Part shown: piece by piece, positions 1 through 46,691 of the stretch
Position numbering within the stretch: position 1 is the stretch's first letter
How the letters are laid out: each line of letters begins with the position of its first letter
IMG/VR virus record: IMGVR_UViG_3300045988_173330
DNA from: a virus
Reading direction: 5' to 3' (one strand)
Length of the DNA stretch: 46,691 nucleotides
Notes under the pieces: generated by a model
The model's input: the letters and a program-made list of their open reading frames with translations, nothing else
Databases searched by the model: none
What the model was told of the DNA's origin: nothing
Translations under genes and position numbers: made by a program

Positions 1-55
1 TTTTAAGGGGGCAGAATCGCTTGGTTTTAGGGGGCAGCTTACACTGGATTTTCCA
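1..55. repeat. Left terminal inverted repeat (55 bp), made of two tandem units at 1-24 and 25-47
   Basis: ttttaagggggcagaatcgcttggttttagggggcagcttacactggattttcca is the exact reverse complement of 46637-46691. Identity stops at position 56 (a, versus c at 46636). Units: TTTTAAGGGGGCAGAATCGCTTGG and TTTTAGGGGGCAGCTTACACTGG. Confidence 0.97.
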
Positions 56-79
56 ATTTGTATCATCAATCATTTAGTT

Positions 80-87
80 TATCTTTG
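80..87 (+). promoter_or_regulatory. Bacteroidota-type -7 promoter box TATCTTTG for the left-arm operon
   Basis: Exact TAnnTTTG match about 115 nt upstream of the ATG at 202. Confidence 0.5.
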
Positions 88-116
88 CTACGTGATTGAA
101 TGATGATGTAAATATA

Positions 117-202
117 CTAGAAGTTCTATATCTAGCATAGAATTTCTAGTTAATTATTGTAAATATGCTAGATTTTCTATAATCAAACCTAGAATATCTA
201 TA
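117..202 (+). promoter_or_regulatory. Operator-like array: four copies of CTAGAnnTTCTAT(A), three direct and one inverted
   Basis: CTAGAAGTTCTATA 117-130; ATAGAATTTCTAG 137-149 (inverted); CTAGATTTTCTATA 168-181; CTAGAATATCTATA 189-202, overlapping the start codon of the CI-like gene. Confidence 0.6.
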
Positions 203-903
203 TGACTTTAAAAGAAAGAATGTTCTATCTAATTGAAAAAGAAGGACTTAATCCAAATCAATTTTATACCATCTCTGGATTAGGAAATGGGTACTTAAAT
301 AATGTAGGTGAAAGTTTCAGAAAGCCAACGATAGAAAAGATAAAAAAAAGCTTCCCGCATTGGAATATGGACTGGATTCTTTATGAAAAAGGAGAGCCTA
401 TTTCCAATATATCTAAAGAAAATATAGAAATTCTAGAAGCCATACCATTAAACCAAAACTATATTATAAACGTACCATTAGTAAATCAATACGCACAAGC
501 AGGTTATTTATGCGGATTTCAAGATGCTGCATATATAGCTACACTACCTACTATACCTTTTATAATAGACCATGAAGCTAAAGGAAACTATGTAGCATTT
601 GAAGTAAGAGGTGACAGTATGAATGATGGAACTGAAGAGAGTTACCTTGAAGGAGACAGACTTCTTTGTAGAGAAATAGCTCCATATCTGTGGGCAGAGT
701 CTAAATTGCATATCCGGAAATGGGATTTCGTTATTGTACATGAAGACGGAATTTTGGTAAAACGAATAATAGACCATAATGTAGAAAATCATACTATTAC
801 AATACACTCTTTGAACGATATGTATCCTGACAGAGTTATTGATTTGGCAGAAGTTAGGCAAATCTTCAATGTGATAGAATTGCAAAGGCCAAGAAGAAGA
901 TAG
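202..903 (+). CDS. CI-type repressor: phage-CI HTH + S24 (LexA-like) self-cleaving peptidase
   Basis: 233 aa. The N-terminal HTH ends ...FPHWNMDWILYEKGEP, as in phage CI repressor HTH domains. The C-terminal has a Ser/Lys dyad context (VRGDSMNDG ... DGILVKRII). Confidence 0.85.
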   Translation: MTLKERMFYLIEKEGLNPNQFYTISGLGNGYLNNVGESFRKPTIEKIKKSFPHWNMDWILYEKGEPISNISKENIEILEAIPLNQNYIINVPLVNQYAQAGYLCGFQDAAYIATLPTIPFIIDHEAKGNYVAFEVRGDSMNDGTEESYLEGDRLLCREIAPYLWAESKLHIRKWDFVIVHEDGILVKRIIDHNVENHTITIHSLNDMYPDRVIDLAEVRQIFNVIELQRPRRR

Positions 904-941
904 TTTAAAAGTTTAATATACAAACTATTAAAACTAATACT

Positions 942-2420
942 ATGAAATTCAATCAATACACATGGAACCTATATAAGCAATCTTCTGACGGACAAAAAGC
1001 TATTAAGGAGTTTGAGGAACCATCCAACAATGATACGATGATGGATTTGGTTTTCAAATACAATCCAAGAATGAAGTTATGGTTTAATGATGACAAATCC
1101 AGACTATCCATATCAAACATCAGTGAAAGCTTATGGTGTTACAATATCTGCGAATTTCCAGATGAGGAAAGACCTAATACACTGGAAGAAGCGAAAGAAA
1201 AGTATGAAGATGTTCTTTTTCGTGGGTTAACAGACAATGATGAAGTACTAATACCAGTCAACGACTATGAAATGATGTTGAATAGCATAACATGGACATC
1301 ATTCTTATTATATTATTTTGCACCAGAGTTTTTCTTCCCTAATATATTTATTTACCGTTTCTTTGATTTACATAAGATAGCAGATATGTTTGAGATAGAT
1401 TTACCGTCTATCCCAAAGAAATCAAACTATAAGGCGAGATGTATGTACTACTGGAGTTTATGCGAAGTGTTTTATCGATTTAGGGCAGAGAATGAGCTTT
1501 CTCCAGCAGAATTATGCGCTTTCCTATATGACTTTGCACCCAACTTCATGCCCCAAAAAGAAGCAGACGTTCCACAGCCAACACAAGCATGGTGTATCGG
1601 TGGATTGATTGATAAAAATGAATTATTTAGAACTACTTTTTGGCAAGCGAATCCAGAAACAAAGAAAGGCGATATTCTCATTCATTACGAAACCGCTCCA
1701 ATTAGTGCAATTACCCGAGTATGGATAGCTCAAACAGATGGAGTGATAGACCCATTCTTTCATTACTATGGAAACACCTACATAGGGAATAAAATTGATA
1801 TTCCACATATCAGCCTGAAAGAACTCCGAGAAGATAAATACTTCTCCAATCATCCGCTTGTTCGCAAGAACTTTCAAGGGGTAAGCGGATGGTCAATGAG
1901 TGGCGCGGATTATTCGGAACTCCTGCGAATGATAAAGGCAAAAGGATTTGACACTGATGTTCTGCCCAAACTATACGTTCCGACATTACCTAAAGGAATA
2001 GTTATAGAGTATGAACATGATGTGGAGCAACTGTTATTAGAGCCGTTATTAAACTCTATGGGATGGTATGAAAAGAAAGACTTCATCCGGCAGTTACCTA
2101 TTCAAGCAGGGAGAGGACATCGGGTGTTCCCGGATTACGCCTTGCACTATGACAACAAACCGGACGAAGAAAAAGCGAAAGTTCTGATTGAAGCCAAACT
2201 TCACATGAAGAACAACCAAGACATAGAAGCAGCCTTCTTGCAAGCACGTTCATACGCTCGGCTATTAGGTTCTTCTGCTATTGTCTTATGTGACAAGGAC
2301 TATTTACTTGTATATGAGAAGAAAGATAACTTCGACCGAGACAGTTATAAGAAATACTACTGGGGAGAACTTGAAAATCCCGATGTGTTCAACGAATTAA
2401 AGAACAAACTAAATATCTAA
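942..2420 (+). CDS. Putative modification-sensing nuclease: EVE/PUA-like central domain + C-terminal PD-(D/E)xK (HsdR-N/Mrr-like) domain
   Basis: 492 aa. FWQANPETKKGDILIHYETAPISAITRVWIAQTDG...HISLKELRED resembles EVE-domain topology (inference). FPDYALHYD...KVLIEAKLH gives a D...ExK nuclease motif. Confidence 0.55.
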   Translation: MKFNQYTWNLYKQSSDGQKAIKEFEEPSNNDTMMDLVFKYNPRMKLWFNDDKSRLSISNISESLWCYNICEFPDEERPNTLEEAKEKYEDVLFRGLTDNDEVLIPVNDYEMMLNSITWTSFLLYYFAPEFFFPNIFIYRFFDLHKIADMFEIDLPSIPKKSNYKARCMYYWSLCEVFYRFRAENELSPAELCAFLYDFAPNFMPQKEADVPQPTQAWCIGGLIDKNELFRTTFWQANPETKKGDILIHYETAPISAITRVWIAQTDGVIDPFFHYYGNTYIGNKIDIPHISLKELREDKYFSNHPLVRKNFQGVSGWSMSGADYSELLRMIKAKGFDTDVLPKLYVPTLPKGIVIEYEHDVEQLLLEPLLNSMGWYEKKDFIRQLPIQAGRGHRVFPDYALHYDNKPDEEKAKVLIEAKLHMKNNQDIEAAFLQARSYARLLGSSAIVLCDKDYLLVYEKKDNFDRDSYKKYYWGELENPDVFNELKNKLNI

Positions 2421-2424
2421 GATT

Positions 2425-3390
2425 ATGATAATCACAACTACTAATAATATAGAAAATTATTCAATAAAACGATACTTAGGTGTAGTAAATGCGAATATAG
2501 TTATTGGAGCAAATTTTTTCTCTGATTTTGCAGCATCACTAACAGATGTTTTTGGCGGACGCTCTAATACCTATCAAAACAAGCTAAACACCATATACAA
2601 GGAAGTAATGGCTGAATTAAAAGCAAAAGCCAAATCTTTTCAGGCTGATGCTATTGTTGGATTACATATAGACTTTGACGAAGTTTCCGGTGGAGGAAAA
2701 TCCATGTTTATGGTATCTGCATCTGGAACTGCTGTTATGATAGAAAATAACTTTGAAGATAGATACTTCATGTACAAAGCTCTCAGTGACATTCATGACT
2801 ATTGGAAAAAAGGATTTCTATCAGAAGAAGAATACAATTATGAAAAAGCAAGGATTATAGAAAAGTATAATAGCGCAATTTCGGCAGAGGTTACAGTAGT
2901 CAAAGAAACTAAAGAATACGAAGCAAAAAAGTTAAGAGAGCAAGAAGAACAAGAAGCTTATACTAAGAAAGTTCTTGAAGAAAAGCTAATCATAGCAAAG
3001 AAGGAATTAGAAAACAGATGCCCATGTTCTGAAGATACCATAAAAGAAACTACACATCTTCAAATACAAGCATCAGACTACAATAATATTCCATATAATA
3101 CTGACGATTCTATGGAAAGTATAATCGCAAAGTTTATTCGGTTAAACAGAATACCTGAAGCTTGCAAATATTACATGGATGAAACCGGATTGAACGATAC
3201 AGATGCTATTGAGTTTGTAGTTGATACTTATAAGAAAATAGACCAGATAGACAAAGATGCTTTTGAGAGGCTTCTTAATAAATTGAGGGTATTAAAAAAT
3301 AAAGGGTTTATTGAGCAAGCAATTAATGAATATCAAAAATTTACCCTATCAGAAAAAAATGCGGCAGAAACATTTATTAATGATTTATAA
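2425..3390 (+). CDS. YbjQ/UPF0145-domain protein with SHOCT-like motif and helical C-terminal repeats
   Basis: 321 aa. The first ~105 aa (GGRSNTYQNKL...ADAIVGLHIDFDEV...SASGTAV) match the YbjQ family pattern. KKGFLSEEEYNYEKARIIEKY is SHOCT-like, followed by coiled coil and two L7/L12-CTD-like helical units. Confidence 0.7.
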   Translation: MIITTTNNIENYSIKRYLGVVNANIVIGANFFSDFAASLTDVFGGRSNTYQNKLNTIYKEVMAELKAKAKSFQADAIVGLHIDFDEVSGGGKSMFMVSASGTAVMIENNFEDRYFMYKALSDIHDYWKKGFLSEEEYNYEKARIIEKYNSAISAEVTVVKETKEYEAKKLREQEEQEAYTKKVLEEKLIIAKKELENRCPCSEDTIKETTHLQIQASDYNNIPYNTDDSMESIIAKFIRLNRIPEACKYYMDETGLNDTDAIEFVVDTYKKIDQIDKDAFERLLNKLRVLKNKGFIEQAINEYQKFTLSEKNAAETFINDL

Positions 3391-3402
3391 AATAGACTGA
3401 TT

Positions 3403-3681
3403 ATGGTTGACTTTCTAACCATCATACTCCTAATATTCGGAGTACTGCAAATCATCCTCTTCTTCAAGGTATGGGGAATGACGAATGACATCAAAGAGAT
3501 AAGGAACAAGTACCTTAAAGACGAGGACGAGAAACGAAGACAAAAAGCAGAATACGACCCAACCCCAAAATCAGCGGTGGGGTTAAAACAACAATATAGC
3601 CGGAATTATTCCCCGGCTTTTTCTTTCCCTATTCGCAAGTTGTGCAAATGTTGTGCAGATAGCATAAAAAGAAAATGCTAA
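3403..3681 (+). CDS. Small N-terminally membrane-anchored protein (3' end uncertain)
   Basis: 92 aa. A hydrophobic helix FLTIILLIFGVLQIILFFKVW is followed by a charged helix. The last ~25 codons run through an intrinsic-terminator-like hairpin at 3598-3623, so the C-terminus may not be genuine. Confidence 0.45.
   Translation: MVDFLTIILLIFGVLQIILFFKVWGMTNDIKEIRNKYLKDEDEKRRQKAEYDPTPKSAVGLKQQYSRNYSPAFSFPIRKLCKCCADSIKRKC
3598..3623 (+). terminator. Intrinsic-terminator-like hairpin AGCCGG-loop-CCGGCT followed by TTTTTC
   Basis: 6-bp GC-rich stem plus a T-run, located inside the 3' part of ORF 3403-3681. Confidence 0.4.
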
Positions 3682-3710
3682 CAAGTTGTCAATGAACCTA
3701 TTAGCATTTT
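3672..3710. terminator. Bidirectional terminator-like hairpin between convergent genes
   Basis: AAAATGCTAA (3672-3681) pairs perfectly with TTAGCATTTT (3701-3710). A/T runs lie on both sides. It sits between the + operon end and the - gene ending at 3802. Confidence 0.55.
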
Positions 3711-3801
3711 TCCTTGTGATTCCGTTGCCACTACTTTTCATACTGGCTGATAGTCAATTATATATCTTTTGTTACCTAAATTACTTTTAGGAAAGGAGGT
3801 T

Positions 3802-3999
3802 TTAATCAACACCTGGCATTGAACAATACACATAGTAATCTTCCTCAATACAAGTTATTTTAACGTCAAATCCATCAGGGTCAATTCCGTCTGTGCTGAT
3901 GCAAATAGTATCTCCTACTTTCCCTAATAATTCTTTTATTTCCACCTCAAAACTGAACTGCCCAGCTTCAACAATATAGAGATACGCTTTTTTATCCAT
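3802..3999 (-). CDS. Hypothetical 65-aa protein, coupled downstream of the XRE repressor
   Basis: The ORF starts 2 nt after the stop of 4001-4381 on the same strand. It is acidic and has no recognisable motif. Confidence 0.45.
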   Translation of the reverse strand: MDKKAYLYIVEAGQFSFEVEIKELLGKVGDTICISTDGIDPDGFDVKITCIEEDYYVYCSMPGVD

Positions 4000-4000
4000 A

Positions 4001-4381
4001 TTACTTCTGCTTTTGGATTAATATTTGAATTGTTCTTTCTTTCTCAGTTATCACTCTTTCTTTTTCCTCCAATAGAGCGTTGAGATGCTCTATCTCTTTG
4101 CGACACTCGCTTAAAGTTATATCTCCAGAGATTTTATTACCATTGCCCTTAACTTGATGACCTATATTAATTCCAGAAGAGTTTATATCTCTATCAAAAA
4201 AATAATCTATTGGTACATTAAAATAATCTGCTATAATTTCCAGGTTGTCGGCACCAGGAATCGAAGTGTTATTAAGCCAAACATATAAGTTTGATTTAGA
4301 TATACTTGTGTCTTTCAAAAACTGTGCTTGACTGATCTTTCTATCTTCAAATAATCTTCTTATTTTATCAGGATTAAACAT
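4001..4381 (-). CDS. XRE-family HTH repressor with C-terminal coiled coil (immunity-switch candidate)
   Basis: 126 aa. ISQAQFLKDTSISKSNLYVWLNNTSIPGADNLEIIADYFNVPIDYFF is a classic Cro/CI-type HTH. It is divergent from the early operon. Confidence 0.8.
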   Translation of the reverse strand: MFNPDKIRRLFEDRKISQAQFLKDTSISKSNLYVWLNNTSIPGADNLEIIADYFNVPIDYFFDRDINSSGINIGHQVKGNGNKISGDITLSECRKEIEHLNALLEEKERVITEKERTIQILIQKQK

Positions 4382-4512
4382 GTTATACTATTTATACTAG
4401 ATTTAAATAATAATATAAGATTAAAATAATAGGATTAATATTTTGATATTAGACTATTATTTTAAACCTTTGCGTTATAAATATAATAATAACAATCGTA
4501 ATATTTAAGATT
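4382..4512. promoter_or_regulatory. AT-rich divergent promoter/operator region between the XRE repressor and the early operon
   Basis: 131-bp intergenic spacer with short repeats (TATACTA x2, GATTAA x2, TTAATAT/ATATTA inverted). No exact TAnnTTTG box seen. Confidence 0.4.
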
Positions 4513-4713
4513 ATGGAAGAGAAAAAGCAAAAAATGGTACCCAAGTACCATTACGACCAGATGGAGAAAAGCACGAGACTGAGGCTCCGTGATGAGTTCC
4601 TAAGAAGAAGCGGTATGTCATTGATTACATTCTACGACAAGTTAAGAAAAGACTCCTTCAAACCTTTGGAAAGAGAACTATATGAGAACATTTTCATAAT
4701 TCAACAAAATTAA
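4513..4713 (+). CDS. Hypothetical early protein (Cro/Xis-sized)
   Basis: 66-aa basic ORF, first gene of the rightward early operon. Confidence 0.5.
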   Translation: MEEKKQKMVPKYHYDQMEKSTRLRLRDEFLRRSGMSLITFYDKLRKDSFKPLERELYENIFIIQQN

Positions 4714-4727
4714 GAACCAATCAAATT

Positions 4728-4988
4728 ATGGAGGAATTTAAAAGAATACCCTTCGGTGGTAATCCCTATGCGGATTTTGAGTTTTTCAAGGTAGAATTAA
4801 AAGTCTGCGATGTGAAATACACTCCAGAGCAGATTTATGCACACTTTGAATTCACAAGTGGGTACAAAGTAGATGTACAAGGTACATTTTATCCCTCACT
4901 AATTCGCAAAGCTATAGTTCAAGTTCGCGAAATGGAGCAAGCACATATTACAAACTCATCACGTTGTGAAATTCATGCCGATAACTAA
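4728..4988 (+). CDS. Hypothetical early protein
   Basis: 86-aa ORF in the operon series. Confidence 0.5.
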   Translation: MEEFKRIPFGGNPYADFEFFKVELKVCDVKYTPEQIYAHFEFTSGYKVDVQGTFYPSLIRKAIVQVREMEQAHITNSSRCEIHADN

Positions 4989-5532
4989 CATCGAGTTCTA
5001 CAACACCCCCGAAGGTGATGTGATGATTAAAGAACTTGGGCATGCGGCAGTTGTGCTTTGTGAGGACAACCGCCCGACCATCGAGTACATGCTTGCTGTC
5101 ATCAGGGACAGATACCCGAAAGCACATGCCAGGTTAATGCAACTTTACTCCAGTAGTACAATGAATAGGTGGCATTATGAATTCCGGGTAGTTCACCGCT
5201 TCATCCGCTGCAACTTCGGCGAGTATGACCAATACAACCTTGACATCAATAAGGATGGACAATTCGTATTCGAGGAGGTAAAGTGCCCACTACGAGGTGA
5301 GTGCGAACATGAGGGAGTGATTTGTCGCCCGGAACTTGACACGGCACTAACCGCCCGTGAGATGAATGTTTTCAGACTCATCGCTTCCAATTGCCAGACG
5401 GATGATATTGCAGCGGAACTGCACATATCACCTTATACGGTGAACCGCCATCGGGAGAATATCAAAGCGAAAATCAAGGTTCATAATGTGAGTGAGATGA
5501 TTTCTTACTGGCATCAGAACCAGATGAAATGA
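4966..5532 (+). CDS. LuxR/GerE-type HTH transcription regulator with Cys/His-rich linker
   Basis: 188 aa. The C-terminal REMNVFRLIASNCQTDDIAAELHISPYTVNRHRENIKAKIKV is a GerE-type HTH. It is preceded by VKCPLRGECEHEGVIC. Confidence 0.75.
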   Translation: MKFMPITNIEFYNTPEGDVMIKELGHAAVVLCEDNRPTIEYMLAVIRDRYPKAHARLMQLYSSSTMNRWHYEFRVVHRFIRCNFGEYDQYNLDINKDGQFVFEEVKCPLRGECEHEGVICRPELDTALTAREMNVFRLIASNCQTDDIAAELHISPYTVNRHRENIKAKIKVHNVSEMISYWHQNQMK

Positions 5533-5915
5533 ATACCAATAAAAAAGAAATATCAATGAAGAAAGGTCAGAAAGTACGCATTCTGCGTACCAATCAGGTA
5601 GCGACAATCGTCGAAGTGGAGTTAATCAGAAAAAGTGGCAAGGTACACCGCTACTGTCATCTGAAGGTAGATAAAAAGCCGGACTTGTGGTTAGACTCTT
5701 CAGAACTGGGGGGATTGGTGGAAAGGTGCCGGATTACTTTCCATGATGACAGAGGGCAGGAATTATACTTCGATGTGGAGCGTGATTATGATAAGGAGAA
5801 TTTGAGCATGACATTGACCGGACGTCCAGAAAACCTCAAGGAGCATCACGGAATCAATATAGTGATGGCCGAAATGTTCCTCGATGGTTTTAAGGCACAC
5901 CAATCTCATTCTTGA
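5529..5915 (+). CDS. Hypothetical early protein
   Basis: 128-aa ORF; its ATGA start overlaps the upstream stop. Confidence 0.55.
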   Translation: MNTNKKEISMKKGQKVRILRTNQVATIVEVELIRKSGKVHRYCHLKVDKKPDLWLDSSELGGLVERCRITFHDDRGQELYFDVERDYDKENLSMTLTGRPENLKEHHGINIVMAEMFLDGFKAHQSHS

Positions 5916-5930
5916 TAATCACCACAACAT

Positions 5931-6272
5931 ATGACGGAAGAAAATCTTACACCATATATCCCTATCGGAACTTTATTCAAATACCTGCTCAAGGATTACC
6001 GTAGGGAGCGGCAGCGCACTATTCATATGGAGGCCCAAGTCAGAAGTCTGTTAAAGCGGAACGCCTATCTTGAGCAGGAAATAGGCAAAGTAAAGCAAAG
6101 ACTGCTGAAGAAGGTGGAAAAGAGTGAGAAACAGATTGATTACTCGCAGGAAATCAGCCGGCTGCACCAGGCTGTTTCCTGCCGGAACAACACGATGGAG
6201 CAGCTCAGGAATGAGAATGCCCGACTGAAAAATGAACTCGATACGTATTTGCTGTTTCTCGGCAAGATTTAA
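5931..6272 (+). CDS. Hypothetical coiled-coil protein
   Basis: 113 aa with heptad-like, charged sequence. Confidence 0.5.
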   Translation: MTEENLTPYIPIGTLFKYLLKDYRRERQRTIHMEAQVRSLLKRNAYLEQEIGKVKQRLLKKVEKSEKQIDYSQEISRLHQAVSCRNNTMEQLRNENARLKNELDTYLLFLGKI

Positions 6273-6327
6273 GTCCTACCATCCGAACCCGGAAACAGTG
6301 TAATTCGTAGCGGCAATATACAGAACT

Positions 6328-9300
6328 ATGTACTTTACTCAAGACGATATAAAACGAATCAAGGAGGCTTCCAAAGGCAGGCTCCTTGATGTTATCGGTG
6401 ACTTCCACGAACTACGCAAACGGGGGGCCGAATATAAATGCGAATGCCCTAAATGCCATGGACAAGAGAAGTTACATATCTCTCCGGCCAAACAGATTTT
6501 CAAATGCTTCAGTTGCCCGGATATAAAAGGCAAAGAACCGCTGGACTATCTGCAGAGGGCAGAAGACATGCAATTCCTGGAGGCATGCGATTACCTGGCG
6601 CGCAAATTCAATGTATTGCTGGACCCCAAACCGGAGAAGAAACCTTCCAAACCCACAAAAATGAAGAAACGGAGCAAGGAGGCCAAGGGAGAAAGTGTCG
6701 ATACATTCTGCGCCCGTATGCTTGCTGACAGCGGTCTGACCTATCAGGACGTGACGGCACATATCTTCAAGAAGGGAGATACACAGAGCATTTTCGAGGC
6801 GAAGACTTTCCGTCCGGGAACCGTTGACGAATACGGCAATATCGTTGACGGGGATGATGTCATCATCGAATATTACGACCTGGACGGCATGCCGGTCACT
6901 TATACCCGTAAGCTGCCGGGGCGTGGCAAGCAGGAACTCAAAGTGTATTACCGCGTCCGCTGGCAATTCCCGGAAGAACACCGGGACAAGGAAGGGAAAC
7001 CGTTCAAGTACAAGTCTCCTGCCGGCAGCGGTACGCCCATATACATCCCGGAACGCATGAGGCAGATGTACAAGAGGAAAGAGCAGTTCCCAAGACTCTA
7101 CATCCAGGAAGGAGAAAAGAAAGCGGAAAAGGCATGCAAGCACGGTATCCCCTCCATAGCGGTCAGCGGCATCCAGAACCTGGGACAGAAAGGGGCGTTG
7201 CCGGAGGATCTTGTCAAGATAATCACTGTCTGCGGAGTCAAGGAAGTGGCTTTCATTTTTGATGCGGACTGGAATGACCTCTCCCGTAACATTAAGTTCA
7301 ATGCTCCAGTTGATTTTCGACCACGCAGTTTCTTCTCCGCTGCCCGAAACTTCAAGGAATATATGCGTATGCTGAAGAACCGCGGTATCATGGTGGAAAT
7401 ATTCATTGGCCACATCAACAAGAACGATGAAGGCGACAAGGGAGTGGACGACCTCTTGGCCGATAAGCTGGCCGGTCATGAAGAGGAACTGGCCGAAGAC
7501 CTGGAATTTGCCTGCAACGAGAAGTCCGGAATGGGAAAGTATGTGGAAGTGTTCAAAATCACCACATGGAATGACCAGAAACTACGGGAATTATGGAACC
7601 TGCACAGCCATGAAAAATTTGCCGAGCAGCACCGCGAGGTCCTGCAGGAGCTTCCGGAATTTATCTTTGGTCGCTATGCCTGGAAGTTTGACGAGAACGG
7701 CAAATTGGTATCTGCCCTACCCTATGATGAGGATGAGAAGTTCTGGAATGAGGACTACAAGGAAACGAACGGTAACAGGGTGCCGGTGTTTGAATATGAT
7801 TATGTGGCCGCCAAGACCTTTTTCCAGAACCGGGGTATCGGCCGTTACCGCCTGCTCGATACCAAACTCTGGACATATATCCATCTGGAGCCGCCGGTAG
7901 TCCGCACCATTGACGTGGAAGACGCACGCGATTTCATGTTCGCCTTTGCCGAACAGAACTGCAGCCGTTTCGTCAACAACCAGCTACTCAAGGGAGGCTC
8001 GCAATACGTCGGACCGTTCCAGATGTCAAGGCTCGCCTTCATCCAACCGAACTTCATCTCCCCGTCCCGTGACGAGCAATATTTCTATTTCCGTGACCGT
8101 TGCTGGCACATCACCCAGCATGAGGTCAAGGAAGTGGGATATGAAAGCATCACCCACCAGATATGGGATGAACAACGGAAGAACACCGATGCCAGGTACC
8201 TCGGCCACCCCCTCATTATATTCAGGGAGAAGGACGGCAGGTATGACTACGAACTCTCTCCGGAAGGCAGGAAATGCCACTATCTCCAGTTCCTTATCAA
8301 TACCAGCAATTTCACCTGGAGAAAGAGGCCGGAAGAGATTGAGGAGAGTGAAATCTTTGAAAACAATCTTCATCTGCTTTCTAAGATGTGCGCCATCGGC
8401 TACATGCTGATGGAATGCAAGGACGCGAACGTGACACGTGCCGTTATCGGCATGGACGGCAAGCAGTCGGAAGTCGGTGACAGCAACGGACGCAGCGGCA
8501 AGTCACTTGTCGGTGAGCTGATGCGCCAGGTTGTCGATACAGTCTATATATCCGGGAAACGGACGGACATCTTCAACGACAGCTTTATCTGGAATGACAT
8601 CGACGAACGGACACGCCTGGTATTCATCGACGATGTCATGCTGAACTTCAACTTCGAGTTTCTGTTCCCCAATCTCACCGGAGACTGGACTGTGAACAAA
8701 AAGGGGGGCGCACGTATCACTTATCCGTTCGCCAAATCACCCAAAGTATATATCCCCACCAATCATGCCATCCGCGGTACCGGTTCCAGCTATACCGACA
8801 GGCAATGGCTGATAGCCTTCTCCGATTTTTATAATGACAAGCACAAGCCCATGGATGATTTCGGGGTACTGTTCTTTTCCGAATGGGACTTCACCCAGTG
8901 GAACCTGACCTGGAACATGCTGGCCAACTGCATACAGCTCTATCTTAAATTCGGGGTCGTGCAGGCACCGGGCGAACGCCTGCAGCAGCGTAAGCTAAGG
9001 CAGGAGATTGGCGAGACCATCATATCCTGGGCGGACGAATACTTCAGCAGCGAGGAGCACTGTCGCCGTACCCCACGCAAGGAGATTTATGACAATTTCT
9101 GCAACTATGATCCGCAGCAACGCAAGTACATCACTTCCACCGCCTTCAAGGACAAGATAAAAAAATACTGCGAATGGAAGGGCTGGGTGTTCAACCCACA
9201 CAAGTATGACGCCAAAAGCGGTCTGCCTCTCTTCCTGGACAAGGACGGGAAACCGGTTATAGATGACAAGTCCGGAGGAGTGGAGTATTTCACCATAGGC

Positions 9301-9381
9301 AAGACAGCCGGAGAGCAGACACCCCAGAGTGACCCGCATGAACTACCGGTTGGCAATCCGGACAACAAACTTGCATTCTGA
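6328..9381 (+). CDS. Primase-helicase: zf-CHC2 + Toprim + P4/D5-type P-loop NTPase
   Basis: 1017 aa. Zinc finger CECPKCHGQEKLHISPAKQIFKCFSC; Toprim-like IQEGEKKAEKACKHGIPSIAVSG...FIFDADWND; Walker A NGRSGKSLVGE and Walker B LVFIDDV. Confidence 0.9.
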   Translation: MYFTQDDIKRIKEASKGRLLDVIGDFHELRKRGAEYKCECPKCHGQEKLHISPAKQIFKCFSCPDIKGKEPLDYLQRAEDMQFLEACDYLARKFNVLLDPKPEKKPSKPTKMKKRSKEAKGESVDTFCARMLADSGLTYQDVTAHIFKKGDTQSIFEAKTFRPGTVDEYGNIVDGDDVIIEYYDLDGMPVTYTRKLPGRGKQELKVYYRVRWQFPEEHRDKEGKPFKYKSPAGSGTPIYIPERMRQMYKRKEQFPRLYIQEGEKKAEKACKHGIPSIAVSGIQNLGQKGALPEDLVKIITVCGVKEVAFIFDADWNDLSRNIKFNAPVDFRPRSFFSAARNFKEYMRMLKNRGIMVEIFIGHINKNDEGDKGVDDLLADKLAGHEEELAEDLEFACNEKSGMGKYVEVFKITTWNDQKLRELWNLHSHEKFAEQHREVLQELPEFIFGRYAWKFDENGKLVSALPYDEDEKFWNEDYKETNGNRVPVFEYDYVAAKTFFQNRGIGRYRLLDTKLWTYIHLEPPVVRTIDVEDARDFMFAFAEQNCSRFVNNQLLKGGSQYVGPFQMSRLAFIQPNFISPSRDEQYFYFRDRCWHITQHEVKEVGYESITHQIWDEQRKNTDARYLGHPLIIFREKDGRYDYELSPEGRKCHYLQFLINTSNFTWRKRPEEIEESEIFENNLHLLSKMCAIGYMLMECKDANVTRAVIGMDGKQSEVGDSNGRSGKSLVGELMRQVVDTVYISGKRTDIFNDSFIWNDIDERTRLVFIDDVMLNFNFEFLFPNLTGDWTVNKKGGARITYPFAKSPKVYIPTNHAIRGTGSSYTDRQWLIAFSDFYNDKHKPMDDFGVLFFSEWDFTQWNLTWNMLANCIQLYLKFGVVQAPGERLQQRKLRQEIGETIISWADEYFSSEEHCRRTPRKEIYDNFCNYDPQQRKYITSTAFKDKIKKYCEWKGWVFNPHKYDAKSGLPLFLDKDGKPVIDDKSGGVEYFTIGKTAGEQTPQSDPHELPVGNPDNKLAF

Positions 9382-9701
9382 TGAGCGAGACACATTCCAG
9401 TATCATGGCCAGACTTATGCCGCTCTACGAGATGGCGCCCGAACGTTTCATGGCGTTCTATGATGCGGTGTATCTGATGTGTGTCGATCTGCCGGAAGGC
9501 TGCCGGTTCCGTATCTCAGACCGTTGCCGGGAAAAAGACCTGGAACTGTTCCGGGACATCGTGAAGACTCTCATTGCGGAACAGCCTTACGACAAGTATG
9601 CAGGACAATTGGAACTGTCGGATGATATGGAGTATGTGCGGCGGACAACCGGCTTTAAACCTTCCGGGAACCGCTTCATCCCGAAATGGAGAAAGGGATA
9701 G
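9381..9701 (+). CDS. Hypothetical protein coupled to the primase gene
   Basis: 106-aa ORF; its start overlaps the primase stop (TGATG). Confidence 0.55.
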   Translation: MSETHSSIMARLMPLYEMAPERFMAFYDAVYLMCVDLPEGCRFRISDRCREKDLELFRDIVKTLIAEQPYDKYAGQLELSDDMEYVRRTTGFKPSGNRFIPKWRKG

Positions 9702-9760
9702 AATATGTCAATTTATTATGATGTAAAGATACATATTTTCAACGAATTACGCAAACAATC

Positions 9761-10090
9761 ATGCTGAAAAAAGAGCACAAAATATTGGTGGTCGTTTCTC
9801 CGGAACCGGCTGAACGCAAGAGACTGTTGAGCCGCCTGGCAGTACGGCTCGGTTTCGCACTCATCCCTTCGGATGCAGCGAAAATCATATCGAACGACAT
9901 CTACGGCATAGACCTGGCGACGGCCTATTTCGTTTTCTGCAGCAGCTACAATTTCCGTGGAGCCGTACTCACCAACCAGCGCTTGTATGAAATGGCGGCG
10001 CGAGGCTTGTGTGTGGCTGTAGGAGTCCGTTCCATTCCCCGTGAATATGAATTCATCTGCAAGGTGTTCTATCCGGAAGATTTTCCGTGA
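9761..10090 (+). CDS. Hypothetical protein
   Basis: 109-aa ORF followed by a strong + strand terminator. The overlapping 181-aa minus ORF has no such support. Confidence 0.5.
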   Translation: MLKKEHKILVVVSPEPAERKRLLSRLAVRLGFALIPSDAAKIISNDIYGIDLATAYFVFCSSYNFRGAVLTNQRLYEMAARGLCVAVGVRSIPREYEFICKVFYPEDFP

Positions 10091-10148
10091 TGACATTCCC
10101 GGAAAACACAATGCGGAGTATTCTTGAAAGTGCATATTAGGTATTTGT

Positions 10149-10190
10149 CTGCATCCGGCTGTGCGTGAGTACAGCCGGATGCAGTTTTTT
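10149..10190 (+). terminator. Strong intrinsic terminator
   Basis: Perfect 14-bp stem CTGCATCCGGCTGT / ACAGCCGGATGCAG, 8-nt loop, then TTTTTT. Confidence 0.85.
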
Positions 10191-10196
10191 CTTCTG

Positions 10197-10220
10197 CCCC
10201 TTCCCCCCTCCCCCCAACCC
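10197..10220 (-). other. G-quadruplex-capable tract (C-runs on +, G-runs on -)
   Basis: CCCC tt CCCCCC t CCCCCC aa CCC, four runs of at least 3 C separated by 1-2 nt. Confidence 0.6.
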
Positions 10221-10339
10221 GTCATAATAACGATTCGGACAAACGTGCATGGAAGTGGCAACAGACATGAGAATTCCCGGAGGGGGTATATTATTCTTTT
10301 TTTATTCTTCTTTTTAAAATTGGACTACCTTAAAAAACA

Positions 10340-10620
10340 GAGAAAAAATCGTGCATTCGTACGGATGTGCGGAATTAAGTACATATTATTCTGATATACA
10401 AATATTTATAAGCGTACAAATTCCGCACGAATCGTGCACGAATAGCGCACGAATTGTACTTTTCTTCAAAAAACGGCAAAAAGTACGCAAACGAAAGAAT
10501 TAGTACGGTTTTGTACGCTTTTTGTACACTTATAACAGCCTGACATTCAACAATATAAAAGATAAACCATGTACAAAAGCACTGTCGCACGATTTTTATA
10601 CTATATCCGTATAAGGCCTT
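10340..10620. promoter_or_regulatory. Candidate replication origin or regulatory hub: iterons, inverted repeats and an AT-rich spacer
   Basis: GCACGAAT repeated three times at exactly 11-bp spacing (10425, 10436, 10447). GTGCGGAATT (10367-10376) and AATTCCGCAC (10419-10428) flank a 42-nt spacer with 9 G/C. TTTTGTAC-type motifs with GTAC at 10503, 10513 and 10524. No credible ORF. Confidence 0.45.
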
Positions 10621-10641
10621 GGCTATATTATCGGTATTTTG

Positions 10642-10649
10642 TATATTTG
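10642..10649 (+). promoter_or_regulatory. -7 promoter box TATATTTG
   Basis: Exact TAnnTTTG, 21 nt upstream of the ATG at 10670. Confidence 0.55.
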
Positions 10650-10669
10650 TATAAAAATCAATGCTTTAA

Positions 10670-11254
10670 ATGACAAAGAAAGACCGATTTGTGTGTTGGC
10701 TCCCTTGCAAGCCTTATGTCAAGCAATTCCTGCTGTACAATTTCAATGCCCCGGACGACACCTGGACCGAAATAGTCAATCTGTCCCCGGACAAGGAGCT
10801 ACAGAACGACTTCCTTTCCAGGCTTGCAAAACCCGGACGATACGAGAACAGATACCGGAACCTGGCACGATATACCGCCAACGTGGCGGTGGAGATACGC
10901 CGTGATGACTTCTACCGATACGGATGGGCGATGTCGAATACCGAAGTGGTGGCGTTCGGCAGCAAGGTGGAAAGACGGATCAAGCAGATGCTTTTCCTCT
11001 ATCTCGACACCCATGTCAGTATCGGAATCCCACTCTCGACCGCCATCCGCAACTTTCAGAACAGCTTCGGCTTTGATGACGACACCTGGTCTTATGAGAC
11101 TATCCGCAGGGAGTATAACCGGCATGGATATAGGAAAACGGTGGAGAATACCACGATTTTAGACTTTATTAACCGTATAATTTTGGGGAAGTTGTCCGAA
11201 TTCGGGACAATTTCCCAGCAGGGAAAAATGACTTATGAAAGCAATGCATTATGA
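10670..11254 (+). CDS. Hypothetical protein (first gene after the ori-like region)
   Basis: 194-aa ORF with its own -7 box. No motif recognised. Confidence 0.6.
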   Translation: MTKKDRFVCWLPCKPYVKQFLLYNFNAPDDTWTEIVNLSPDKELQNDFLSRLAKPGRYENRYRNLARYTANVAVEIRRDDFYRYGWAMSNTEVVAFGSKVERRIKQMLFLYLDTHVSIGIPLSTAIRNFQNSFGFDDDTWSYETIRREYNRHGYRKTVENTTILDFINRIILGKLSEFGTISQQGKMTYESNAL

Positions 11255-11717
11255 TTTTGAAAACGTCGGAGGATTGTTGCAGGTGATTGCCGTGCCTCCG
11301 GCCTCGTTCGTGCAAATCCGTAAGGACTATGCCGCCGGTCTGAACTATCTGGAACTCCGCAACCGGGAGGATATTGTTTCCATACCGGTATATGCCAATG
11401 ACACCTATTCCTATAATGAGGACAAGGAGGTGAATGATGCGGGGGATTGCTGGAATGTGTCGGTCGAAGGGGTGATTCCAAAACTTTCCTCAGTGAATCA
11501 TCATTTAATGGAGACGCTGGAGCGTGGCTTGTGGTATGTACTGGCAGTGGACGGCAACGGGGTGGTCCATTGGTGCGGGCAGGAGGACGCACTCATGCTG
11601 TTCAACACGAACAAGACAAGCGGACGTTCCGTGTCGGAACGGAACGGTACCTCATTCACGTTCACCTGCATCCAGGATGAACCGACCTCCTATATTGAAA
11701 ACATGGAGGAAATATAG
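11235..11717 (+). CDS. Hypothetical structural-type protein; C-terminal half resembles that of 14225-14827
   Basis: 160-aa ORF followed by a strong terminator. VLAVDGNGVVHWCG...NGTSFTFTC parallels FIVTDNNGTNYLMG...NTLHYTFTA in the other protein. Confidence 0.55.
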   Translation: MKAMHYDFENVGGLLQVIAVPPASFVQIRKDYAAGLNYLELRNREDIVSIPVYANDTYSYNEDKEVNDAGDCWNVSVEGVIPKLSSVNHHLMETLERGLWYVLAVDGNGVVHWCGQEDALMLFNTNKTSGRSVSERNGTSFTFTCIQDEPTSYIENMEEI

Positions 11718-11779
11718 CCGTACGGCTTCCTCTGCCGACACACAACACGCTTTCGTTCAAACGTTTATCTGCTTACCGT

Positions 11780-11812
11780 CGGTACCCGATGTCCTTGGGT
11801 ACCGTTTTTTTT
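11780..11812 (+). terminator. Strong intrinsic terminator
   Basis: CGGTACCC / GGGTACCG 8-bp stem, 9-nt loop, T8 run. Confidence 0.85.
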
Positions 11813-11841
11813 GCGTTTTTCTTTGCGCAAAAATAAGTTTT

Positions 11842-12960
11842 ATGAACGAGACAGTTATCACATTATTCGGAACGATTGATCGGTATTGGTACAATAAAAA
11901 TTATCTGAAATACTTTCTTGACAAGGCCAAAGGCCAGCCCGTACGCCTGAAGGTTTCCAGTTATGGCGGTGATGTGGCCGAAGCGGTTGCCATGTCCGCC
12001 CTGATGGCCGAGCACGGCAATGTGACGGTGGAGTTCATCAGCTTCAACGCTTCGGCAGCCACTGTACTGGCATTCGGTGCCAAGTCCATCGAGATGCACG
12101 AGGACGGCATGTGGCTGGCGCATAAATGCAGCCTGGGAGTGGACATCTGGGGCCAGCTCAATGCGGACCAGTTGGAGGACACCATCAAGGAACTGCAGAA
12201 CAAGAAGAAGAGCGCGGAAGCCATTGACCTGATGATTGCACAGAAGTACATCAACCGTAGCGGCAAAAGCCTGAAGGACATTATCACCTTGATGGAAGAG
12301 GAACGCTGGATGCCTGCCGCCGAAGCCAAGGAATGGGGATTCATAGACAAGATCATTCCCGGTACCCATAAAAAGCCGCAGGTGACCAATGAAATGACCG
12401 ACTGCTTCACCGCGCTTGGTCTACCGTTGCCGGCTATCGATTCGGAGGGGAAGCCGGAACCGGAAGGCCGTGACAAAAACTTGGTCTCCCAGATTATCGA
12501 CGGTATCAAAGGGCTGTTCCCTACCGGCAACAAGACTGACATTTCTAATTCTTCAAATACAGTTATGCGTAAAGAATTTACTTTCATCAACCAGATCCTC
12601 AACAGCGAAGGCATTGAGGAAAAAGACGGCAAGATGTTGCTTACCGTAGAGAATCTGCAGGCCATCAATGACGCCGTCAAGACCGCCAACGAAGCGAAAG
12701 CCAAAGCGGAGAATGACCTGGCTGTCGCCAACACTGCCAAGGAGACCGCCGAAAACAGTCTGACGGCAGTCGTGAATGACCTTGACAGCCTGAGTGACAG
12801 CATCAAGAATGCCGCCGACAACAAGGCCAAGGTACAAGTTATCCGTGACATTGTCGCCAAGATACCCGGAACGGGTACCGACAGCCACCGGGAAGCGAAC
12901 GAAGACAACAAGTTTGCGGACATCGCCACAGACCCGATCAACAGTTTTGAGAATGAGTAA
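11842..12960 (+). CDS. ClpP-like prohead protease fused to a coiled-coil scaffold-like C-terminus
   Basis: Start moved to the in-frame ATG at 11842, because the upstream part of ORF 11524 crosses the terminator at 11780-11812. LKVSSYGGDVAEAVAM...FNASAATVLAFGA resembles the ClpP/S14 family. The C-terminal is Ala/Lys/Glu-rich coiled coil. Confidence 0.75.
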   Translation: MNETVITLFGTIDRYWYNKNYLKYFLDKAKGQPVRLKVSSYGGDVAEAVAMSALMAEHGNVTVEFISFNASAATVLAFGAKSIEMHEDGMWLAHKCSLGVDIWGQLNADQLEDTIKELQNKKKSAEAIDLMIAQKYINRSGKSLKDIITLMEEERWMPAAEAKEWGFIDKIIPGTHKKPQVTNEMTDCFTALGLPLPAIDSEGKPEPEGRDKNLVSQIIDGIKGLFPTGNKTDISNSSNTVMRKEFTFINQILNSEGIEEKDGKMLLTVENLQAINDAVKTANEAKAKAENDLAVANTAKETAENSLTAVVNDLDSLSDSIKNAADNKAKVQVIRDIVAKIPGTGTDSHREANEDNKFADIATDPINSFENE

Positions 12961-12977
12961 CACTAAACTATTCTATT

Positions 12978-14213
12978 ATGGATTTTAAAGCACCTATTGA
13001 CATTACCGCCGTTCTGACCGCGGTAAAAAAGCACAAGGACATCCTGAAGGCGGTCGACAAGCTCGACGCCTCAGAGGTGTTGAGACATTTCACTCCGGTA
13101 CCGGGCATAACCGACTCCCTTGAACTGGGCAAGGTGGAGGGCGGAAGCATCTCCGGCAAGTACACCGGAAAGTTCACTGCCGGAAAGTATCTGGGCAAGA
13201 TTGTTCCCCGACGTCTGGTAGTGCGTCCCGTTGTAATGGAGATGTCCGACGAGCCTGAGCGCTACCGACGCACCTACATTGCCGAGGTTCCCGGTACACT
13301 CCGCAAGGAACACCCGTTCGAGCTGTGGCTGATCAACCACGGGCACGAACTGGCATCCAATGACCTGCTGTTTGCCATTTTCACGGCAAAATACAGTGCG
13401 GATGAAGAAAAGACGGACATTCAAGACTCTTTCGACGGTATCGGTACCATTATCACTGAAGGCGAAGCTGTCGGGGACATCTCCAGTGCCGAGGGAAACG
13501 TTTATGCGACCGGTGAACTGTCCCGCGCCAATATCGGGGAGAAGCTGCTGGAAATGTGGCGCCACATGCCGCGCACTTTCAAGCGCAAGAAGAACATCAA
13601 GATGTTCATTTCCGACGATCTGGGCGACATGTACGATGACTGGCGCAAGGACGAAGGCACCATTGTCATCGGACTCAAGGAGGACACTTCCGACACGCAG
13701 CACCTGCTTGGTTCCAACAACCGTTGTGAGCTGGTGCGCGTTCCGAACCTTCCCGACGGCAGCCAGTTCGTCATGCTGACCACCAAGGAGAACGTATGCT
13801 ACGGCTTTGACAAGGAGAGCGACTTCAAGTCCATCAAGCCGTTCATGTCCGGCAATCCCTATACGTTCGATGCTGCGGGCAAGTATGTGATCGGTTTCCA
13901 GTTCGTGTCTGTGCACAAGTCCGAGTTCTGCGTCAACGACCGTCCGGTGGACCCGGAAGGGACCAATCCGTTCGGATACATTGAAGTGACCATTACGCCG
14001 GATGAAGCGGTCAACAACGGCGGTAAATGGCGCATCCAGGGCGAGGAAGCCTGGCGTGAGTCCGGTACATATGCGGCAGTTCCCGGTGGCAAGGAATACA
14101 CCGTCGAGTTCCTGGAGGCTGCCGGATACACCACTCCTGCCGTGCAGAAGAAGACGCCCGCTGCAGGCAAAGTGGAGAAGGTGACGGGCACCTATGTTGT
14201 TAAATCCGAATAA
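12978..14213 (+). CDS. Major capsid protein candidate
   Basis: 411-aa ORF immediately downstream of the protease/scaffold gene. Call rests on size and synteny. Confidence 0.65.
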   Translation: MDFKAPIDITAVLTAVKKHKDILKAVDKLDASEVLRHFTPVPGITDSLELGKVEGGSISGKYTGKFTAGKYLGKIVPRRLVVRPVVMEMSDEPERYRRTYIAEVPGTLRKEHPFELWLINHGHELASNDLLFAIFTAKYSADEEKTDIQDSFDGIGTIITEGEAVGDISSAEGNVYATGELSRANIGEKLLEMWRHMPRTFKRKKNIKMFISDDLGDMYDDWRKDEGTIVIGLKEDTSDTQHLLGSNNRCELVRVPNLPDGSQFVMLTTKENVCYGFDKESDFKSIKPFMSGNPYTFDAAGKYVIGFQFVSVHKSEFCVNDRPVDPEGTNPFGYIEVTITPDEAVNNGGKWRIQGEEAWRESGTYAAVPGGKEYTVEFLEAAGYTTPAVQKKTPAAGKVEKVTGTYVVKSE

Positions 14214-14224
14214 ACCCTACGACT

Positions 14225-14827
14225 ATGGCAGAAGTAGACCCTAAATTATGTATTGCCCTTGATGACATCAACGAGGCAATGGACTGCGAGAACCAGGACA
14301 ACATGGGCGGTATCATACCGTCCGTCATCTTCGGTTATCATGCGGATGTGGCCACATGGCCGGACTACCCGAAAAAGACGGAATCCCCTCTTTCTCTTGA
14401 AGAAGCCGGTACATTGGTCGGTGACCTGGTCATGAAGGAAAGTTGCAGAGCATACAAGATGGATTTCACCGACGAACTGGCCGAGTTCAAGATTACCGAC
14501 CAGGGAGAAAGCGGCGGGGAATCGTTCCTAATGGACCTGAATATCATTTCGGCCAAGATGCGGAAGAAGATATTCGGTTTTGAGAATGCGACCAAAGGGC
14601 GCAAGATGTTCTTTATCGTGACCGACAACAACGGCACGAACTACCTGATGGGTGACAAGCGGCGCGGCGCGCTCCGTGCGTCGGGTGACGGTGCCACTAC
14701 CGGAGCAAGCTCCACCGCCCGCAACCAGAACACCCTCCACTACACCTTTACCGCACCGCGCAAATGTGTGTATGAGGGAGATACGGAGGACATCCTGACT
14801 GTAAAAGCCGCATCAGAAGAGCCATAA
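14225..14827 (+). CDS. Hypothetical structural protein (possible paralogue of 11235-11717)
   Basis: 200-aa ORF, last gene before a terminator-like hairpin. Confidence 0.55.
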   Translation: MAEVDPKLCIALDDINEAMDCENQDNMGGIIPSVIFGYHADVATWPDYPKKTESPLSLEEAGTLVGDLVMKESCRAYKMDFTDELAEFKITDQGESGGESFLMDLNIISAKMRKKIFGFENATKGRKMFFIVTDNNGTNYLMGDKRRGALRASGDGATTGASSTARNQNTLHYTFTAPRKCVYEGDTEDILTVKAASEEP

Positions 14828-14853
14828 GCCTTTTTGTTCATGATTGGTTGTTC

Positions 14854-14897
14854 ATGTCCGTCTCTCGCTCTCAGGCAGGGGCGGACATTTTGTTTTG
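14854..14897 (+). terminator. Terminator-like hairpin
   Basis: ATGTCCG / CGGACAT stem with a large loop, followed by TTTTGTTTTG. Confidence 0.45.
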
Positions 14898-14923
14898 TCC
14901 TATTCCGGCAACAAAAACCGCAA

Positions 14924-14931
14924 TAGCTTTG
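14924..14931 (+). promoter_or_regulatory. -7 promoter box TAGCTTTG
   Basis: Exact TAnnTTTG, 29 nt upstream of the ATG at 14960. Confidence 0.5.
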
Positions 14932-14959
14932 CGTATCATCAAAAAACAACGTACATACA

Positions 14960-15850
14960 ATGTCAAAGATTACACAGAACTATATCGAGGCGCGCAGGGA
15001 CGGCATCAAGTGGCTGAACTCGCAGAAACGTGACTACAGCACCGGTGTGAATATCCTGACCCGTTCTGGATATAAGGGGTTTGTCGCCGCACGTCTGGCA
15101 CGCCAGGGCGAAAAGCCGCATACCCGCGAGAAGCTGGAGTATGAAATCCGGCAGATGATCAAGGTGTGGTACCATCCGGATGACCCGCGCTTTGAGGATG
15201 TGGACCTGGCAGATGATGCAATGCCGGGCAATGACGGGCGTTCCGAGACGGTTCCCGAAGAGACGGCTGCCGCCATTGTCGCCGTTGCGGAGAGGGAACT
15301 GGCGCGTGAGGCGGACGAACAGCCCGCCTATCCTCCGGTGATGGCCAAAATCATCTATGACTTCCGGGAATGCTACAACGAACGTTCACGCCAGCACCGG
15401 ATGCTTGCCGGACTGGGTGAGACAAACACGCAGGCTGTATGCACGCAGCGCAAGGATATTGTCGCCCGTATAGCCTTTCTCTCCAACCGCATGACACTGC
15501 TGGCTGCCATCAAAAGGCAGTTCGAGCAGGACAGGGAACTGCCGACTGAAGAGCAGCTGGACGAACTCTACAAAAAAGCGGATACCCCCGAAGAAAATCC
15601 GGAAAAGGAAGAGGACGAGGCCGACATCAGTTCCCTATCCGTGGAAGAGCTGAGGAAAGCGAAATCCAATGCCAAGAGCAAGATTACCAAGGCAAGGAAC
15701 ATGCTGCTGTACTCTTCGGAAAGCAAGCCCAAGGACGGCAAGGAGAATCCCCTTCCCGACTGCCCCAAACGCGTGAAATACGAGAAGAAGGTGGCTGCCC
15801 AGGAAGCACTGGTGGAAAGGATAGAATATCGTTTGGCAGAACTGCAATAG
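14960..15850 (+). CDS. Hypothetical protein with acidic/coiled-coil C-terminus
   Basis: 296-aa ORF, first gene of the packaging-region operon. Confidence 0.6.
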   Translation: MSKITQNYIEARRDGIKWLNSQKRDYSTGVNILTRSGYKGFVAARLARQGEKPHTREKLEYEIRQMIKVWYHPDDPRFEDVDLADDAMPGNDGRSETVPEETAAAIVAVAERELAREADEQPAYPPVMAKIIYDFRECYNERSRQHRMLAGLGETNTQAVCTQRKDIVARIAFLSNRMTLLAAIKRQFEQDRELPTEEQLDELYKKADTPEENPEKEEDEADISSLSVEELRKAKSNAKSKITKARNMLLYSSESKPKDGKENPLPDCPKRVKYEKKVAAQEALVERIEYRLAELQ

Positions 15851-15858
15851 GTTAGGTT

Positions 15859-16476
15859 ATGTTGGTCTGTTGCAGCGAGATTGAGAATAAGATGATGCCG
15901 GCGGATGATGCAGTAAGTCCTATGCAGGGAGACCGATACCCGACAGGCTACATCCGCCGAACGGATGCGGCAGCCTCCGGCCACGACCTGGCTGCGGAGA
16001 AGCTGCTGCATCCGGACGCCATGGGGGTGCTGGTACCCGGCAGGGACAAGCATTTCTACTCTTCAGGGGCGTTCAACCTGATCCAGTTGATTTTCTATAT
16101 TCTCAGACAGACGGGACCGGCACACCTGCTGCTTACCACCTATTCCATCTCCATGGACAGCATTGCGGCGATTCATCGGAAGGTGGAAACGGGCGAGCTG
16201 TTGTCAGTGCGGTTCCTGATAGACAACCGGGTGCGCAGCATATCACCCAAACCGTTCGATTATCTGGTGACCACGTTCCCGGACTGCTACCGTTGCCTCG
16301 CGCTTCATGCGAAGGTGGCGCTGCTGTATAACGAGGACTGGAAGATTACCGTAGTGGGCAGCCAGAACGCCACGCACAACCCGAAGCTGGAACGTGGAAT
16401 CATCCATACCGGCAGAGATATTTTTGATTTTGACTTTAAAATGCTGAATGATGAATTTGACTCAGGAACAACGTGA
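15859..16476 (+). CDS. Single-HKD phospholipase-D-superfamily (Nuc-like) protein
   Basis: 205 aa. LHAKVALLYNEDWKITVVGSQNATHNP fits the HxK...GSxN signature of the PLD/Nuc family. The usual Asp position is Asn. Confidence 0.6.
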   Translation: MLVCCSEIENKMMPADDAVSPMQGDRYPTGYIRRTDAAASGHDLAAEKLLHPDAMGVLVPGRDKHFYSSGAFNLIQLIFYILRQTGPAHLLLTTYSISMDSIAAIHRKVETGELLSVRFLIDNRVRSISPKPFDYLVTTFPDCYRCLALHAKVALLYNEDWKITVVGSQNATHNPKLERGIIHTGRDIFDFDFKMLNDEFDSGTT

Positions 16477-16735
16477 GGAGATAGAGAAGATGGCCTATCG
16501 TTTGATCCCTCCGGGGCTGATAGCCATCAATATAGGTGCCGATGAGACGGACTTTCTCGCGGAACTCCGCACACCGGGCACCGAAGTCCGGACCGCCTTC
16601 TACCGGGGGCATCTTCGCCAGACGGTTGAACTCCGGGAGTCACTCATCAAGTCGGCCGTCAATGGCAGCAACCCGGCACAGCAGGAGCTTATCAAGTTCA
16701 TCAAATCGCAACAGCAGTATCTTGAGTATGAATAA
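16448..16735 (+). CDS. Hypothetical small protein in the packaging module
   Basis: 95-aa ORF overlapping both neighbours. Confidence 0.5.
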   Translation: MMNLTQEQREEIEKMAYRLIPPGLIAINIGADETDFLAELRTPGTEVRTAFYRGHLRQTVELRESLIKSAVNGSNPAQQELIKFIKSQQQYLEYE

Positions 16736-17330
16736 CAACCGTCTGACGGCATCCAAAAGCAAGGCCGCACTGGAGGAGCAATCCTACGACCTTATACAGC
16801 AGCACATCATCGACCCGGAGAACAGTCCGCTGCCGGAGCATCTGCGTGTGCAGTGCAACCGGGTGCTGCAGATAGCACGTCTTTTGGATGACTATCCGAA
16901 CGAGAGCCACATCATCAACATCATGCTGGCAAAATACCGTATCTCGCGTACCCAGATAAGGAAGGACATCGCCCTGGCAAAAGAGCTGTTCAAGACACAG
17001 CACCAGTTCGACTGGGACTTCTGGTATGCCTGGATGATCAAGGACCAGATTCAGCTTATCCGGGATTGCAAGCTCAAAGGTGATCTCAAGCAATGGAACA
17101 ACGCCAAGAAAGTGCTGCATCAGATGATTGGTGAGAAGCCGGCTTCCGTCGAGGACCCGCGACGCATGGAGAAGAACGTATTCTACATCCAGATCAACAG
17201 TATGGGGCAAAAGGTGGATATTCCCCTAAATGCCGTCCGCAACCTTTCCCAGGAAGAGCAGAAGGTTCTGGTGGATTCGATGTACACGCCTATCGACGAC
17301 GCACAAGCTGAAGAAATAATGAACTCATAA
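16728..17330 (+). CDS. Hypothetical protein; small terminase subunit candidate by position only
   Basis: In-frame ATG at 16728 overlaps the upstream stop (ATGAATAA). The earlier part of ORF 16536 overlaps 16448-16735 in another frame. Confidence 0.4.
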   Translation: MNNNRLTASKSKAALEEQSYDLIQQHIIDPENSPLPEHLRVQCNRVLQIARLLDDYPNESHIINIMLAKYRISRTQIRKDIALAKELFKTQHQFDWDFWYAWMIKDQIQLIRDCKLKGDLKQWNNAKKVLHQMIGEKPASVEDPRRMEKNVFYIQINSMGQKVDIPLNAVRNLSQEEQKVLVDSMYTPIDDAQAEEIMNS

Positions 17331-17340
17331 CAGATTACCC

Positions 17341-17553
17341 ATGAAAAAATTGACAAACAAACGACTCATCTCTTACCTGGTTGACCATAAGCACATTGAT
17401 ATGGTATCGGTCAGCAAGACACAGATTGTCTGTACCGTATCCGCCAGGTTCAGGCCGGAAGAGGTGCCGCAGCTGCTGGCTGACACCGGGCAGGACATGC
17501 CCCGCATGACTTCCTCCGAAGGTGTGAACTACATTGTTTTCCCACGATATTGA
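17341..17553 (+). CDS. Hypothetical small protein
   Basis: 70-aa ORF between the TerS candidate and TerL. Confidence 0.45.
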   Translation: MKKLTNKRLISYLVDHKHIDMVSVSKTQIVCTVSARFRPEEVPQLLADTGQDMPRMTSSEGVNYIVFPRY

Positions 17554-17565
17554 TACGGCAGGACA

Positions 17566-19293
17566 ATGGACGAAAATGTCTGGGAAGAGGTCATACAGGT
17601 CAATCCGGCGCAGGCGGCATTTCTCGTGATGCCGTACAAGAACGGATATGTCATCTACTCGCGTGCCACGGGTAAATCATTCATTACCGGTGCCGTGATA
17701 GATGACAACATCCGGCTCATGCCGCGAGGGATTACTACGCTCACCCAGGCCACCATTGGGCAGGCGTTGACTAAAACCCTGCCTTCAGCGTTCAAGATGC
17801 TGGAGATGCTCGGTTATAAGCAGTGGGATCCGGTCAGCAAGACCGGTGACTATGTGGTTTGTCGCAAACCTATTGAGGGATGGTATAAACCTTACGAGCA
17901 CATCATGTCGTTTGAGTATGGTATCAGCTTCAGTAACGGGCATATGCTCTACATACTTACCCAGGGCGGCAACAGCCGCGGTCCGAATGCGGACTACAAC
18001 ATCACCGATGAAGCGCTGACACTCGACAAGGAGAAGTTCGACCAGGAGGCGGCGCCGACCAACCGTGGCAATGAGCATATCTTCGGGCGCAAGTCGGAGC
18101 ATCCGGTGCTGAAGCACCACGGCAACACCTTCCTCTCCTCCATGCCGTACACGCCTGAACAGAAATGGTTGCTTGAACCGGCCAAGTATTATGAAGAAGA
18201 ACGCGGCATCCGGCTGTTTGATGTCTGGAACAGGATTGTGCGGTTACAGATGCAGCTCATTGATGCAAGGATTGCGAATGACGCCGGACTGTTCAAGGAG
18301 ATCTGGAACGAGACCGTCCGTCTCAGGCAAAGTATCACGCCGTTCGTTTCACGTGACGGCACGCTCTTTATCCTTGGCTCCATCTTCGACAACATCGCCA
18401 ATGTGGGCATGAACTATATCCTAAACCAGTACAAGGTGATGGATAAACTTTCCTTCATGATAGAGATCCTAAACTTCATGGTGGATAAGATTGACAGCTG
18501 CTACTACCAGTTGGATGAACGCCATATCTATTACAATGCGACCAATGACGACTATATCCGTGACTTTGCCGAAGATCATAACTACAACTGGCAGCAGCTT
18601 GCCAATAACGATGACAGCCGGCGTGACCTGGACTGCAATCCCAACCAGCCGATAGAGCTGACACCCGACTGGGGTAGTGCCGCTTCATTCCTGGAAGTGG
18701 CGCAGGAGCGCAACTATGACTTCGTGACGAAGATGCTGACACGTGAGCCGGTGGACAACAACATCAACGAGTTCTTCGTCAAGCGTGATGAAGAGGATGA
18801 CACCATGGTGAACGCGCTGATGGACAAGTTCTGCCACTACTACCGTAACCATATCAACAAACACCTGCATTATTACCGTGACCGTTACGGGGATGCACGC
18901 CGTGCCAACAACAAGAAGTCCTACAACGAGCTTGCCATCGAGCGTCTGGAGAAACACGGGTGGACGGTGGAACAACACACCCATGCGGGCATGGAGCCGC
19001 CGCAGCATGACAAGTACCTGCTCTGGGCTTCCATCCTGGCAGAGAAAGACGAACGGTTCCCGAAGAAGCGTTTCAACGGCTCGAAATGCAAATATACACT
19101 CATCTCCATGAACAATACGCGTGTCATCGAGGACCGCGAGGGGCGTTTTGCCAAGGATAAGCGCAGCGAGCGTAACCAGTCCATCCTTCCGGAAGAAGCC
19201 ACCCACTTCGGTGATGCGGTGGATAAGCGTGTATGGACGAAGTACGGGCACCTACTCAGGCAGGCATACGGATTCGTGGACGCACGTATCTGA
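17566..19293 (+). CDS. terL: Terminase large subunit
   Basis: 575 aa. Walker-A-like YSRATGKSF near the N-terminus; size and context are typical of TerL. Confidence 0.8.
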   Translation: MDENVWEEVIQVNPAQAAFLVMPYKNGYVIYSRATGKSFITGAVIDDNIRLMPRGITTLTQATIGQALTKTLPSAFKMLEMLGYKQWDPVSKTGDYVVCRKPIEGWYKPYEHIMSFEYGISFSNGHMLYILTQGGNSRGPNADYNITDEALTLDKEKFDQEAAPTNRGNEHIFGRKSEHPVLKHHGNTFLSSMPYTPEQKWLLEPAKYYEEERGIRLFDVWNRIVRLQMQLIDARIANDAGLFKEIWNETVRLRQSITPFVSRDGTLFILGSIFDNIANVGMNYILNQYKVMDKLSFMIEILNFMVDKIDSCYYQLDERHIYYNATNDDYIRDFAEDHNYNWQQLANNDDSRRDLDCNPNQPIELTPDWGSAASFLEVAQERNYDFVTKMLTREPVDNNINEFFVKRDEEDDTMVNALMDKFCHYYRNHINKHLHYYRDRYGDARRANNKKSYNELAIERLEKHGWTVEQHTHAGMEPPQHDKYLLWASILAEKDERFPKKRFNGSKCKYTLISMNNTRVIEDREGRFAKDKRSERNQSILPEEATHFGDAVDKRVWTKYGHLLRQAYGFVDARI

Positions 19294-20119
19294 TTCACCT
19301 CATACACATACATCCGCAATCACAATCGCAATGCTTATGGCAGGACTCGCAACGTCCGCAATGGGAATCGCTGCACTTTAGGACAGAACGCCGTGTGCAG
19401 GACTGGCCGAGGGGCATCCTCCTTGTCATATTTCCTTGTTTCTTGCGCTTTTGGTTGCGTTTTTGGATAGGGCGCGGTCGGCAGAAACTTCCGTTTCTGT
19501 TTCCATTCGGATGGAAAGCGGGGTATTCTGTATTCATTATCAAAGAAGTATATTTATTATAACATTCATTAACAAAGAGCACGGCGCGCGCAAAATCCGT
19601 ACTGAAGGAACAGGCAGGCAAATCTATTTCCTCCAGTACGGATTTTGCGCGTCTCAGCGGTAAGTAGCGGCAGCTACTTGCGTTTGTCCGCATCCATGCA
19701 GGTAGACCCGGTCTTTTCTGTTTCAATAGCTAAGGTAGAGACCGTAGAGCGGTAAGCGTTCCGCTTGGCGTGCCTCCGTTTCTTTTCCGCAACTCCTTTT
19801 CATTTCCTGCATCTCTGTATGCGGTCAGGTAGTCTTTTGAGTCCGCAAATGTAGGGCACCGGTCTGACAAACAAGGTCGGGCGTTGTCCGCTAAAAAATC
19901 TCCAGCCCTACGGGTAGTATTCAAGCCTTCGGTTTTAGTCGGAACCTTGCGGAATGTCATCCTCGGCACCTCAATTATTGCGGCATCAAAAGGCAACCAT
20001 ACCGCACGTCATACAGACACGCCGGAATAAAAAAAAAGTCGTTCTGGGAAACGGAGAAAATTAAAAAAGGCTCCACCCGACGACTCCAGAAATCCAGAAT
20101 AAATTAAAAACTTACAGTT
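19294..20119. ncRNA. ORF-poor, hairpin-dense region; candidate structured RNA(s) or DNA-level site, strand unresolved
   Basis: About 830 bp with no convincing ORF on either strand. Stable tetraloop hairpins: CAGAAAC-TTCC-GTTTCTG, TTTCCAT-TCGG-ATGGAAA, AAGTAGC-GGCA-GCTACTT, plus the 24-bp-stem hairpin at 19587-19651. A minus-strand TACATTTG box lies at 19846-19853. Confidence 0.3.
19587..19651. repeat. Long hairpin / inverted repeat (24-bp arms, one mismatch, 17-nt loop)
   Basis: CGCGCAAAATCCGTACTGaAGGAA (19587-19610) versus TTCCTcCAGTACGGATTTTGCGCG (19628-19651). No adjacent U-tract on either strand. Confidence 0.8.
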
Positions 20120-20680
20120 ATGGCAGCAAAAAGAAACATCCCCGAAGCATGGAAAAATCAATGGTCTAAATTCATGTTTAACTTCTTTGATTACTTGCCT
20201 ACCAAGTACGAGGCTAACAAACGGGAGTGGTCTATCCGCAGGATGATATGGGATTTTAAGGACGGGAAGCGCAGTGCGTCTGTGGCAGAACTTGTAGCGA
20301 AGAAGATGCGCGAGCAGTTCGGTGCGGAGGTTTGCAACGTGACGTTGGTCTGCATACCAGCCAGTAGCGGAGAGAAGAACGAAATCAGATACAAGGCTTT
20401 TGCCGAAGAGGTGGCACGGCTGACGGGGTGCAGGAATGCGTACAAAGCAATTACCATTGAGGGTGGACGGCTTGCCATCCATGAGACGAAAGCGGCCAAG
20501 ACGGTGCAGACGGTGGAGGTCATCAAGTTTGACAAGCGTTTTTTCAAGGGTAAGAAATGCCTTGTATTCGATGATATACTGACGCAGGGGCATAGTTACG
20601 CACGGTTTGCGTGTGCACTTGAAACGCTTGGGGCAGAGGTTTTGGGAGGCTATTTCTTAGGCAAGACAATTCTTTTATAA
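20120..20680 (+). CDS. ComF/GntX-like type I phosphoribosyltransferase-domain protein
   Basis: 186 aa. PRPP-binding motif KKCLVFDDILTQGHSYARF. Confidence 0.75.
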   Translation: MAAKRNIPEAWKNQWSKFMFNFFDYLPTKYEANKREWSIRRMIWDFKDGKRSASVAELVAKKMREQFGAEVCNVTLVCIPASSGEKNEIRYKAFAEEVARLTGCRNAYKAITIEGGRLAIHETKAAKTVQTVEVIKFDKRFFKGKKCLVFDDILTQGHSYARFACALETLGAEVLGGYFLGKTILL

Positions 20681-20699
20681 CAATTTAATCCATACAATT

Positions 20700-21290
20700 A
20701 TGAATACTCTTTTTGATAACGATTGCCGCTACATGAGCGACAGCGAACTGATTTACGAAATCAGCAACAACAGACAGATTGTTTCGGACATCGAACGCAG
20801 CAACGAAGTGATAGACCTTGAAAAATTGTTTTCCTCTTTGACTCCTGGACGCAGGAGGGTAGCCGTGGCAGCCGTGGAGATGTACAAGAGACAACTGTCG
20901 CAGCAGGTGGAACGTAGGCAAATAAGGATGAGCAAAGACGTATACGAACTGATGGAGCCGTTGATAGGAGATTTGCCGAATGAGGAATTTTGGGTAGTGT
21001 CGATAAACCAAGCCGGACGGATTATCAAGAAAGTACGCATATCGGTAGGCGGTATTGACCAGACTTCAGCGGATATAAGACTGATTATGCGCGTGCTGAT
21101 TGATACGGGGGCGGTGCAGTTCGCAGCGGTGCACAACCATCCGAGTGGCAACAGCCGACCGAGCAATGAGGACAAGAGGCTGACGGAGCAACTTAAAAAG
21201 GCGGCAGGGTTATTCAATATTAGGATGATAGACCATGTGATTATAACGAATGGTGGATATTACAGTTTTGGCGATGAGGGGCTGATTTGA
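20700..21290 (+). CDS. radC: RadC-like JAB/MPN-domain protein
   Basis: 196 aa. JAMM motif AAVHNHPSGNSRPSNEDKRLT. Confidence 0.9.
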   Translation: MNTLFDNDCRYMSDSELIYEISNNRQIVSDIERSNEVIDLEKLFSSLTPGRRRVAVAAVEMYKRQLSQQVERRQIRMSKDVYELMEPLIGDLPNEEFWVVSINQAGRIIKKVRISVGGIDQTSADIRLIMRVLIDTGAVQFAAVHNHPSGNSRPSNEDKRLTEQLKKAAGLFNIRMIDHVIITNGGYYSFGDEGLI

Positions 21291-21310
21291 CGGAGGGGTG
21301 CAGGGCGCAC

Positions 21311-21346
21311 CCATTCCGTTTGCTCGCATGCTCGCAAACGAAATGG
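21311..21346. repeat. 13-bp-arm inverted repeat (one mismatch) downstream of the radC-like gene
   Basis: CCATTCCGTTTGC ... GCAAACGAAATGG with a 10-nt loop containing GCATGC. No U-tract. Confidence 0.5.
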
Positions 21347-21412
21347 GGCCCGAAAAGCGGAATGACTGGTCGTGTTACCGTTCCTTCAACCACGGAGGGG
21401 ATTTTTACTTAT

Positions 21413-21460
21413 GGTAATAAAATAATTACCCTATTCTTTGTGGGTAATAAAATAATTACC
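21413..21460. promoter_or_regulatory. Two identical 18-bp palindromic operator-like sites, GGTAATAAAATAATTACC, 30 bp apart
   Basis: Copies at 21413-21430 and 21443-21460. The arms GGTAAT/ATTACC are inverted. The second copy abuts the -7 box at 21461. Confidence 0.65.
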
Positions 21461-21468
21461 TATCTTTG
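21461..21468 (+). promoter_or_regulatory. -7 promoter box TATCTTTG (TATCTTTGCAG)
   Basis: Exact TAnnTTTG, 27 nt upstream of the ATG at 21495. Confidence 0.55.
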
Positions 21469-21494
21469 CAGAGTAATCAAAAACAGATAACGAT

Positions 21495-21731
21495 ATGCCA
21501 ACAATTTTAATTTTATTCGGTTTGAAGTTTAGAATTTATGTACGTGACCACGAACCGGTGCATGTACATGTACTCAGTCAAGACGGTGAAGCCAAGTTCC
21601 AGGTAGGTGATGAAATCCGGTTGATGGTCAATAAAGGAATGAAGCCCAAAGACATAAAACTGGCTGAGTCTATTATTGAAGAGAACAAAGAGTTGATTAT
21701 TACAGAATGGGTTAAGATATACGGCAAATAA
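21495..21731 (+). CDS. DUF4160-family protein
   Basis: 78 aa. MPTILILFGLKFRIYVRDHEPVHVHV... follows the family pattern (N-terminal MPTI..., HxPxHxH). Confidence 0.8.
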   Translation: MPTILILFGLKFRIYVRDHEPVHVHVLSQDGEAKFQVGDEIRLMVNKGMKPKDIKLAESIIEENKELIITEWVKIYGK

Positions 21732-21764
21732 GCCGTATATCTCTATACATAGAAAGGAGTGATT

Positions 21765-22172
21765 ATGGTAGCGAAAAAAGTTTGGTTCGAAGGTGAACGA
21801 ATCTACATCGAAACTGATGACGGTCGTACGTTGTGGCAGTCAATCTTGTATTATCAAAGATTGAGGAATGCCACCAAAGAGCAGCGCGAGGATTATGAGC
21901 TGGGAGCTTTCGGCATTCACTGGGAAGAGATTGACGAGGATGTTTCTTACGAGAGCTTTGAATATGATGATCCAGAACCGGCAGGTATCTCCCGCTTGTT
22001 CCTTACACACCCGGAGATAAACGCTTCGGCTGTTGCCCGACGGATGGGGATGCAGCAGAGTTTGTTGGCACAGTATATACGGGGAATTAAACGTCCCTCA
22101 AAAGAACGGGAGCAGGCGATATTGAATACGGTGCGTGAAATCGGAAAGGAATTGAGCGGTATTTCAATTTAA
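21765..22172 (+). CDS. DUF2442-family protein fused to a C-terminal XRE-like HTH
   Basis: ATG at 21765 preferred over the GTG at 21759. LRNATKEQREDYELGAFGIHWEEIDEDVSYESF is the DUF2442 pattern. The C-terminal SAVARRMGMQQSLLAQYIRGIKRPS is HTH-like. Confidence 0.75.
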   Translation: MVAKKVWFEGERIYIETDDGRTLWQSILYYQRLRNATKEQREDYELGAFGIHWEEIDEDVSYESFEYDDPEPAGISRLFLTHPEINASAVARRMGMQQSLLAQYIRGIKRPSKEREQAILNTVREIGKELSGISI

Positions 22173-22179
22173 AAAGAGA

Positions 22180-22209
22180 AGCGGAGCAAAAAACTCCGCT
22201 TTTCTTTTG
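22180..22209 (+). terminator. Intrinsic terminator
   Basis: AGCGGAG / CTCCGCT stem, loop CAAAAAA, then TTTCTTTTG. Confidence 0.7.
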
Positions 22210-22228
22210 TTGTTTCAAAAGAAACTCT

Positions 22229-22236
22229 CATCTTTG
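22229..22236 (+). promoter_or_regulatory. Near-consensus -7 box CATCTTTG (CATCTTTGCAG)
   Basis: Shares ATCTTTGCAG with the box at 21461. Transcription would start about at motif copy 1 (22241). Confidence 0.4.
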
Positions 22237-22240
22237 CAGT

Positions 22241-22486
22241 GCTAAACAGTTACGGTCACACCGTATCGCAGAGCGCGGTCAATGCTCAATGAATTTCAGT
22301 GGGCTTTTTTTATGCCCATACATTAACCATTTTACTGACGTCAGTAAAATGATACATACGAAATAGGCGGCTGCCTTTCCCATTACACTTTTGCTCTACG
22401 AGCGGAATCTGTAACTGTTTAGCGACACGGGAAATGGCAGCCGTTCTTCTTTTAAGAAAATTGCCTAAAATGCTAAACAGTTACAG
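22241..22486 (+). promoter_or_regulatory. Leader with three copies of GCTAAACAGTTAC (direct, inverted, direct): candidate alternative-pairing switch
   Basis: Copy 1 at 22241-22253. Copy 2 is inverted, GTAACTGTTTAGC at 22411-22423. Copy 3 at 22472-22484 ends 3 nt before the ATG at 22488. Copies 2 and 3 can form a perfect 15-bp helix (CTGTAACTGTTTAGC / GCTAAACAGTTACAG). Confidence 0.55.
22328..22351. repeat. Perfect 24-bp palindrome CATTTTACTGACGTCAGTAAAATG
   Basis: Self-complementary with no spacer, centred on TGACGTCA, inside the leader. Confidence 0.9.
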
Positions 22487-22487
22487 T

Positions 22488-22763
22488 ATGAAAAATCAAA
22501 CATCCGGTGCGCTTATCGCACCAGAACCCGCAGGGATTCGTGTATCCGAGAACTTGAAAGCTCTGAATGAGCAAGTATCCAACATCCAATGCCGCTACTA
22601 CCGCGTCCTGGCTCCCGATTGCGAAATAAAGACCGAAGCCGATTGCTGGTACTTCCGTGCCATTGTCTGGGCATGTGCCGCGATGGTGTTCCCTCCCCTA
22701 CTGGCGGCAGCCGCGTTGTGTGTTTATAAGGCAAAGAAGTGCCGGAAAGGGGGTGAGGCATGA
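22488..22763 (+). CDS. Small protein with C-terminal transmembrane helix
   Basis: ATG at 22488 preferred, because the upstream ORF extension lies in the repeat leader. The hydrophobic stretch is FRAIVWACAAMVFPPLLAAAALCVY. Confidence 0.5.
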   Translation: MKNQTSGALIAPEPAGIRVSENLKALNEQVSNIQCRYYRVLAPDCEIKTEADCWYFRAIVWACAAMVFPPLLAAAALCVYKAKKCRKGGEA

Positions 22764-22966
22764 GCAAACATAAAAAAATCAGCGAAGATGGCATATTTGT
22801 AACGAGCCAACGCAGTCATTCAGCTACCAACACCGATGAATATAGTTATATGTTGTCGTATGGTGGTAATTATATAGCTTGCGATATGTCTGCCGATGAG
22901 TTACGTGAAATCATTTCCTGCATGCAAAATGCCCTAAAGGCTAATGGGGAAGGAGGTGAGAAATGA
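22760..22966 (+). CDS. Hypothetical small protein
   Basis: 68 aa; ATGA stop/start overlap with the upstream gene. Confidence 0.45.
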   Translation: MSKHKKISEDGIFVTSQRSHSATNTDEYSYMLSYGGNYIACDMSADELREIISCMQNALKANGEGGEK

Positions 22967-23208
22967 ATACCGAAATCAATAACATCGTATTGACCTCCTC
23001 CATCAGCGAAACCATCTCGATTTTACAAAATGGCGTTGCCAGTGCTTGTTGCAATACCATAGATAGAGCTACCGGATTAATCCTGGACTTGAAAGTCGAC
23101 AATGAAGTTAGTGCTGATGACATTATATCCGTAATAAGTGATTTACGCATTGTGTCATCCATGATAAGAAGCTTGACTCCGGAAGAAGAGAAAGGAGGCG
23201 CACAATGA
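22963..23208 (+). CDS. Hypothetical small protein
   Basis: 81 aa; ATGA overlap coupling. Confidence 0.45.
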   Translation: MNTEINNIVLTSSISETISILQNGVASACCNTIDRATGLILDLKVDNEVSADDIISVISDLRIVSSMIRSLTPEEEKGGAQ

Positions 23209-23504
23209 GCAAGAAGATAGGATTCCGTTCTTATCAAAACGACGAAGAACCGGACAAACAAGACGAATTGGAGAAGCAACAAGCCGAGCGGCAGAAAGCC
23301 ATAGCAAACTTCATCGGCCAGAACTATTCACCCATCGGTACCACTTCACAGAAATGTTACAAGACCACCGCTGAACTGGTATATGAGCTGTCGAACATTG
23401 TCGATGTCGCTCCGATGGCGCTGGCCAAACAACTGGCTGATGCCGGGTACCATGTAGAATATTTGGCAGGACAACCCTACTGGGTGATGTACGAGAAGCC
23501 ATAA
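23205..23504 (+). CDS. Hypothetical small protein
   Basis: 99 aa; ATGA overlap coupling; followed by a terminator. Confidence 0.5.
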   Translation: MSKKIGFRSYQNDEEPDKQDELEKQQAERQKAIANFIGQNYSPIGTTSQKCYKTTAELVYELSNIVDVAPMALAKQLADAGYHVEYLAGQPYWVMYEKP

Positions 23505-23536
23505 AAATACTAACCGGAGATTTTTTTATTTTTGAA

Positions 23537-23567
23537 GTCCTTGCTCGTGAGAGTAAGGGCTTTTTTT
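23537..23567 (+). terminator. Intrinsic terminator
   Basis: CCTTGCTC / GAGTAAGG stem (one G-U pair), loop GTGA, then GC TTTTTTT. Confidence 0.7.
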
Positions 23568-23594
23568 GTCCTATGAGAGCGGATGGTTGGGCTC

Positions 23595-23602
23595 TATCTT
23601 TG
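23595..23602 (+). promoter_or_regulatory. -7 promoter box TATCTTTG
   Basis: Exact TAnnTTTG, 17 nt upstream of the ATG at 23619. Confidence 0.55.
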
Positions 23603-23618
23603 TGACAAAAAAAGAGAT

Positions 23619-24179
23619 ATGATACGTTTTTTCACAAGATTCGTCGCCACCTATGGGTATGATTCACCGAAGGAGTTCTTTCTTTCGGTGGCTCCGAGCT
23701 TCAAGTACAACCTGCAATTTCCGGCCATCTCCTTCAGCGCCGTCACTGCCGTAGTCAGCGAATGGATAGGCATTACACCGTTCCTGGCCATGGCCATGCT
23801 CGTCGCCATTGTCTCAGAGATGTGGACGGGCATCCGGGCAAGCAAGGTCCAGGGAATAGGATTTGAAAGCTTCCGTTTCTCACGCTGCATCATCAAGCTG
23901 TGTATCTGGCTGACCATCATCTATATCACCCACTCGTTCTATCTGGAGAGCAAGGCCGGAGCGGAAGAAAGCTTTGTCATGCTGCTGGCCACCCTGTTCT
24001 TTTCCATTGTCAAGGTGTTCGTCATGACCTGGTTCTGCGTCGAGCACGTGACAAGCATACTGGAGAACCTGGCAGTCATCGACGGCAAGCCGAAAGATGC
24101 GCTGATCAAGCAGGTGGGAATATTGTGGGTGACAGTCACGGATAAATTCAGAAGAAAGGCCGATGAGACGGAAGGTTAG
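23619..24179 (+). CDS. Holin (phage holin 4-type pattern)
   Basis: Start set at 23619, downstream of the promoter box. Several TM helices. VEHVTSILENLAVIDGKPKDALIKQV resembles the conserved E..SI.EN...G.P segment of that holin family. Confidence 0.65.
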   Translation: MIRFFTRFVATYGYDSPKEFFLSVAPSFKYNLQFPAISFSAVTAVVSEWIGITPFLAMAMLVAIVSEMWTGIRASKVQGIGFESFRFSRCIIKLCIWLTIIYITHSFYLESKAGAEESFVMLLATLFFSIVKVFVMTWFCVEHVTSILENLAVIDGKPKDALIKQVGILWVTVTDKFRRKADETEG

Positions 24180-24663
24180 CCATATGTTGCTTTGTGCGGT
24201 TATCGCATTTCTTTCCGGCTGGGCCGGCCACTGGCTGGGTTCCCGGAAACGGAGCATTGTCCATGTACCGGAAACGGTGGTCAGGCATGATACGATACGC
24301 TCTGCCATTCCGGAACCGGAGGTGATTGTCCGTGAGGTACCCACAGAAGTGGATACGGCGGCTATACTGGCCGACTATTTCTCGGAGAAGCATTATCTTG
24401 ATACAATTATTGAACGCCCTTACCTGAAAGTGGAGCTGACCGACGTCATATCCCGCAATTCATTGCTTGACCGCACGGTAGTGGTGGACTACCGGCAACC
24501 GGTCGTCTGCAACAATGCTCTTGCCTTAGGTCTGGAAATTGGACGTTCCTGGCAAGTCTTGTCGGCAGAATATCGCCATAAGCAATGGGAGTTCAGAGCA
24601 GGATATGACTTGTACAACAGGTCACTGGTGTTGGGCATTTCTAAAACCCTTTGGCAATGGTAG
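24163..24663 (+). CDS. Signal-anchored protein downstream of the holin (spanin-like by position)
   Basis: 166 aa with an N-terminal hydrophobic anchor LLCAVIAFLSGWAGHWL. An alternative in-frame ATG lies at 24184. Confidence 0.5.
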   Translation: MRRKVSHMLLCAVIAFLSGWAGHWLGSRKRSIVHVPETVVRHDTIRSAIPEPEVIVREVPTEVDTAAILADYFSEKHYLDTIIERPYLKVELTDVISRNSLLDRTVVVDYRQPVVCNNALALGLEIGRSWQVLSAEYRHKQWEFRAGYDLYNRSLVLGISKTLWQW

Positions 24664-25751
24664 TGGACGGCATACATGATGGAGTGGACTGCTTCATCTC
24701 GGAAATCGGGGAAATAAAAATCTCAGGAATCACAGATGAACAGTTGAATGTCCGTATTGAAACCGGAGGTACGGAGATTTTCAATGAGAGCTATTACGCT
24801 TTGAAAGGCAACGTGGTAATCCATGAGATAGGGGAAATGCTCCGCAGTCACTTCTCCCTGCATGACCCGAAAGGGATGTCAAACAATGTAGTCTCTTATT
24901 ATCAGGCTCCATTGTCCATAACCGCTGTGTTTTCAGGCAAGCAGGACACAGTCCGGAGGAGTTTCAATGCTTATTACAGCCGTTGTCGCACATCGGTATC
25001 CCCGTCAGACGTACTTTTTCTGACACACGAGAGCACAATCCGTACAGCCCATGATAGAATGGAATATCTAACCTTTACTGCCCATAAAGGCATGTCGGTG
25101 GACATGAGCATAGCCTACATGGATGCGGGAAAGGAAAAGTACAAGACAGTCAGTGAGCAAGTGGATGCCACTGCCGGTATGCTCGCTGTTTCTTTTTCAC
25201 TTGATAAGATTGTACGTCGGTCCGGTATTGCCGTATCATCCATCACATATTATGATGTCCTATTGAAAAAAGATGGCACTGTAAAGGATAAGGTGAGATT
25301 TGTCAATGATGACCGACAGTATAGGAATGTCACCAATTTCATTTACCGAAACGCATTCGGTATGCCGGAGACAATGGCATTCACCGGACTGGTGGAATAT
25401 TCCCCCGAACTTGAGGGTGATCCGGTAGAACTGTTACAGAGAACCGTCCGCACTTCATCCAAATACATTGACAGCCGTACGGTAAACAGCGGCTATCTGG
25501 ACACCAGACAATACGGAAAGGTACTGGATCTGATAACAACTGATTCTTTGCAGCTGTATAATACGGAAACATCGACGGAAGTGGTGACCACTGACATTGA
25601 TTTCTCTCACAAGCGTACCGGCAACGAGAAAATCAATGTCTCACTTACATTCCGTCAGGCATCACGCCTGCATCTGGCTTTCGAGCGTACCGGTGACAAT
25701 GGTATTTATGGGCGGATATTCGACAGAACATTTGACAATACATTTGAATGA
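24657..25751 (+). CDS. Hypothetical virion-module protein
   Basis: ATG at 24657 (the ORF track starts at a TTG at 24651). About 364 aa, no motif recognised. Confidence 0.6.
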   Translation: MVVDGIHDGVDCFISEIGEIKISGITDEQLNVRIETGGTEIFNESYYALKGNVVIHEIGEMLRSHFSLHDPKGMSNNVVSYYQAPLSITAVFSGKQDTVRRSFNAYYSRCRTSVSPSDVLFLTHESTIRTAHDRMEYLTFTAHKGMSVDMSIAYMDAGKEKYKTVSEQVDATAGMLAVSFSLDKIVRRSGIAVSSITYYDVLLKKDGTVKDKVRFVNDDRQYRNVTNFIYRNAFGMPETMAFTGLVEYSPELEGDPVELLQRTVRTSSKYIDSRTVNSGYLDTRQYGKVLDLITTDSLQLYNTETSTEVVTTDIDFSHKRTGNEKINVSLTFRQASRLHLAFERTGDNGIYGRIFDRTFDNTFE

Positions 25752-25760
25752 TATAACGAT

Positions 25761-26039
25761 ATGGAGACAATACGCAGAAACCTGGCTCTGGCCGACATGG
25801 ACATCCGCACGGACGAACGCGGACGCCGGCGCATCTTTTCGATAAAGTTCGTCAGCAAGGAAGGCAAGGTCTATTTCATGCCCCAGGCCTACGCCTGCGG
25901 TGCAGGACGCATGAACATGAAGGAATACCAGCTCCGGGGCGTGCAGCCCTGCGACTGCAAGGGAAATCCGGAAGGACACCCCTACCCTGTGGATATTGAC
26001 CTGATACTGGAGTATAACAAAAAGAAAATAATATTCTGA
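25761..26039 (+). CDS. Hypothetical small protein
   Basis: 92-aa ORF coupled (TGATG) to the next gene. Confidence 0.5.
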   Translation: METIRRNLALADMDIRTDERGRRRIFSIKFVSKEGKVYFMPQAYACGAGRMNMKEYQLRGVQPCDCKGNPEGHPYPVDIDLILEYNKKKIIF

Positions 26040-27394
26040 TGAACATATTGTTTAATTCAAGCGGCATTCCCCTGCTGATGCAGTCCACGTACATATTCGG
26101 CGAAACGACGGGGACACCCCAGAACGAAATGAAGGAGCGTACCCGAATCCTGGCGCCATATGACTTGTCGAATGTTTCCTATATAGACATCGACGGAGTG
26201 AAGGTGCGTCCATGGGGAGATGAGAATGATTTCCCCCAGAAGGCGGCTGAAGAGATAGGAAACACCAGCGTGCTCAATACGGGCCTGAAGTTTCTTCGTA
26301 ACCTGACACTTGGGCAAGGCATATATCCTTGTACGGTGAAAGGTTACGACAATGATGGCAACGAGATACTGAAGCCCGTTACCGATAGCCGAGTACAAGC
26401 TTTTATTGCTTCCCGGAATGTGAGGCGCTACATGGAGAAGGTGCTTCGGGATTACTTGAAATTCGGCAACGGTGCCGTCCAGTTTGTGCCGTCGGCTGCC
26501 GGCAATTCTTTTGCAGGGGTCAATCCGGTCAATGCGCTTTACCGCCGTTATTCCGAAGTGGACGAATACGGCGCCTGCAAGTGCATCATTTCCGGATATT
26601 GGCCGCAACGTCCGGACAAGGGACAATACACCAGGCTGGATGTGCTCTCCGAATACGACCCGCAGATGCACGCCGAGGTGTTGAAGTTTGCCGGAAAGGT
26701 GAGGGACGGTTTCATCATGCCGGTACGCGACAGCTGGAGCAACGACGACCTTTACGGCATGCCCATCTGGTGGCCCGCCTACGTTTGTGGATGGGTGGAG
26801 ATAGCCCATCTTATCCCCCATTTCCTCAAGAAAGCCTACAAGAACCAGATAACCTGGAAGTGGCATGTACAGATACCGTATTCCTACTGGGAGAAGAAAT
26901 ACCCGTCCAAGGACTATTCTGCCAAGGAGCGTGAGGCGGCCATACAGAAGTATATGGATTCTGTGGAGCAGAACCTTTGCGGACCGGACAATGCGGAGAA
27001 GCCCATCTTCTCTCATTATGCCGTGAACGAGATGAACGGCAGGATTGAGGAGGAGTGGAAAATCAAGCCGCTGGAGAACAAATACCAGGGTAGTGACAAT
27101 CTTCCGGTGTCGGCAGCCGCCAACTCGGAAATTCTGTTTGCATTGATGGTGAATCCGAATGTGCTCGGTGCAGGTATGCCCGGTGGCACCTATGCCGGCA
27201 ACCAGGGCGGTTCCAATATCCGTGAGGCTTTCCTTGTGAACATTGCCAACGCGTGGATTGACCGGCAGAATATCCTGGACCCTATAGAACTCTATATCAA
27301 AATGAACGGCATGCCGGAATGCGAGCTGCGTTTCCGCAATACCGTATTAGTAACCCTCGATACCGGCAGCGGTACCAAAAAAACATTGAGCTAA
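26039..27394 (+). CDS. Portal protein candidate
   Basis: 451-aa ORF. Size, plus a Gly-rich segment GAGMPGGTYAGNQGGSNIREAF reminiscent of portal tunnel regions. Call is by inference only. Confidence 0.4.
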   Translation: MNILFNSSGIPLLMQSTYIFGETTGTPQNEMKERTRILAPYDLSNVSYIDIDGVKVRPWGDENDFPQKAAEEIGNTSVLNTGLKFLRNLTLGQGIYPCTVKGYDNDGNEILKPVTDSRVQAFIASRNVRRYMEKVLRDYLKFGNGAVQFVPSAAGNSFAGVNPVNALYRRYSEVDEYGACKCIISGYWPQRPDKGQYTRLDVLSEYDPQMHAEVLKFAGKVRDGFIMPVRDSWSNDDLYGMPIWWPAYVCGWVEIAHLIPHFLKKAYKNQITWKWHVQIPYSYWEKKYPSKDYSAKEREAAIQKYMDSVEQNLCGPDNAEKPIFSHYAVNEMNGRIEEEWKIKPLENKYQGSDNLPVSAAANSEILFALMVNPNVLGAGMPGGTYAGNQGGSNIREAFLVNIANAWIDRQNILDPIELYIKMNGMPECELRFRNTVLVTLDTGSGTKKTLS

Positions 27395-28428
27395 TGATAT
27401 TCAGTGCAAAAAAATGGAACAACGGCAAGGAGCTGAAAGCGGTGATGAAGGTGAACACCGCCATCTCCTTTGACATGATGGAGGCACCGCTCCGGAATGC
27501 TTTCCGGCAATACCTCGTACCGTTATTGGGCGATGCGATGGTGGGAGAAGTGGTCGAGATATATGAATTCGGTCCAAATCCGGATGTATTGGAACAGAAT
27601 ACCGAAGGGGCAACCGAACGGGAGAAACTGGACAGCCGCCTGCTGGAGATCTGCAAACGCGCGAACGCGAACCTGGCGTTCTGGAACGATTTCGATGAAA
27701 TCAGCATGCGTATCACCGATGCGGGCTTCCAACGTCAGAAATCCGACAACGGCGAATCATTCCAGCAGGTGTACAAGTACCAGGAAGATAACCTGCGGGC
27801 ATCGTTACGCAACAAGGGGTTCAATGCGCTCGACGAGCTGCTTGAGTTTCTGTATGCCCATATAGCCGAATATCCGGAGTTCGCGTCCTCCCAGGCCTAT
27901 CAGGACCGTAAATCAGCCATTGTCCGCAGTACCGCGGATGTCAATGACGTCTGTTTTATCAATGGCAGCCGGATTGTTTTCCTCCGTCTGCAGCCGCACC
28001 TGAAGTTTGCCGAGGAGATGCTCCTTCAGCCGGCCATCGGTGACAAGCTGTATGAGCATCTGATTGACGGACTGGTAAATCCCCCAGAAGACGAAGAAGC
28101 CCGGAAGAGCATGGAGCGGTTGCGCCTTGCCTGCTCCCGCTACATTGTGGCAATGGCGGTCAGACGGCTGCTGATGGAGACGGGTAGCGTCACGGACCGG
28201 GGGCTGTACTTCACCGCTGTACAGCCGGGTGAGAAGGGCAATGAGGAGAAGAGACCCGTCGATACGGAGCGCATAGCCGTACAGATCCAGAATCTGAAAA
28301 CGGATGCGGACATGTACATGACCGTGCTGCTGCGTACGGTACGGAGCTGTTTTGAGAATTTCTATGAGGGTGATCCCAGGCAGATATACGACCGGGACAA
28401 TGACCATAAACGCACATTCTGGACATGA
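27394..28428 (+). CDS. Hypothetical virion-module protein
   Basis: Start at 27394 (TAATG overlap with the upstream stop) rather than 27319. 344 aa. Confidence 0.6.
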   Translation: MIFSAKKWNNGKELKAVMKVNTAISFDMMEAPLRNAFRQYLVPLLGDAMVGEVVEIYEFGPNPDVLEQNTEGATEREKLDSRLLEICKRANANLAFWNDFDEISMRITDAGFQRQKSDNGESFQQVYKYQEDNLRASLRNKGFNALDELLEFLYAHIAEYPEFASSQAYQDRKSAIVRSTADVNDVCFINGSRIVFLRLQPHLKFAEEMLLQPAIGDKLYEHLIDGLVNPPEDEEARKSMERLRLACSRYIVAMAVRRLLMETGSVTDRGLYFTAVQPGEKGNEEKRPVDTERIAVQIQNLKTDADMYMTVLLRTVRSCFENFYEGDPRQIYDRDNDHKRTFWT

Positions 28429-29213
28429 GGGAGCTTCGCATTGCATACCGTAGATTCGGAATCCGCCATGAGATAATCCGCCGGGTACCTCAGAAATGGG
28501 AGGAGCTGACACCGGCACAGTTCCTGCTCGTGTCGCGGCTTTATCTTCAGGAAATAGACGAACCATCCTTCCTGAAGGAGTTCTATTCCCTGCCGTACGG
28601 GGTCGGTTCCGACACCTATTACAGTTATAAGCTGAGCGAACTGGTGGAGTTCATCAGCGACTGCCGTGTCCGGATGGACCGCTTTATCCTTCCTGCCGTC
28701 TCCGGGCTGAAAGCGCCGGGTGACCGCCTGAAGGGGATGTGTTTCGAACACTTCATGCACGTGGACACTGCTTTCAACCGATATGTCCGTGACGGCAAGG
28801 ATGCCTCACTGGACACTTTCGTAGCAATGCTCTATTTGAAGGACAACGAATATATTGTCCTACCATCAGGTGGGAAAAACGGCTTATTTAGCAGGCAGAA
28901 ACCGCTGATACTGCAAAAACGGATAATGAAGGTGACAAAGATTGACAGGCACGTCAAGTATGCCATATTCCTGAACTACGTTTTTGTCAAGAGGTGGCTT
29001 TCAAAGGCTTTTCCTTTCCTCTTTCCGTTGGATGATGAACCGGAGGAAAAGCGGAATAGTCCCGCCGCACCGTCAGTCAACTGGCTCGACATCTTCGACG
29101 CCTTTGTCGGTGACGATGTGGCGGTGATGGAGAAATACCAGGCGATGCCGGTGGCAACGGCATTCCGCCTGCTCAACAAAAGGATACGTGACGCCCAAAA
29201 ACAGAAGAAATGA
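28425..29213 (+). CDS. Hypothetical virion-module protein
   Basis: 262 aa; ATGA overlap coupling. Confidence 0.6.
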   Translation: MRELRIAYRRFGIRHEIIRRVPQKWEELTPAQFLLVSRLYLQEIDEPSFLKEFYSLPYGVGSDTYYSYKLSELVEFISDCRVRMDRFILPAVSGLKAPGDRLKGMCFEHFMHVDTAFNRYVRDGKDASLDTFVAMLYLKDNEYIVLPSGGKNGLFSRQKPLILQKRIMKVTKIDRHVKYAIFLNYVFVKRWLSKAFPFLFPLDDEPEEKRNSPAAPSVNWLDIFDAFVGDDVAVMEKYQAMPVATAFRLLNKRIRDAQKQKK

Positions 29214-29686
29214 CTTTTTCGGAATACATAGAGAATCTGGCTGAAAGGCATGTCGATATACGACACAAGGAGAATGATGAAGTACACTTCCTCTCATCAG
29301 AACGAGAGAAGCATACGGCACTGGACAGCGTGCTCCACTATCCGGCAGTGATTGTGGACCGTGGCTCAGGATTCGGTTACGGCGGTAATCCGGGTGCATA
29401 CCGAAAAGACCGCGATTACCTGCTCTTCATTGTGGAGCATGTGTCCGACACCTCCGACTATGAGCAGATAGAGGCTGCCCTTGACAAGTGCGAGCGCATT
29501 CTTGATGAGCTGCTCAACCAAATTTTGGAAGACAAAAGGAAGAAAAGGCTGTGGCTCGCTTTTTCCTTGGAGGATGTGGAAGCGGATTATGTGGTAAACA
29601 ATGATAACCAGCTTTATGGCGTGGTTGCGGCAATACATCTGTCCGAACTTTACAAGGTTTTGAATTGCCGCAATGCATTTTTATGA
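29210..29686 (+). CDS. Hypothetical virion-module protein
   Basis: 158 aa; ATGA overlap coupling. Confidence 0.6.
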   Translation: MTFSEYIENLAERHVDIRHKENDEVHFLSSEREKHTALDSVLHYPAVIVDRGSGFGYGGNPGAYRKDRDYLLFIVEHVSDTSDYEQIEAALDKCERILDELLNQILEDKRKKRLWLAFSLEDVEADYVVNNDNQLYGVVAAIHLSELYKVLNCRNAFL

Positions 29687-29692
29687 TACAGT

Positions 29693-31834
29693 ATGTCTGA
29701 TACACTTACAACATTGAAGGAGCTGGCGGCACAAGTGCGTGGTGCCACCCGAAAAGGTGAGAATACGGCTGAACGTGTCGGGCGTCTCTTTGTGGGCATC
29801 CTTGCCCTCATGGAAGAATCCGAAATTTCATTCGAGCCTTCCGAGGGATACGATACGCTTGGGACATTGAAGGAACTGGCGGCACAGGTACGCAGTGCTA
29901 CCGAGGACAGTGAGAATACCGCCGAACGTGTCGGACGTGTTTTTGCCGGCATCCTGGATCTGCTGGAGCAGTCCGGTATCGAGTTCGATACTGCCGAAGG
30001 AGATGATTCCATAGAGATTCTGCAGTCCCTTTCCGACCAGGTACGTGGTGCCACCCGAAAAGGTGAGAATACGTCCGAACGTGTGGGGCGTCTCTTTGCG
30101 GGTATCTTGAATCTTTGGGCAATGAGAGCGGAGGACTGGAACAAGGTCATACCGCCCGTCTATGTCCGCAGCGACAACGGACGGCAATATCTCGGCATCT
30201 ACAACGCGACCAAATCGGTCATGGAGGACTATCCCGACGGTCTGACGCAGGATGTGACGATAACATGCACCCAGACCAACATAGACTACAAGGGCAACAG
30301 ATACCAGGATGAGGACAGCATGTGGAGCGTGGAGATGAAAGGCTGGAACCAGGATACCGCACATATACTTACCATTGACGGGGCCGGCAAATGCACACTC
30401 GACGGCCGCGGTTTCGGTGGCATACATATCGAGGATTGCAGTAACATCATCATCCGGGACATCACCTTCCTGAACTTCAATACCTACGAGGGTGTTTATG
30501 CACCGGAGGAGCCCGCCTGCATCTATGCCACAAACATCTCCAAACGCAAGCCTTGCCGCAACCTGTACTTTGAGAACCTGACCGTCAAAGGGCAGAGCAC
30601 CAAGAGTCCGAACTCCAATTACCGCACCCGCTACGGCATTACGGTCAAAGGATACGAGAATGTGTGTCTCCATAATATCCGTATGTCGCAGGTCGTTGTC
30701 CAGCCGATTTCCATTACAGACGCGAATACCGTCTATATATCAAAGATAAGATTCTCCGAATCAGTGATGCAGGCCGAAGTGGTCGGGCACCCGTCAATCA
30801 TGAGCCTTTCGGCAACGGATGTCTATATCATGGATTGTGACATAGACGGCAGCCATTACAATGAGGTAGCCATTTCCGTAGGCAAGGTCAAACAACTGTT
30901 CTTAGAGCGTAACCATATCTACAAGACCTGCGGACCGGTCATCGGAATAAGCAATGAACTCGGCGCGGACAAGATATTCATATCCGGCAATTACATGCAT
31001 GATAACATGGAGCTTCCGAAATACCAATGGGACTGCACGTGGTTCACGTTCCCCGGCATGTCCAAGGAAATAATAATCGCGAACAATACCTTCGTGTTCA
31101 GCAGCGGCTATTTCCAGGAGTTTTTCGCGCGTTCGAGCACTTCCGCTATCGAAAGGCTGGTCAATGTGAACAATATATTTGTCCGGCACAATGAGCAGAA
31201 TCATGGCATCTTCATCCTTTCGAGCGTCCATAGCCTCATAAGTGGCAGTAATATTTATAATAAGGAGACCGTATTGTACTCCATGGCCGACAATACTTCA
31301 CCGGTGTATTTTGCCGGAAACAACCAGGGAAACCTTGCGTACATACAAGCACAGGGATATGAGGCTGGCACGGCACAGATTACCGACGGGAGCGCCATCC
31401 TGATGGATGACCGCCCGTGTCTGACAGCGGAACTGGCAGCCATTCACAAGAGCGTCGCGGAATATGTACGTGAATTCGATTACAAGTACCAGACGAATGA
31501 CCGGGACAATACCAGCATCGGCTGTGACAACTACTACAGCGTCGAGTTTGACGAGACAGCCGACACCACCGATGGCTACGACGGTATAAACCGTTACAGC
31601 AATGAAGTCTTCAGCAGCGCTGCCCAATACAGTATGCCGTCAGACCAGACCCTGGTGTTGCTTGCACGGTCCAAGAACCGGGACAGGATGGTTGTGTTCA
31701 ACATAACCAAATCGGACGATGTCGGTAACCGGATTGTATCTGTCGGCCGCCTGGCATCGTTCTCCATCCGTCCGAAGCTTGACGGGAACGGAGAATATAC
31801 AGCAGACCAGTTATATGATGTAACCATTGAATAA
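29693..31834 (+). CDS. Tail fibre/spike with N-terminal 54-aa tandem repeats and a right-handed beta-helix (depolymerase-like) body
   Basis: 713 aa. Repeats TLKELAAQVRGATRKGENTAERVGRLFxGIL x3. PbH1-like rungs: IIIRDITFLNF, LYFENLTVKG, VCLHNIRMSQ, VYIMDCDIDG, IFISGNYMHDN, IIIANNTFVF. Confidence 0.75.
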   Translation: MSDTLTTLKELAAQVRGATRKGENTAERVGRLFVGILALMEESEISFEPSEGYDTLGTLKELAAQVRSATEDSENTAERVGRVFAGILDLLEQSGIEFDTAEGDDSIEILQSLSDQVRGATRKGENTSERVGRLFAGILNLWAMRAEDWNKVIPPVYVRSDNGRQYLGIYNATKSVMEDYPDGLTQDVTITCTQTNIDYKGNRYQDEDSMWSVEMKGWNQDTAHILTIDGAGKCTLDGRGFGGIHIEDCSNIIIRDITFLNFNTYEGVYAPEEPACIYATNISKRKPCRNLYFENLTVKGQSTKSPNSNYRTRYGITVKGYENVCLHNIRMSQVVVQPISITDANTVYISKIRFSESVMQAEVVGHPSIMSLSATDVYIMDCDIDGSHYNEVAISVGKVKQLFLERNHIYKTCGPVIGISNELGADKIFISGNYMHDNMELPKYQWDCTWFTFPGMSKEIIIANNTFVFSSGYFQEFFARSSTSAIERLVNVNNIFVRHNEQNHGIFILSSVHSLISGSNIYNKETVLYSMADNTSPVYFAGNNQGNLAYIQAQGYEAGTAQITDGSAILMDDRPCLTAELAAIHKSVAEYVREFDYKYQTNDRDNTSIGCDNYYSVEFDETADTTDGYDGINRYSNEVFSSAAQYSMPSDQTLVLLARSKNRDRMVVFNITKSDDVGNRIVSVGRLASFSIRPKLDGNGEYTADQLYDVTIE
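29702..30128 (+). repeat. In-frame tandem repeat, period 162 nt, about 2.6 copies
   Basis: Units start near 29702, 29855 and 30017. Units 1 and 3 share an identical 30-nt core, cgtggtgccacccgaaaaggtgagaatacg. Confidence 0.85.
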
Positions 31835-34800
31835 TGATGAATATATGAAATACCACGAGATTCTGAAAGCCCTGATCGGCATTCCCTCCTTGTCCGCAAG
31901 ACTTGACAACCCTTTCCCTCTGGTCGGGGACAAAGTTACCATATCAAGTACAAGCGAATGGGTGAGGCAACACGAGTATCTGCTTGATGGTGGAGCCGGG
32001 CCTGAACGGTCTGTCCTGGATTGTGTACTGGGAAAATCCTCAGAGACTGTAGATATGTCTGCCGCAGGTGAGTTCATACAGAGCGTCAGTGTATCCAACG
32101 ATAGCGGCAACGCTTCTGTCAGGAAAATCGCATATCCGATGCTTCCCGCCACCGAGCCCTATTTTATGGTTACCGCCACTGAGATAGTGCGTGTCGGGGA
32201 AAGGGGCTATCTTTCGATATATGCCGAAAACGGTTATGCCACTTCCCGCAACAATACCATCGTTGCGCGTATATACAAGGAGAATGAACCGGAACCAGTG
32301 AAAACCGTCGGCTTTGACACGAGCCGTCCAGGACCGACTGTCTGGGCGGCATCCCCCTATACCTTCGATGCTGTGTCCGACCGTGGAATATACGATGTGG
32401 AGGTGGACGTGACAGATGTCCTGACCGGTGTGACTTTTACCAAACGTATCAACAAGCTCATAACCGTTACCCCCGCGCTTGCCCCCCGTGATGAAGCGGT
32501 TGAGTATCTCGTCCCCGACGCCAAGATTGTGGGTGGAGCCGAGAGCTGGATTATAGACGGTAAGGATTATCCGGCAGGCTGTACGGTTATCCTAAAATAT
32601 GACCCGCAGTTCGGTGAGAGATACCCCATGCGTCTGCGTCTTGACAATTTCAAGGGCACGCGGGAGAATCCGATCATTTTCACGATAGATACTGAGGAGC
32701 CGTTTGAATTCAACTGGTTCTATTGGTTCGGCATACTCTTCAATGACTGCGCCCATATCGTCTTTGACGGTAGGGGCTATCATAATCTAGATAAGGGGTT
32801 CAGAATGATTGCCATGCCGGAATTTGCGAATATCGCCATACAAGTCACCAACTATTCGAACGAGCTTGAATTCTTTGGTATCGAGATCGACAAGGCGGAT
32901 TTTGCCGGATTCATGATCAAGACAGACCCCACGGCCGATAACCCCCAGGGGTGGTGGCCTGCCTATAGGCTGGAAAATCTCAGGCTCCATCATAACCATA
33001 TTCATGACACGGTCGGAGAAGGGAGCTATCTGGGACACTACAGTCCTAATTATTATACCGGTACCAACAGCAACGGGGAGGAGGTCAGATACCGTGCGCA
33101 CCACTTGTACAACACCCGCATATACCGTAATATCTATGAGAATCAGGGTTATGACAACTTCCAGCTCAATAATGCCGAAGATGCCGAGATATGCTATAAT
33201 GAATTCATCAATGGCGGTAACCGTATGGAGAAGGACCAGACATCGGCTCTTGCCCTCGGTCTCAGTGGCAAAATATACAACAATGTCATACGCGGGCATT
33301 TCGGCCCTGCCATCCAGTGCCTGTGCATGGGTGATGTGGAGATTTTCAACAATATCATCGCTCCCGGCACGGAAGTCTCAAGCGCTTTCTATCTGGGGGG
33401 CTTCCAGGAACCCCCGCAGTCCGATTATGATACCGGGTTGACAATAGGGCATCTGATTAATATACATAACAACATCCTCTTCTCGTATGGCGTGCCATAT
33501 CTGTTCAGTCAGGCGAACAAATGCAAGAATGTCCGTATTCTGGACAACTTCTGTGTACATAAGGGAGCCTGGGGAGGTCAGGCGGCGGATATAATGTCCG
33601 GTTGGAAAGTAGAGGGGAACATGGAACTGGAATACCCGCGTTACCCTTTCGATTTCCAGGCTATTGACGAGCGGTACAAGATTGCCGATTCCATCAATCT
33701 GGACTATCGCATTGCCGCCTCCTCGCCTCTGGTTGAAGGAGGATGCGGCGACAGTTTCCGTTTTGATTTCAACGGCTATAAAAATTGGTACGACAAGGTG
33801 TTCCCTATAGGCCCTTTCCTTGGGAAATATAGGAGTCCGGACATCGTGGATGCCCTTTTCGGACTGTCATCCATTGTGATAGACGGAGGTGCCGCCAGTA
33901 CCTTGAGCAATAAGGTCAGCGTGCGGATGAATTGCAAGGGTGAGGTGACACATTACCGTATAAGTGAGAAAAGGGACTTTTCCGACACGGTGTGGTCGGA
34001 GTGGAGCGGTGATACCGTAGAATTCACATTCCTTTCCACAGGACCGAAGACATTGTACTGCCAGATAAAGTCGTCTACGGAAGAGAGCGCTGTTAAATCC
34101 GCATCCATCATCTATCAGGAAAGCCCGTTGGTACTGTCCTCTGTCGTGATAGAGGACGGTGTTCCTGAAAAGAACGGAAAGACTGTGAGTGTTGAAATAT
34201 CATACAGCGGTTCTGTCATGCCCCGATACTACCGTGCAGGTGAAACGGAGGATTTGACCTCTGCCGGTTGGACTGCGTTTACGGAACGTTTCTCCTATAC
34301 GTTTGATACAACGGGCGCGAAGACCTTGTATGTACAACTGATGGACGGATTCGGGCAGATGACTGAAACCCGGTCCGCAAGCATCACCATCAATCCGCCG
34401 CGTAAGGCAGTGGTCAGTATAGGATGGGCCTATGATGATGTTGCCCCCGGATGTGTGTTTGACAGTGGGCTTGGCATCAATAGGATGAATTACTCGGCGA
34501 CAGCCCGGACCTTTGTATGGGATTCCGGGGAAGATGCCGGAACTGTCGTCAAAGGGGACTCCGTCAATTTCAATGAGGATATCAGGGTCGGTGGTGCAAC
34601 TACAGGTGACGATAGTGGCATGTATCCGGACAGTGTGTTGGAGAAATATGTCAGGTATAACGGTTTCCCGCAGAATACATACGGACACAGGACAGCCTCG
34701 ATACATCTCTCTCCAGGGACATACCGTCTGCGGCTGTTCTGTTCCCTGAACTCCACTTATAAGAACTCCACGGAATTCATGAAGGTACAGACCGTCGTGG

Positions 34801-34985
34801 ACGGTGTTGCCAATGTGTTTGAACTGCCGGACGGTTATGATGTCATAGGCAATCTCACCCGATGGCTTGAACAGGAAATCACCGTACCGGAATCGGGAAT
34901 GTTCGAATTGCAATGGGGGATGGAGAATGCGACAAAAGGATGGATGGAGGTTCCGCTGAATATTATAGAAATAGAAGAAACGTAA
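31827..34985 (+). CDS. Large tail fibre/spike: beta-helix (pectate-lyase-like) domain + duplicated C-terminal Ig-like modules
   Basis: 1052 aa. Rungs LRLHHNHIHDTVGEGSYLGH, TRIYRNIYENQGYDNFQLNN, KIYNNVIRGH, VEIFNNIIAPG, INIHNNILFSYG. Two ~90-aa modules both contain GxKTLYxQ (GPKTLYCQ / GAKTLYVQ). Confidence 0.75.
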   Translation: MNNDEYMKYHEILKALIGIPSLSARLDNPFPLVGDKVTISSTSEWVRQHEYLLDGGAGPERSVLDCVLGKSSETVDMSAAGEFIQSVSVSNDSGNASVRKIAYPMLPATEPYFMVTATEIVRVGERGYLSIYAENGYATSRNNTIVARIYKENEPEPVKTVGFDTSRPGPTVWAASPYTFDAVSDRGIYDVEVDVTDVLTGVTFTKRINKLITVTPALAPRDEAVEYLVPDAKIVGGAESWIIDGKDYPAGCTVILKYDPQFGERYPMRLRLDNFKGTRENPIIFTIDTEEPFEFNWFYWFGILFNDCAHIVFDGRGYHNLDKGFRMIAMPEFANIAIQVTNYSNELEFFGIEIDKADFAGFMIKTDPTADNPQGWWPAYRLENLRLHHNHIHDTVGEGSYLGHYSPNYYTGTNSNGEEVRYRAHHLYNTRIYRNIYENQGYDNFQLNNAEDAEICYNEFINGGNRMEKDQTSALALGLSGKIYNNVIRGHFGPAIQCLCMGDVEIFNNIIAPGTEVSSAFYLGGFQEPPQSDYDTGLTIGHLINIHNNILFSYGVPYLFSQANKCKNVRILDNFCVHKGAWGGQAADIMSGWKVEGNMELEYPRYPFDFQAIDERYKIADSINLDYRIAASSPLVEGGCGDSFRFDFNGYKNWYDKVFPIGPFLGKYRSPDIVDALFGLSSIVIDGGAASTLSNKVSVRMNCKGEVTHYRISEKRDFSDTVWSEWSGDTVEFTFLSTGPKTLYCQIKSSTEESAVKSASIIYQESPLVLSSVVIEDGVPEKNGKTVSVEISYSGSVMPRYYRAGETEDLTSAGWTAFTERFSYTFDTTGAKTLYVQLMDGFGQMTETRSASITINPPRKAVVSIGWAYDDVAPGCVFDSGLGINRMNYSATARTFVWDSGEDAGTVVKGDSVNFNEDIRVGGATTGDDSGMYPDSVLEKYVRYNGFPQNTYGHRTASIHLSPGTYRLRLFCSLNSTYKNSTEFMKVQTVVDGVANVFELPDGYDVIGNLTRWLEQEITVPESGMFELQWGMENATKGWMEVPLNIIEIEET

Positions 34986-35009
34986 GATAATGAAATATAT
35001 AAAAGTAGT

Positions 35010-35534
35010 ATGGCTAAAGCAGAAATCTTATTCAAGGTCATCCGCAAATGGGAAGGCGGATGGAGTGACCACAAAAATGACAAAGGTGGCAAAACCAATA
35101 TGGGGATAACCTTGTCTACGTGGAAATCATGTGGTTATGACAAGGATGGTGACGGAGATATTGATGCGGATGATTTACGCATGATTACTCCGGATGACGT
35201 TTTTCATGTTTTCAAGAAGTATTATTGGGACCGTTACCAAGCGGACTTCATACACAACCAGTCCATTGCGAACATCTGTGTGGATTGGGTGTGGGCCTCC
35301 GGACGTCCCGGTATCACAAGGGTACAACAACTACTGCAAATCAATGTAGACGGCATCGTAGGTCCTCAGACGGTTGCAAGTATCAATCTGGCCAACCAAC
35401 GGCAGCTGTTCGAAGCTATCAAGACAGACAGAATCCGGTTTATTGAAGAAATCTGTAAAAGGGACCCGTCGCAGCTTGTATTCCGGAAAGGATGGCTGAA
35501 CCGGGTCAATGATTTCAAGTTCTCTGTCCGCTGA
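35010..35534 (+). CDS. Endolysin: GH108-type muramidase + PG_binding_3-type domain, with an EF-hand-like insert
   Basis: 174 aa. KWEGGWSDHKNDKGGKTNMGIT is the GH108 signature. The C-terminal DGIVGPQTVASIN is the peptidoglycan-binding pattern. The insert is DKDGDGDIDADD. Confidence 0.85.
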   Translation: MAKAEILFKVIRKWEGGWSDHKNDKGGKTNMGITLSTWKSCGYDKDGDGDIDADDLRMITPDDVFHVFKKYYWDRYQADFIHNQSIANICVDWVWASGRPGITRVQQLLQINVDGIVGPQTVASINLANQRQLFEAIKTDRIRFIEEICKRDPSQLVFRKGWLNRVNDFKFSVR

Positions 35535-35561
35535 ATTCTTGTCCTTTTTTCCACTCTTTTC

Positions 35562-35598
35562 AGCCTTTAGTTTTGTGTCCGGAACTAAAGGCTTTTTT
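35562..35598 (+). terminator. Intrinsic terminator after the endolysin gene
   Basis: AGCCTTTAGTT / AACTAAAGGCT stem, 10-nt loop, then TTTTTT. Confidence 0.8.
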
Positions 35599-36141
35599 AT
35601 GGCAATAACTGAAGAAAAGAGTTTAATGACCTCCGAGAAATTCAATCGAGGAGTTGAGAACTGGACGTGGAAAGTCAGGAATACCTCCGTAAATATTCTA
35701 CAACGGACACACGCAACCGGCAGATTGCGTAGGGAACTGCAATCCCGTTGGCTGAAAGACCGTGAAGGTGGACCGGCTTATGTCGGTCTGGGTTTCCGCT
35801 TTGCCCGGTATGGTGCGTACCGGGAGTATGGCGCCGGGCGTGGATATATCGTCAAGAACGGAATTATAATGAAGGGACATTCGGCATGGAGCGATAAGAA
35901 GAAACGTCAGGAACTGCGTTCTTTACGTGTTTCTGAATATCGTATCCGGCGCATGCGTACCGTTGATGAACACTATGCCGTTATCCGGCGAAGTCCCCTA
36001 CCCTGGTTAGACCCTCCCATTGTGGATAACATCGAATCACTGGCAGATTTATCCGGAGAGTATTACGGTGACCAGGCACTCAAGAATGTGCTTCAGAAGT
36101 TTGATAAAATAACAATTGAAAAACGTTATGGCAAAAAGTGA
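35599..36141 (+). CDS. Hypothetical basic protein upstream of the tape measure gene
   Basis: Start at the ATG at 35599, directly after the terminator; the ORF-track start at 35509 crosses the hairpin. 180 aa. Confidence 0.55.
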   Translation: MAITEEKSLMTSEKFNRGVENWTWKVRNTSVNILQRTHATGRLRRELQSRWLKDREGGPAYVGLGFRFARYGAYREYGAGRGYIVKNGIIMKGHSAWSDKKKRQELRSLRVSEYRIRRMRTVDEHYAVIRRSPLPWLDPPIVDNIESLADLSGEYYGDQALKNVLQKFDKITIEKRYGKK

Positions 36142-39100
36142 CAAGACTGTCAAAAGAGGTGTCTACTTGTACATCGATGGCAAGGAAATTAAGAATGACA
36201 TCAATTCCATTGATTTGGAGATGAAACGCCTACAGCGTGACATTAAGGAAATGACACGCGGCTCTGAGGAATACAACCGCACCATGGCGAAGATACAGCA
36301 TCTTCAGGGGATTTTAAAACAGCATCGCCAGGAGATAAAAGGCATCACCACCGAAACCAAGAAAGCGACTGTCAGTATTGGCAGTATGGTAGACTGGTTC
36401 AACCGTTTCGGTGGAGTTATCTTGTCCGTAATAGGTTTCCTTACCGGTTTTACCCTTGCCTTGCGCGCCATCAGAGACGAACGCAACAAGTTGGAGGAGT
36501 CCCAGGCCGGGCTGAAAGCCTTGACCGGACTTGATGATGACAGCATTGCCTGGTTGACCGGGCAGGCCAAGACGCTTTCCACCACCATGACAAAAGAGGG
36601 CTTGCGTGTCCGCCAGTCGGCAGCCGAAATCCTGGATGCGTTCATGCTGGTCGGTTCGGCCAAGCCGGAACTGCTTGGTGACAAGGAAGCGCTCAAGGCT
36701 GTTACGGAGGAAGCCATGCGGTTGCAGGCGGCAGCCAAGGACATTACCCTGAACGAAGCGGTTGATTCACTTACCTTATCACTCAACCAATATGGGGCGG
36801 CAGCAGACCAGGCAGGACGGTTTACCAACGTATTGGCTGCCGGCTCCCAGGCAGGTTCCGCCAATATCGCAAGCCAGGCAAAGGCTATCCGGAATGCAGG
36901 TACCGCAGCGGCTTCGGCCAATGTTCCCATTGAACAGACGGTCGCATTGATTGAAACGCTTGCCTATCGGGGTATAAAGGATGAAGTGGCCGGAACGGGA
37001 TTGAAGAAATTCTTTCTGGTTCTTCAGACCGGAGCGGACGAGACCAACCCTAAAATCGTCGGGTTGGATAAGGCACTGGAGAATCTGAAGAACAAGAATA
37101 TGGATGCAGGCGCCATCAAGAAGATGTTCGGGGAGGAAGGCTACAATACCGCATCCGTAATCCTTCAGAACACGGAGATGGTGAAAGACTTCACCGCTGC
37201 CGTCACCGGTACCAATGTGGCGTATGAGCAGGCGGCCATAAACAGTGATACTGCACAGGCCAAACTGGAGCAGGCACGCAATAAGATGAAGCTGGCAGCC
37301 ATTGATTTGGGAGAGAAACTGAATCCGGCTCTGACGGTGAGTACGAATATGCTGACCAATGTGCTCAAGTATTTGCCGGGATTGATTGACTGGTGCAAAA
37401 AATGGGGTGGTACTGTATTGTGGCTTAGTACGATATTGCTTGTATATGCTACCCGGCTGAAGATAATTACAGCATGGTATTCTATTTGGAATTCACTTAC
37501 CAAAATTGCGACAGTTCTCAATTTGGCTTATGCCGCATCAATGAATACATTGTCTGGTTATACAGTGACATCATTTGGAAACTTGCGTAAATTATCAATG
37601 CTCATGCAAGGACATTCTGTTTTACTTAAATCACTACGTACCGCCACTTATTTATATGCCGCTGCCGTGCAGGTTTTACACGGGCGCGTTGATTTGGCTG
37701 CCAAATCGCTGAAAGCAGCTTGGACTATTATGTCCAGCAATCCGATTGGCTTACTGGTTACATTAGTTCTTGCAGCAGCTACCGCATCCTACAAACTGAC
37801 ACAACGCACCAAAGCTTATTACGACCTAAATAAAGTCAATGAGAAAATTACAGAAAAATCAAATGATGAATATGCGCGTCAATCATCACTGATTGAACAG
37901 TTGACCACCAAAATACACAATAATAATCTTTCCAATTTTGAACGTAAAAAGGCAATTGTACAATTGCAGGCTATTATTCCGGATTATAATGCAGAGATTG
38001 ATAAAGAGGGCAAAATCATCAATGAAAACACAGAGGCACTTGACCGATATAATGCCGTATTAGCAACCAATATCGAATTAAAAGAGGCTGCCGACGAACT
38101 GGATAAGCACCGGATCAACCTGATGCGCCTTCAAAAATCCCCGGCATTGAGTGACAATTCACCGATGGGGTCGATGGCTCGCGAGGATGTTCGCAACAAG
38201 ATTTCCCAAGAAGAAGAGATTGTTGAATCTTTAACTGCACGTTATAAGAAACTGGTACAAGAAAAATGGAAAGCATTGAATCCGAACACTCCTAAAAACA
38301 ATCCCACCGGAGGCAATGACGGTGGAAAATGTCCGATATGTGGAAACAAACCTTGTACCTGCGATAAAAACAACACTTCCAAAGACAAGTTCGCCCAAGC
38401 TGAAGCCGACTACTACCGACGTATCGCTGACATCAAACGGAAGTACCTCGCTGACGATAAGATGACCCAGGAAGAATACAACAAGCAGATGCGGGATGCA
38501 GAAATACAACTGCTCAACGATAAGCTGAAGGTCAAGGGGCTTGAGCCTTCAGAGATTCAACGTATCAATGACCAAATACTTGATGCGGAAATAAAGGCGC
38601 GTGATGAATTGCGCAGGCTTGATGAACAGTCTGCCAAGGATGAAGAGAAACGCCGTAAGGAGCAGGCAGAAGAGACGTTTTCCCGTTTGGACAAAGAGTA
38701 CCAAATGCAGGTGGAAGCTGCCGCCATGTATCATTATGAAAACAGGACTTCCGAGGAGGAGTATTTCAATGAGCTGCGCAGACTGCAAGATGTATATTAC
38801 CATAAGGTTCTCAATGACGCGGCAATCAGTGAGGAGAAGAAAAACCAGGTACGTGAACAGATGCGTAAACGTAATCTGAAGGATGCCCAAAAAGATGCTG
38901 AAGAAGAAAAACGGATTGAACGTGAGAAGTTTGACATACTGTCTGACCTGGCGAAAGGCTTCGGAGAGACCATGGCGCAATTCTTCACGGACTCCGAGGT
39001 GTCTCTCAAGGACTTCCTGAAGAATATTCTTACTATGTCGCTTGATGCGTTGGAACGTATGATGATTATGGCCGTTACCGAACGCACCATCAAGAATATA

Positions 39101-39628
39101 GGTTCACTCGGCTTCGTAGGTGTAGCTAAAGCTGCCGGAGAGATTGCTCTGATAACTGCCGCATTTGAGACAGCCAAAGGGCTTATCTCCAATTTCTACA
39201 CCGGCGGCTTTACTCCGTCCGGTGACTGGAATCAGCCGCAAGGTATTGTACATTCCAATGAATTTGTCGCCAACCGTTTTGCTGTGGCCAACCCGAATCT
39301 GCGACCGATATTCGACGCCATTGACGTGGCACAGCGTAGCGGTAATGTTGGTAATCTGACAGCTGAAGACATAGCGGCTGTAGCAGGTTCCGGAAAGAGT
39401 ACACGTACCGTACCAGCCAAGGCACCTGCTGCCAGCGCCACAACGACGACCAATGACCCGGCTATGGTGGCGATGCTGATAGAATGTACCCGCGTATTGC
39501 GGAAGCTTAAAAACAGGCTGGATGCCCCTTTGGTAGCGGAAACTTATGTTACCGGCAAACGGGGTATCAACCAGGCACAAAAAGAATATCAGAAGTTGAA
39601 CAACAATAAATCACGCAACAAGCAATGA
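36128..39628 (+). CDS. Tail tape measure protein
   Basis: About 1166 aa from the ATG at 36128 (the track starts at a TTG at 36116). A TP901-type core-like segment AGSQAGSANIASQAKAIRNAGTAAASANVPIEQTVALIETLAYRGIKDEVAGTGLKKFF, a central cluster of hydrophobic helices, and long coiled coils. Confidence 0.9.
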   Translation: MAKSDKTVKRGVYLYIDGKEIKNDINSIDLEMKRLQRDIKEMTRGSEEYNRTMAKIQHLQGILKQHRQEIKGITTETKKATVSIGSMVDWFNRFGGVILSVIGFLTGFTLALRAIRDERNKLEESQAGLKALTGLDDDSIAWLTGQAKTLSTTMTKEGLRVRQSAAEILDAFMLVGSAKPELLGDKEALKAVTEEAMRLQAAAKDITLNEAVDSLTLSLNQYGAAADQAGRFTNVLAAGSQAGSANIASQAKAIRNAGTAAASANVPIEQTVALIETLAYRGIKDEVAGTGLKKFFLVLQTGADETNPKIVGLDKALENLKNKNMDAGAIKKMFGEEGYNTASVILQNTEMVKDFTAAVTGTNVAYEQAAINSDTAQAKLEQARNKMKLAAIDLGEKLNPALTVSTNMLTNVLKYLPGLIDWCKKWGGTVLWLSTILLVYATRLKIITAWYSIWNSLTKIATVLNLAYAASMNTLSGYTVTSFGNLRKLSMLMQGHSVLLKSLRTATYLYAAAVQVLHGRVDLAAKSLKAAWTIMSSNPIGLLVTLVLAAATASYKLTQRTKAYYDLNKVNEKITEKSNDEYARQSSLIEQLTTKIHNNNLSNFERKKAIVQLQAIIPDYNAEIDKEGKIINENTEALDRYNAVLATNIELKEAADELDKHRINLMRLQKSPALSDNSPMGSMAREDVRNKISQEEEIVESLTARYKKLVQEKWKALNPNTPKNNPTGGNDGGKCPICGNKPCTCDKNNTSKDKFAQAEADYYRRIADIKRKYLADDKMTQEEYNKQMRDAEIQLLNDKLKVKGLEPSEIQRINDQILDAEIKARDELRRLDEQSAKDEEKRRKEQAEETFSRLDKEYQMQVEAAAMYHYENRTSEEEYFNELRRLQDVYYHKVLNDAAISEEKKNQVREQMRKRNLKDAQKDAEEEKRIEREKFDILSDLAKGFGETMAQFFTDSEVSLKDFLKNILTMSLDALERMMIMAVTERTIKNIGSLGFVGVAKAAGEIALITAAFETAKGLISNFYTGGFTPSGDWNQPQGIVHSNEFVANRFAVANPNLRPIFDAIDVAQRSGNVGNLTAEDIAAVAGSGKSTRTVPAKAPAASATTTTNDPAMVAMLIECTRVLRKLKNRLDAPLVAETYVTGKRGINQAQKEYQKLNNNKSRNKQ

Positions 39629-41400
39629 CAGAATTATACATTGACGGGCAATTGGCCGCCCTTCCTGAAGGGTTCAACATTACGTTCACCTCCGAGAATC
39701 CGTATTTCACCCGCAGTTCCAATTACTCCTTGGACATAGAACTCCCCATGCCTGCCAATCATGCCATATTCAAGCACGTGAACAGACTGGATGTGACGAA
39801 AAAAAAGACTATCCTTCCGGCCACACTCATCGTTGACGCCAGATGCCTGCTTTACGGCAGTGCGGTTTTACTCTCAGTAGAAGATGCACTGGTTAAGGTA
39901 CAGCTCGTATCGGGTAATGCGGAATTTAATCTGCTGACGAATGATGATCTGTATATTGACGAACTTGATTTAGGTACAATCAGTTGGCCGAACAACAATC
40001 AGAACCGTTTCCAGCCACCTGCCAATATGGTGAACTACTACGGTTCGGTGGACGACATTGAAGCTGTATGGTTGCCGGTGTTCTATCAGGAAGCCAAATG
40101 GGAGAATCTTCAGAACGATGCAATCTATGAGTTCGGCACGAACAATTTTACCCTTTGCCCCTATTATGGCCGTCGATGTGTACAACCATACCTTTTGACA
40201 GTCATCAAGAGAATAGTGGAGTATTTTGGCTATACGTTCGATACCTCCTTCTTTGATAACAATTTCTTGCGGAACGTTTATGTATGCAGCGCGGTAAGCA
40301 GCAACCGGGTGGCCGCCGCATTGCCGCACTGGACTGTTTCCGAATTCTTTGATGAACTGGAGAAATTCCTTTGTGCGGTTACGGTGGTCAACGAACGCAC
40401 CAAAGTGGTGAGTCTCGTAGGGCTTAACGATTATTTTACAGAATCCGGAAAGGAGATAATTCCTGCATCTTCCCTGCTACGGGAGTTCACTGTGGATATT
40501 GAAGATGAAAAGAATGAGAAAGACTTGAGCACTGGCAATGTGGGCTACAATCTGCCTTCCCATACGGATGACGGCTATCTGCGAATTGAAAGGGACATCA
40601 TAGAGGCTGCATACAAACAAGAATATGATTCTTACGATGCAATGCTGGCCGCATACAATGGAATGGGTGACAGTGACAAGAAAAGTACAATCTTTATTGT
40701 TGGCAAACGGTATTATATCAACTACAATGAAAATGATAAGAATACGCTGCGTGAAGTCAATTTGTATGCGGATTTAATCCGTGACCCGGAATCGTCCGAT
40801 GTAGAGACCTCACTCGGAATCGTCCCGGCTAAAATTATTCAGTTCAATGTCGGCGTGTATGGCTCTGTAGCTGATTACGATTTGTCCCGTCCGTACACCT
40901 CCATGGTATTGAACATACCCGCGGTGGGCTACCAGGCTACTGTTGCCAAGCAGGAGCGCTTCAATGTCCAGGAAGCCATAAACGGTGACGTGGAGCTGAA
41001 GGAGAAGCAGGAAAAAAACGGGCACATGGAAGTGGCTGTCAATACCGGCAAGTTCAACCGGCAGAACGTAACTTACAGCGGTCAGACACATGCCTATGAT
41101 TATGCCTATCCTTTTACGGACTACCAGCAGAAGACCGAAGCACAGCTCACGGACTTCCTTCCGTATTCCCTAAGCTTGAACGATGTTTGTCCGGACAGTG
41201 TCGGACATCGGTTGTCGACACTCAGTCTGTTTCACTCCAATATCCCTTACACAATCCAGTTCCAAGCCAATAAGCTGCCAGATGTGAATAAGGTGTTTCT
41301 TATAGGCAACAAGCAGTATTTGTGCGAGAAGATTGAGACGGAAATAGATGTTGATGGATTAAGCAAGGTACTGAAGGGGACTTTTTACCGGATAGAATAA
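39625..41400 (+). CDS. Distal tail / baseplate-type protein (by position after the tape measure)
   Basis: 591 aa; ATGA overlap with the tape measure stop. Confidence 0.55.
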   Translation: MTELYIDGQLAALPEGFNITFTSENPYFTRSSNYSLDIELPMPANHAIFKHVNRLDVTKKKTILPATLIVDARCLLYGSAVLLSVEDALVKVQLVSGNAEFNLLTNDDLYIDELDLGTISWPNNNQNRFQPPANMVNYYGSVDDIEAVWLPVFYQEAKWENLQNDAIYEFGTNNFTLCPYYGRRCVQPYLLTVIKRIVEYFGYTFDTSFFDNNFLRNVYVCSAVSSNRVAAALPHWTVSEFFDELEKFLCAVTVVNERTKVVSLVGLNDYFTESGKEIIPASSLLREFTVDIEDEKNEKDLSTGNVGYNLPSHTDDGYLRIERDIIEAAYKQEYDSYDAMLAAYNGMGDSDKKSTIFIVGKRYYINYNENDKNTLREVNLYADLIRDPESSDVETSLGIVPAKIIQFNVGVYGSVADYDLSRPYTSMVLNIPAVGYQATVAKQERFNVQEAINGDVELKEKQEKNGHMEVAVNTGKFNRQNVTYSGQTHAYDYAYPFTDYQQKTEAQLTDFLPYSLSLNDVCPDSVGHRLSTLSLFHSNIPYTIQFQANKLPDVNKVFLIGNKQYLCEKIETEIDVDGLSKVLKGTFYRIE

Positions 41401-41469
41401 TAATGTTAAAAAGACATCTGCCTCTCAAAAATAACTCCTTTTTCCCTTGCGTAATTACCAAAAGGTTAT

Positions 41470-41477
41470 TATATTTG
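41470..41477 (+). promoter_or_regulatory. -7 promoter box TATATTTG (TATATTTGCAG)
   Basis: Exact TAnnTTTG, 11 nt upstream of the ATG at 41488. Preceded by the inverted repeat TAATTACC aaaa GGTTATTA. Confidence 0.5.
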
Positions 41478-41487
41478 CAGTGTCATA

Positions 41488-41700
41488 ATGTATCGCGATC
41501 TTTTTATGACTGAAGAAGAAGAGCTAAAGGCTCGGATTGAAGCTGCGAAAAAAGACCTCAGCTTCTTTTCCCTCTATTGGGATGACATTCAGAATACTGA
41601 TTGGATTTCCGATGAGGAGCTTGAGGAAGGCATCAATGATTGTCTCGATGACTTGAATGATGCACAAGACAAGCTGAATGAAAACGGTAGCCCTCCTTGA
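41488..41700 (+). CDS. Hypothetical acidic small protein
   Basis: 70-aa ORF with its own -7 box and terminator. Confidence 0.5.
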   Translation: MYRDLFMTEEEELKARIEAAKKDLSFFSLYWDDIQNTDWISDEELEEGINDCLDDLNDAQDKLNENGSPP

Positions 41701-41714
41701 GGGGGCTACTTTTT
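41687..41714 (+). terminator. Intrinsic terminator overlapping the stop codon
   Basis: GTAGCCCTC / GGGGGCTAC stem (one G-U pair), 5-nt loop, then TTTTT. Confidence 0.7.
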
Positions 41715-41738
41715 CTCTAACATATAATTTTTAGGCTT

Positions 41739-42167
41739 ATGGACGTACAGAAAGAATTGGGAAAATGGAAGTCGGAATATGTAAAATGCAATACTCCGGA
41801 GGAATTGGCCGACCATAAAAAACGTTTCAGGGCTTTTCTGCAGACGCTTTCACCGGAGGATAAAAAAGCGTTTGCGCAAGCATTCCAAGATGGTGCCAGG
41901 CAATCAATCAATGAAGCCCAAGCCATTGTGAAAACAGTAGAAATCAGGCAGACCTTAGAAAAAGTATTGCCTTTCGCTTCTATGTCGTATATTGCCCAGC
42001 ACTATTTTGGCAGAACACGCCAATGGCTATATCAACGGATTAACGGAAGTGCGGTAAACGGCAAACCAGCCAACTTCACCGCTGATGAACTGAATACTCT
42101 ATCTTTAGCTCTATCTGAGCTTGGCGACATAATGAAAGATACTTCTCGGTCTATCGCGAGGCCGTAA
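41739..42167 (+). CDS. DUF5053-family protein
   Basis: 142 aa. RQWLYQRINGSAVNGKPANFTADELNTL matches the conserved core of this Bacteroidota phage-associated family, as I recall it. Confidence 0.7.
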   Translation: MDVQKELGKWKSEYVKCNTPEELADHKKRFRAFLQTLSPEDKKAFAQAFQDGARQSINEAQAIVKTVEIRQTLEKVLPFASMSYIAQHYFGRTRQWLYQRINGSAVNGKPANFTADELNTLSLALSELGDIMKDTSRSIARP

Positions 42168-42185
42168 GGTTTTTAATGACAGAGG

Positions 42186-42212
42186 GGCTTCCACGGGTTG
42201 GAAGCCTTTTTT
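42186..42212 (+). terminator. Intrinsic terminator; marks the core/right-arm boundary
   Basis: GGCTTCCA / TGGAAGCC stem, loop CGGGT, then TTTTTT. Confidence 0.85.
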
Positions 42213-42270
42213 ATTTCATTATTCAAATAATCATGAATTAAATTTAGAATAAAAAGTTTTTTTATTTTGT

Positions 42271-42278
42271 TAAGTTTG
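42271..42278 (+). promoter_or_regulatory. -7 promoter box TAAGTTTG
   Basis: Exact TAnnTTTG, about 134 nt upstream of the ATG at 42412. The leader contains ATGAATTAAAT twice and the hairpin AACCCA-taagat-TGGGTT. Confidence 0.45.
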
Positions 42279-42411
42279 ATAAAATCACTATTTTAGCAAC
42301 GCCAAAAAATGAATTAAATGAATCCTTTTCCATAGTGTAACCCATAAGATTGGGTTCAGGTTTATTCATTCCTGTAGGCGCACTATAGTGAAGGATTCGC
42401 CATTTAATATT

Positions 42412-43815
42412 ATGACAAACAAAAAATACAAATCTATCAGTATTTCTAATTTAATTATAAATCCAGATAATGATCGTTTTGAGTCTGTTGAGAATGAAAA
42501 GCAGGCTATAGACATAATGCTAACAAAATTAGGAGACAAAATTTATTATATTGCGATACATATTTTAGAGAATGGGTTGTCTCCCAAGCCATTTTATGTT
42601 ATGCCATCAAAGAAATCTAACAAGAAATTTCTTGTAAAGGAAGGAAACAGAAGAACCACAGCATTAAAATTGATGGCTAACCCTAAGTTAATTGATTCTA
42701 AAAAACATGCTTCATTAAAGAATCGTTTTTTTAAGCTGCATGAAAGATTTATGGAAACTCCGATTAGAAAAATAATGTGCTATATTTATGATGATGTAGA
42801 AGAGGCAGATAAATGGGTTCGATTAGAACATACAGGAGAACAGAATGGAGTTGGTATAGTTGAGTGGAAACCAGAGCAAGTACAGAGATTTGATATAAAA
42901 CATGGAAAAAATAAGTCTGTAGAAATACAAGCTATTGATTTCATACGAACATCTCCTTTCGTACAAGAAGAAGTAAAGAGGGCTTCCGAAAACATTAAAC
43001 TCACAAATTTTGCTCGTTTATTAGGAGATAAAAGTGTTCGGGAAATTTTGGGTTTAAAGTATATAAATTCTAAATTAAGTTCTAATCTTGAAGAAGAAGA
43101 AATAGCTAAGGCCTTAGGGCAAATTATTTTAGATTTGTCTGATAAAGATTTTAAGGTTAGTTCTATATATAATGCCAAGCAAAGAAAAGATTATATTCAA
43201 GGCTTAGGAGAAAAACTGCCTGATAAAAATAAGACAATAGGAGAAGTTTGGAGGTTGGATAATCCATTAGAACAAATTCCTAATTTGGAAGAAGAAGATA
43301 ATACAGCAAAGAATGAGGGAAGTGATTTGCATTCTAAGGGACATTTAAAGAAGTCTATTCCGACCCAACGTAAAACTCTTATACCCAATAATTGTATTAT
43401 TAGGATTTCCAATCCAAAAGCAAATAAAATTTATGATGAATTGAAAAAAATAGATGTTCGAAGTTTTGTTAATTGTGCAGCTGTCACTTTGAGAGTTTTT
43501 TTAGAATTAAGTGTAGATACTTTCATTGAAAAAAAAGGATTACTTAAAGAAGGAGAAATTTCGGCTTCCAATTCTTCAAGAAGTTTGTATCAGAAGGTTA
43601 ATGATGCTAGTCAATACTTATATAAAGAGAAAATTGCAGATGAAACAATATTAAAAGCTGTAAAATTATTAACCAAAGAACGTAATTCTATTTGGGGAGT
43701 GGATACAATGAATGCTTATGTACATAGTAACAAACTTTCCCCTGTGCCAATAGATATTCAAACAACTTGGGATAATATTCAGGATTTTATGGTAATCTTG
43801 GAATATCTTTTTTAG
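42412..43815 (+). CDS. ParB/Srx-fold (ParB-N or DUF262-like) N-terminal domain protein with an unassigned C-terminal domain
   Basis: ATG at 42412 preferred over the GTG at 42388. ISISNLIINPDNDRFE ... VKEGNRRTTALKLM resembles the ParB-N / DGQQR-type motif. About 467 aa. Confidence 0.6.
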   Translation: MTNKKYKSISISNLIINPDNDRFESVENEKQAIDIMLTKLGDKIYYIAIHILENGLSPKPFYVMPSKKSNKKFLVKEGNRRTTALKLMANPKLIDSKKHASLKNRFFKLHERFMETPIRKIMCYIYDDVEEADKWVRLEHTGEQNGVGIVEWKPEQVQRFDIKHGKNKSVEIQAIDFIRTSPFVQEEVKRASENIKLTNFARLLGDKSVREILGLKYINSKLSSNLEEEEIAKALGQIILDLSDKDFKVSSIYNAKQRKDYIQGLGEKLPDKNKTIGEVWRLDNPLEQIPNLEEEDNTAKNEGSDLHSKGHLKKSIPTQRKTLIPNNCIIRISNPKANKIYDELKKIDVRSFVNCAAVTLRVFLELSVDTFIEKKGLLKEGEISASNSSRSLYQKVNDASQYLYKEKIADETILKAVKLLTKERNSIWGVDTMNAYVHSNKLSPVPIDIQTTWDNIQDFMVILEYLF

Positions 43816-43983
43816 TGCCTTATACAAAGGACTTTGGGAGAATTACCCAATTTTGAGGTAATGACTTGGCAACTGTGCAATCTGCTGCGTTATACCTTGA
43901 ATTGCTTTCAAGTAACTCGTTTCCGTGTACAAAAATAATAGAATAGTCCGATGCACACAAGGTACATCAAAGAAAAAGTTCGA

Positions 43984-46599
43984 CTATTTGTTTAGTTTGT
44001 TTAATCGCATTACAATTGAAGTTTGACTTCTACCCATTTTGTTTGCAATATATTTGACACTCTTACCTTCATTGTGCAGTTTCAATAAAAATTGGTCTGC
44101 ACTTCTTGTCCATCTTTTATTGGCGTTAGGGTGCTTTACATAGCTTTCTTCTGACACCTTTTCGGGGTGCAAGAATTCATCCACAAATACAGACGGGAAA
44201 CGCTTATCGTATAATACAAGCGTTTTTACCTTAGCCCTTGTTATTGCAACATAGAATAATCTTCTTTCTTCTCCGTATGGGAATTGGTCGCTCTTAGTGA
44301 GCACATAGTTAAGCACAGGGTCGTTACTCACCTGTGATGGGAAACCGTATGTATCTTTATTGCATTGTAAGAGTATTACATAATCCGCTTCAAGACCTTT
44401 TGACTTATGTACGGTTAAAAACTCTATTTTTCGTCCTCCTATCACATAGTAGAATCTATTACCCTCTTTAATTGATTGGTACATAAAAGAGAGGTAGTAA
44501 TCATCAAAAGAGTAACGCCCCAATAGGAATATTGATTTATCCGATGGAATAGAAGCCACAAGTTGCCCTATCGTATTGCAGTAATCTCGTCTATCATAAG
44601 TATAGAATTCCAACTCGGTTCTCATTTCTGAGCTGAACGAATGGATACTCTTTTGTATTTGGGCTTTATTGCGTTGTATAAAGTTCGACGATAAAGAAAC
44701 CAAAGGCTCTCCAAACCTGTATGTAGTTTCAATCTTGTTTATCTCCGTTGCTCCAAAATATTCGGGGAATTGATTGAATAGAGCCATATCACTTCCCGAA
44801 AAACGATAAATAGACTGCCAATCATCACCCACACAATACAACTTTGCAGGAGGATTACCCTCTCGCAATACTTTCAAGAAGTTGTAACGGTCAACAGAAA
44901 TATCTTGAAACTCATCCACTATGATATAATCATATTCAACAGGGTGTGAAGTACGACATATCTCAGTGGCTTGAAGAATAGCATCGGTAAAATCAATTTG
45001 GTTACTATCGCTTAACGCATTTATGTAGCGTTCATATACAGGTTGAAATATATTCTTGATGATAAACACACTTCGTTCATCATCTGCATTTTTGGCTTGT
45101 TTCAAAACCTCTTTAACTGATTTACAACTTGATTTTACCAATGTAACGAAAGTAACAACAAGTCGTATAAACGCCTTTTCCTGCTTGCTGCCTTTGGGTA
45201 GTACTAAATCGTATAACTCCTCATCGGTCTTTTCTTGAATTGGTACACCTGCTTCAGCTAATAGTTTACGAAGTTTATCCCTAATATCAGAATAATGGAA
45301 ATCTGCACTTGATGTCACTAAAAGTTGTGTACCAAATTTCTCGTGAGCCGCTTTTTTCCAAGTTATACCATCATTGTATTTCTGATAGGCTTCTTCGTAG
45401 GTTATACCCTTGTCTTTTGCGAACCAAGCAGGAACAAGTCCGTGTTCATCAACTCCGAAATGTTCAAGATAGATGCGTTTGGTTACTCCTTCTTGCTTAA
45501 AATATATTGAGAAGTCGGGACGATATTGTGAGTGCATCTCATCTGCTAATTGATGTTCGTATGGTTCTTCATATCTGAATTTCACTCCCAGCGAGGACAA
45601 AGCAAAACATATTTTTTGTTCTTGTTCACTTCTCACATATATGGCTCTGCCGTCCATATCGGGGAACATCGCCTTTAGCTGCACATTCTTTTGCTCTGAT
45701 AATTGCTCTCGTCTTTCATTCTTGCGTTGTTCCCAATCGGCTTCATTCGTTTGGTAATCAATGAAGTATTCCACTATACTTTTCTTGAAAGACGATTTAT
45801 CTAATAATTTGTGATATATATCAACAAACAATGAATCTGTATTGTCGCAAATCGATGGTTTTGTGCCTGTTGTTTTGCCTATAATATCAATGGCTAACTT
45901 ATGGAATGTGTAACCTTTCAATCCATTGGTCGCCATTCTTTCGGTTAGTTCGGCTGCTGCTTTGTTCGTGTAACTGATTAGTAATATTTTATGAGGTGCA
46001 ATGCCTTTTACTTCCGTCAAGTATTTGACTTTTCCCACAATAGAAGAGGTCTTTCCGCTACCTGCACTACTAACGACCAAGCAATTATCTTCCTCTGAAA
46101 CGATTGAACGTCTTTGTTGCATGTCTAATGGATATTTTAGACAATGGTCGAAAAAATCTTTATGAGCGTCAAGCAAAAATGTGATAACGCCCTCATTATG
46201 CTGTTTTACAAGTTTATTGATGGCTCCAAAATCATTGATGAATTTGGAAATGTTTTCAGATGGAGTGATTTTAAAGGCTTCAAGTTTCTTCAAAAGAGAA
46301 TATGCCTCTTGAAAATGTGATTTGTAATGATTTATAAAATCTTGTTCTTGCGTTGCAGAGATTATCTTGCCATAAAAGCCATTGTTCAAGTCGGTAGGAA
46401 TATCTATAAACTCTTTCTCATTGAGAGTAGATAATCTATCTTTTGCTTGCTCATAGTTTGATTTCTCGCTATATGAAGATATCTGACTGAACTTTTCTGA
46501 AAGTGCATTGACTTGTTTTTTTAGGCGTATTCGTACCATTGCCATCACGATAACCGAAATCGCAATTATACAAATCATCATAATAAACAATGGCTGCAT
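43984..46599 (-). CDS. Membrane-anchored SF1 (UvrD/helicase IV-like) helicase with an inserted Vsr/DUF559-like PD-(D/E)xK module and a C-terminal HTH
   Basis: 871 aa. N-terminal TM helix LFIMMICIIAISVIVMAMV. Motif I SSAGSGKTSSIVGKV, motif II IIVDEFQDIS, and late motifs TVHKSKGLEADYV and LFYVAITRAK. Nuclease-like YRPDFSIYF...IYLEHFG. C-terminal WTRSADQFLLKLHNEGKSVKYIANKMGRSQTSIVMRL. Confidence 0.85.
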   Translation of the reverse strand: MQPLFIMMICIIAISVIVMAMVRIRLKKQVNALSEKFSQISSYSEKSNYEQAKDRLSTLNEKEFIDIPTDLNNGFYGKIISATQEQDFINHYKSHFQEAYSLLKKLEAFKITPSENISKFINDFGAINKLVKQHNEGVITFLLDAHKDFFDHCLKYPLDMQQRRSIVSEEDNCLVVSSAGSGKTSSIVGKVKYLTEVKGIAPHKILLISYTNKAAAELTERMATNGLKGYTFHKLAIDIIGKTTGTKPSICDNTDSLFVDIYHKLLDKSSFKKSIVEYFIDYQTNEADWEQRKNERREQLSEQKNVQLKAMFPDMDGRAIYVRSEQEQKICFALSSLGVKFRYEEPYEHQLADEMHSQYRPDFSIYFKQEGVTKRIYLEHFGVDEHGLVPAWFAKDKGITYEEAYQKYNDGITWKKAAHEKFGTQLLVTSSADFHYSDIRDKLRKLLAEAGVPIQEKTDEELYDLVLPKGSKQEKAFIRLVVTFVTLVKSSCKSVKEVLKQAKNADDERSVFIIKNIFQPVYERYINALSDSNQIDFTDAILQATEICRTSHPVEYDYIIVDEFQDISVDRYNFLKVLREGNPPAKLYCVGDDWQSIYRFSGSDMALFNQFPEYFGATEINKIETTYRFGEPLVSLSSNFIQRNKAQIQKSIHSFSSEMRTELEFYTYDRRDYCNTIGQLVASIPSDKSIFLLGRYSFDDYYLSFMYQSIKEGNRFYYVIGGRKIEFLTVHKSKGLEADYVILLQCNKDTYGFPSQVSNDPVLNYVLTKSDQFPYGEERRLFYVAITRAKVKTLVLYDKRFPSVFVDEFLHPEKVSEESYVKHPNANKRWTRSADQFLLKLHNEGKSVKYIANKMGRSQTSIVMRLNKLNK

Positions 46600-46636
46600 A
46601 TTAGAAGTAATATTTATCTGAATCTTTCAATCCATC

Positions 46637-46691
46637 TGGAAAATCCAGTGTAAGCTGCCCCCTAAAACCAAGCGATTCTGCCCCCTTAAAA
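46637..46691. repeat. Right terminal inverted repeat (55 bp)
   Basis: tggaaaatccagtgtaagctgccccctaaaaccaagcgattctgcccccttaaaa is the exact reverse complement of 1-55. Confidence 0.97.

Follow-up and report, generated by a model that had tools for sequence, protein, structure and literature searches.

The stretch of DNA analysed here (the window) comprises 46,691 nucleotides of IMG/VR virus record IMGVR_UViG_3300045988_173330 and opens and closes with a perfect 55-nt inverted repeat (positions 1-55 and 46637-46691). Between the repeats lie a four-gene operon headed by an S24-type repressor gene, a phage attachment site, the immunity module and core of a prophage, a gene for the defence protein PD-Lambda-5_A, and the end of an integrative mobilisable element (IME) encoding a UvrD/HelD-like helicase (Table 1).

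Table 1. Features of the window, from left to right
Feature	Position	Strand	Remarks
IS21-family IRR (IstB-side inverted repeat), outermost 55 nt	1-55		IS body would lie left of window
Promoter and operator-like region of S24 repressor operon	56-201	+	operator function putative
HTH-Peptidase_S24 (LexA/CI-like) repressor, 233 aa	202-903	+	Pfam Peptidase_S24, E 4.8e-9
492-aa protein, C-terminal PD-(D/E)xK (HSDR_N-like) nuclease motif	942-2420	+	coupled to S24 gene
321-aa protein, N-terminal YbjQ_1, then weak EAD11-like stretch	2425-3390	+	YbjQ_1 E 3.7e-30
92-aa ORF of unknown function	3403-3681	+	last gene before attL
attL core TTGTGATTCCGTTGC	3714-3728		duplicate of tRNA-Arg(TCT) 3' end
Phage's own AT-rich immunity module	3729-4965		GC 0.32; HTH_3, HTH_19 matches
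65-aa ORF	3802-3999	-	immunity module
cI-like HTH repressor	4001-4381	-	immunity module
cro-like 66-aa gene	4513-4713	+	immunity module
86-aa ORF	4728-4988	+	immunity module
Prophage core	4966-42167	+	GC 0.49; includes LuxR-type regulator and 591-aa protein
Primase	6328-9381	+	prophage core
ClpP-type head protease	11524-12960	+	prophage core
Putative capsid protein	12978-14213	+	prophage core
Holin	23583-24179	+	prophage core
GH108 endolysin	35010-35534	+	prophage core
Tape measure protein	36116-39628	+	prophage core
DUF5053	41739-42167	+	prophage core
Terminator-like hairpin, 13-bp stem, ends late operon	42181-42211	+	left edge of cargo hotspot
PD-Lambda-5_A	42412-43815	+	GC 0.30; PADLOC E 1.9e-150; alternative start GTG 42388
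Terminal 2.84 kb of 10.6-kb IME	43796-46636	-	inserted in prophage
871-aa UvrD/HelD-like (helicase IV-like) protein	43984-46599	-	IME end cargo; UvrD-helicase E 3.2e-37
Second, inverted IS21 copy, outermost 55 nt of IRR	46637-46691		IS would lie right of window

Base composition shows steps along the window. In 1-kb sliding windows, G+C lies at 0.32-0.39 over positions 1-5000, rises to 0.42-0.56 in the core and falls to 0.31-0.38 from 42000 onwards; a maximum-likelihood fit with two change points places the steps at 5003 and 41281, with fitted values of 0.342, 0.496 and 0.356 for left arm, core and right arm (log-likelihood ratio 355, against at most 31 in 100 block shuffles). The sequence-only reading had proposed two AT-rich arms from the G+C of four single 60-nt lines, and recounting gave the same 19, 33, 15 and 19 of 60. 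Both low-GC segments are thus real, but the left one, put at 1-4500, extends to about 5.0 kb. By component, G+C from left to right is 0.35, 0.32, 0.49, 0.30 and 0.37, with 0.41-0.46 in the host flanks. The arms had further been said to hold nuclease, helicase and sensor-like genes, which is correct in kind: they contain the PD-(D/E)xK-like 492-aa gene, the helicase, PD-Lambda-5_A, YbjQ, two repressors and one cro-like gene, with no virion or replication gene in either arm according to the gene annotation of the window. The terminal gene of each arm does read inward (202-903 on the plus strand, 43984-46599 on the minus strand); this shared direction is a coincidence.

The core is that of a very common gut siphovirus-like prophage that integrates at tRNA-Arg, and copies with 95-100% identity occur in over 100 IMG/VR contigs as well as in many Bacteroides genomes. 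The true left end of this prophage lies at attL (3714-3728): the same 15-mer is found at the attB of an empty site (L273) and at the attR of another locus (L256), overlapping the tRNA-Arg gene, and homology to the canonical prophage (L238) stops at 3707, beyond which canonical copies have unrelated host genes. The immunity module just inside attL occurs in every canonical prophage that has host genes on its flanks and is mosaic in more distant relatives. Towards the other side, identity to the canonical prophage is 100% up to 43795; in the canonical copies PD-Lambda-5_B comes next, followed by small genes, a tyrosine integrase, tRNA-Arg and rpiA. The window lacks the phage methylase, the integrase and attR.

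Positions 56-3713, beyond attL, lie outside the prophage. The S24 repressor gene is the first of a tightly packed four-gene operon and is preceded by three direct CTAGAAnnTCTATA repeats and one inverted copy. Its partner, the 492-aa protein, matches HSDR_N weakly (E 0.0027, below the cut-off), and all of 22 homologues keep P397, D398, E417 and K419; its family comprises 823 members, which the sources call either 'type I restriction endonuclease subunit R' or hypothetical. The pair of S24 and 492-aa genes is kept at 64% identity. The third operon position, occupied here by the YbjQ gene (its EAD11 match, E 0.0042, is below the cut-off), is variable and holds other genes in relatives, and the 92-aa ORF is common to three loci whose upstream cargo differs. 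At two empty sites (L273 and L275), tRNA-Arg and rpiA come immediately after the S24-492-YbjQ block. Upstream, the S24 gene of relatives is transcribed divergently from the early module (WYL_2/AAA_24/DUF3127/HNH) of a second prophage-like element; in two loci (L268 and L269) this neighbour is a cluster with a 1609-aa gene and not the WYL_2 replication module, and in the window's own lineage it is the IS. Judged from the more distant relatives, the left flank is probably the att-proximal immunity/accessory module of a tandem second prophage-like element.

On the right, a strong terminator had been noted at the boundary of the low-GC segment, and a terminator-like hairpin indeed closes the late operon there. 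Homology to relatives that share the core and carry different cargo breaks exactly at 42212-42216, matching the boundary of 42213 read from the sequence. The compositional step itself is graded between 41.3 and 42.2 kb. The region between 41403/42212 and the integrase module is a cargo hotspot, with 22 distinct AT-rich insert types in 53 relatives, and in the window this hypervariable slot is filled by PD-Lambda-5_A (42213-43795), a phage-borne, restriction-modification-like defence cargo. PD-Lambda-5 has been described as a system carried by prophages (Vassallo et al. 2022, PMC9519451). In canonical prophages PD-Lambda-5_B, a D12 methylase, follows directly; here it is absent, and the C terminus of PD-Lambda-5_A reads ...FMVILEYLF instead of ...FMVTLWSQIESE, its last nine codons having been replaced through insertion of the IME at the 3' end of the gene. 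Of the two arms, only 3729-4965 and 42213-43795 are phage DNA.

Canonical phage sequence ends at 43795 and the IME match starts at 43796. Positions 43796-46636 match the ends of IME copies with 99.7-100% identity; these copies occupy at least 10 unrelated chromosomal sites without the phage, and their gene order is int, DUF5906, Toprim_2, Mob_Pre, 192 aa, 219 aa and helicase. None of the collections searched contained the far junction, at which the integrase side would meet the methylase gene of the phage. At the identical site of the phage, a sister element that shares this end brings in Gabija, an EcoRI-like methylase and GmrSD. Among protein families, the 871-aa helicase itself fits helicase IV best (E 1e-100 to NCBIfam DNA helicase IV, below the cut-off), and solved UvrD, Rep, PcrA and GajB match it in the core only. 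The window holds no neighbouring GajA (OLD-type ATPase-TOPRIM).

These distributions bear on the suggestion that one older AT-rich element, with the terminal repeats as its ends, has the phage nested within it. Nesting as such does occur, with an IME inside the prophage and the prophage beside another prophage-like element. But the left arm adjoins an empty attB without the helicase, the helicase is found in an IME that is complete in itself, has an integrase and ends of its own and lacks the left arm, and the block counts lie far apart (10718 for the 492-aa protein, 2845 for the helicase, 29 for the PD-Lambda-5_A junction variant). The repeats, moreover, face the wrong way, because the IS bodies would lie outside the window. 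Since left arm and helicase are each found without the other and without the core, a single AT-rich host element is excluded and the arms are not halves of one element; we regard this reading as hardly conceivable.

What, then, are the terminal repeats? In 27 other IMG/VR loci the sequence outward of the 55 nt is kept (the 3' end of IstB), and the inward sequence differs each time. They belong to an IS21-family element of 2,635 bp encoding IstA (526 aa, rve) and IstB (260 aa), whose IRL and IRR share 51 identical nucleotides followed by GTGC in IRL and AAAA in IRR. Bases 52-55 from the IS terminus are AAAA at both window ends, i.e. of the IRR type, which points to two separate inverted copies: the window ends would be their outward-lying IRR ends, with the IS bodies, as other contigs suggest, beyond both ends. 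Two copies presenting the same end to the window would account for the 55-nt 'TIR', and the assembler, to judge from other contigs, probably ended the contig 55 nt, one k-mer, inside the repeat.

The repeat described earlier exists but delimits neither a phage nor an older TIR element. A linear or TIR-bounded phage genome that gained foreign cargo next to both ends is accordingly very unlikely, even if its premises are partly sound: the arms are AT-rich accessory DNA, and the slot right of 42212 is a true phage cargo hotspot filled with a system known to be prophage-borne (PMC9519451). Against it, the repeats are the ends of IS21 copies that lie beyond the window, the phage ends are attL and an attR that the window lacks, non-phage DNA makes up 3.65 kb of the left arm and 2.84 kb of the right, and the Pfam calls across the genome contain no protein-primed polymerase, terminal protein or protelomerase. 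Of that proposal, acquired accessory DNA stands, and so does a core shared with relatives that carry different cargo; the ends as TIRs and the arms as units do not.

Formally, IS, segment and inverted IS also make up a composite transposon, in which the two copies would mobilise the intervening 46.6 kb as a unit. The left IS junction, for which no clean target-site duplication was seen, recurs in nine other loci and is shared by many genomes without the right IS, whereas the right junction is unique to the window, being in none of the other fetched loci; there the IS interrupts the IME's 219-aa gene at its 3' end, and IME copies elsewhere continue unbroken past 46637. A unique right and a shared left junction point to two independent insertions. 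The whole block was not found at a second location, and a truncated prophage with a truncated IME fits random IS hits, making joint mobilisation highly improbable.

Equally improbable is an assembly chimera of unrelated pieces, although the window ends in repeats and the IME is another repeat at which many assemblies break. The order of left flank, attL, core, PD-Lambda-5_A and IME end recurs in genome assemblies: the window is collinear with genome GCA_024790905.1, where two loci (L270 and L255) lie on one 3.1-Mb contig and L255 is 98.8% identical over window positions 31738-46637, and the order is also found in three further loci (L240, L245 and L246). By this collinearity, the stretch appears to be real and not chimeric.

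We consider it very probable that the window is a piece of Bacteroides chromosome between two inverted IS21 copies and not a complete TIR-bounded phage genome; the source is probably B. uniformis or a close relative. The order would be an IS end of 55 nt, the S24/PD-(D/E)xK/YbjQ/92-aa operon, attL, a prophage of about 40 kb, the IME end in the 3' end of PD-Lambda-5_A and the second 55-nt IS end. The prophage's own ends are AT-rich, with a cI/cro switch on the left and the hypervariable accessory slot on the right, so that four independently acquired, unrelated AT-rich modules adjoin around the GC-richer core and, side by side, give two low-GC arms. The AT-rich stretches as horizontally acquired accessory DNA are supported, and the whole is a nested mobile-element mosaic of the ordinary kind.

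Finally, we would like to place these components beside known systems. With ITR-bounded linear phages (protein-primed tectivirus/phi29, N15-type telomere), the contig shares only a perfect terminal inverted repeat, which here is an IS end, and the att sites of the phage lie in a tRNA gene. The IS itself is a regular member of the IS21 family, which consists of the transposase IstA and the ATPase IstB: consecutive IstA (HTH and rve DDE) and IstB (IstB_IS21) genes, 2.6 kb, TG...CA termini and a repeated end motif, TTTTA(A)GGGGGCA, with two copies on the IstA side and three on the IstB side, in line with IstA binding sites. Nothing about it is unusual; two inverted copies simply make the intervening DNA resemble an ITR-bounded genome. 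The phage resembles other tRNA-integrated temperate tailed phages in its tyrosine integrase and its 15-nt core at the tRNA-Arg 3' end, and differs in its Bacteroides host and in core proteins mostly without PHROG or Pfam matches. As for defence, canonical copies of this prophage carry the complete PD-Lambda-5 A+B pair; the window has it split, with B, integrase and attR missing and the A C terminus altered by the IME. The 871-aa protein has its UvrD core in common with GajB of Gabija (GajA and GajB) but is about 370 aa longer. Its IME is similar to Bacteroides IMEs in size (about 10.6 kb), tyrosine integrase, primase-like DUF5906 and Toprim_2, Mob_Pre relaxase, end cargo, short imperfect inverted ends AATCT(C)TGGAATA and many insertion sites next to TTAC-like sequences. 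Such mobilisable elements of Bacteroides include the NBU1, NBU2 and Tn4555 types; the likeness is general and not a family assignment, and the cargo here is a HelD/UvrD-like helicase, not a resistance gene. The slot right of the late operon, in turn, matches the accessory ('moron') and defence hotspots that such temperate phages, P2 and lambdoid phages for example, have beside the integrase/att end: terminator-bounded, reaching from late operon to integrase and filled with interchangeable AT-rich cargo.

The pattern described by the sequence-only reading, two AT-rich arms around a G+C-rich phage core, is real. Its four single-line G+C counts (19, 33, 15 and 19 of 60) were reproduced exactly on recount, and a scan in 1-kb windows gave 0.32-0.39 over 1-5000, 0.42-0.56 for the core and 0.31-0.38 from 42000 onward. 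A two-change-point likelihood fit placed the steps at 5003 and 41281, with segments of 0.342, 0.496 and 0.356 and a log-likelihood ratio of 355, against a maximum of 31 in 100 block shuffles. The pattern is highly significant, but the left step lies nearer 5.0 kb than the 4.5 kb first proposed. The outermost genes do read inward. What does not survive is the entity built on these arms, an element bounded by terminal inverted repeats: the window is a piece of chromosome delimited by two copies of an IS21 element, and it gives a truncated view of a tRNA-Arg prophage. In tetranucleotide usage the core is similar to the flanking host DNA (r = 0.79-0.88); the arm components show poor correlation with the core and with one another (r = 0.2-0.5), noisy values in segments this short, which would fit separate origins for these components.

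Components of the window and of related loci, with position and G+C content
Feature	Coordinates	G+C	Content or remark
Terminal repeats	1-55, 46637-46691		IS21 tips
Left flank	56-3710	0.346	S24, 492-aa, YbjQ and 92-aa genes
attL	3714-3728		
Phage switch module	3729-4965	0.321	65-aa, cI-like, cro-like and 86-aa genes
Phage core	4966-42167	0.493	
Terminator-like hairpin	42181-42211		13-bp stem
PD-Lambda-5_A	42412-43815		PADLOC E 1.9e-150, full length
PD-Lambda-5_A region		0.299	
IME part within window	43796-46636	0.365	
Whole IME		0.426	Genes: integrase (406 aa), 127-aa, DUF5906, Toprim_2, Mob_Pre relaxase, 192-aa, 219-aa, 871-aa helicase
IS21		0.518	
Canonical right end		0.393	
Host flanks		0.41-0.46	
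Early module divergent from S24-type repressor in relatives			WYL_2 / LuxR-like / AAA_24 / DUF3127 / HNH

Where, then, does the phage begin? Genome-assembly look-ups with the phage cI-like protein and with the 492-aa protein of the left flank returned three left-side situations. In canonical prophages, copies flanked by host genes, homology to the window ends at 3707 and host genes follow (an esterase and amylases; ComEC in another copy). In loci of the window's type, the phage comes after the S24, 492-aa, YbjQ and 92-aa genes, and an IS21 usually lies upstream of the S24 gene. In empty-site loci (L273 and L275), the S24-492-YbjQ block directly adjoins tRNA-Arg(TCT) and rpiA, without the phage. 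L273 matches window 1-3728 and then the host DNA on the right of the canonical prophage L256. A 15-nt core, TTGTGATTCCGTTGC, which is the tRNA 3' end, is present at attL of the window, attB of L273 and attR of L256, and tRNA-Arg(TCT) is called at both of the latter. The overlap of these two L273 matches contains the core and thus fixes attL and places 56-3713 outside the prophage. The switch module to the right of attL is the phage's own and occurs in all canonical copies, and left breakpoints in relatives fall at attL (3707-3715) or within variable cargo of the neighbouring element (3399-3422 and 2330). Integrase and attR are not in the window; canonical relatives have a 388-aa integrase (Arm-DNA-bind_5, Phage_int_SAM_5, Phage_integrase). 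Copies at different host sites had raised the idea of a Mu-like transposable phage, which we rejected in view of the integrase, the core shared with tRNA-Arg and the existence of an empty site.

The terminal inverted repeat itself stands as a perfect 55-nt match, but it marks the tips of IS21 copies lying outside rather than the ends of an element. A 37-mer of it is present in 27 IMG/VR contigs, most without further similarity to the window and five with other matches. Aligned on the repeat, these contigs are all alike outward of position 1 and each different inward of ...GGATTTTCCA; the conserved outward side encodes IstB (260 aa, IstB_IS21) and IstA (526 aa, rve, Mu-transpos_C_2), and tandem istA/istB genes of the IS21 family were seen in eight fetched loci. 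The element spans 2635 bp with termini TGGAAAATCC...GGATTTTCCA, and has the TG/CA ends and inner repeats of the IS21 family, with two or three copies of a GGGGGCA-type motif per end. Both of its genes lie outside the window, which holds only 55 nt of each IRR, the IstB-side inverted repeat. IRR and IRL, the IstA-side repeat, are identical over 51 nt and then read AAAA and GTGC, respectively, the sole two forms among all fetched copies (40 and 18 times). AAAA stands at both ends, so the window lies between two different, inverted IS copies, the IstB end of each facing it.

This arrangement argues against a single IS in a circular genome with contiguous arms: one IS would present an IRR and an IRL, matching over 51 nt only, and we reject this reading since both ends are IRR; the ends also share no target duplication. 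As for a composite transposon, the block was not found at a second location, and the left junction commonly occurs with no right IS: it recurs in nine other loci, complete genomes included, and the right junction was found in none of the fetched loci. Nor do the repeats behave as replicon ends, as the sequence runs outward into the IS21 body in at least 27 contigs whose inner flanks are unrelated. No Pfam family of a protein-primed DNA polymerase, terminal protein or protelomerase occurs among the genome's called genes; the replication genes present are a DnaG-type primase and DUF3854. The stop of the contig exactly 55 nt into the repeat would match a de Bruijn assembler at k = 55.

Comparison of an empty with an occupied locus (L268 and L269) showed no clean target duplication of the 4-8 bp typical of the IS21 family, and two more (L270 and L272), compared with L269, have IS21-adjacent deletions upstream of the S24 gene. 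A copy of this same IS21 also interrupts the 492-aa gene in three loci (equivalent to window 1734), and another lies in the tape-measure gene of another relative (L002 and L160), its end about 30-50 nt past the equivalent of window 39176. The arms of six other loci hold IS256-type (Transposase_mut) and IS66 copies. In two loci, two IS21 copies to the left of the S24 gene enclose a DUF4160/DUF2442 pair; it belongs to the same families as window 21495-22172 and is perhaps a remnant of another copy of the phage.

On the right, L256 is 100% identical to window 31739-43795 and continues beyond with a D12 adenine methylase, four small genes, the 388-aa tyrosine integrase, tRNA-Arg and rpiA. The D12 adenine methyltransferase is PD-Lambda-5_B (PADLOC E 2.1e-119), which in canonical copies lies 4 nt 3' of PD-Lambda-5_A and is not in the window. 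Here, insertion of a 10.6-kb integrative mobilisable element (IME), which comes next, has replaced the last nine residues of PD-Lambda-5_A and split A from B. PD-Lambda-5 is a compact prophage-borne system resembling restriction-modification plus abortive infection, described by Vassallo et al.; protection against phage has been demonstrated for the E. coli system alone (PMC9519451). Few index blocks list the junction-specific PD-Lambda-5_A variant (29 vs 40658 for the neighbouring DUF5053 protein), and most contigs with this variant break at the IME, itself a repeat. As called in four loci, PD-Lambda-5_A is only 413 aa, implying an earlier stop near window 43652; these include one canonical copy with the methylase, and the gene may be decaying there.

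The IME portion in the window, its last 2.84 kb, is 99.7-100% identical to the end of the full element, which occurs in ten loci in ten different host contexts and carries its own integrase and relaxase, as an IME should. It has short imperfect inverted ends and TTAC-like targets, and its 219-aa gene is interrupted by the second IS21 copy 23 nt short of the stop codon. The junction of its integrase side with the phage methylase gene had zero matches in viral and metagenome contigs, and the near IME junction had zero in the same searches. The 871-aa helicase is UvrD-like, its best family match being helicase IV (HelD), below the cut-off. We found no GajA (OLD-like ATPase-TOPRIM) in the window or the IME, which leaves this helicase outside a Gabija system. 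A true Gabija pair is present in a sister element: at the identical PD-Lambda-5_A site (equivalent to window 43795-43921), L251 and L252 (GCA_024788155.1) hold a different, larger element with Gabija (OLD-TOPRIM and UvrD), an HTH gene with an EcoRI-like methylase, GmrSD, an integrase and a relaxase. Its first 126 nt are common to the window's IME end, which suggests either cargo exchange between related elements or repeated hits on the same site.

The synteny comparison covered 80 IMG/VR loci anchored on the 591-aa core protein, together with genome loci. In these loci, homology with the window repeatedly breaks off at 41403, 42212-42216 or 43795 and resumes in the module of small genes and integrase. 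Between these points we counted 22 types of insert in 53 loci (G+C 0.30-0.41), encoding among others PDC-S02-like, HIRAN / PDC-M03B-like and DUF7689 proteins and lipoproteins with a YbjQ-like motif; one insert protein is putatively HicB-like. The recurrent breakpoints and swapped inserts make the right boundary a genuine recombination hotspot edge, where the terminator that had been placed at it was also found, as a terminator-like hairpin. The suggestion that relatives share the core and differ in their arms is likewise borne out. By eye, the YbjQ-resembling motif (FVTESNSVSFDYE...IGSV) recurs in lipoprotein cargo of this hotspot in five loci, and a YbjQ protein is also encoded in the window's left flank operon.

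Several features of the core and its relatives lie apart from these boundaries. Window 19600-23500 is a third, internal region of lower G+C (0.42-0.47) with strong GC skew; it contains two minus-strand genes, RadC (20700-21290), the DUF4160/DUF2442 pair and small ORFs. The canonical module near the integrase contains a second copy (L256 14129-14445), at 96.5% identity, of a 317-nt window piece at 23189-23505 (81-aa and 99-aa genes). At the start of a 713-aa tail-fibre-like gene (29693-31834), positions 29699-30106 comprise three tandem 153-nt (51-aa) repeats that are 72-90% identical. Four relatives, unlike the window, have a 202-aa Resolvase-family invertase and short opposed ORFs beside the gene for the large tail protein, in the stretch upstream of the endolysin gene that corresponds to window ~34000-35000; the locus may be a host-range inversion switch. 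In one of them, L257, an RVT_1 reverse transcriptase, DUF4376 and a 2239-aa Laminin_G_3 protein lie just beyond a truncated integrase (15672-20429), an arrangement suggestive of a diversity-generating retroelement in a neighbouring phage.

The closest genome matches are Bacteroides and Phocaeicola (B. muris, B. rodentium and a Phocaeicola MAG, 97-99% for DUF5053). A truncated methylase copy is named Bacteroides uniformis by one source. One carrier assembly is GCA_000154205.1, which we take to be B. uniformis ATCC 8492. The prophage is very widespread, its cI-like protein occurring in 30533 index blocks. The phage database held two core fragments only, MT836146 and MT836778, both unannotated and from human faeces; most core proteins had no match in PHROG, and our literature search returned no description of this prophage.

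Direct observations are which pieces are present and in what order, the shared att core, the junctions of the IS copies and of the IME, and how the contents of the cargo slot vary. The history behind them would run as follows: the phage uses its tyrosine integrase to enter tRNA-Arg next to a prophage-like element already resident there; the slot past the late-operon terminator exchanges defence genes by recombination; the IME later enters PD-Lambda-5_A, and two IS21 copies then land independently. If the right end is present, the 10.6-kb IME and the 2.6-kb IS would have enlarged the prophage from ~43.9 kb to ~57 kb, and packaging may be impaired. It is plausible that the lysogen expresses the arm genes and that they serve in immunity or defence.

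The window is a nested mosaic of mobile elements of known kinds, with nothing new in kind, and its main value is cautionary for completeness calls based on inverted terminal repeats. A perfect terminal inverted repeat can get a contig scored as a complete virus; here it is one k-mer of two inverted IS copies, and the "genome" so scored lacks integrase, attR and half a defence system and includes 6.5 kb of non-phage DNA. It also shows the turnover of defence genes at Bacteroides prophage ends, and is a compact example from gut Bacteroides of how defence and immunity genes accumulate there: a slot with at least 23 alternative contents, an IME between the two genes of a restriction-modification-like system, one tRNA site probably occupied in tandem, and repeated IS21 insertions.

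The most interesting remaining item is the left-flank operon of S24, PD-(D/E)xK and YbjQ genes. Its four genes are separated by 38, 4 and 12 nt, and three direct CTAGAAnnTCTATA repeats lie upstream of the S24 start codon. The 492-aa protein has a PD...ExK motif (P397, D398, E417, K419) invariant in 22 homologues and a Pfam HSDR_N match under threshold; it had no match among solved structures, and its AlphaFold model (mean pLDDT 58) was too poor for a fold search. The S24, 492-aa and YbjQ proteins gave nothing in PADLOC or NCBIfam. In relatives (five loci, one of them, L314, at 64% identity), the S24-type repressor is divergent from an early module, which leads us to interpret 56-3713 as an operon of immunity and accessory genes at the att-proximal end of a second prophage-like element in tandem; in the lineage of the window itself, which now has an IS upstream of S24, this origin is inferred from those relatives. 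The cargo after S24 varies among them (the 492-aa protein with other partners, a 416-aa protein, a kinase-like pair, lipoproteins) and is followed by host DNA or attL. The S24-492 pair is kept, with overlapping genes, at 64% identity, and its downstream partner is swapped between lineages. We tentatively raise the possibility, on balance doubtful, that S24 and the 492-aa PD-(D/E)xK protein, together with a third gene that varies (YbjQ/EAD11-like in the window), form a candidate anti-phage or exclusion cassette acting in lysogeny. Such a cassette would share its transcript with a prophage repressor at the att-proximal end of a Bacteroides prophage family, much as rexAB does with cI in lambda.

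Follow-up and report, generated by a model that had tools for sequence, protein, structure and literature searches.

Four genes at one end of the window (the whole 46,691-nt stretch of viral DNA analysed here) encode an S24 repressor, a predicted nuclease, a protein with a YbjQ domain and, last, a small membrane peptide. The locus raises the question of whether these genes form a new, damage-triggered defence system, as a preliminary description had proposed, or a more familiar prophage arrangement. With a probability of roughly 0.65, we read positions 56-3728 as the operon that maintains lysogeny (immunity) in a temperate prophage of Bacteroidales, which we name P1. It would form the att-proximal end of P1 and carry a predicted nuclease and independent cargo. 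The reading as a new four-gene system of repressor, nuclease, YbjQ protein and peptide is not upheld. The cassette is instead a credible but fairly ordinary site for anti-phage genes, located behind a Bacteroides prophage lysogeny repressor.

Organization of the operon and its regulatory sequences

All four ORFs lie on the + strand (Table 1), separated by 38, 4 and 12 nt, which agrees with the earlier description of co-directional, tightly spaced genes. A hairpin scan found no terminator-like site between the four genes, and they are probably co-transcribed. None of the PADLOC-DB 2.0 models matched any of the four proteins at E ≤ 1.

Table 1. Features of the cassette and its boundaries, in window coordinates unless residues are given.
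Feature	Position	Strand	Details and evidence
Outermost 55 nt of an IS21-family terminal inverted repeat	1-55	.	Mirrored at 46637-46691
Putative Bacteroides-type operon promoter	57-87	+	-33 TTTG at 57-60, -7 box TATCTTTG at 80-87; read from sequence
Operator-like array, four exact copies of CTAGANNWTCTAT	117-201	.	Motif count and conservation
Individual CTAGANNWTCTAT copies	117-129, 137-149, 168-180, 189-201	+, -, +, +	Exact matches
Gene 1, CI/LexA-type S24 self-cleaving repressor, 233 aa	202-903	+	Pfam, PHROGs, Ser/Lys conservation
Gene 2, three-domain protein, predicted modification-dependent (type IV-like) endonuclease, 492 aa	942-2420	+	Alignments, AF2, Foldseek, Pfam
Gene 2 helical N-domain	residues ~1-205		AF2 model
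Gene 2 EVE/PUA-like domain	residues ~210-340, nt 1569-1961		AF2 and Foldseek
Gene 2 PD-(D/E)xK nuclease domain	residues ~355-492, nt 2004-2420		AF2, Foldseek and alignment
Gene 3, YbjQ (UPF0145) domain protein, variable cargo, 321 aa	2425-3390	+	Pfam, PDB matches, genomic contexts
Gene 3 parts	residues 1-108; ~113-150; ~206-321		YbjQ; SHOCT-like, then charged linker; conserved helical C-domain
Gene 4, small single-pass membrane peptide, 92 aa here	3403-3681	+	Alignment with relatives
Terminator-like hairpin, AGCCGG...CCGGCT then TTTTTC	3598-3618	+	Hairpin scan and sequence; conserved in relatives
Second hairpin, long and A+T-rich, just before the att core	3672-3710	.	Hairpin scan
att core TGTGATTCCGTTGC, 3' end of tRNA-Arg(TCT)	3715-3728	.	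Junction comparisons

The Bacteroides promoter consensus is TTTG / TAnnTTTG, and putative boxes of this type precede the operon. They are followed by the four CTAGANNWTCTAT repeats, the last of which directly adjoins the repressor start codon. A fifth exact copy occurs at 424-436 and a site with one mismatch at 46427, giving 6 matches in the window (1 mismatch included) against 1.35 expected; at least 6 were reached in 0 of 100 shuffles. The array is kept in three relatives (L002, L018 and L045). The boxes, repeats and hairpins of the preliminary description are therefore all present. Its further claim that the terminator after gene 4 is bidirectional is weakly supported, the T-run of the 3598-3618 hairpin lying on the + strand.

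Boundaries of the cassette

In the same three relatives, homology to the window begins at position 56. A copy of window positions 1-55 occurs in another contig (L086), where it flanks IstA and IstB in inverted orientation; between these inverted repeats, Pfam identifies IstB_IS21 (E = 1.3e-65) together with rve and Mu-transpos_C_2. Positions 1-55 mark an assembly boundary, at which an IS21-family element replaces the divergent early operon of the relatives. Because this element is inserted just upstream of the operon promoter, the window does not extend into the remainder of P1.

At the other end, the att core TGTGATTCCGTTGC is the only sequence shared by five junction contexts. A tRNA-Arg gene follows the core in L018 and L047. 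Three other contigs (L151, L152 and L189) are homologous to the window only from 3707-3715 onwards, and in L151 an integrase gene is found across the junction. No integrase gene was found in the window, so the tandem-prophage reading rests on the junction comparisons. As judged from these sequences, the core would be the boundary between P1 and a primase phage, P2, which takes up the remaining window sequence. The cassette had been described as the left arm of the window-filling phage; since it ends at the tRNA-Arg att core, where the primase phage begins in other contigs, we assign it to the neighbouring prophage.

The first gene encodes an S24 repressor with a probable immunity role

The product of gene 1 matches Pfam Peptidase_S24 (PF00717; E = 4.8e-9, 36.4 bits against a curated cut-off of 23.3, profile positions 1-109 of 116) and the PHROGs transcriptional repressor family phrog_4 (6.4e-14). 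Ser139, within a GDSM motif (nt 616-618), and Lys187 (nt 760-762) are invariant in 15 divergent allele clusters. With this intact pair and a score above the cut-off, the S24 assignment made earlier is confirmed. The dipeptides Ala-Gly (residues 99-100) and Cys-Gly (residues 103-104) are candidate cleavage sites, and self-cleavage may be stimulated by RecA-ssDNA. The window allele has no Pfam HTH match; HTH_3 is present in sister alleles with the same C-terminal domain.

In relatives, the gene divergent to the repressor belongs to a phage early operon with WYL_2, AAA_24, ERF, PD-(D/E)xK and SSB-like genes, while an integrase or tRNA/host DNA lies 3' of the cassette. Because the repressor of these relatives faces a phage early operon, we consider it the true immunity repressor of P1. 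The preliminary description had placed it in a candidate defence cassette, apart from the apparent immunity region; the gene order in relatives speaks against a side-regulator role in such a cassette.

The second gene encodes a predicted EVE-PD-(D/E)xK nuclease

The AlphaFold (AF2) model of the 492-aa protein (pLDDT 94.2, pTM 0.88) contains three domains. In Foldseek searches of PDB and BFVD, the EVE part matched the EVE proteins 2gbs, 1zce, 2hd9 and 2g2x (probability 1.0, target TM-score 0.58-0.66, ~140 aligned columns), and the nuclease part matched 3h1t (an HsdR fragment), 4r5q and 3ijm, Cas4 being among the fold matches. Whole-chain E-values were modest (1.9e-3 and weaker), with probabilities of ~1. 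Among 91 family sequences, Asp398 is invariant down to 28% identity, and conservation is 90% or higher at Glu417, Lys419, Gln434 and Tyr438. This catalytic motif maps to strands 399-404 and 411-418 and to helix 425-442 of the model.

Profile searches gave a more graded picture. The window protein scores below the curated cut-off for HSDR_N (18.0 bits against 25.1, E = 0.0027) and has no match to the Pfam EVE profile at E ≤ 1. Across the family, HSDR_N is found in 21 of 91 relatives (best 8.9e-6) and EVE in 4 of 91 (best 1.2e-4); HSDR_N_2 matches also occur among its members. In PHROGs, the protein matches phrog_37753, of unknown function, over its full length. The preliminary description had suggested the EVE-like and PD-(D/E)xK architecture together with a profile and structure check: Foldseek supports it and the window protein's own Pfam EVE and HSDR_N scores do not, while the high-confidence model and the family-wide matches bear out the architecture as such.

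The protein joins a reader domain to a predicted nuclease and lacks a cognate methyltransferase, as in type IV restriction; neither the ORF list nor Pfam revealed a methyltransferase ORF in 1-3728. Most likely, the protein would cleave modified incoming phage DNA in a type IV-like manner. EVE domains can bind RNA besides DNA.

The third and fourth genes are variable cargo

The N-terminal part of the gene 3 protein matches the full Pfam YbjQ_1 profile (PF01906, 3.7e-30, positions 1-103 of 103), and its PDB matches are the pentamers 2gtc (1.2e-28), 1y2i and 1vr4. The YbjQ half of the YbjQ-SHOCT fusion proposed earlier therefore stands. Its SHOCT half fares less well, with no Pfam SHOCT match in the window protein and weak matches in 4 of 21 relatives, all at E ≥ 0.001 (best 0.001); the SHOCT-like segment 113-150 is conserved. 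YbjQ proteins are found behind S24 repressors without gene 2, and elsewhere adjoin a type I R-M system and a Schlafen/AlbA_2 gene.

A small membrane protein as the fourth gene was also correctly described. Its canonical length is 65 aa, and the 92-aa ORF of the window is a frameshifted version that, compared with four relatives, has lost 1 nt after 3563. The frameshift carries the ORF across the terminator, before which it ends in those four. Homologues (n = 233) are mostly 65 aa long, and 92-aa variants are present in other samples too. The peptide gene occurs in 21 of the 39 gene 2 loci with enough downstream sequence, starting 8-11 nt past the nuclease stop in many loci; copies unaccompanied by gene 2 occur as well, standing alone close to the same host locus.

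The conserved unit is the repressor followed by gene 2 only. An HTH-S24 repressor lies directly before the 492-aa gene in 76 of 80 IMG/VR loci. These repressors fall into 16 clusters sharing <70% identity, unlike the gene 2 protein, which is 59-99% identical across the loci. A YbjQ gene accompanies gene 2 in none of the 80. After the nuclease, relatives carry lipoproteins, putAbiC (AbiC-like), Endonuclease_NS (non-specific nuclease) or DUF2971; in others, a PD-T4-6-type kinase or an FtsK-gamma protein replaces the nuclease itself. Gene 2 also occurs without an S24 repressor, in Capnocytophaga, Tenacibaculum, Hallella, Rufibacter and Saprospiraceae. A slot for swappable cargo thus follows the repressor; its contents (nuclease, YbjQ protein, membrane peptide) are independent of one another and do not make up a single machine.

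Proposed function and alternative explanations

We propose that the operon would be transcribed from the Bacteroides-type promoter through the four operator repeats. The first product would be the CI-like S24 repressor of P1, with the accessory genes made alongside it in the lysogen; effectors co-transcribed with the repressor should already be expressed there. The repressor's near-constant partner is predicted to be a single-protein nuclease, in which an EVE domain would read modified bases and a PD-(D/E)xK domain would cut. Its target may be incoming phage DNA bearing a base modification absent in the host, leading to superinfection exclusion. Behind it, the swappable slot would be held here by the YbjQ-domain protein, and the membrane peptide would close the operon. 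The cassette would adjoin the unrelated prophage P2, with its XRE switch, primase and structural genes, at the common tRNA-Arg att core.

The nuclease is nearly fixed in the phage lineage rather than a sporadic insert, and a role in the phage's own biology would also fit: in place of defence, the 492-aa protein could have a part in processing or degrading DNA upon induction, or could influence the lysis-lysogeny decision by sensing how host or phage DNA is modified. Its near-fixation beside the repressor and its far stronger conservation are what a core gene would show. We nevertheless find this role unlikely, as relatives of the nuclease stand as solitary genes outside prophage switch regions, and a defence kinase (PD-T4-6) or FtsK-gamma protein takes its place in some prophages. 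Moreover, IS21 lies inside gene 2 in two contigs (window-equivalent position 1734) with the downstream genes kept, which suggests that gene 2 is dispensable for prophage carriage. Quite unlikely, too, is the single damage-triggered cassette first suggested, in which a LexA-like repressor would hold genes 2-4 off until RecA-ssDNA-stimulated self-cleavage released them jointly. With operators downstream of the promoter, repressor cleavage could raise operon expression, as this model holds, and the intact Ser/Lys pair, the tight gene spacing without an internal terminator, and four operators placed between the -7 box and the start codon, as fits negative autoregulation, are all compatible with it. 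However, the repressor gene itself leads this transcript, and no repressor would be made unless the operon were expressed; its counterpart in relatives is the immunity repressor opposite the phage early operon. The four-gene co-occurrence expected of such a cassette also fails, with YbjQ in 0/80 gene 2 loci, the peptide in 21/39, YbjQ proteins without the nuclease and the nuclease without the repressor.

A Rex-like abortive-infection pair appears very improbable. Here the nuclease-like protein would act as a sensor and the peptide, possibly with the YbjQ pentamer, would kill by membrane collapse. The order of repressor, large protein and small membrane protein does mirror lambda cI-rexA-rexB, and the peptide gene closely follows the nuclease stop in many loci, being present in about half of the informative ones. 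Yet it is missing from 18 of those 39 loci and also occurs alone near the same host locus, the nuclease retains a complete catalytic motif, and PHROGs and Pfam searches revealed no resemblance to either RexA or RexB. The immunity operon with an exclusion nuclease and exchangeable cargo is the reading that we carry forward.

Comparison with known systems

In lambda cI-rexA-rexB, the immunity repressor comes first, the exclusion genes are co-transcribed with it in the lysogen, and a membrane protein is encoded last. The present operon likewise begins with an S24-type self-cleaving immunity repressor, has predicted exclusion genes behind it and a membrane protein gene at its end, and in relatives stands opposite the lytic early operon across the operator region. 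The resemblance is one of layout only: genes 2-4 have no sequence or profile similarity to RexA/RexB in PHROGs and Pfam, where their matches are confined to unrelated families or families of unknown function. Unlike in lambda, the large protein is predicted to combine a nuclease and a reader of modified bases, the cargo can be exchanged, the host belongs to the Bacteroidales and the promoter boxes are of Bacteroides type.

The gene combination had been described as lacking a named system. For gene 2 a named kind does exist, as EVE-PD(D/E)XK already figures among the predicted classes of type IV restriction in Bell et al. 2020 (PMC7641849); EVE-PD(D/E)XK and EVE-HNH proteins are predicted or characterised type IV modification-dependent enzymes (PMC7641849; Lutz et al. 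2019, PMC6765204; VcaM4I, PMC7897488). The gene 2 protein shares with them a PUA-superfamily EVE reader and a nuclease in one polypeptide, with no partner methyltransferase. Its family differs in adding a helical N-domain of ~205 residues, in an EVE domain too diverged for Pfam in most members (4/91 match), in a C-terminal predicted nuclease of HsdR-N/Mrr type, and in its fixation in a prophage repressor operon.

Prophages and satellites have defence hot spots of the P2/P4 type, fixed positions at which one defence gene is exchanged for another, unrelated one. The cassette slot similarly exchanges a PD-T4-6-type kinase, putAbiC, a non-specific nuclease, lipoproteins and the YbjQ protein. Unlike those hot spots, it lies within the predicted repressor transcript and beside the att site of Bacteroidales prophages, and its cargo is mostly uncharacterised.

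Finally, the N-terminal 108 residues of the gene 3 protein match YbjQ/UPF0145 (PF01906; 2gtc, 1y2i, 1vr4) over the full profile length. Classical YbjQ proteins are stand-alone domains of ~105 residues, whereas in this protein the YbjQ domain is followed by a SHOCT-like stretch, then a charged linker and finally a helical domain of ~115 residues that is conserved, and its relatives sit in prophage repressor operons and beside restriction genes.

Layout of the four-gene region

As the preliminary description had it, the genes for the S24 repressor (gene 1), the 492-aa EVE/PD-(D/E)xK protein (gene 2, the EVE nuclease), the YbjQ protein (gene 3) and a small membrane protein (gene 4) are co-directional on the plus strand, with tight gaps of 38, 4 and 12 nt, and no terminator-like sites were found between them. 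The -7 box and operator array that it placed upstream, and the hairpins at the 3' end, are likewise present in the sequence. Upstream of gene 1, TTTG at 57-60 and TATCTTTG at 80-87 can be read from the sequence and fit the Bacteroides -33/-7 promoter consensus. The motif CTAGANNWTCTAT occurs in four exact copies at 117-201, between the -7 box and the gene 1 start codon, and a fifth lies at 424-436. The window as a whole contains six matches to this motif, one of them with a mismatch, where 1.35 would be expected, and 0 of 100 shuffles reached six. Two hairpins (3598-3618 and 3672-3710) follow gene 4. The G+C content of the region is 32-37%, compared with about 50% in the window body. No Rfam RNA families were found in window 1-5000. 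A leftward -7 box, TAGGTTTG (plus-strand 184-191), was considered for the lost early operon; it has no matching -33 element and is not claimed.

Coordinates of the four genes and of the primase gene in the window
Feature	Position	Strand	Basis
Gene 1 ORF (233 aa)	202-903	+	ORF call
Gene 2 ORF (492 aa)	942-2420	+	ORF call
Gene 3 ORF (321 aa)	2425-3390	+	ORF call
Gene 4 ORF (92 aa)	3403-3681	+	ORF call
Primase (1017 aa)	6328-9381	+	DnaG zinc ribbon and DUF3854/Toprim-like

Gene 1 encodes an immunity repressor

The product of gene 1 matches Peptidase_S24 in Pfam at 4.8e-9, exceeding the curated cut-off, and PHROG 4, 'transcriptional repressor'. The Pfam match and the intact catalytic Ser/Lys pair uphold its identity as an S24 repressor: Ser139 (in GDSM) and Lys187 do not vary among 15 very divergent alleles from related loci. 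Candidate cleavage sites are Ala-Gly (99-100) and Cys-Gly (103-104). A PDB sequence search with the repressor returned nothing useful.

The closest relatives are 99% identical to the window across 56-2428 and 3402-3728. In these relatives, a minus-strand early operon lies opposite the repressor gene, with a WYL_2 protein first, followed by AAA_24, ERF or PD-(D/E)xK, and SSB-like genes; downstream of the cassette lies an integrase or host DNA. By this gene order, the repressor and the facing early operon form the classical immunity switch of a temperate phage. The XRE/early-operon switch at 4.0-4.7 kb had been taken for the real immunity region, with the cassette repressor standing apart. The two are indeed separate, and the XRE gene belongs to the neighboring phage, but the cassette repressor faces an early operon in the relatives and is an immunity repressor in its own right.

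Gene 2 is predicted to join an EVE-like domain to a nuclease

Searches with gene 2 itself gave few leads. Its best Pfam match is sub-threshold (HSDR_N, 0.0027), PADLOC models gave no match, PDB sequence searches with the single sequence or a profile returned nothing useful, and the PHROG that it matches full-length is annotated as of unknown function. The family has 823 matches in a 90%-clustered database and forms 567 clusters at 50% identity, spread across Bacteroidota, with homologues keeping full length down to about 28% identity. Across 91 diverse members, Asp398 never varies, and conservation is at least 90% at Glu417, Lys419, Gln434 and Tyr438; when each member was scanned with Pfam, 21 matched HSDR_N, 13 HSDR_N_2 and 4 EVE.

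An AlphaFold model built from a shallow 24-sequence alignment (pLDDT 64) was discarded, and the 91-sequence alignment yielded a model with pLDDT 94.2 and pTM 0.88. Foldseek searches of the PDB matched this model to the EVE proteins 2gbs, 1zce, 2hd9 and 2g2x (probability 1.0, target TM-score 0.58-0.66). Further matches were ASCH proteins, the HsdR fragment 3h1t, Cas4 (4r5q), the restriction-fold protein 3ijm and the nuclease domains of DrdV and BpuSI. When the model was compared with viral models, an HsdR-N-domain phage protein (1.3e-4) and an EVE protein matched best. On the basis of the conserved residues, the model, its Foldseek matches and the Pfam matches of the family, the protein is predicted to comprise a helical N-domain (~1-205), an EVE-like domain (~210-340) and a PD-(D/E)xK nuclease domain (~355-492). 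The EVE-like and nuclease guess made from the sequence alone thus holds.

A cargo hot spot lies behind the repressor gene

To describe co-occurrence, we used 80 IMG/VR loci retrieved with gene 2, which is 59-99% identical across them. In 76 of the 80, a plus-strand gene of about 210-280 aa ends 2-40 nt upstream of gene 2. These preceding genes fall into 16 clusters at <70% shared identity, and the G-x-S-M motif of S24 proteins occurs in 15 of the 16. The YbjQ gene was found at none of the 80 loci. Of the 39 loci with 1.3 kb or more of downstream sequence, 21 have the membrane peptide, 8-11 nt past gene 2 or behind an insert of 0.3-1.1 kb. The inserts behind gene 2 are mostly lipoproteins; others encode a putAbiC abortive-infection protein (7.9e-21), a non-specific endonuclease (3.8e-58) and a DUF2971 protein.

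Other genes can take the place of gene 2. In the related locus L193 (4234-5764), a PD-T4-6-type Ser/Thr kinase (Pkinase 5e-45; PADLOC 5.7e-41) and a 157-aa partner replace it behind an S24 repressor, leaving the last ~78 codons of gene 2 and then an identical YbjQ gene, and in L192 an FtsK-gamma/DUF4236 protein occupies the position. In two further contigs, L183 (352-2105) and L187 (884-2637), which are the same contigs as L093 and L121, an IS21 element lies within gene 2 at window-equivalent position 1734, and these prophages have kept the YbjQ gene, the peptide and the neighboring primase phage. The interruption points to gene 2 being dispensable for carriage of the prophage. Gene 2 is also found in genomes of Capnocytophaga, Tenacibaculum, Hallella, Rufibacter and Saprospiraceae, there with no repressor.

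The relatives of the YbjQ protein are similarly mixed in their settings. Those at 84% and 53% identity occupy the same slot behind a gene 2 homologue, and those at 62% and 55% lie directly behind an S24 repressor without gene 2. The proposal of a four-gene cassette does not survive these counts, nor the occurrence of YbjQ without gene 2 and of gene 2 without a repressor. From the comparison of loci, genes 1-4 are not one system; the supposed system dissolves into a repressor gene and, behind it, a hot spot for cargo, with gene 2 as its most frequent tenant.

Gene 4 does encode a single-pass membrane peptide, as proposed. In four close relatives it is a 65-aa ORF whose stop precedes the terminator, and in the window a 1-nt deletion after 3563 lengthens it to 92 aa. 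Among 233 homologues, the 65-aa form is the commonest and 92-aa variants recur. The 65-aa peptide gene also stands alone in L224-L229 (4001-4198), without nuclease or repressor, beside an AbgT transporter/two-component host locus, where it may be a prophage-end remnant. Its orientation there is opposite to that in L018, a locus at a host tRNA gene.

Gene 3 encodes a long YbjQ protein

The YbjQ_1 domain of the 321-aa gene 3 product is full-length in Pfam (3.7e-30) and matches solved pentameric UPF0145 proteins. The YbjQ half of the proposed YbjQ-SHOCT fusion is therefore secure, whereas the SHOCT half is weak: Pfam gave no SHOCT match in the protein itself and matches in 4 of 21 relatives at E >= 0.001, although segment 113-150 is conserved. 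The helical C-domain (~206-321) is conserved and has no family match; by our reading of the YbjQ protein alignment, it may resemble the C-terminal helices of ribosomal L7/L12.

Long YbjQ proteins are widely distributed (more than 500 relatives). More distant relatives, at 44% and 47% identity (L201, 822-5954; L230, 2630-5972), lie directly 3' of the HsdS-HsdR pair of a type I R-M system and close to a Schlafen/AlbA_2-HATPase gene, and both settings are defence-island-like. We tentatively raise the idea, which we consider rather unlikely, that the gene for the long YbjQ protein has gone unrecognised as one that, standing alone, serves Bacteroidales in anti-phage defence or superinfection exclusion. 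A weaker extension of this idea would have the protein work together with the EVE nuclease and the membrane peptide, in an abortive response of the Rex type.

The window joins parts of two prophages

Homology of the window to the relatives ends at position 56, and the early operon is absent. Window 1-55 is the outer end of an IS21-family element, and an inverted copy at 46637-46691 closes the window; in the related contig L086 (8551-11169), inverted copies of the same sequence enclose IstA and IstB. This end occurs in 58 viral contigs, often at contig ends, and the element is very active in these phages. Assemblers, too, commonly use a k-mer length of 55 nt. With IS21 ends at both termini, the window is an assembly piece bounded by IS copies. 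A circular genome closed via a single IS copy was considered and rejected, since the flanks of both IS junctions carry no target-site duplication, which implies that two copies were involved. The 55-nt terminal inverted repeats with duplicated TTTTAGGGGGCAG motifs had also prompted the idea of a Mu-like transposable phage; the repeats are IS21-family ends, and the 1017-aa protein is a primase and no transposase.

At the other side of the cassette, homology to relatives of its owner, a Bacteroidales prophage (P1), ends at 3728. Five junction contexts have only TGTGATTCCGTTGC (3715-3728) in common. In L018 and L047 this core runs into tRNA-Arg(TCT) and then host genes, and in L151, L189 and L152 the window's primase phage starts exactly at it, with a tyrosine integrase on the opposite side in L151. 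None of the 80 loci retrieved with gene 2 contains the window's primase, and several primase-phage contigs have the cassette or parts of it beside the core. These junctions and homology limits place the cassette at the right-hand end of P1, abutting an unrelated primase phage (P2), rather than in the left arm of the window's phage, as had been supposed. P2 would comprise the XRE switch, the primase and the structural genes, joined to P1 at the tRNA-Arg site. The remainder of the window must be read differently in consequence, since the whole comprises segments of two prophages that meet at one tRNA-Arg site and are cut by IS21 copies.

The 14-nt core is used at tRNA-Arg(TCT) by several different elements. 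About 80 nt to its right (window 3708-3805) are ~87% conserved, even in primase-phage variants with different immunity regions, as would be expected of an attP arm. A search of the whole window for a tyrosine integrase related to those of the sister prophages found none, and the right-hand IS has therefore probably truncated the primase phage as well. GenBank phage searches with DNA and protein found no named phage relatives.

In the low-G+C right arm, a 475-aa protein (42388-43815, plus strand) matches PADLOC PD-Lambda-5_A full-length (E 1.9e-150), a known defence component at the other end of the window. The adjoining gene, immediately before the right-hand IS21 end, encodes an 871-aa UvrD-type helicase (43984-46599, minus strand; Pfam UvrD-helicase 3.2e-37) that also matches the PADLOC GajB and RTasHel helicase models (E 1e-36 to 1e-42).

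Discussion

Temperate phages of gut Bacteroidales are abundant, and their lysogeny modules and the protection that these give the host have been little studied. In the arrangement proposed here, the repressor transcript would also carry accessory genes active in the lysogen. The gene 2 product would cut incoming modified phage DNA; the YbjQ protein and the peptide would be separate cargo, each serving exclusion or defence on its own. We infer co-transcription, and likewise any phenotype and the RecA-dependent cleavage of the repressor. The preliminary description instead saw a damage-triggered defence cassette. The operators do lie downstream of the promoter, as such a cassette would have them, but the repressor shares the transcript with the genes it would release, which makes damage-triggered expression less likely than expression in the lysogen.

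Defence genes accumulate between the S24 immunity repressor and the att site, directly behind the repressor, a position that is predictable from sequence and can be mined for new systems. It has yielded two widely distributed candidates, the EVE-PD-(D/E)xK nuclease family and the long YbjQ protein. Two leads stand out: the hot spot, which could be mined in Bacteroidales prophages, and the long YbjQ protein as a possible new defence gene. Should the nuclease prove modification-dependent, this would point to modified-DNA phages exerting a significant pressure in the gut, and if the stand-alone defence reading of the YbjQ protein is true, the UPF0145 family would gain its first biological role.

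The operon layout already has a textbook analogue in lambda cI-rexA-rexB, where the repressor transcript too carries genes acting in the lysogen. Gene 2 resembles type IV (modification-dependent) enzymes in that a PUA-superfamily reader is fused to a nuclease without a methyltransferase, and it is from this architecture that its predicted cleavage of modified phage DNA derives. Cleavage of 5hmC/5mC DNA has been demonstrated for EVE-HNH enzymes such as VcaM4I and TspA15I (PMC7897488, PMC6765204), and Bell et al. (PMC7641849, section 9) give EVE-PD(D/E)XK as a predicted class, of which gene 2 is an uncharacterised, widespread member.

Follow-up and report, generated by a model that had tools for sequence, protein, structure and literature searches.

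A conserved ~270-nt DNA hairpin upstream of a PRTase gene in a tailed phage is a candidate single-strand promoter

We analyzed a 46,691-nt stretch of viral DNA (IMG/VR record IMGVR_UViG_3300045988_173330; here, the window), which contains an 826-nt gap at positions 19294 to 20119 that is bounded by the end of a 575-aa open reading frame (ORF) at 19293 and the start of a PRTase ORF at 20120. The 575-aa ORF (17566 to 19293, plus strand) encodes a putative large terminase subunit. The protein has no match in Pfam, PHROGs, NCBIfam, or PDB; it contains a Walker-A-like ATGKS motif, an HNH endonuclease gene lies upstream, and a ~26%-identical relative has a weak match to phrog_2 (terminase large subunit; E = 0.0026). 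The match is indirect, and the assignment is plausible. On the other side of the gap, the plus-strand PRTase gene (20120 to 20680; PF00156, E = 9e-5; PADLOC ShosT, E = 1.8e-10) is followed by a plus-strand RadC/JAB gene (20700 to 21290; RadC PF04002, E = 3.8e-37). In relatives, the corresponding slot encodes ArdC-N proteins (PF08401, E = 8.7e-7 and 1.2e-7) and also gave a weak DUF932 match. The phage encodes its own DnaG-like primase.

A sequence-only reading of this DNA had described the gap as ORF-free and densely structured, and both descriptions hold. The only ORFs within the gap are on the minus strand, run from 19996 to 19730 (88 aa) and from 19726 to 19295 (143 aa), and share a frame with a single TAG between them. 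Their products have no match in Pfam or PHROGs, the similar DNA of relatives has a different frame, and in MT836146, which is 99.3% identical, an 82-nt indel disrupts the 143-aa ORF. On these three grounds, we rejected the two ORFs as genes, including by read-through of the TAG, and conclude that the gap is non-coding. Upon RNA folding, the entire gap had z scores of −5.0 (plus strand) and −7.8 (minus strand), and none of 20 shuffles folded as well. Among relatives, compensatory changes were found in most of the hairpins. A scan of the whole window with the Rfam 15 covariance models gave no match at the gathering score, and at E ≤ 10 only chance-level matches were obtained over 19100 to 20300; a tRNA/tmRNA scan found none. 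The gap is best described as composite, with two modules, rather than as a single RNA gene.

The left part, module A (19294 to 19781), flanks the putative terminase operon on its 3′ side and consists of short repeats and hairpins; the hairpins would act in a plus-strand transcript as terminators or stabilizers. Directly after the stop codon, TCGCAA(T/C)/CCGCAAT direct repeats (D2 and D3; 19310 to 19375) occur with a spacing of ~21 nt. These repeats, which are possibly protein-binding sites, are kept only in close relatives (terminase identity of ≥96%), and the relative L048 has one additional 21-nt unit. A terminator scan identified a GC-rich plus-strand hairpin followed by a T-rich tail at 19408 to 19425 that looks like the terminator of the upstream operon, and relatives have a different self-complementary sequence at the equivalent position. 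Farther downstream, an invariant ATAGGGCGCGGT precedes two adjoining plus-strand tetraloop hairpins (19470 to 19517 in all). In the first, CAGAAAC-TTCC-GTTTCTG, which lies at 19482 to 19499 and was previously placed 1 nt away, the closing pair is C-G, A-T, or G-C across relatives, with 11 G·U versus 1 A·C; the second, TTTCCAT-TCGG-ATGGAAA, is at 19500 to 19517, as had been reported, and does not vary among relatives. An AT-rich stretch is present at 19520 to 19580.

The 65-nt hairpin with 24-bp arms that had been noticed is inverted repeat I3 (19587 to 19651), which is 96% complementary and polymorphic. At least two Watson-Crick types are found at nine of its pairs, and wobble is symmetric (33 versus 31); the hairpin is strand symmetric and looks like a bidirectional terminator. 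In lineages with a different upstream terminase-like ORF, the base motif GCGCGAAAAATCC...GGATTTTTCGCG is found again, but the inner arms are unrelated. The hairpin is missing from MT836146, which lacks an 82-nt stretch (19566 to 19647). Next to it lies the small plus-strand hairpin AAGTAGC-GGCA-GCTACTT (19662 to 19679, again 1 nt from its earlier placement), in which the stems covary (GTAGC/GAAGC/TAAGC) and plus-strand G·U outnumber A·C by 21 to 8. In other lineages, T-runs follow this hairpin, e.g., CTTTCTGTTTGTTTTTTTT, and it resembles a plus-strand terminator. The plus-strand hairpin CCGGTCT...AGACCG (19709 to 19744) has at least two Watson-Crick types at five pairs and 33 G·U versus 4 A·C, while the hairpin at 19744 to 19786 has 21 G·U versus 9 A·C. 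Hence, the hairpins at 19662 to 19679, 19709 to 19744, and 19744 to 19786 all display strand-specific pairing, in which G·U is tolerated and A·C avoided, and the plus-strand RNA hairpins beside module B have 15 to 27% G·U. When the regions upstream of module B were clustered across lineages, only small common pieces were found.

The right part, module B (19782 to 20059), is an imperfect hairpin of ~270 nt and a candidate single-strand promoter on the minus strand. The covariance model R1 scored 205.7 bits at module B, which is its sole forward-strand match within the window; a weak minus-strand match at the same place is the hairpin matched to its own reverse complement. The helices pair 19788–98 with 20037–47, 19808–14 with 20017–23, 19831–39 with 19987–95, 19842–46 with 19980–84, 19847–52 with 19968–75, 19857–60 with 19964–67, 19872–77 with 19944–49, 19887–95 with 19934–43, 19897–99 with 19919–21, 19904–07 with 19912–15, and 19926–27 with 19931–32. 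Among 26 sequences from phages, 89.3% of the cells were paired versus 78.4% in shuffles, and 34 of the 62 pairs had changes on both sides. With copies from integrative and conjugative elements (ICEs) included, these values were 91.4% versus 71.7% and 40 of 62, and the covariation score was 0.456 versus 0.124, with equally high scores in none of 500 shuffles. Sliding the partners left 36 to 52% of the cells paired, compared to 89 to 91% for the true pairing. Because pairs change on both sides, pairing is far above that of slid partners, and no shuffle reaches the covariation score, we conclude that the module B hairpin is under selection. Covariation thus supports the 270-nt fold as well as most hairpins of the gap but not the small GGTT-ttagtcgg-AACC hairpin that had been proposed from the sequence: these bases are present at 19931 to 19946 but have other partners in the conserved fold.

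Module B differs from its neighbors in how it pairs. In 80 unique copies with 4836 paired cells, we counted 4414 Watson-Crick pairs, 73 G·U, and 72 A·C, i.e., ~1.5% wobble of each kind, and therefore not the strand-specific, RNA-type pattern seen next to it. The near absence of wobble together with the lack of strand bias points to pairing at the level of DNA. In DNA folding, predicted free energies were −54.3 kcal/mol for the minus strand (z = −5.4) and −48.5 kcal/mol for the plus strand (z = −4.6). Complementarity of the arms is incomplete, and their bulges are conserved, unlike in homogenized repeats. These results do not agree with the earlier suggestion that the gap is one large structured RNA, as the left and middle hairpins are of the ordinary plus-strand RNA or terminator type and the biggest structure, at 19782 to 20059, has no excess of G·U over A·C and nearly no wobble.

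The hairpin tip (19893 to 19922) consists of an invariant AAAAAATCTCCA, a small covarying hairpin, and then TAGTATTC; it is invariant in all 26 diverse copies, with the small stem changing from CCC/GGG to CCT/AGG. Read on the minus strand, the tip has a T6 tract ~20 nt upstream of the −33 element described below, which resembles an UP element. The tip motif as a whole is the least well explained part of module B. An A9 tract (20029 to 20037) lies in the presumed leader, and its A-run is invariant. From the sequence, a second plus-strand hairpin may form at 20038 to 20084 (GTCGT at 20038–42 with ACGAC at 20080–84 and GGAG at 20053–56 with CTCC at 20072–75); its 5′ arm overlaps the helix 19788–98/20037–47, so the two would be alternatives.

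The minus-strand −7 box that had been pointed out at 19846 to 19853, TACATTTG, is present on the left arm of the hairpin and is a real, conserved promoter element that matches the sigma-ABfr −7 consensus TAnnTTTG (PMC7366714). Of 107 unique copies, 103 have a minus-strand TAnnTTTG at a constant offset, in the form of TACCTTTG in 70 copies and of TACATTTG in 31. A −33-like [CT]TTG is located 18 to 21 nt upstream of the −7 box (18 to 20 nt in the copies with TAnnTTTG); in the window, this minus-strand element is at 19873 to 19876, within the invariant and fully paired helix 19872–77/19944–49. Its sequence is CTTG in the phage copies but TTTG in those from ICEs (...CCTTTTG). The helices that contain the boxes are invariant in sequence, whereas the remaining helices covary freely; the helix with the −7 box almost never covaries, which argues for a constraint on its sequence. 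The −7 duplex of the window copy contains two mismatches. By contrast, none of the 107 copies has a plus-strand TAnnTTTG from −170 to +260, an interval that reaches the start codon, whereas plus-strand boxes are found ~30 nt upstream of other genes in the window. At the sequence level, the host boxes are thus placed within the stem and on the template strand of the downstream genes, with −33 towards the tip and −7 towards the base. Because of this geometry, transcription from the folded form would proceed through the opposite arm and then into the genes.

Using the covariance model, we identified module B in >90 phage and prophage loci of Bacteroidaceae, with one copy per locus. The phage copies are located behind two unrelated terminase-like families (~26% identical) and are followed by cassettes with PRTase, ArdC-N, or RadC, the window copy being the one upstream of PRTase and RadC genes in a tailed phage. 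In addition, in six ICE loci from different species, module B immediately precedes ardA, with its orientation unchanged (74 to 99 bits). These ardA-linked copies are in conjugative elements of Myroides, Elizabethkingia, Chryseobacterium, Empedobacter, and Sphingobacterium, and 2 of the 6 loci have TraM, TraN, TraO, and TraQ genes alongside. An ssb-ardA operon is preceded by a partial match. With blastn, 19782 to 20119 had no match among 72,556 PLSDB plasmids, a set that presumably includes F-like and IncI plasmids, and the sole match in a search against cultured phages was to one uncultured fecal phage scaffold. Judged by sequence and predicted fold, module B belongs to a family of ~270-nt DNA hairpins that spans Bacteroidota and has not been described before; its members appear to be placed right in front of genes for establishment and anti-restriction functions on mobile elements.

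We propose, with a probability of roughly 0.5, that module B is a Bacteroidota analogue of the Frpo/ssi single-strand promoters. The latter are stem-loops located in front of ssb, psiB, and ardA; their folding restores −35 and −10 boxes, and conversion to double-stranded DNA turns them off (PMC9849209, PMC11541004, PMC6294495). The proposal builds on the non-coding status of the gap, the fold and its covariation, the DNA-like pairing, the conservation of the boxes and their spacing, their geometry, and the distribution over phages and ICEs, all of which are observed. The minus strand, i.e., the template of the downstream genes, would become single stranded and fold into the hairpin, and the stem would rebuild a duplex sigma-ABfr promoter, with the T-tract, the −33 [C/T]TTG, and the −7 TAnnTTTG all on the left arm. 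Host RNA polymerase would bind this folded form, use the right arm as template, initiate at approximately plus-strand position 19988, leave the hairpin at its base, and enter the PRTase and RadC genes, the products of which may counter host defenses. In double-stranded DNA, the same boxes face away from PRTase and RadC; because they point away from the genes once the DNA is double stranded, expression would be tied to the single-stranded state. Several observations argue against a single-strand promoter: tailed phages inject double-stranded DNA; phage copies have CTTG instead of TTTG at −33; and the −7 duplex of the window has its two mismatches. Moreover, the most conserved part is the tip, and a simple hairpin promoter does not need such conservation. 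Finally, plus-strand RNA hairpins are found immediately upstream, so that plus-strand transcription of the region is likewise probable, and the module B hairpin would then exist in RNA as well.

In an alternative reading, module B is a large structured plus-strand RNA that serves as the cis-regulatory leader of PRTase/ardA-type genes (riboswitch-like, processed by RNase III, or acting by antitermination), with the rest of the gap as part of the same leader. We consider this unlikely, although it would account for the strong covariation, the position always directly 5′ of a gene in a single orientation, the plus-strand signature of the upstream hairpins, and junction and tip sequences as highly conserved as those of complex RNAs. 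Against it, despite massive covariation, G·U and A·C are equally rare in module B, at 1.5%, while the neighboring hairpins reach 15 to 27% G·U. Furthermore, an upstream plus-strand promoter box is absent from all 107 copies, a full minus-strand promoter is conserved within the stem in sequence-invariant helices, Rfam has no matching family, and terminator-like hairpins stand between module B and the upstream operon. The sequence-only reading had considered a long regulatory leader for the PRTase gene; the idea of a regulatory region is close to the evidence, and that of a large structured RNA is not supported.

Quite unlikely, in our assessment, is a conventional double-stranded promoter that drives an antisense or small RNA on the minus strand from ~19839 leftwards to the hairpin at 19651 to 19587, with the inverted repeat as an operator or insulator. 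Such a minus-strand transcript had been suggested before, its −7 and −33 boxes fit the consensus and are conserved, and the bidirectional-terminator-like hairpin lies ~190 to 250 nt downstream on that strand. However, the promoter and the complementary arm are conserved between phage lineages and ICEs, in contrast to the DNA left of the promoter, which is unrelated, and the hairpins that an antisense transcript would run through are biased to plus-strand wobble (33:4 and 21:8). This reading also leaves unexplained both the ~100-nt complementarity of the opposite arm and the constant adjacency to the start of an ardA-like or establishment gene. The neighboring putative terminase gene, the 21-nt-spaced repeats, and the AT-rich stretch at 19520 to 19580 could instead be taken to indicate a site for phage genome mechanics, i.e., cos/pac or attP, as had also been raised, or a replication origin with iterons, an AT-rich stretch, and hairpins; a wrong-facing promoter between inverted repeats moreover resembles the invertons of Bacteroides. 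We regard these possibilities as very improbable, since module B is found behind two terminase-like families (~26% identical) and, in terminase-free conjugative elements, upstream of ardA. None of 177 pattern-bearing loci has the opposite orientation relative to the flanking genes, with which the model-confirmed copies agree; the imperfect arms with conserved bulges are not homogenized repeats; and contig ends have no common break point inside the gap. The repeats at 19310 to 19375 could still be a protein-binding or packaging site. As for the type of phage, a linear genome with terminal inverted repeats, in which protein-primed, strand-displacing replication would be a source of single-stranded DNA, was rejected because in other contigs the 55-nt terminal repeats lie on either side of an invertible 2.5-kb segment, and a Mu-like transposable phage found no support in Pfam.

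The single-strand promoter reading can be extended to the more tentative, and at present doubtful, idea that tailed double-stranded DNA phages of gut Bacteroidaceae carry a promoter that works only in single-stranded DNA, is shared with conjugative transposons, and would switch on accessory genes of the anti-defense type (ShosT-like PRTase, RadC, and ArdC-N). In that case, the phage genome would pass through a defined single-stranded state that serves as a regulatory signal, in a manner not described for any tailed phage; possible origins of this state are the entry step, resection of the ends by host nucleases, and replication, through its lagging or displaced strand. Bacteroidota would then also have their own family of leading-region single-strand promoters. 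Single-strand promoters explain how conjugative plasmids express anti-defense genes before their DNA is double stranded, and a sequence-unrelated counterpart of the Bacteroidota type would extend this principle to the phylum that dominates the human gut. The ardA-linked copies are in conjugative transposons of Flavobacteriia and Sphingobacteriia, classes with the clinically relevant Elizabethkingia and Myroides, and the covariance model would be a searchable marker of establishment and anti-defense islands in Bacteroidota. The occurrence of module B in many gut siphophage genomes raises the question of when phage DNA is single stranded and how accessory genes are timed. Even if the single-strand mechanism is wrong, module B is a widespread, strongly constrained regulatory module common to phages and conjugative elements.

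Several known systems resemble parts of the gap. The hairpins at 19408 to 19425, 19587 to 19651, and 19662 to 19679 are similar to intrinsic or bidirectional terminators in having stems with a GC clamp and either a T-rich tail or flanking A/T tracts, in their position at the end of an operon, and in their covariation; unlike usual terminators, the hairpin at 19587 to 19651 has 24-bp arms and an extra GCGCG clamp outside the A/T tracts. The early promoters of phage N4 are hairpins with 5- to 7-bp stems and 3-nt loops that are extruded from supercoiled DNA and used by the virion RNA polymerase. They share with module B a promoter that would be readable only in hairpin form, but module B is a ~270-nt hairpin with host-type −33 and −7 boxes. 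The ssoA and ssoU elements of rolling-circle plasmids and G4-type priming signals are large imperfect hairpins on one strand that are recognized by RNA polymerase or primase; they serve to prime synthesis of the complementary strand, and their placement is set relative to the double-strand origin. Module B has similar conserved tip blocks and is likewise strand and orientation specific; in contrast to these elements, its constant neighbor is the start codon of an establishment gene, and the phage has its own DnaG-like primase.

The closest parallel is to Frpo/ssi, i.e., Frpo1 and Frpo2 of F and ssi of ColIb-P9. We found no literature on single-strand promoters in Bacteroidota or phages; the published work concerns proteobacterial plasmids (F and ColIb-P9) and candidate sequences in other conjugative elements, and none of it Bacteroidota. 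Because blastn of module B against PLSDB gave no match, the resemblance is one of analogy only, and module B is an analogue rather than a homologue. The boxes differ accordingly, with −35 TTGACA and −10 TATAAT in Frpo/ssi versus the sigma-ABfr-type −33 TTTG and −7 TAnnTTTG in module B. Module B is further distinguished by its invariant three-way motif at the tip, its Bacteroidota hosts, and its additional presence in >90 genomes of tailed phages and prophages, which are not known to enter cells single stranded. Nevertheless, the two have in common a long imperfect stem-loop of roughly 270 to 330 nt, a place next to the start of ardA, ssb, or further establishment or anti-defense genes of transferred elements, in the case of the ICE relatives of module B, boxes that face the wrong way in double-stranded DNA, and boxes on the template strand of the downstream genes such that folding would rebuild a duplex promoter aimed at these genes.

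The window is the DNA of a temperate siphovirus-like phage of Bacteroides/Phocaeicola (host names taken from the species genomes that match the module B tip pattern described below), and its gene products include an S24 repressor, a UvrD-like helicase, a DnaG-like primase, an HNH endonuclease, a head protease, a tape-measure protein, and a holin. The gap at 19294-20119 begins after the stop of a 575-aa ORF (17566-19293; stop at 19293) and ends at the next plus-strand ORF, which encodes a PRTase and begins at 20120. Searches of Pfam, PHROGs, NCBIfam, and PDB sequences gave no match for the 575-aa protein, while a relative with 26% identity weakly matches phrog_2; based on these comparisons, we consider it a putative large terminase only. 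A second family of ~584 aa occupies the terminase position in other phages, and together the two look like a terminase lineage of Bacteroidaceae phages that has been poorly described. Downstream of the gap, the PRTase, which resembles the Shosta toxin ShosT (PADLOC; E=1.8e-10; PsyrT match weaker), is followed by RadC/JAB, and this pair (20120-21290) could be a prophage-borne defence or anti-defence module. In relatives, this slot holds ArdC-N proteins, plus a weak DUF932 match. At 21495-22172, a DUF4160 gene with its own plus-strand TATCTTTG box (21461-21468) precedes a DUF2442 + HTH gene, and the two look like a toxin-antitoxin pair. One of the early genes (4966-5532) encodes a protein of 188 aa that ends in a C-terminal GerE/LuxR helix-turn-helix (PF00196); its size would suit a sigma-like or late activator encoded by the phage. 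The window ends form a perfect 55-nt terminal inverted repeat (1-55 and 46637-46691; TTTTAAGGGGGCAGAATCGCTTGGTTTTAGGGGGCAGCTTACACTGGATTTTCCA). Other viral contigs carry two inverted copies of this repeat, separated by exactly 2566 nt. The window therefore resembles a contig that was broken at repeats flanking a ~2.5-kb invertible segment, which is absent here.

The sequence-only reading had described the gap as free of plausible genes and without a tRNA-like T-arm. The only ORFs of note were two on the minus strand (88 and 143 aa, in one frame with a TAG between them). We rejected both as genes because neither matched Pfam or PHROGs, similar DNA sits in differing frames among relatives, and the longer ORF is disrupted in the faecal phage scaffold MT836146 (99.3% identical) by the loss of 82 nt (19566-19647). 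The non-coding status of the gap was therefore upheld, and a tRNA scan was empty. The 82 nt missing from MT836146.1 comprise most of a hairpin with 24-bp arms; their absence was unseen in any IMG/VR terminase relative compared and could be a true deletion, or the hairpin may have collapsed during assembly. RNA folding of the entire gap gives z = -5.0 for the plus strand and z = -7.8 for the minus strand relative to dinucleotide shuffles, and the Rfam scan that had been proposed gave no match, placing the gap in no known RNA family.

A gap of 700-830 nt is kept at this position in 80 putative-terminase relatives (69-100% identity) and is modular across them, with module A (19294-19781) kept in close relatives only. 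Just 3' of the putative terminase stop, TCGCAA(T/C) motifs with ~21 nt spacing (19310-19375) may be protein-binding sites; one relative locus (L048, 5729-5850) is a copy-number variant with one additional 21-nt repeat unit. A terminator-like hairpin (19408-25), two 12-nt direct repeats, two tetraloop hairpins (19482-19499 and 19500-19517), and an AT-rich stretch follow, and then the long hairpin with 24-bp arms (19587-19651). These two tetraloop hairpins, the long hairpin, and a small hairpin at 19662-19679 had been proposed by eye and were all recovered, the first and last of the four one base off. Since plus-strand G.U counts exceed A.C counts in the hairpins at 19662-79 (21 and 8), 19709-44 (33 and 4), and 19744-86 (21 and 9), these act in plus-strand RNA; the one at 19662-79 has T-runs behind it in other lineages. 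Wobble is symmetric in the long hairpin (G.U 33, A.C 31), whose base carries A- and T-tracts and whose GCGCGAAAAATCC...GGATTTTTCGCG motif recurs in other lineages with unrelated inner arms, features that would fit a bidirectional terminator.

Module B (19782-20059) is an imperfect hairpin of ~270 nt. A search pattern derived from its tip, the conserved apex, matched >98 viral contigs and 38 species genomes; many of these loci sit behind the different ~584-aa ORF, which takes the same position and has a Walker-A-like motif. An alignment of 26 diverse copies supports a fold of 11 nested helices with 62 pairs, in which 89.3% of cells are paired, compared to 78.4% in shuffled alignments and 39-49% with slid partners. 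Covariation, a kind of check suggested by the sequence-only reading, supported the helices, as 34 of the 62 pairs change on both sides; the GGTT...AACC hairpin of that reading (19931-19946) was unsupported, the same bases having other partners in the conserved fold. The covariance model R1, built from module B, gave a single forward-strand match at each locus, and weaker opposite-strand matches at the same coordinates represent the hairpin against its own reverse complement. With an E-value limit of 0.001, R1 matched none of six chance tip-pattern loci, including those labelled Nostoc and Deltaproteobacteria. In 80 unique R1-aligned copies, paired cells comprised 4414 Watson-Crick, 73 G.U, and 72 A.C combinations. 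Thus, strand preference is nil and wobble almost nil, while helices cycle through 3-4 Watson-Crick pair types. Such symmetric, wobble-poor counts are expected of DNA pairing rather than RNA, in contrast to the adjacent RNA hairpins, and they speak against the gap as one large structured RNA. Very probably, 19782-20059 is a conserved hairpin that acts at the DNA level to regulate the accessory genes downstream.

The minus-strand TACATTTG box noticed at 19846-19853 was confirmed and is a conserved promoter element. Of 107 unique copies, 103 have a minus-strand TAnnTTTG at a constant offset, with [CT]TTG 18-20 nt upstream, while none of the 107 has a plus-strand TAnnTTTG between the start codon and a point 170 nt before the tip motif. 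In Bacteroidetes, these motifs constitute the -7 and -33 elements for the primary sigma factor (PMC7366714). The box-bearing helices are sequence-invariant, and the remaining helices covary freely. Other genes in the window have plus-strand boxes ~30 nt upstream.

The same element is present on conjugative elements. In Sphingobacterium sp. MYb382, a 99-bit R1 match immediately precedes ardA (PF07275, E=9e-32), adjoined by TraM, TraN, TraO, and TraQ genes. R1 was run on the fetched contexts of nine ArdA homologues. Matches reach the ardA start codon in Myroides odoratimimus (87 bits), Elizabethkingia anophelis (77 bits), and Sphingobacterium zhuxiongii (77 bits), and lie at most ~100 nt upstream of ardA in Chryseobacterium flavum (74 bits, tra genes adjoining) and Empedobacter brevis (87 bits). 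A partial match (24 bits) in Chitinophaga sp. 22321 (L324, 2903-3028) directly precedes an operon of ssb, a 154-aa ORF, and ardA; a long hairpin likewise stands before this ssb operon, and a PRTRC/ThiF/Prok-E2 cluster adjoins. In Pedobacter, the tip motif only (18 bits) precedes a small ORF and ardA. Human-gut contigs presumed to be Bacteroides (L325-L328) gave no convincing match just before ardA at 4001 (9.7 bits, E=0.076); a different hairpin of ~230 nt directly precedes ardA there (3600-4003), in which the consensus -7 box was not found. Long hairpins before ardA in Bacteroidota may comprise several unrelated families. On the ardA-complementary strand, the copies on integrative and conjugative elements (ICEs) retain TACCTTTG together with a complete TTTG at -33, and they fit the phage-derived structure, with 295 Watson-Crick, 9 G.T, and 10 A.C cells. 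In the combined phage and ICE alignment, 91.4% of cells are paired (71.7% shuffled) and both partners vary in 40 of the 62 pairs; covariation scores 0.456, compared to 0.124 in shuffles.

In the best-supported reading, to which we assign a probability of roughly 0.5 from sequence comparisons, module B would be the Bacteroidota counterpart of the Frpo/ssi single-strand promoters of conjugative plasmids. The fold, DNA-like constraint, promoter boxes, geometry, and gene neighbourhood are established; we infer the use of the folded strand by the polymerase and the occasion on which the phage minus strand is single-stranded. That strand, the PRTase template, runs 5' to 3' through right arm, tip, and left arm, and in the left arm the -33 box is closer to the tip and the -7 box closer to the base; this order makes the right arm the template in the folded strand. 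The polymerase would then exit the hairpin base into the PRTase gene, producing plus-sense RNA from about 19988, while in duplex DNA the same boxes face away from the downstream genes. Speculatively, the minus strand could be single-stranded at entry, upon genome-end resection, or as the lagging or displaced strand in replication. The tip motif is more conserved than this promoter role requires.

A plus-strand leader RNA would account for the covariation and position of module B but leaves both the symmetric, wobble-poor pairing and the conserved reverse promoter unexplained. That promoter might instead be a conventional leftward one giving antisense RNA, as the sequence-only reading had entertained for a transcript through the hairpins; however, the conserved complementary arm is then unaccounted for, the leftward DNA is unrelated in different hosts, and the hairpins on its path carry a plus-strand bias, which disfavours such a transcript. 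A cos/pac site or attP, both raised earlier, or an origin or inverton is at odds with a uniformly oriented element that occurs on ICEs as well as behind two terminase families; the 19310-19375 repeats are left without an explanation.

The stem-loops of Frpo/ssi elements reconstitute -35 and -10 boxes on the transferred strand; from these, ssb, psiB, and ardA are expressed at once on entry, and expression stops upon conversion to duplex DNA (PMC9849209, PMC11541004, PMC6294495). A literature search turned up no single-strand promoters described for Bacteroidota or for tailed phages. Module B appears to resemble Frpo/ssi in its way of working and not by homology, as blastn against PLSDB plasmids gave no sequence similarity and the promoter boxes differ; the surprising part is its presence in phages.

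Follow-up and report, generated by a model that had tools for sequence, protein, structure and literature searches.

A leader RNA family of Bacteroides phages with one antisense arm, two alternative targets and a hypervariable code

We analyzed a stretch of viral DNA of 46,691 nucleotides (IMG/VR record IMGVR_UViG_3300045988_173330, hereafter the window) and show that the leader of a four-gene operon in it belongs to a family of leader RNAs, in which one antisense arm can pair either with the 5' end of the RNA or with the region where translation of the first gene begins, within a covarying scaffold and according to a hypervariable code. Across the leaders the antisense arm (C2) can form a helix of 13-23 bp with the copy upstream (C1) or with the copy downstream (C3). 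This layout of an inverted copy between two direct ones (+/-/+) was kept in ~110 loci that we examined, among them the temperate phage BT-TP2, which is in culture, and several prophages of Bacteroides. The copies changed together from phage to phage, and at least 50 codes were found in total.

The leader and its three copies in the window

The window contains a phage or prophage of ~36 kb and ~50% G+C, located between flanks of ~35% G+C and annotated with a head protease, a primase, an endolysin, a holin and a minor tail protein. Genes of repressor type (S24 peptidase, XRE HTH and GerE) are found at its left end, and a phage scaffold from human faeces matches the window at 98% identity. Upstream of the leader there are RadC, DUF4160 and DUF2442-HTH genes and then a terminator, the T-run of which supplies the -33 TTTG of the leader promoter (Table 1). 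Downstream, the successive reading frames ORF1 to ORF4 overlap by 4 nt each, and a holin gene follows the operon from position 23583. No family match for ORF1-4 of the window was found in Pfam, PHROGs or NCBIfam, and the homologues of ORF4 are all annotated as 'hypothetical'. An AlphaFold model of ORF4 (pLDDT 78) showed a winged-helix-like topology, with no significant PDB match. A scan for tRNA and tmRNA genes found none.

Table 1. Features of the leader region and of the operon that follows it, in window coordinates
Feature	Position	Strand	Remark
Intrinsic terminator of the upstream DUF2442-HTH gene (21759-22172)	22172-22208	+	15-pair stem and T-run
Bacteroides-type promoter, putative	22206-22236	+	-33 TTTG at 22206-09, 19-nt spacer, -7 box CATCTTTG at 22229-36
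C1, predicted 5'-terminal copy TGCTAAACAGTTACGG	22240-22255	+	Pairs with C2, 16 bp including G.U
Local hairpin ACGG-TCACA-CCGT	22252-22264	+	5' arm overlaps the 3' end of C1
Hairpin UGGGC-UUUUUUUAU-GCCCA	22300-22318	+	Stem and loop near-invariant in all classes
Perfect 24-nt palindromic hairpin CATTTTACTGAC/GTCAGTAAAATG	22328-22351	+	Variable or missing in relatives
S5, 5' half of scaffold stem, CGGCTGCCTTTCCC	22368-22381	+	Inverted repeat; compensatory changes
Small hairpin UUUUGCUC-UAC-GAGCGGAA within scaffold	22389-22407	+	C(UUCG)G tetraloop hairpin here in many relatives
C2, antisense arm CTGTAACTGTTTAGCG	22409-22424	+	Unpaired within the scaffold fold; pairs with C1 or C3
S3, 3' half of scaffold stem, GGGAAATGGCAGCCG	22429-22443	+	GGCAG alternatively pairs with TTGCC at 22461-65
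U-rich tract TTCTTCTTTT	22444-22453	+	Immediately 3' of the scaffold stem; the pair resembles a terminator
TTGCC	22461-22465	+	Pairs with GGCAG of S3, lengthening the C2:C3 helix; covaries with S3 in relatives
C3 TGCTAAACAGTTACAG	22471-22486	+	Spans -17 to -2 of ORF1
ORF1, 91 aa, hydrophobic C-terminal segment	22488-22763	+	First gene; C3 lies on its initiation region
ORF2, 68 aa	22760-22966	+	
ORF3, 81 aa	22963-23208	+	
ORF4, 99 aa	23205-23504	+	
Terminator closing the ORF1-4 operon	23534-23563	+	

The exact 13-mer GCTAAACAGTTAC is present at 22241-22253 (+), 22411-22423 (-) and 22472-22484 (+). With up to 2 mismatches allowed, the window contained 4 matches, as compared to 0.77 expected, and none of 100 shuffles had as many. 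The middle copy forms a perfect inverted repeat of 15 bp with the third copy (22409-22423 / 22472-22486) and one of 13 bp with the first (22241-22253 / 22411-22423), in the latter case with 157 nt between the arms, and with G.U pairs allowed the C1:C2 and C2:C3 helices of the window are each 16 bp. A first-pass annotation, made from sequence alone, had described the three-copy 13-mer, the 15-bp and 13-bp pairings and the ~157-nt spacing, and this description held in full. Its placing of the end of the third copy 3 nt before the ATG at 22488 also held; the 16-bp helix ends 1 nt before the same ATG, a start of ORF1 that all relatives conserve, and among the relatives the end of C3 lies 0-8 nt upstream of the ATG. 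The match with 2 mismatches that makes up the fourth of the set is found at 45970, outside the phage body.

Promoters of Bacteroides reportedly follow the consensus TTTG/TAnnTTTG (Bayley et al. 2000), and the TTTG-19 nt-CATCTTTG arrangement in the window is what we take to be a promoter of this type. The arrangement was kept 3-4 nt upstream of C1 in every relative, in all leader classes and in BT-TP2, and we therefore infer that C1 forms the 5' end of the transcript, with a predicted start at about 22238-22242. The first-pass annotation had likewise placed copy 1 at the transcript 5' end; given the conserved promoter match this is plausible, with the start site itself being inferred. Consequently the putative leader RNA of the ORF1-4 operon would extend over 22240-22487 (~250 nt), again without transcript data.

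Layout, scaffold and code among relatives

The relatives of this phage are Bacteroides prophages, for instance in B. heparinolyticus, B. timonensis, B. uniformis and B. helcogenes, and also BT-TP2, a cultured temperate phage of B. thetaiotaomicron (PMC12694917) with the three-copy layout. Of these, the prophage of B. uniformis (GCA_018785825.1) has the same leader sequence as the window, is syntenic with it and carries a tyrosine integrase at its end. The leader loci are mosaic in that only ~0.4-3 kb around the leader is shared, and the leader block has been exchanged among otherwise divergent phages. Our set of ORF1 relatives comprised 80 IMG/VR loci with 56-100% amino-acid identity and gave 41 distinct leaders beside ORF1 homologues. 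A clear triplet was seen in ~37 of the 41, at the same positions and with different sequences, for example the codes GCGAAACAGTACA, GCTAAACATCAGTAG, GCCAAACAATAC, TTGCTCTAACAGTTG and TGCATTCCA. Scanning IMG/VR for the conserved hairpin added ~25 full-length leaders with new codes and with the +/-/+ copies in place; the hairpin pattern is not specific alone, as only ~35 of the first 80 matches were leaders. Lack of co-conservation of the three copies in relatives had been named in the first-pass annotation as a result that would refute its reading, and the copies were found to be co-conserved and to co-vary.

The leaders fall into three structural classes, and the leader of the window belongs to class 1. 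In this class the helices are 13-20 bp, and in many of its members the pairing of C3 runs 4-7 nt beyond that of C1. Class 2 leaders have a C1:C2 helix of 21-23 bp, which carries two central G.U pairs and dominates the fold, and a short C3 of 8-10 nt, and class 3 leaders have a longer 5' domain. Altogether the repeat length ranges from 8 to 23 nt, and the helices with C1 and with C3 extend in different directions. An equivalent of the local hairpin that overlaps C1 is present in the relatives, but with different sequences. Because a whole-leader MAFFT alignment set the three copies out of register, pairs in the C helices were counted on ungapped, pairing-anchored blocks, and tool counts were restricted to the scaffold and the GGGC hairpin.

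An RNAalifold consensus of 27 diverse leaders showed two elements, the hairpin GGGC-U7AU-GCCC (22300-18) and the scaffold stem CGGCUGCCUUUCCC / GGGAAAUGGCAGCCG (22368-81 / 22429-43), which encloses an insert of 47 nt with the small hairpin and C2. In these elements 94.4% of the cells were paired, as compared to at most 53.5% in slid controls, and 8 compensatory pairs changed on both sides, as compared to 0-2 in the controls; none of 500 shuffles attained the observed values of pairing and covariation. The hairpin at 22300-22318 was 99% paired, with invariant columns G65-C68 and T71-74. A U-tract (at least 5 U in 8 nt) followed the scaffold stem in 23 of 26 leaders, and the remaining 3 were without a good tract. 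The GGCAG of S3 also pairs with (C/U)UGCC just 5' of C3, and this was visible as three-way covariation, for example as GACAG/CUGUC in L023 and GGUAG/CUACC in L064.

Pairing at the RNA level and competing folds

At interior positions of the helices that were not Watson-Crick paired we found 41 distinct G.U contexts versus 4 mismatches (binomial p = 5e-9). The null of this test was set to 0.5, which we deem generous, and by our own count the contexts correspond to ~24 versus 3 independent events. Most of them (37/41) were located in C1:C2, and C2:C3 was kept near-perfectly Watson-Crick. The asymmetry was seen on the sense strand only, with G/U in C1 or C3 facing U/G in C2, and in BT-TP2 three G.U pairs lie within a 19-bp C1:C2 helix. 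Sense-strand differences that are compatible with G.U pairs indicate pairing of RNA rather than double-stranded DNA sites. In addition, C(UUCG)G tetraloop hairpins were present in 17 of 26 class 1/3 leaders, and loops of the UUCG type stabilise RNA and not DNA (argument as in PMC2864571).

These data bear on the alternative that the element acts as DNA, either as three protein sites (repressor/operator or integrase arm) or as the repeats of an invertible switch, and the first-pass annotation had itself named proof of protein-binding sites at the DNA level only as a result that would refute its reading. In favour of this alternative, three short +/-/+ repeats near a promoter look operator-like, and an HTH gene is located just upstream of the leader. 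It is also known that Bacteroides are rich in invertons. The strand-asymmetric G.U pattern (41 vs 4) argues against it, as do the variable length of the repeats and the different directions in which the helices extend, and the neighbouring covarying stems and UUCG tetraloops point to RNA. Moreover, the promoter is located upstream of all three copies and outside the inverted repeats, in BT-TP2 and in the relative L092 the leader and the DUF2442-HTH gene are unlinked, and no invertase or recombinase gene adjoins the leader in the window or in BT-TP2. It was the strand-specific G.U pattern that led us to reject the operator and inverton readings, and we regard a DNA element as very unlikely.

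Folding of 22237-22500 with RNAfold, proposed as a check in the first-pass annotation, showed neither helix when unconstrained, and with a start at 22240 the minimum free energy (MFE) structure was the C2:C3 state. Since the MFE result hinges on the assumed 5' end, constrained folds were used. For the full leader from 22240 the energies were -75.9 kcal/mol for C2:C3 (the MFE), -75.1 for C1:C2 and -74.4 for the scaffold, i.e. all three folds of the window were within 1.5 kcal/mol. In a transcript from 22240 to the U-tract, when C3 is not yet transcribed, C1:C2 reached -70.4 and the scaffold -69.3 kcal/mol. Among 26 class 1/3 leaders the C1:C2 state was less stable than the best fold by a median of 2.4 kcal/mol, which was also the median gap between C1:C2 and C2:C3. 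In class 2 leaders C1:C2 was ~13 kcal/mol more stable than C2:C3, and the energetic balance is therefore not universal. C2 and S3 are only 4 nt (ACAC) apart and a complete C1:C2 helix crosses the scaffold stem, from which we infer that C1:C2 and the scaffold are mutually exclusive as nested folds.

The dominance of the 21-23 bp C1:C2 helix in the class 2 fold, and the predicted position of C1 at the extreme 5' end, could also fit a model in which the C1:C2 duplex (16-23 bp) is cut by a double-strand-specific RNase, as modelled on phage leaders processed by RNase III, with the result that C2 is removed and C3 is freed, or the reverse. Against this, class 1 helices are only 13-20 bp, the match of C3 to C2 and the hypervariable code are left unexplained and there are no processing data, and we consider this model improbable.

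The scaffold stem with its U-tract and the competing C1:C2 pairing may be those of an intrinsic-terminator attenuator, but the stem encloses the 47-nt insert and termination itself is inferred. The first-pass annotation had proposed that mutually exclusive RNA helices gate the start of the translationally coupled operon, and this is supported by the comparative evidence, in the absence of expression data. Its attenuator or riboswitch-type logic of sequester and anti-sequester is supported as well, but without a known aptamer and with the scaffold as a third competing fold. Rfam 15 at gathering thresholds gave 0 matches in the whole window. In E-value mode the region 22150-22560 gave only chance-level matches (snoRNA, miRNA etc.), all far below gathering, and no C4 (RF01695). 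No known riboswitch aptamer was found, and we cannot exclude the possibility that the conserved region 22256-22408 holds an unknown one.

Specificity of the code and comparison with known systems

Inside the copies substitutions were 5-25 times denser than in the rest of the leader. For this comparison we took leaders in pairs whose identity outside the copies was at least 93%. L054/L065 had 10/40 substitutions in the copies versus 2/206 outside (p = 2e-7), L018/L068 had 10/54 versus 3/157 and L071/L079 had 7/50 versus 3/190. From this density we infer that selection acts to change and diversify the code. For 35 codes the median duplex energy of cognate C2:C3 pairs was -26.3 kcal/mol, as compared to -8.4 kcal/mol for non-cognate pairs, and the best partner of the C2 arm was its own C3 in 32 of the 35 and its own C1 in 34. 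Thus, as shown by duplex energies, the codes are largely orthogonal. The orthogonality is limited by a conserved part of 7 nt, GCNAAAC, that class 1 codes share, and codes that are single-nucleotide neighbours cross-pair.

Whole modules, consisting of promoter, leader and the first ~45 codons of ORF1, were also found as tandem arrays, with different codes within the array in L015, L016, L017 (three modules) and L082, and with the same code in the two modules of L066. A second module, located beside the integrase, is found in the B. uniformis prophage; this module is of class 2, has a different code and heads another operon of small genes with ORF3/ORF4 paralogues. Elsewhere the leader precedes other first genes, namely a ~65-aa family, other small membrane-type proteins and, in L098, a 249-aa Phage_pRha + ANT/KilAC antirepressor with its ATG 1 nt after C3. 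A hydrophobic C-terminal segment is present in ORF1 and in several of the alternative first genes, and others are not hydrophobic. With regard to features of type I toxin-antitoxin loci, no convincing minus-strand promoter was found at the leader; its 5' end does pair.

We hypothesized that the sequester/anti-sequester leader is an antisense specificity system similar to P1 c4 and P4 CI that also acts in trans, a reading for which we find the balance of evidence to be level. In the ON state C1 would hold C2, and the 5' end would be paired, the scaffold blocked, C3 free and ORF1 translated. In the OFF state, with C1 unavailable, the scaffold would form, followed by the U-tract, and termination may occur; C2 would close on C3 in a helix lengthened by GGCAG:UUGCC, and initiation would be blocked. 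Leader RNA bearing C2 is predicted to recognise C1 and C3 of other transcripts in trans as well, and a resident prophage, through its terminated or processed leader RNA, would silence the corresponding operon in any phage that shares its code. Action in trans is inferred because the code is hypervariable and orthogonal, is set in a conserved scaffold and occurs in arrayed modules. RNA processing, termination at the U-tract and the trigger are likewise inferred, and for none of these, nor for trans action, are there transcript data. No separate promoter for a C2 RNA was evident, and a terminated leader would therefore carry both C1 and C2 and might inhibit itself. The imbalance of class 2, the 3 of 26 leaders with poor U-tracts, the sharing of GCNAAAC and the same-code array L066 are further points against the antisense reading.

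A serious rival, which remains possible, is a switch that acts in cis only, which is the model of the first-pass annotation in its literal form. C1:C2 would form first, while the RNA is being transcribed (ON, with a protected 5' end), and relax to C2:C3 (OFF), or in a variant a protein, a ligand or temperature would shift the balance, and the code would vary by compensated drift. The two states are near-isoenergetic, as this rival would have it. Near-perfect C2:C3 pairing with the G.U pairs in C1:C2 (37/41) fits a kinetic ON state that turns into a thermodynamic OFF state via strand displacement, and strand displacement is also fitted by the 4-7 nt longer C3 pairing of many class 1 leaders. 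The invariant GGGC-U7AU-GCCC hairpin may be a protein-binding site. However, the rival does not explain why the copies have 5-25 times the substitution density of the unpaired leader, why the scaffold stem is near-constant when the set of three helices changes, or why the codes are orthogonal and differ within arrays. In addition, class 2 leaders lack the energy balance and no aptamer is known.

As the paired sequence is hypervariable and code-like, the antisense-immunity leaders of phages are a closer analogy than a ligand riboswitch. The mechanisms of P4 CI and P1 c4 are summarised in PMC4825925 and PMC8198154, respectively. Several criteria of this type of system were seen here, i.e. +/-/+ segments in one leader behind one promoter, a downstream target on the initiation region, and matched changes in the antisense arm and both targets across at least 50 codes. 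The CI RNA of P4 (seqA/seqB/seqC), and likewise the CA RNA of N15 (PMC4488713), resembles our leader in having a direct-inverted-direct triplet after one promoter, with the central antisense segment in a structured scaffold and its targets upstream and downstream. In the P4 lysogen the downstream genes are terminated or silenced (PMC4825925), which is the outcome proposed for the leader, and as with P4 the phage that carries the leader is temperate, to judge from the S24/XRE repressor genes in the window and the integrase in the B. uniformis relative. In contrast to P4 CI, the leader has C1 at the predicted extreme 5' end and its downstream target on the start codon region, controls different and mostly unknown genes, has no similarity in sequence or to the covariance model, and belongs to Bacteroides and not to an enterobacterium; its processing, trans action and termination are inferred.

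In P1/P7 c4 (RF01695, c4-a1b1 motif; icd-ant) the antisense RNA is, as in our leader, encoded in the leader of the very operon that is repressed (PMC8198154). Of its segments a1b1, a'b' and a2b2, the targets are a1b1 upstream and a2b2 at the ribosome-binding region of the first small gene, which again corresponds to the leader. The heteroimmune phages P1 and P7 are reported to differ by matched changes in antisense and target (Citron & Schuster 1990; listed in PMC2864571), and the Rha/KilAC antirepressor behind the leader of L098 is reminiscent of c4-ant. Unlike c4, the leader has no match to the RF01695 model, uses a single long arm (13-23 nt) where c4 has two short segments, and exists in at least 50 codes and in tandem module arrays, as compared to two immunity types. 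Also unlike P1/P7 c4, a Bacteroides leader has no Shine-Dalgarno sequence to mask, as Bacteroides initiates translation differently.

The IsrK RNA of Gifsy-1 is a short terminated RNA that, by pairing with the longer read-through RNA made from its own promoter, alters access to the start of the first ORF (PMC4825925), but it activates translation and has neither the three-copy repeat nor a hypervariable code. Riboswitch and attenuator platforms share with the leader the mutually exclusive helices, one of which masks initiation, and a possible terminator alternative. They differ in that the switching helices of the leader are hypervariable and its conserved core is the scaffold around the antisense arm. 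By analogy, the element thus appears to work like the enterobacterial antisense-immunity leaders without being a member of those families.

A bolder version of the antisense reading would be an RNA-only system of heteroimmunity or addressing among temperate gut phages of Bacteroides, in which prophages silence incoming or co-resident phages of the same code in trans. As part of the same version, the arrays, in which each module has a truncated first gene, would be collected antisense specificities against competitor phages. We regard this as unlikely; if true, it would amount to a protein-free, array-like exclusion system under diversifying selection.

In the literature that we searched there was no description of this leader element, and a review of phage-encoded small RNAs from 2025 makes no mention of Bacteroides. 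Control by base-pairing RNA is poorly known in Bacteroidota, which to our knowledge have neither Hfq nor classical Shine-Dalgarno initiation. Taken together, our results describe a widespread family of structured leaders for which the comparative evidence is unusually clean. Should the code act in trans, it would sort abundant gut prophages into immunity types, would help to explain which phages can live together in one Bacteroides strain, and would provide a ready set of orthogonal RNA switches for Bacteroides engineering. Read as a switch in cis only, the leader would likewise be a new model of translational control without Shine-Dalgarno sequences.

Hairpins within the leader

The UGGGC/GCCCA hairpin of the leader is nearly invariant in sequence and loop in the three leader classes and in BT-TP2, a cultured temperate phage of B. 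thetaiotaomicron, while the flanks are variable. Its role is unknown; by analogy, it is possibly a protein-binding hairpin, loosely boxB-like. At the position of the perfect palindrome, relatives have either a covarying hairpin or, in L001-type leaders, no hairpin at all.

Features of the window and of a related B. uniformis prophage
Feature	DNA	Coordinates	Strand	Remark
S24-peptidase repressor-like gene	window	202-903		left end
XRE HTH	window	4001-4381	minus	left end
GerE regulator	window	4966-5532		left end
Phosphoribosyltransferase-like gene	window	20120-20680		precedes DUF4160 / DUF2442-HTH pair
RadC	window	20700-21290		precedes DUF4160 / DUF2442-HTH pair
DUF4160 / DUF2442-HTH gene pair	window	21495-22172		immediately upstream of leader
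Hairpin UGGGC-UUUUUUUAU-GCCCA	window	22300-22318		leader
Perfect 24-nt palindrome CATTTTACTGACGTCAGTAAAATG, core TGACGTCA	window	22328-22351		leader
Stem-loop TCCGGTGCG-CTTAT-CGCACCAGA	window	22503-22525		15 nt inside ORF1
UvrD-type helicase	window	43984-46599	minus	right end
Second module, class 2, code TGCTCTTCA	L092 (B. uniformis WQQO01000084)	8967-10240		

Surroundings and ends of the window

The gene pair upstream of the leader, RadC and the phosphoribosyltransferase-like gene look like cargo between the head and the lysis/tail modules. Towards both ends of the window (1-6000 and 42000-46691) the G+C content falls from ~50% to ~35%. Neither an integrase nor a tRNA was found in the window, and the prophage borders are therefore unresolved.

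Repeated modules and the genes they precede

Two or three complete modules stand in tandem at five related loci, L017 (1967-3002), L015, L016, L066 and L082. In these arrays each module is followed by just ~45 initial codons of ORF1, the full gene being present only with the last copy; where ORF1 is truncated, its reading frame continues into the following leader. A 41-kb viral contig (IMGVR_UViG_3300045988_161780; L011 and L057) carries two ORF1-type modules ~10 kb apart, with differing codes (GCACTACA vs TTGCATTCCA). The B. uniformis prophage has a first leader identical to that of the window and also a second module. The operon under this second module encodes proteins of 65 and 120 aa as well as ORF3 and ORF4 paralogues, and it is convergent with a tyrosine integrase; the window itself lacks a second module. 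In L098 (IMGVR_UViG_3300029472_000003, minus strand, ~7543-7325 and downstream), an antirepressor gene (Phage_pRha + ANT/KilAC) has a leader of this family directly in front of it.

Start and end of the first gene

The shortened copies of ORF1 in the L017 array also keep the sequence of the stem-loop inside ORF1, and in the window a terminator scan flagged this stem-loop as a terminator-like site on the minus strand. At the other end of the gene, first-gene products that are mutually unrelated terminate in ...K(K)GGxx right before the ATG with which the following gene overlaps them, in the window (22738-22763, AAAGGGGGTGAGGCATGA) as well as at other loci. These shared ends of unrelated genes suggest that a purine-rich element is conserved at the junction and serves translational coupling.

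Follow-up and report, generated by a model that had tools for sequence, protein, structure and literature searches.

The defence gene Hhe has a Upf1-like, not a UvrD-like, helicase. Hhe (Gao et al. 2020) is a stand-alone gene whose one polypeptide joins an SF1 helicase to a nuclease of the PD-(D/E)xK superfamily, the active site of its Vsr nuclease lying at E1731, near the C-terminus of a protein far larger than the one described here (10.1101/2022.06.16.496414). UvrD-like SF1A motors are coupled to DNA degradation in RecB, AddA and GajB; RecB and AddA carry a C-terminal nuclease and work in multi-subunit complexes, and GajB is without a nuclease and needs GajA. E. coli helicase IV (HelD), encoded at a fixed chromosomal locus, has the same type of motor with a minimal 2B domain. 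SNIPE (PD-lambda-1), a nuclease anchored in the membrane, cuts phage DNA as it is injected, and it becomes toxic once its transmembrane (TM) segment is removed (PMC13190303). Through an N-terminal TM anchor, its DNA-binding module (DUF4041) and its GIY-YIG nuclease, both cytoplasmic, are kept at the inner membrane, where location separates self from non-self.

The window analysed here is a 46,691-nt stretch of viral DNA (IMG/VR record IMGVR_UViG_3300045988_173330). Near its right end, an ORF with an ATG start (43984..46599, minus strand) encodes an 871-aa protein with Pfam matches to UvrD-helicase (3.2e-37) and UvrD_C (5e-16). The ORF is a genuine gene, and its DNA matches, at 100% identity, the cargo gene of an integrative mobilizable element (IME) widespread in Bacteroidales. 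As in Hhe, a helicase and a PD-(D/E)xK-superfamily nuclease are combined in the product of one stand-alone gene, and the first-pass annotation of this DNA had likened the protein to that family. Membership is not supported: Hhe is much larger, has its nuclease near the C-terminus and is not known to have a TM anchor, whereas the nuclease domain of the 871-aa protein occupies residues 306-470 inside helicase domain 1B, and no Hhe model occurred among the PADLOC matches listed (the best 25 for the full protein and its C-terminal half, and those for the N-terminus, the insert and the tail). By its architecture, the 871-aa protein is not Hhe.

The top PADLOC matches were GajB and RTasHel, reached through the common helicase core, and RecB and AddA were among the Foldseek matches. 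No GajA-type or other partner gene of these systems lies beside the 871-aa gene, its neighbours being PD-Lambda-5_A and an IS21 end in the window and two small secreted-looking proteins in the IME. With SNIPE the protein shares a predicted N-terminal anchor holding a DNA-binding module and a nuclease domain, and discrimination by location, as in SNIPE, is proposed for it. However, the two are not homologous: SNIPE has no motor, whereas the 871-aa protein is a helicase with a PD-(D/E)xK domain and has no Pfam match to DUF4041 or GIY-YIG. The function of SNIPE has been shown, whereas that of the 871-aa protein is one that we infer.

Domain layout of the 871-aa protein

The protein begins with a predicted TM anchor (residues 4-22; 46534..46590, minus strand), over which the Kyte-Doolittle 19-mer mean is 3.11. 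R23, R25, K27 and K28 come next, and these basic residues predict an N-out/C-in topology. The AlphaFold2 (AF2) model of the whole protein (pLDDT 87.7) has a single unbroken helix across residues 3-38, and a TM helix is found in 44/56 aligned relatives. Behind the anchor is a stalk, helical in the AF2 model (aa 23-150; 46150..46533, minus strand), the last part of which aligns with the N-terminal region of E. coli helicase IV (query 133-289 with HelD 172-335 by BLASTP).

The SF1 motifs located in the motor include AGSGKT at 179-184, DEFQD at 562-566, TVHKSKGLE at 729-737 and VAITRA at 784-789. In an alignment of 56 sequences, with members at 29-41% identity, the key residues, those of Walker A and of motifs II, V and VI among them, are invariant (the invariant positions being Q162, G180, G182, K183, D562, E563, Q565, D566, R628, K734, G735, R780 and R788). 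Foldseek matched the motor to UvrD/Rep/PcrA with E ~1e-16. With the Q motif, Walker A, motifs II to VI and the UvrD fold, the motor is by sequence and predicted fold a complete helicase IV-like SF1A UvrD-like helicase.

The C-terminal part of the core (aa 484-811, comprising the rest of 1B/1A, 2A and a minimal 2B; 44167..45150, minus strand) is 32% identical to E. coli HelD 359-671, and the best stretch of the match to NCBIfam PRK11054, the helicase IV equivalog, is 481-811. The two proteins are thus collinear at 32% identity over 133-289 and 484-811. However, HelD is without the TM anchor, the ~190-aa nuclease insert in 1B and the C-terminal helix-turn-helix (HTH) or zinc ribbon, and the PRK11054 score of 338.3 bits is below the curated cut-off of 543 bits. 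Given this score and a gene that is mobile cargo rather than fixed at one locus, the protein is not an orthologous helicase IV, and it is no housekeeping enzyme in a conserved chromosomal context. The RNA-polymerase-recycling HelD of Gram-positive bacteria was also considered and rejected: its structures 6wvk and 6yxu come very low in the Foldseek list, it does not come up by sequence, and the TM anchor argues against such a role.

Between motif Ia and motif II, the helicase is interrupted by a domain of 165 aa (aa 306-470; 45190..45684, minus strand). UvrD 10-75 aligns with query 158-223 and UvrD 167-310 with query 515-654, and pairwise alignment shows that query residues ~290-483 are missing from E. 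coli helicase IV. The nearest relative of the insert by sequence is T7 endonuclease I, the junction resolvase encoded by gene 3 (profile match E 7e-5). Conserved residues of the insert are S324, E327, Y343, E344, Y359, P361, D362, F363, E379, H380, W414, K415 and H419, which include the string S-x-x-E ... YE ... Y-x-PDF ... (I/L)-E shared with T7 endonuclease I; E327, D362 and E379, invariant in the 56 sequences, align to its E20, D55 and E65. The insert is modelled with a pLDDT of 95.9, and its PDB Foldseek matches are TnsA (probability 0.97), the DUF559-like endonuclease 3hrl (0.93), FokI, BamHI and Vsr; DUF2726 is matched as well. Among viral proteins (BFVD) there are 17 Foldseek matches at E <= 1e-3, every named one being restriction-endonuclease-like. 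Profile, model and structural matches confirm the predicted restriction-endonuclease-like PD-(D/E)xK fold.

T7 endonuclease I is a free domain-swapped dimer with the catalytic lysine K67, whereas the insert is a monomeric domain embedded in a helicase and does not have the E-x-K lysine. The K67 equivalent is F381 in E379-H380-F381, and Phe, Tyr, Trp or Gln takes this position across the family; H380, beside E379, hardly varies, and the domain has a conserved lysine, K415, at a different position. Given this replacement of the lysine, nuclease activity is not assured and the insert could be a DNA-binding domain only.

The C-terminal tail (aa 832-870; 43990..44106, minus strand) is HTH-like. Its helices 832-843, 848-855 and 859-870 form a three-helix bundle in the AF2 model, and the profile matches, including HTH_36, are sub-threshold (HTH_38 E 1.1e-4, 22 bits vs a 27-bit cut-off; Myb 0.025). 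A survey of tails found the HTH-like form confined to the Bacteroidales clade, with a CxxC...CxxC zinc ribbon in its place in most relatives. The first-pass annotation had read four parts from this sequence, namely an N-terminal TM helix, a complete SF1 UvrD/helicase IV motif set, a Vsr/DUF559-like module between motifs I and II and a Myb/sigma-r4-like HTH. The first three agree with our results, and the HTH is weakly supported. According to the 56-sequence alignment and a survey of clusters, this layout is a conserved family design and not a one-off fusion.

A mobilizable element in a prophage and the IS21 ends

Positions 43792-46636 of the window are 100% identical to the right end of an IME of ~10.5 kb. 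The match to this end in a complete genome (L083) covers 2,846/2,846 nt and stops at the IME's own boundary; identity to the copies L080-L085 stops where their own flanks diverge, and phage relatives part from the window at the same point. The IME encodes, in order, an integrase, a primase-like DUF5906 protein, a Toprim protein, a Mob_Pre relaxase, two secreted-looking proteins without a Pfam match and the helicase, which is co-oriented with the mob/primase genes and follows the upstream ORF after 14 nt. Beyond the helicase gene is the non-coding right end of the IME (43792..43983, minus strand), which reaches the phage DNA junction at a GGTAA microhomology (43792-43799). The GC content of the helicase gene is low relative to the phage.

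The helicase gene is the terminal cargo gene of an IME integrated into a phage. The IME is very common in gut Bacteroidales: the exact protein was found in 2,845 index blocks, always with the same IME in the contexts shown, and an identical or 94%-identical protein occurs inside one IME at 14 different chromosomal insertion sites, so that the gene has no conserved chromosomal context. Acquisition by the phage as a bare 2.7-kb cassette, based on a 90% match to L001-L008, was superseded by the 100% match to the IME end.

On the phage side of the junction, the gene at 42388..43815 (plus strand), which concerns us as context only, scores as PD-Lambda-5_A in PADLOC (1.9e-150). Its native 3' end and gene B have been displaced by the IME. 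In 11 relatives without the IME, gene A is followed by a 289-aa gene scoring as PD-Lambda-5_B (2.1e-119), which is absent from the window. The IME integrated into the PD-Lambda-5 locus of a prophage, splitting gene A from gene B, and the helicase is not part of PD-Lambda-5.

The ends of the window carry a perfect 55-nt inverted repeat, and the helicase ATG lies exactly 37 nt from it. This distance had been reported by the first-pass annotation and is exact; the repeat, described there as a terminal inverted repeat (TIR), is not the terminus of a 46.7-kb element. By sequence it belongs to an IS21-family insertion sequence (IS) of 2,635 bp: the terminal 55 nt at the right (46637..46691, minus strand) are its istB-proximal end (IRR, 'B-type'), and the same IRR end is found at the left edge (1..55, plus strand), the repeat being B-type at both ends. 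We found this end in 58 viral contigs with unrelated flanks. Complete copies encode consecutive IstA and IstB (IstB_IS21 1.3e-65; IstA rve 4.9e-11 and Mu-transpos_C_2) and have three GGGGGCA/TAG repeats at each end; target-site duplications were not evident at these copies.

The phage itself continues past the left end, where 12 relatives run >11 kb further and carry genes that the window does not have. The window is a piece of a phage bounded on each side by an IS21 end, not a complete element, and contig breaks in IS21 copies at both ends account for the apparent 55-nt TIR. A Mu-like transposable phage bounded by TIRs was rejected, as the window has no DDE transposase, the repeat is IS21 and the phage continues beyond it. 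Paired matches 2,568 nt apart had also suggested an invertible 2.6-kb segment between repeats; the 2.6 kb itself is conserved and its outer flanks are unrelated, and this was likewise rejected.

The IS21 copy landed inside the IME after IME integration, 37 nt upstream of the helicase start codon. Alignments to L001 and L083 show that the 37-nt spacer (46600..46636, minus strand) consists of 14 nt of native intergenic DNA and the last 23 nt of a truncated IME ORF of 219 aa, which in the gene tables of the native IME ends 14 nt before the helicase ATG. A promoter overlapping the repeat and coupling expression to the state of the element end, as had been proposed, is not borne out: the native 37 nt follow an upstream ORF, and no near-consensus Bacteroides -7 box is present in the spacer or the IS end. 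A pattern-based scan for TAnnTTTG (<=1 mismatch) found none in the 250 nt ahead of the gene, with or without the IS, and consensus -7 boxes sit further upstream in the native IME. The IS insertion separates the gene from these only consensus boxes, and the copy in the window may therefore be poorly expressed unless istAB is read through.

Family distribution and neighbouring genes

At E <= 1e-30, the family comprises 2,312 50%-identity clusters. Among the full-length clusters, 56/85 have the TM anchor, 78/85 the nuclease motif and 53/85 both, and the combination of anchor and insert is a family trait. The TM anchor is missing from about one third of the closest clusters and from many distant members, so membrane tethering cannot be essential to the core activity of the family. 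This is a large and phylogenetically wide family of helicase IV-like SF1A proteins with a T7-endonuclease-I-like domain in 1B, ending in a small predicted DNA-binding module that is a zinc ribbon or, in the Bacteroidales clade, an HTH. Members are chromosomal in many phyla and are carried by 46 plasmids; among deposited phage genomes, just 2 short contigs have the insert domain. Our literature searches found no published description of the architecture or the family.

All-against-all BLAST of 354 neighbours revealed no conserved partner gene across 63 diverse loci, and the 192-aa and 219-aa proteins of the IME recur beside one close relative only. Neighbours in other genomes include DISARM DrmA/DrmD (E = 0), BrxH, NERD, T5orf172, PLD, HipA and HNH proteins; an Acinetobacter plasmid has a multiubiquitin-domain protein and a DUF3800 protein near a family member, and umuD and a 3'-5' exonuclease lie close by on one plasmid. 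Together with carriage by an IME and plasmids, the low GC content and the lack of a conserved partner, these neighbours point to an accessory or defence-like gene. In a control confined to the same loci, defence-type matches occurred both among near neighbours (97 PADLOC families) and among genes >=5 kb away (165). The control does not discriminate between the two, so the association with defence islands is qualitative only.

Function and alternative explanations

We give somewhat better than even chances to the explanation that the protein is a stand-alone, horizontally mobile, membrane-tethered helicase-nuclease, carried as IME cargo and probably acting on DNA that enters at the membrane. 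The TM helix would keep the enzyme off the nucleoid and on the cytoplasmic side of the inner membrane, where the motor, together with the C-terminal HTH or zinc ribbon, may engage injected phage DNA or conjugatively entering DNA. An ATP-driven 3'-5' motor would unwind the arriving DNA, and the nuclease, placed on domain 1B at the duplex/ssDNA junction, could cut the fork or the displaced strand. The outcome would be a single-chain, membrane-tethered, RecB-like degradation machine which, as shown for SNIPE, would tell self from non-self by location, and the carrier element might benefit from the exclusion of phages or rival elements. The whole family might be a new single-gene immune system that destroys DNA processively at the inner membrane, as phages inject it or conjugation brings it in, and recognises non-self by location instead of by sequence or modification, a reading that we hold less likely than not.

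An unlikely alternative is an accessory helicase IV paralogue for DNA repair or recombination with a junction-cleaving domain. It would act on stalled forks, on intermediates of recombination or on DNA of the element itself after transfer, and not on foreign DNA. DNA helicase IV is indeed the best curated match, with a collinear core at 32% identity, the closest sequence relative of the insert is a Holliday-junction resolvase, the family is chromosomal in many phyla, and one plasmid has umuD and a 3'-5' exonuclease nearby. However, the score is 338 vs 543 bits, under the equivalog cut-off, a membrane anchor is odd in a fork-repair enzyme, the gene is IME and plasmid cargo without conserved context, and defence-type genes are neighbours at several loci. 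Service to the IME itself, by entry exclusion of or competition with related mobilizable or conjugative elements, or by help in IME replication, excision or establishment, seems to us quite unlikely. The gene is always the last of the IME, co-oriented with mob/primase and 14 nt after the upstream ORF, and a 3'-5' helicase tethered to the membrane would suit conjugative DNA, which enters there as a single strand; but most family members are outside IMEs and have no mob or integrase neighbours, the attR-adjacent place is the usual position of cargo, and the two genes upstream look secreted and unrelated.

Two further readings connect the gene to the phage. The original one, a phage-encoded Hhe-like defence gene with a promoter that overlaps a terminal inverted repeat of the phage and lets expression follow the state of that end, is highly improbable. 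It is true that 37 nt separate the gene start from the perfect 55-nt inverted repeat of the contig end, and that Hhe has broadly the same composition, a helicase plus a PD-(D/E)xK nuclease, but the IS21 identity of the repeat, present at 58 unrelated sites, and the 100% IME identity of the gene and its flanks refute it. The phage running past the window, the different size and domain order of Hhe, the near absence of the insert domain from deposited phage genomes and a repeat and spacer without a -7 box all speak against it as well. We see next to no chance that the helicase is the partner of PD-Lambda-5_A, replacing the methyltransferase-like B subunit in a variant two-gene system. Gene A scores well and the helicase gene converges on it from 168 nt away, but the IME/phage junction separates the two and falls 23 nt within the 3' end of gene A; in the 11 relatives gene A precedes a genuine gene B and there is no helicase, 14 IME copies have the helicase without gene A, and no recurrent adjacency of the two was seen in independent lineages.

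At this locus an IS21 copy sits in an IME that itself sits in the defence operon of a prophage, a clear case of nested mobile elements. It also carries a practical warning for virome catalogues: contigs that break at IS copies during assembly can look like complete "ITR" viral genomes. If the membrane-tethered helicase-nuclease acts on incoming DNA as we propose, it would be a new architecture among the few defence proteins that use membrane position to separate self from non-self; SNIPE is the only characterised example of such discrimination at the membrane that we found, and the helicase-nuclease would add a processive motor. Should the immune reading be true, the protein would be a counterpart of SNIPE powered by a motor, and a very abundant Bacteroidales mobilizable element would be spreading it in the human gut. 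Given the size of the family and the fact that this exact protein is among the commoner accessory genes of human-gut Bacteroidales, any phenotype would be relevant to phage therapy and to how genes move through the gut.

Architecture of the helicase and its nuclease-fold insert

The open reading frame placed by the first-pass annotation at 43984-46599 on the minus strand was recovered exactly; it begins with ATG and encodes 871 aa. The N-terminal transmembrane helix described there was confirmed by a strongly hydrophobic 19-mer at aa 4-22 (Kyte-Doolittle mean 3.11), with R23, R25, K27 and K28 directly after it, and by an unbroken helix over aa 3-38 in the AlphaFold2 model of the helicase. Every SF1 motif that had been quoted was found in the protein, and Pfam matches to UvrD-helicase (3.2e-37), AAA_19 (3.4e-21) and UvrD_C (5e-16) were obtained. 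When the protein was aligned to solved structures, residues 158-223 matched UvrD 10-75 and residues 515-654 matched UvrD 167-310, so that about 290 residues stand in for about 90 of UvrD domain 1B. E. coli helicase IV shares 32% identity with the protein on either side of the insert (aa 306-470) and has no counterpart of residues ~290-483, and the NCBIfam helicase IV model gave 338 bits against a cut-off of 543 bits; on these grounds an orthologous helicase IV was rejected.

Pfam and PADLOC searches with the insert returned weak matches only (Phage_endo_I, 0.066; PDC-S68 C-terminus, 2.8e-6; HEAT_CxxC_PDDEXK, 1e-4). The profile of the insert matched T7 endonuclease I structures (E 7e-5 to 3e-4), which supports a nuclease fold; E327, D362 and E379 align with the catalytic E20, D55 and E65 of that enzyme, and the position of its catalytic K67 is occupied by F381. 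The AlphaFold2 model of the insert alone was very confident (pLDDT 95.9, pTM 0.90), and its best PDB structure matches were all PD-(D/E)xK nucleases: TnsA (probability 0.97), the DUF559-like 3hrl (0.93), FokI, MspJI, BamHI and Vsr (TM ~0.5). In a viral structure library, 17 matches were obtained at E <= 1e-3, and the named ones were all restriction-endonuclease-like (DUF2726, restriction enzymes, a Vsr-type mismatch endonuclease, a homing endonuclease and a Holliday-junction resolvase). Given these profile and structure matches, the earlier label "Vsr/DUF559-like" holds at the level of the PD-(D/E)xK superfamily. The insert is a nuclease-fold domain and a putative nuclease, with E-H-F at the E-x-K site.

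A mobile family and its relation to known systems

In an exhaustive HMMER search, 2,312 clusters (50% identity) scored E <= 1e-30, and the best 150 of these gave a single continuous alignment over residues ~100-810, insert included. An alignment of 56 members, which share 29-41% identity with the query apart from one at 72%, shows no variation in the helicase catalytic residues or in S324, E327, Y343, E344, Y359, P361, D362, F363 and E379 of the insert; H380, W414 and K415 are almost invariant. Among 85 full-length clusters, the N-terminal transmembrane helix was found in 56, the Y-x-PDF...E-[HY]-[FYW]-[GA] motif in 78 and the two together in 53; a C-terminal CxxC...CxxC zinc ribbon was present in at least 68, and the HTH tail was limited to the Bacteroidales clade. 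Remoter members come from many phyla and often lack the anchor, with the nuclease motif kept in 56 of 63. These data give solid support to a large, uncharacterised and mobile family with an unusual, membrane-anchored design in which the nuclease sits in domain 1B, and no account of this combination of domains was found in the literature searched.

The first-pass annotation had compared the protein with Hhe, a single-gene helicase and Vsr-nuclease defence. That membership was abandoned, because Hhe is far larger, with its nuclease active site at E1731 (10.1101/2022.06.16.496414), and no Hhe model is among the PADLOC matches listed for the helicase. SNIPE, a transmembrane-anchored nuclease which cuts phage DNA during injection and is toxic without its anchor (PMC13190303), is an experimental precedent for the logic of anchoring a nuclease in the membrane; it has no domains in common with the helicase and was rejected as its identity. 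Gabija was rejected as no GajA is present, and a component of the two-gene phage defence system PD-Lambda-5 was rejected since the junction between phage and integrative mobilizable element (IME) falls between the helicase and PD-Lambda-5_A. In its overall organization, the protein appears to resemble a RecB/AddA-type helicase-nuclease packed into one membrane-anchored chain.

An insertion sequence within an IME within a prophage

Thousands of near-identical relatives of the helicase occur in gut Bacteroidales, and the exact sequence is present in 2,845 index blocks. In 14 of 14 contexts examined (exact and 94%-identical protein), at 14 different chromosomal sites, the helicase comes last in the gene order of the same IME, after a tyrosine integrase, small ORFs, a DUF5906 primase-like gene, Toprim, a Mob_Pre relaxase, and genes for 192-aa and 219-aa proteins. 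Window positions 46636-43792 are identical to the IME copy in the complete genome CP133452.1 (2,846/2,846 nt), and the identity ends exactly where the IME's own flanks diverge. Eleven related phage contigs match window 35006-43799 at ~99% and then diverge at the same point, with GGTAA microhomology. PADLOC detected PD-Lambda-5_A (gene A) in the window (1.9e-150); in the 11 relatives this gene extends a few codons further and is followed by a 289-aa D12-class methyltransferase, PD-Lambda-5_B (gene B; 2.1e-119). Since the relatives keep both genes and diverge at the IME boundary, the IME was inserted into the phage PD-Lambda-5 locus between its two genes, and the helicase lies beside gene A by accident. 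GC content falls from 0.46-0.50 across the tail genes to 0.31 for gene A; for the helicase it is 0.35-0.39.

The phage system is split as a consequence (window 42388-43815): gene A lacks its last few native codons, and the IME insertion at 43792-43799 has moved gene B out of the window. Should gene A encode the effector and gene B a protective methylase, the split system may have no activity or be toxic under some conditions. The 192-aa and 219-aa proteins (8723-9986 in the CP133452.1 copy) both begin with a signal-peptide-like MRKLI...SYAQ, gave no match in a Pfam search, and were found again only in one Muribaculum relative; the 219-aa protein has internal TQNMWTFI.LD.Y.G..WQVQ.S repeats.

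A perfect 55-nt inverted repeat occupies both window ends (1-55 and 46637-46691), and the helicase ATG lies 37 nt from it, as had been noted; its reading as a phage terminal repeat did not stand. The repeat core was found in 58 viral contigs, in which, when like-oriented, the window-interior side differs in each and the outer side is conserved, in two types. Both outer types are present in six contigs, spaced 2,635 bp, with ORFs of 526 aa (IstA, with HTH, rve and a Mu-transposase C-terminal domain) and 260 aa (IstB; IstB_IS21, 1.3e-65) between them. This conserved unit with unrelated flanks identifies the repeat as the end (51-55 nt) of an IS21-family insertion sequence, a copy of which lies at 8543-11177 of viral contig L014; three subterminal GGGGGCA/TAG repeats are present at each of its ends. 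The istB-proximal end (IRR) is present at both window edges, as expected if the window DNA sits between two inverted IS copies. The apparent ITR arises from an assembly break in these two copies, and its length probably reflects the k-mer, as 55 nt is a typical de Bruijn assembler k-mer size. The repeat gives the contig the look of a complete viral genome; two other IMG/VR contigs, L020 (4.4 kb) and L058 (7.2 kb), carry these IS ends at both borders and may likewise be mis-scored as complete.

Twelve related viral contigs extend leftward from window position 56 by over 11 kb and hold early and replication genes missing from the window, which is thus a fragment of a larger phage. At the right end, the IS21 copy interrupts the IME in the final codons of the 219-aa ORF, so that 23 nt of that ORF and then a 14-nt native spacer separate the IS from the ATG. 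The locus is therefore an IS21 copy within an IME within a prophage PD-Lambda-5 operon.

Elsewhere the window encodes phage backbone functions: an S24/CI-like repressor (202-903), an oppositely oriented HTH_3 regulator (4001-4381), a CHC2 primase with DUF3854 (6328-9381), a head maturation protease (11524-12960), a 1,170-aa tape measure protein (36116-39628) and a DUF5053 protein (41739-42167); no integrase and no DDE transposase was found among the window ORFs scanned. Three tandem 153-nt repeats (29699-30106; 72-90% identical) open the ORF 29693-31834 (713 aa), pointing to a repeat-containing structural protein. Gene order at ~23183-27423 conflicts with that of five related phage contigs (L172, L175-L178): several relatives have PD-Lambda-5_B, ~1.1 kb of unrelated DNA and then window 23189-27423, whereas in the window and in MT836146.1 the sequence runs unbroken through 23189. 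Similarity begins exactly at a gene start. This could reflect a reshuffling of mosaic modules, or else a circular or tandem form of ~23 kb.

Expression, neighbourhood and candidate function

In the intact IME, 14 nt separate the 219-aa ORF from the helicase ATG. Consensus Bacteroides -7 boxes (TAnnTTTG) were located only ahead of the 192-aa gene and, within the 219-aa ORF, 361 nt upstream of the ATG; both lie on the far side of the IS insertion. Even when one mismatch was allowed, no such box was found in the 37-nt spacer or in the adjoining 400 nt of the IS. The suggestion that a promoter overlapping the repeat couples expression to the state of the element end was therefore dropped, as nothing ties expression to a phage end. 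Because istA and istB are transcribed toward IRR, their orientation matches that of the helicase, and read-through into it is possible.

No conserved partner gene was found among the diverse family loci compared. Family members are carried by the IME and by 46 plasmids, of which 32 come from Acinetobacter, and hardly occur in deposited phage genomes. Neighbours elsewhere include DISARM DrmA/DrmD, BrxH, NERD, T5orf172, PLD, HipA and HNH genes; genes at least 5 kb away in the same loci, taken as a control, also gave many defence-type matches, and the defence association is qualitative and suggestive. On the A. baumannii plasmid pAb-C102_1 (NZ_CP051863.1), a family member at 3935-6673 lies beside genes for a multiubiquitin-domain protein, a second UvrD-like helicase (1,130 aa), a sigma-70 factor and DUF3800, together with IS5; the region has an accessory or defence-type appearance. 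Acinetobacter would be a tractable genus for functional tests of the family.

Domain 1B of UvrD/PcrA contacts the fork. The conserved anchor, the intact motor, a nuclease on this fork-contacting domain and a terminal DNA-binding module together indicate one mechanism, in which the protein would carry out membrane-tethered, ATP-driven breakdown of DNA entering the cell. Architecture, residue conservation, mobility and context were observed directly; topology, substrate, cleavage and biological role are inferred, and the helicase family is a credible defence candidate.
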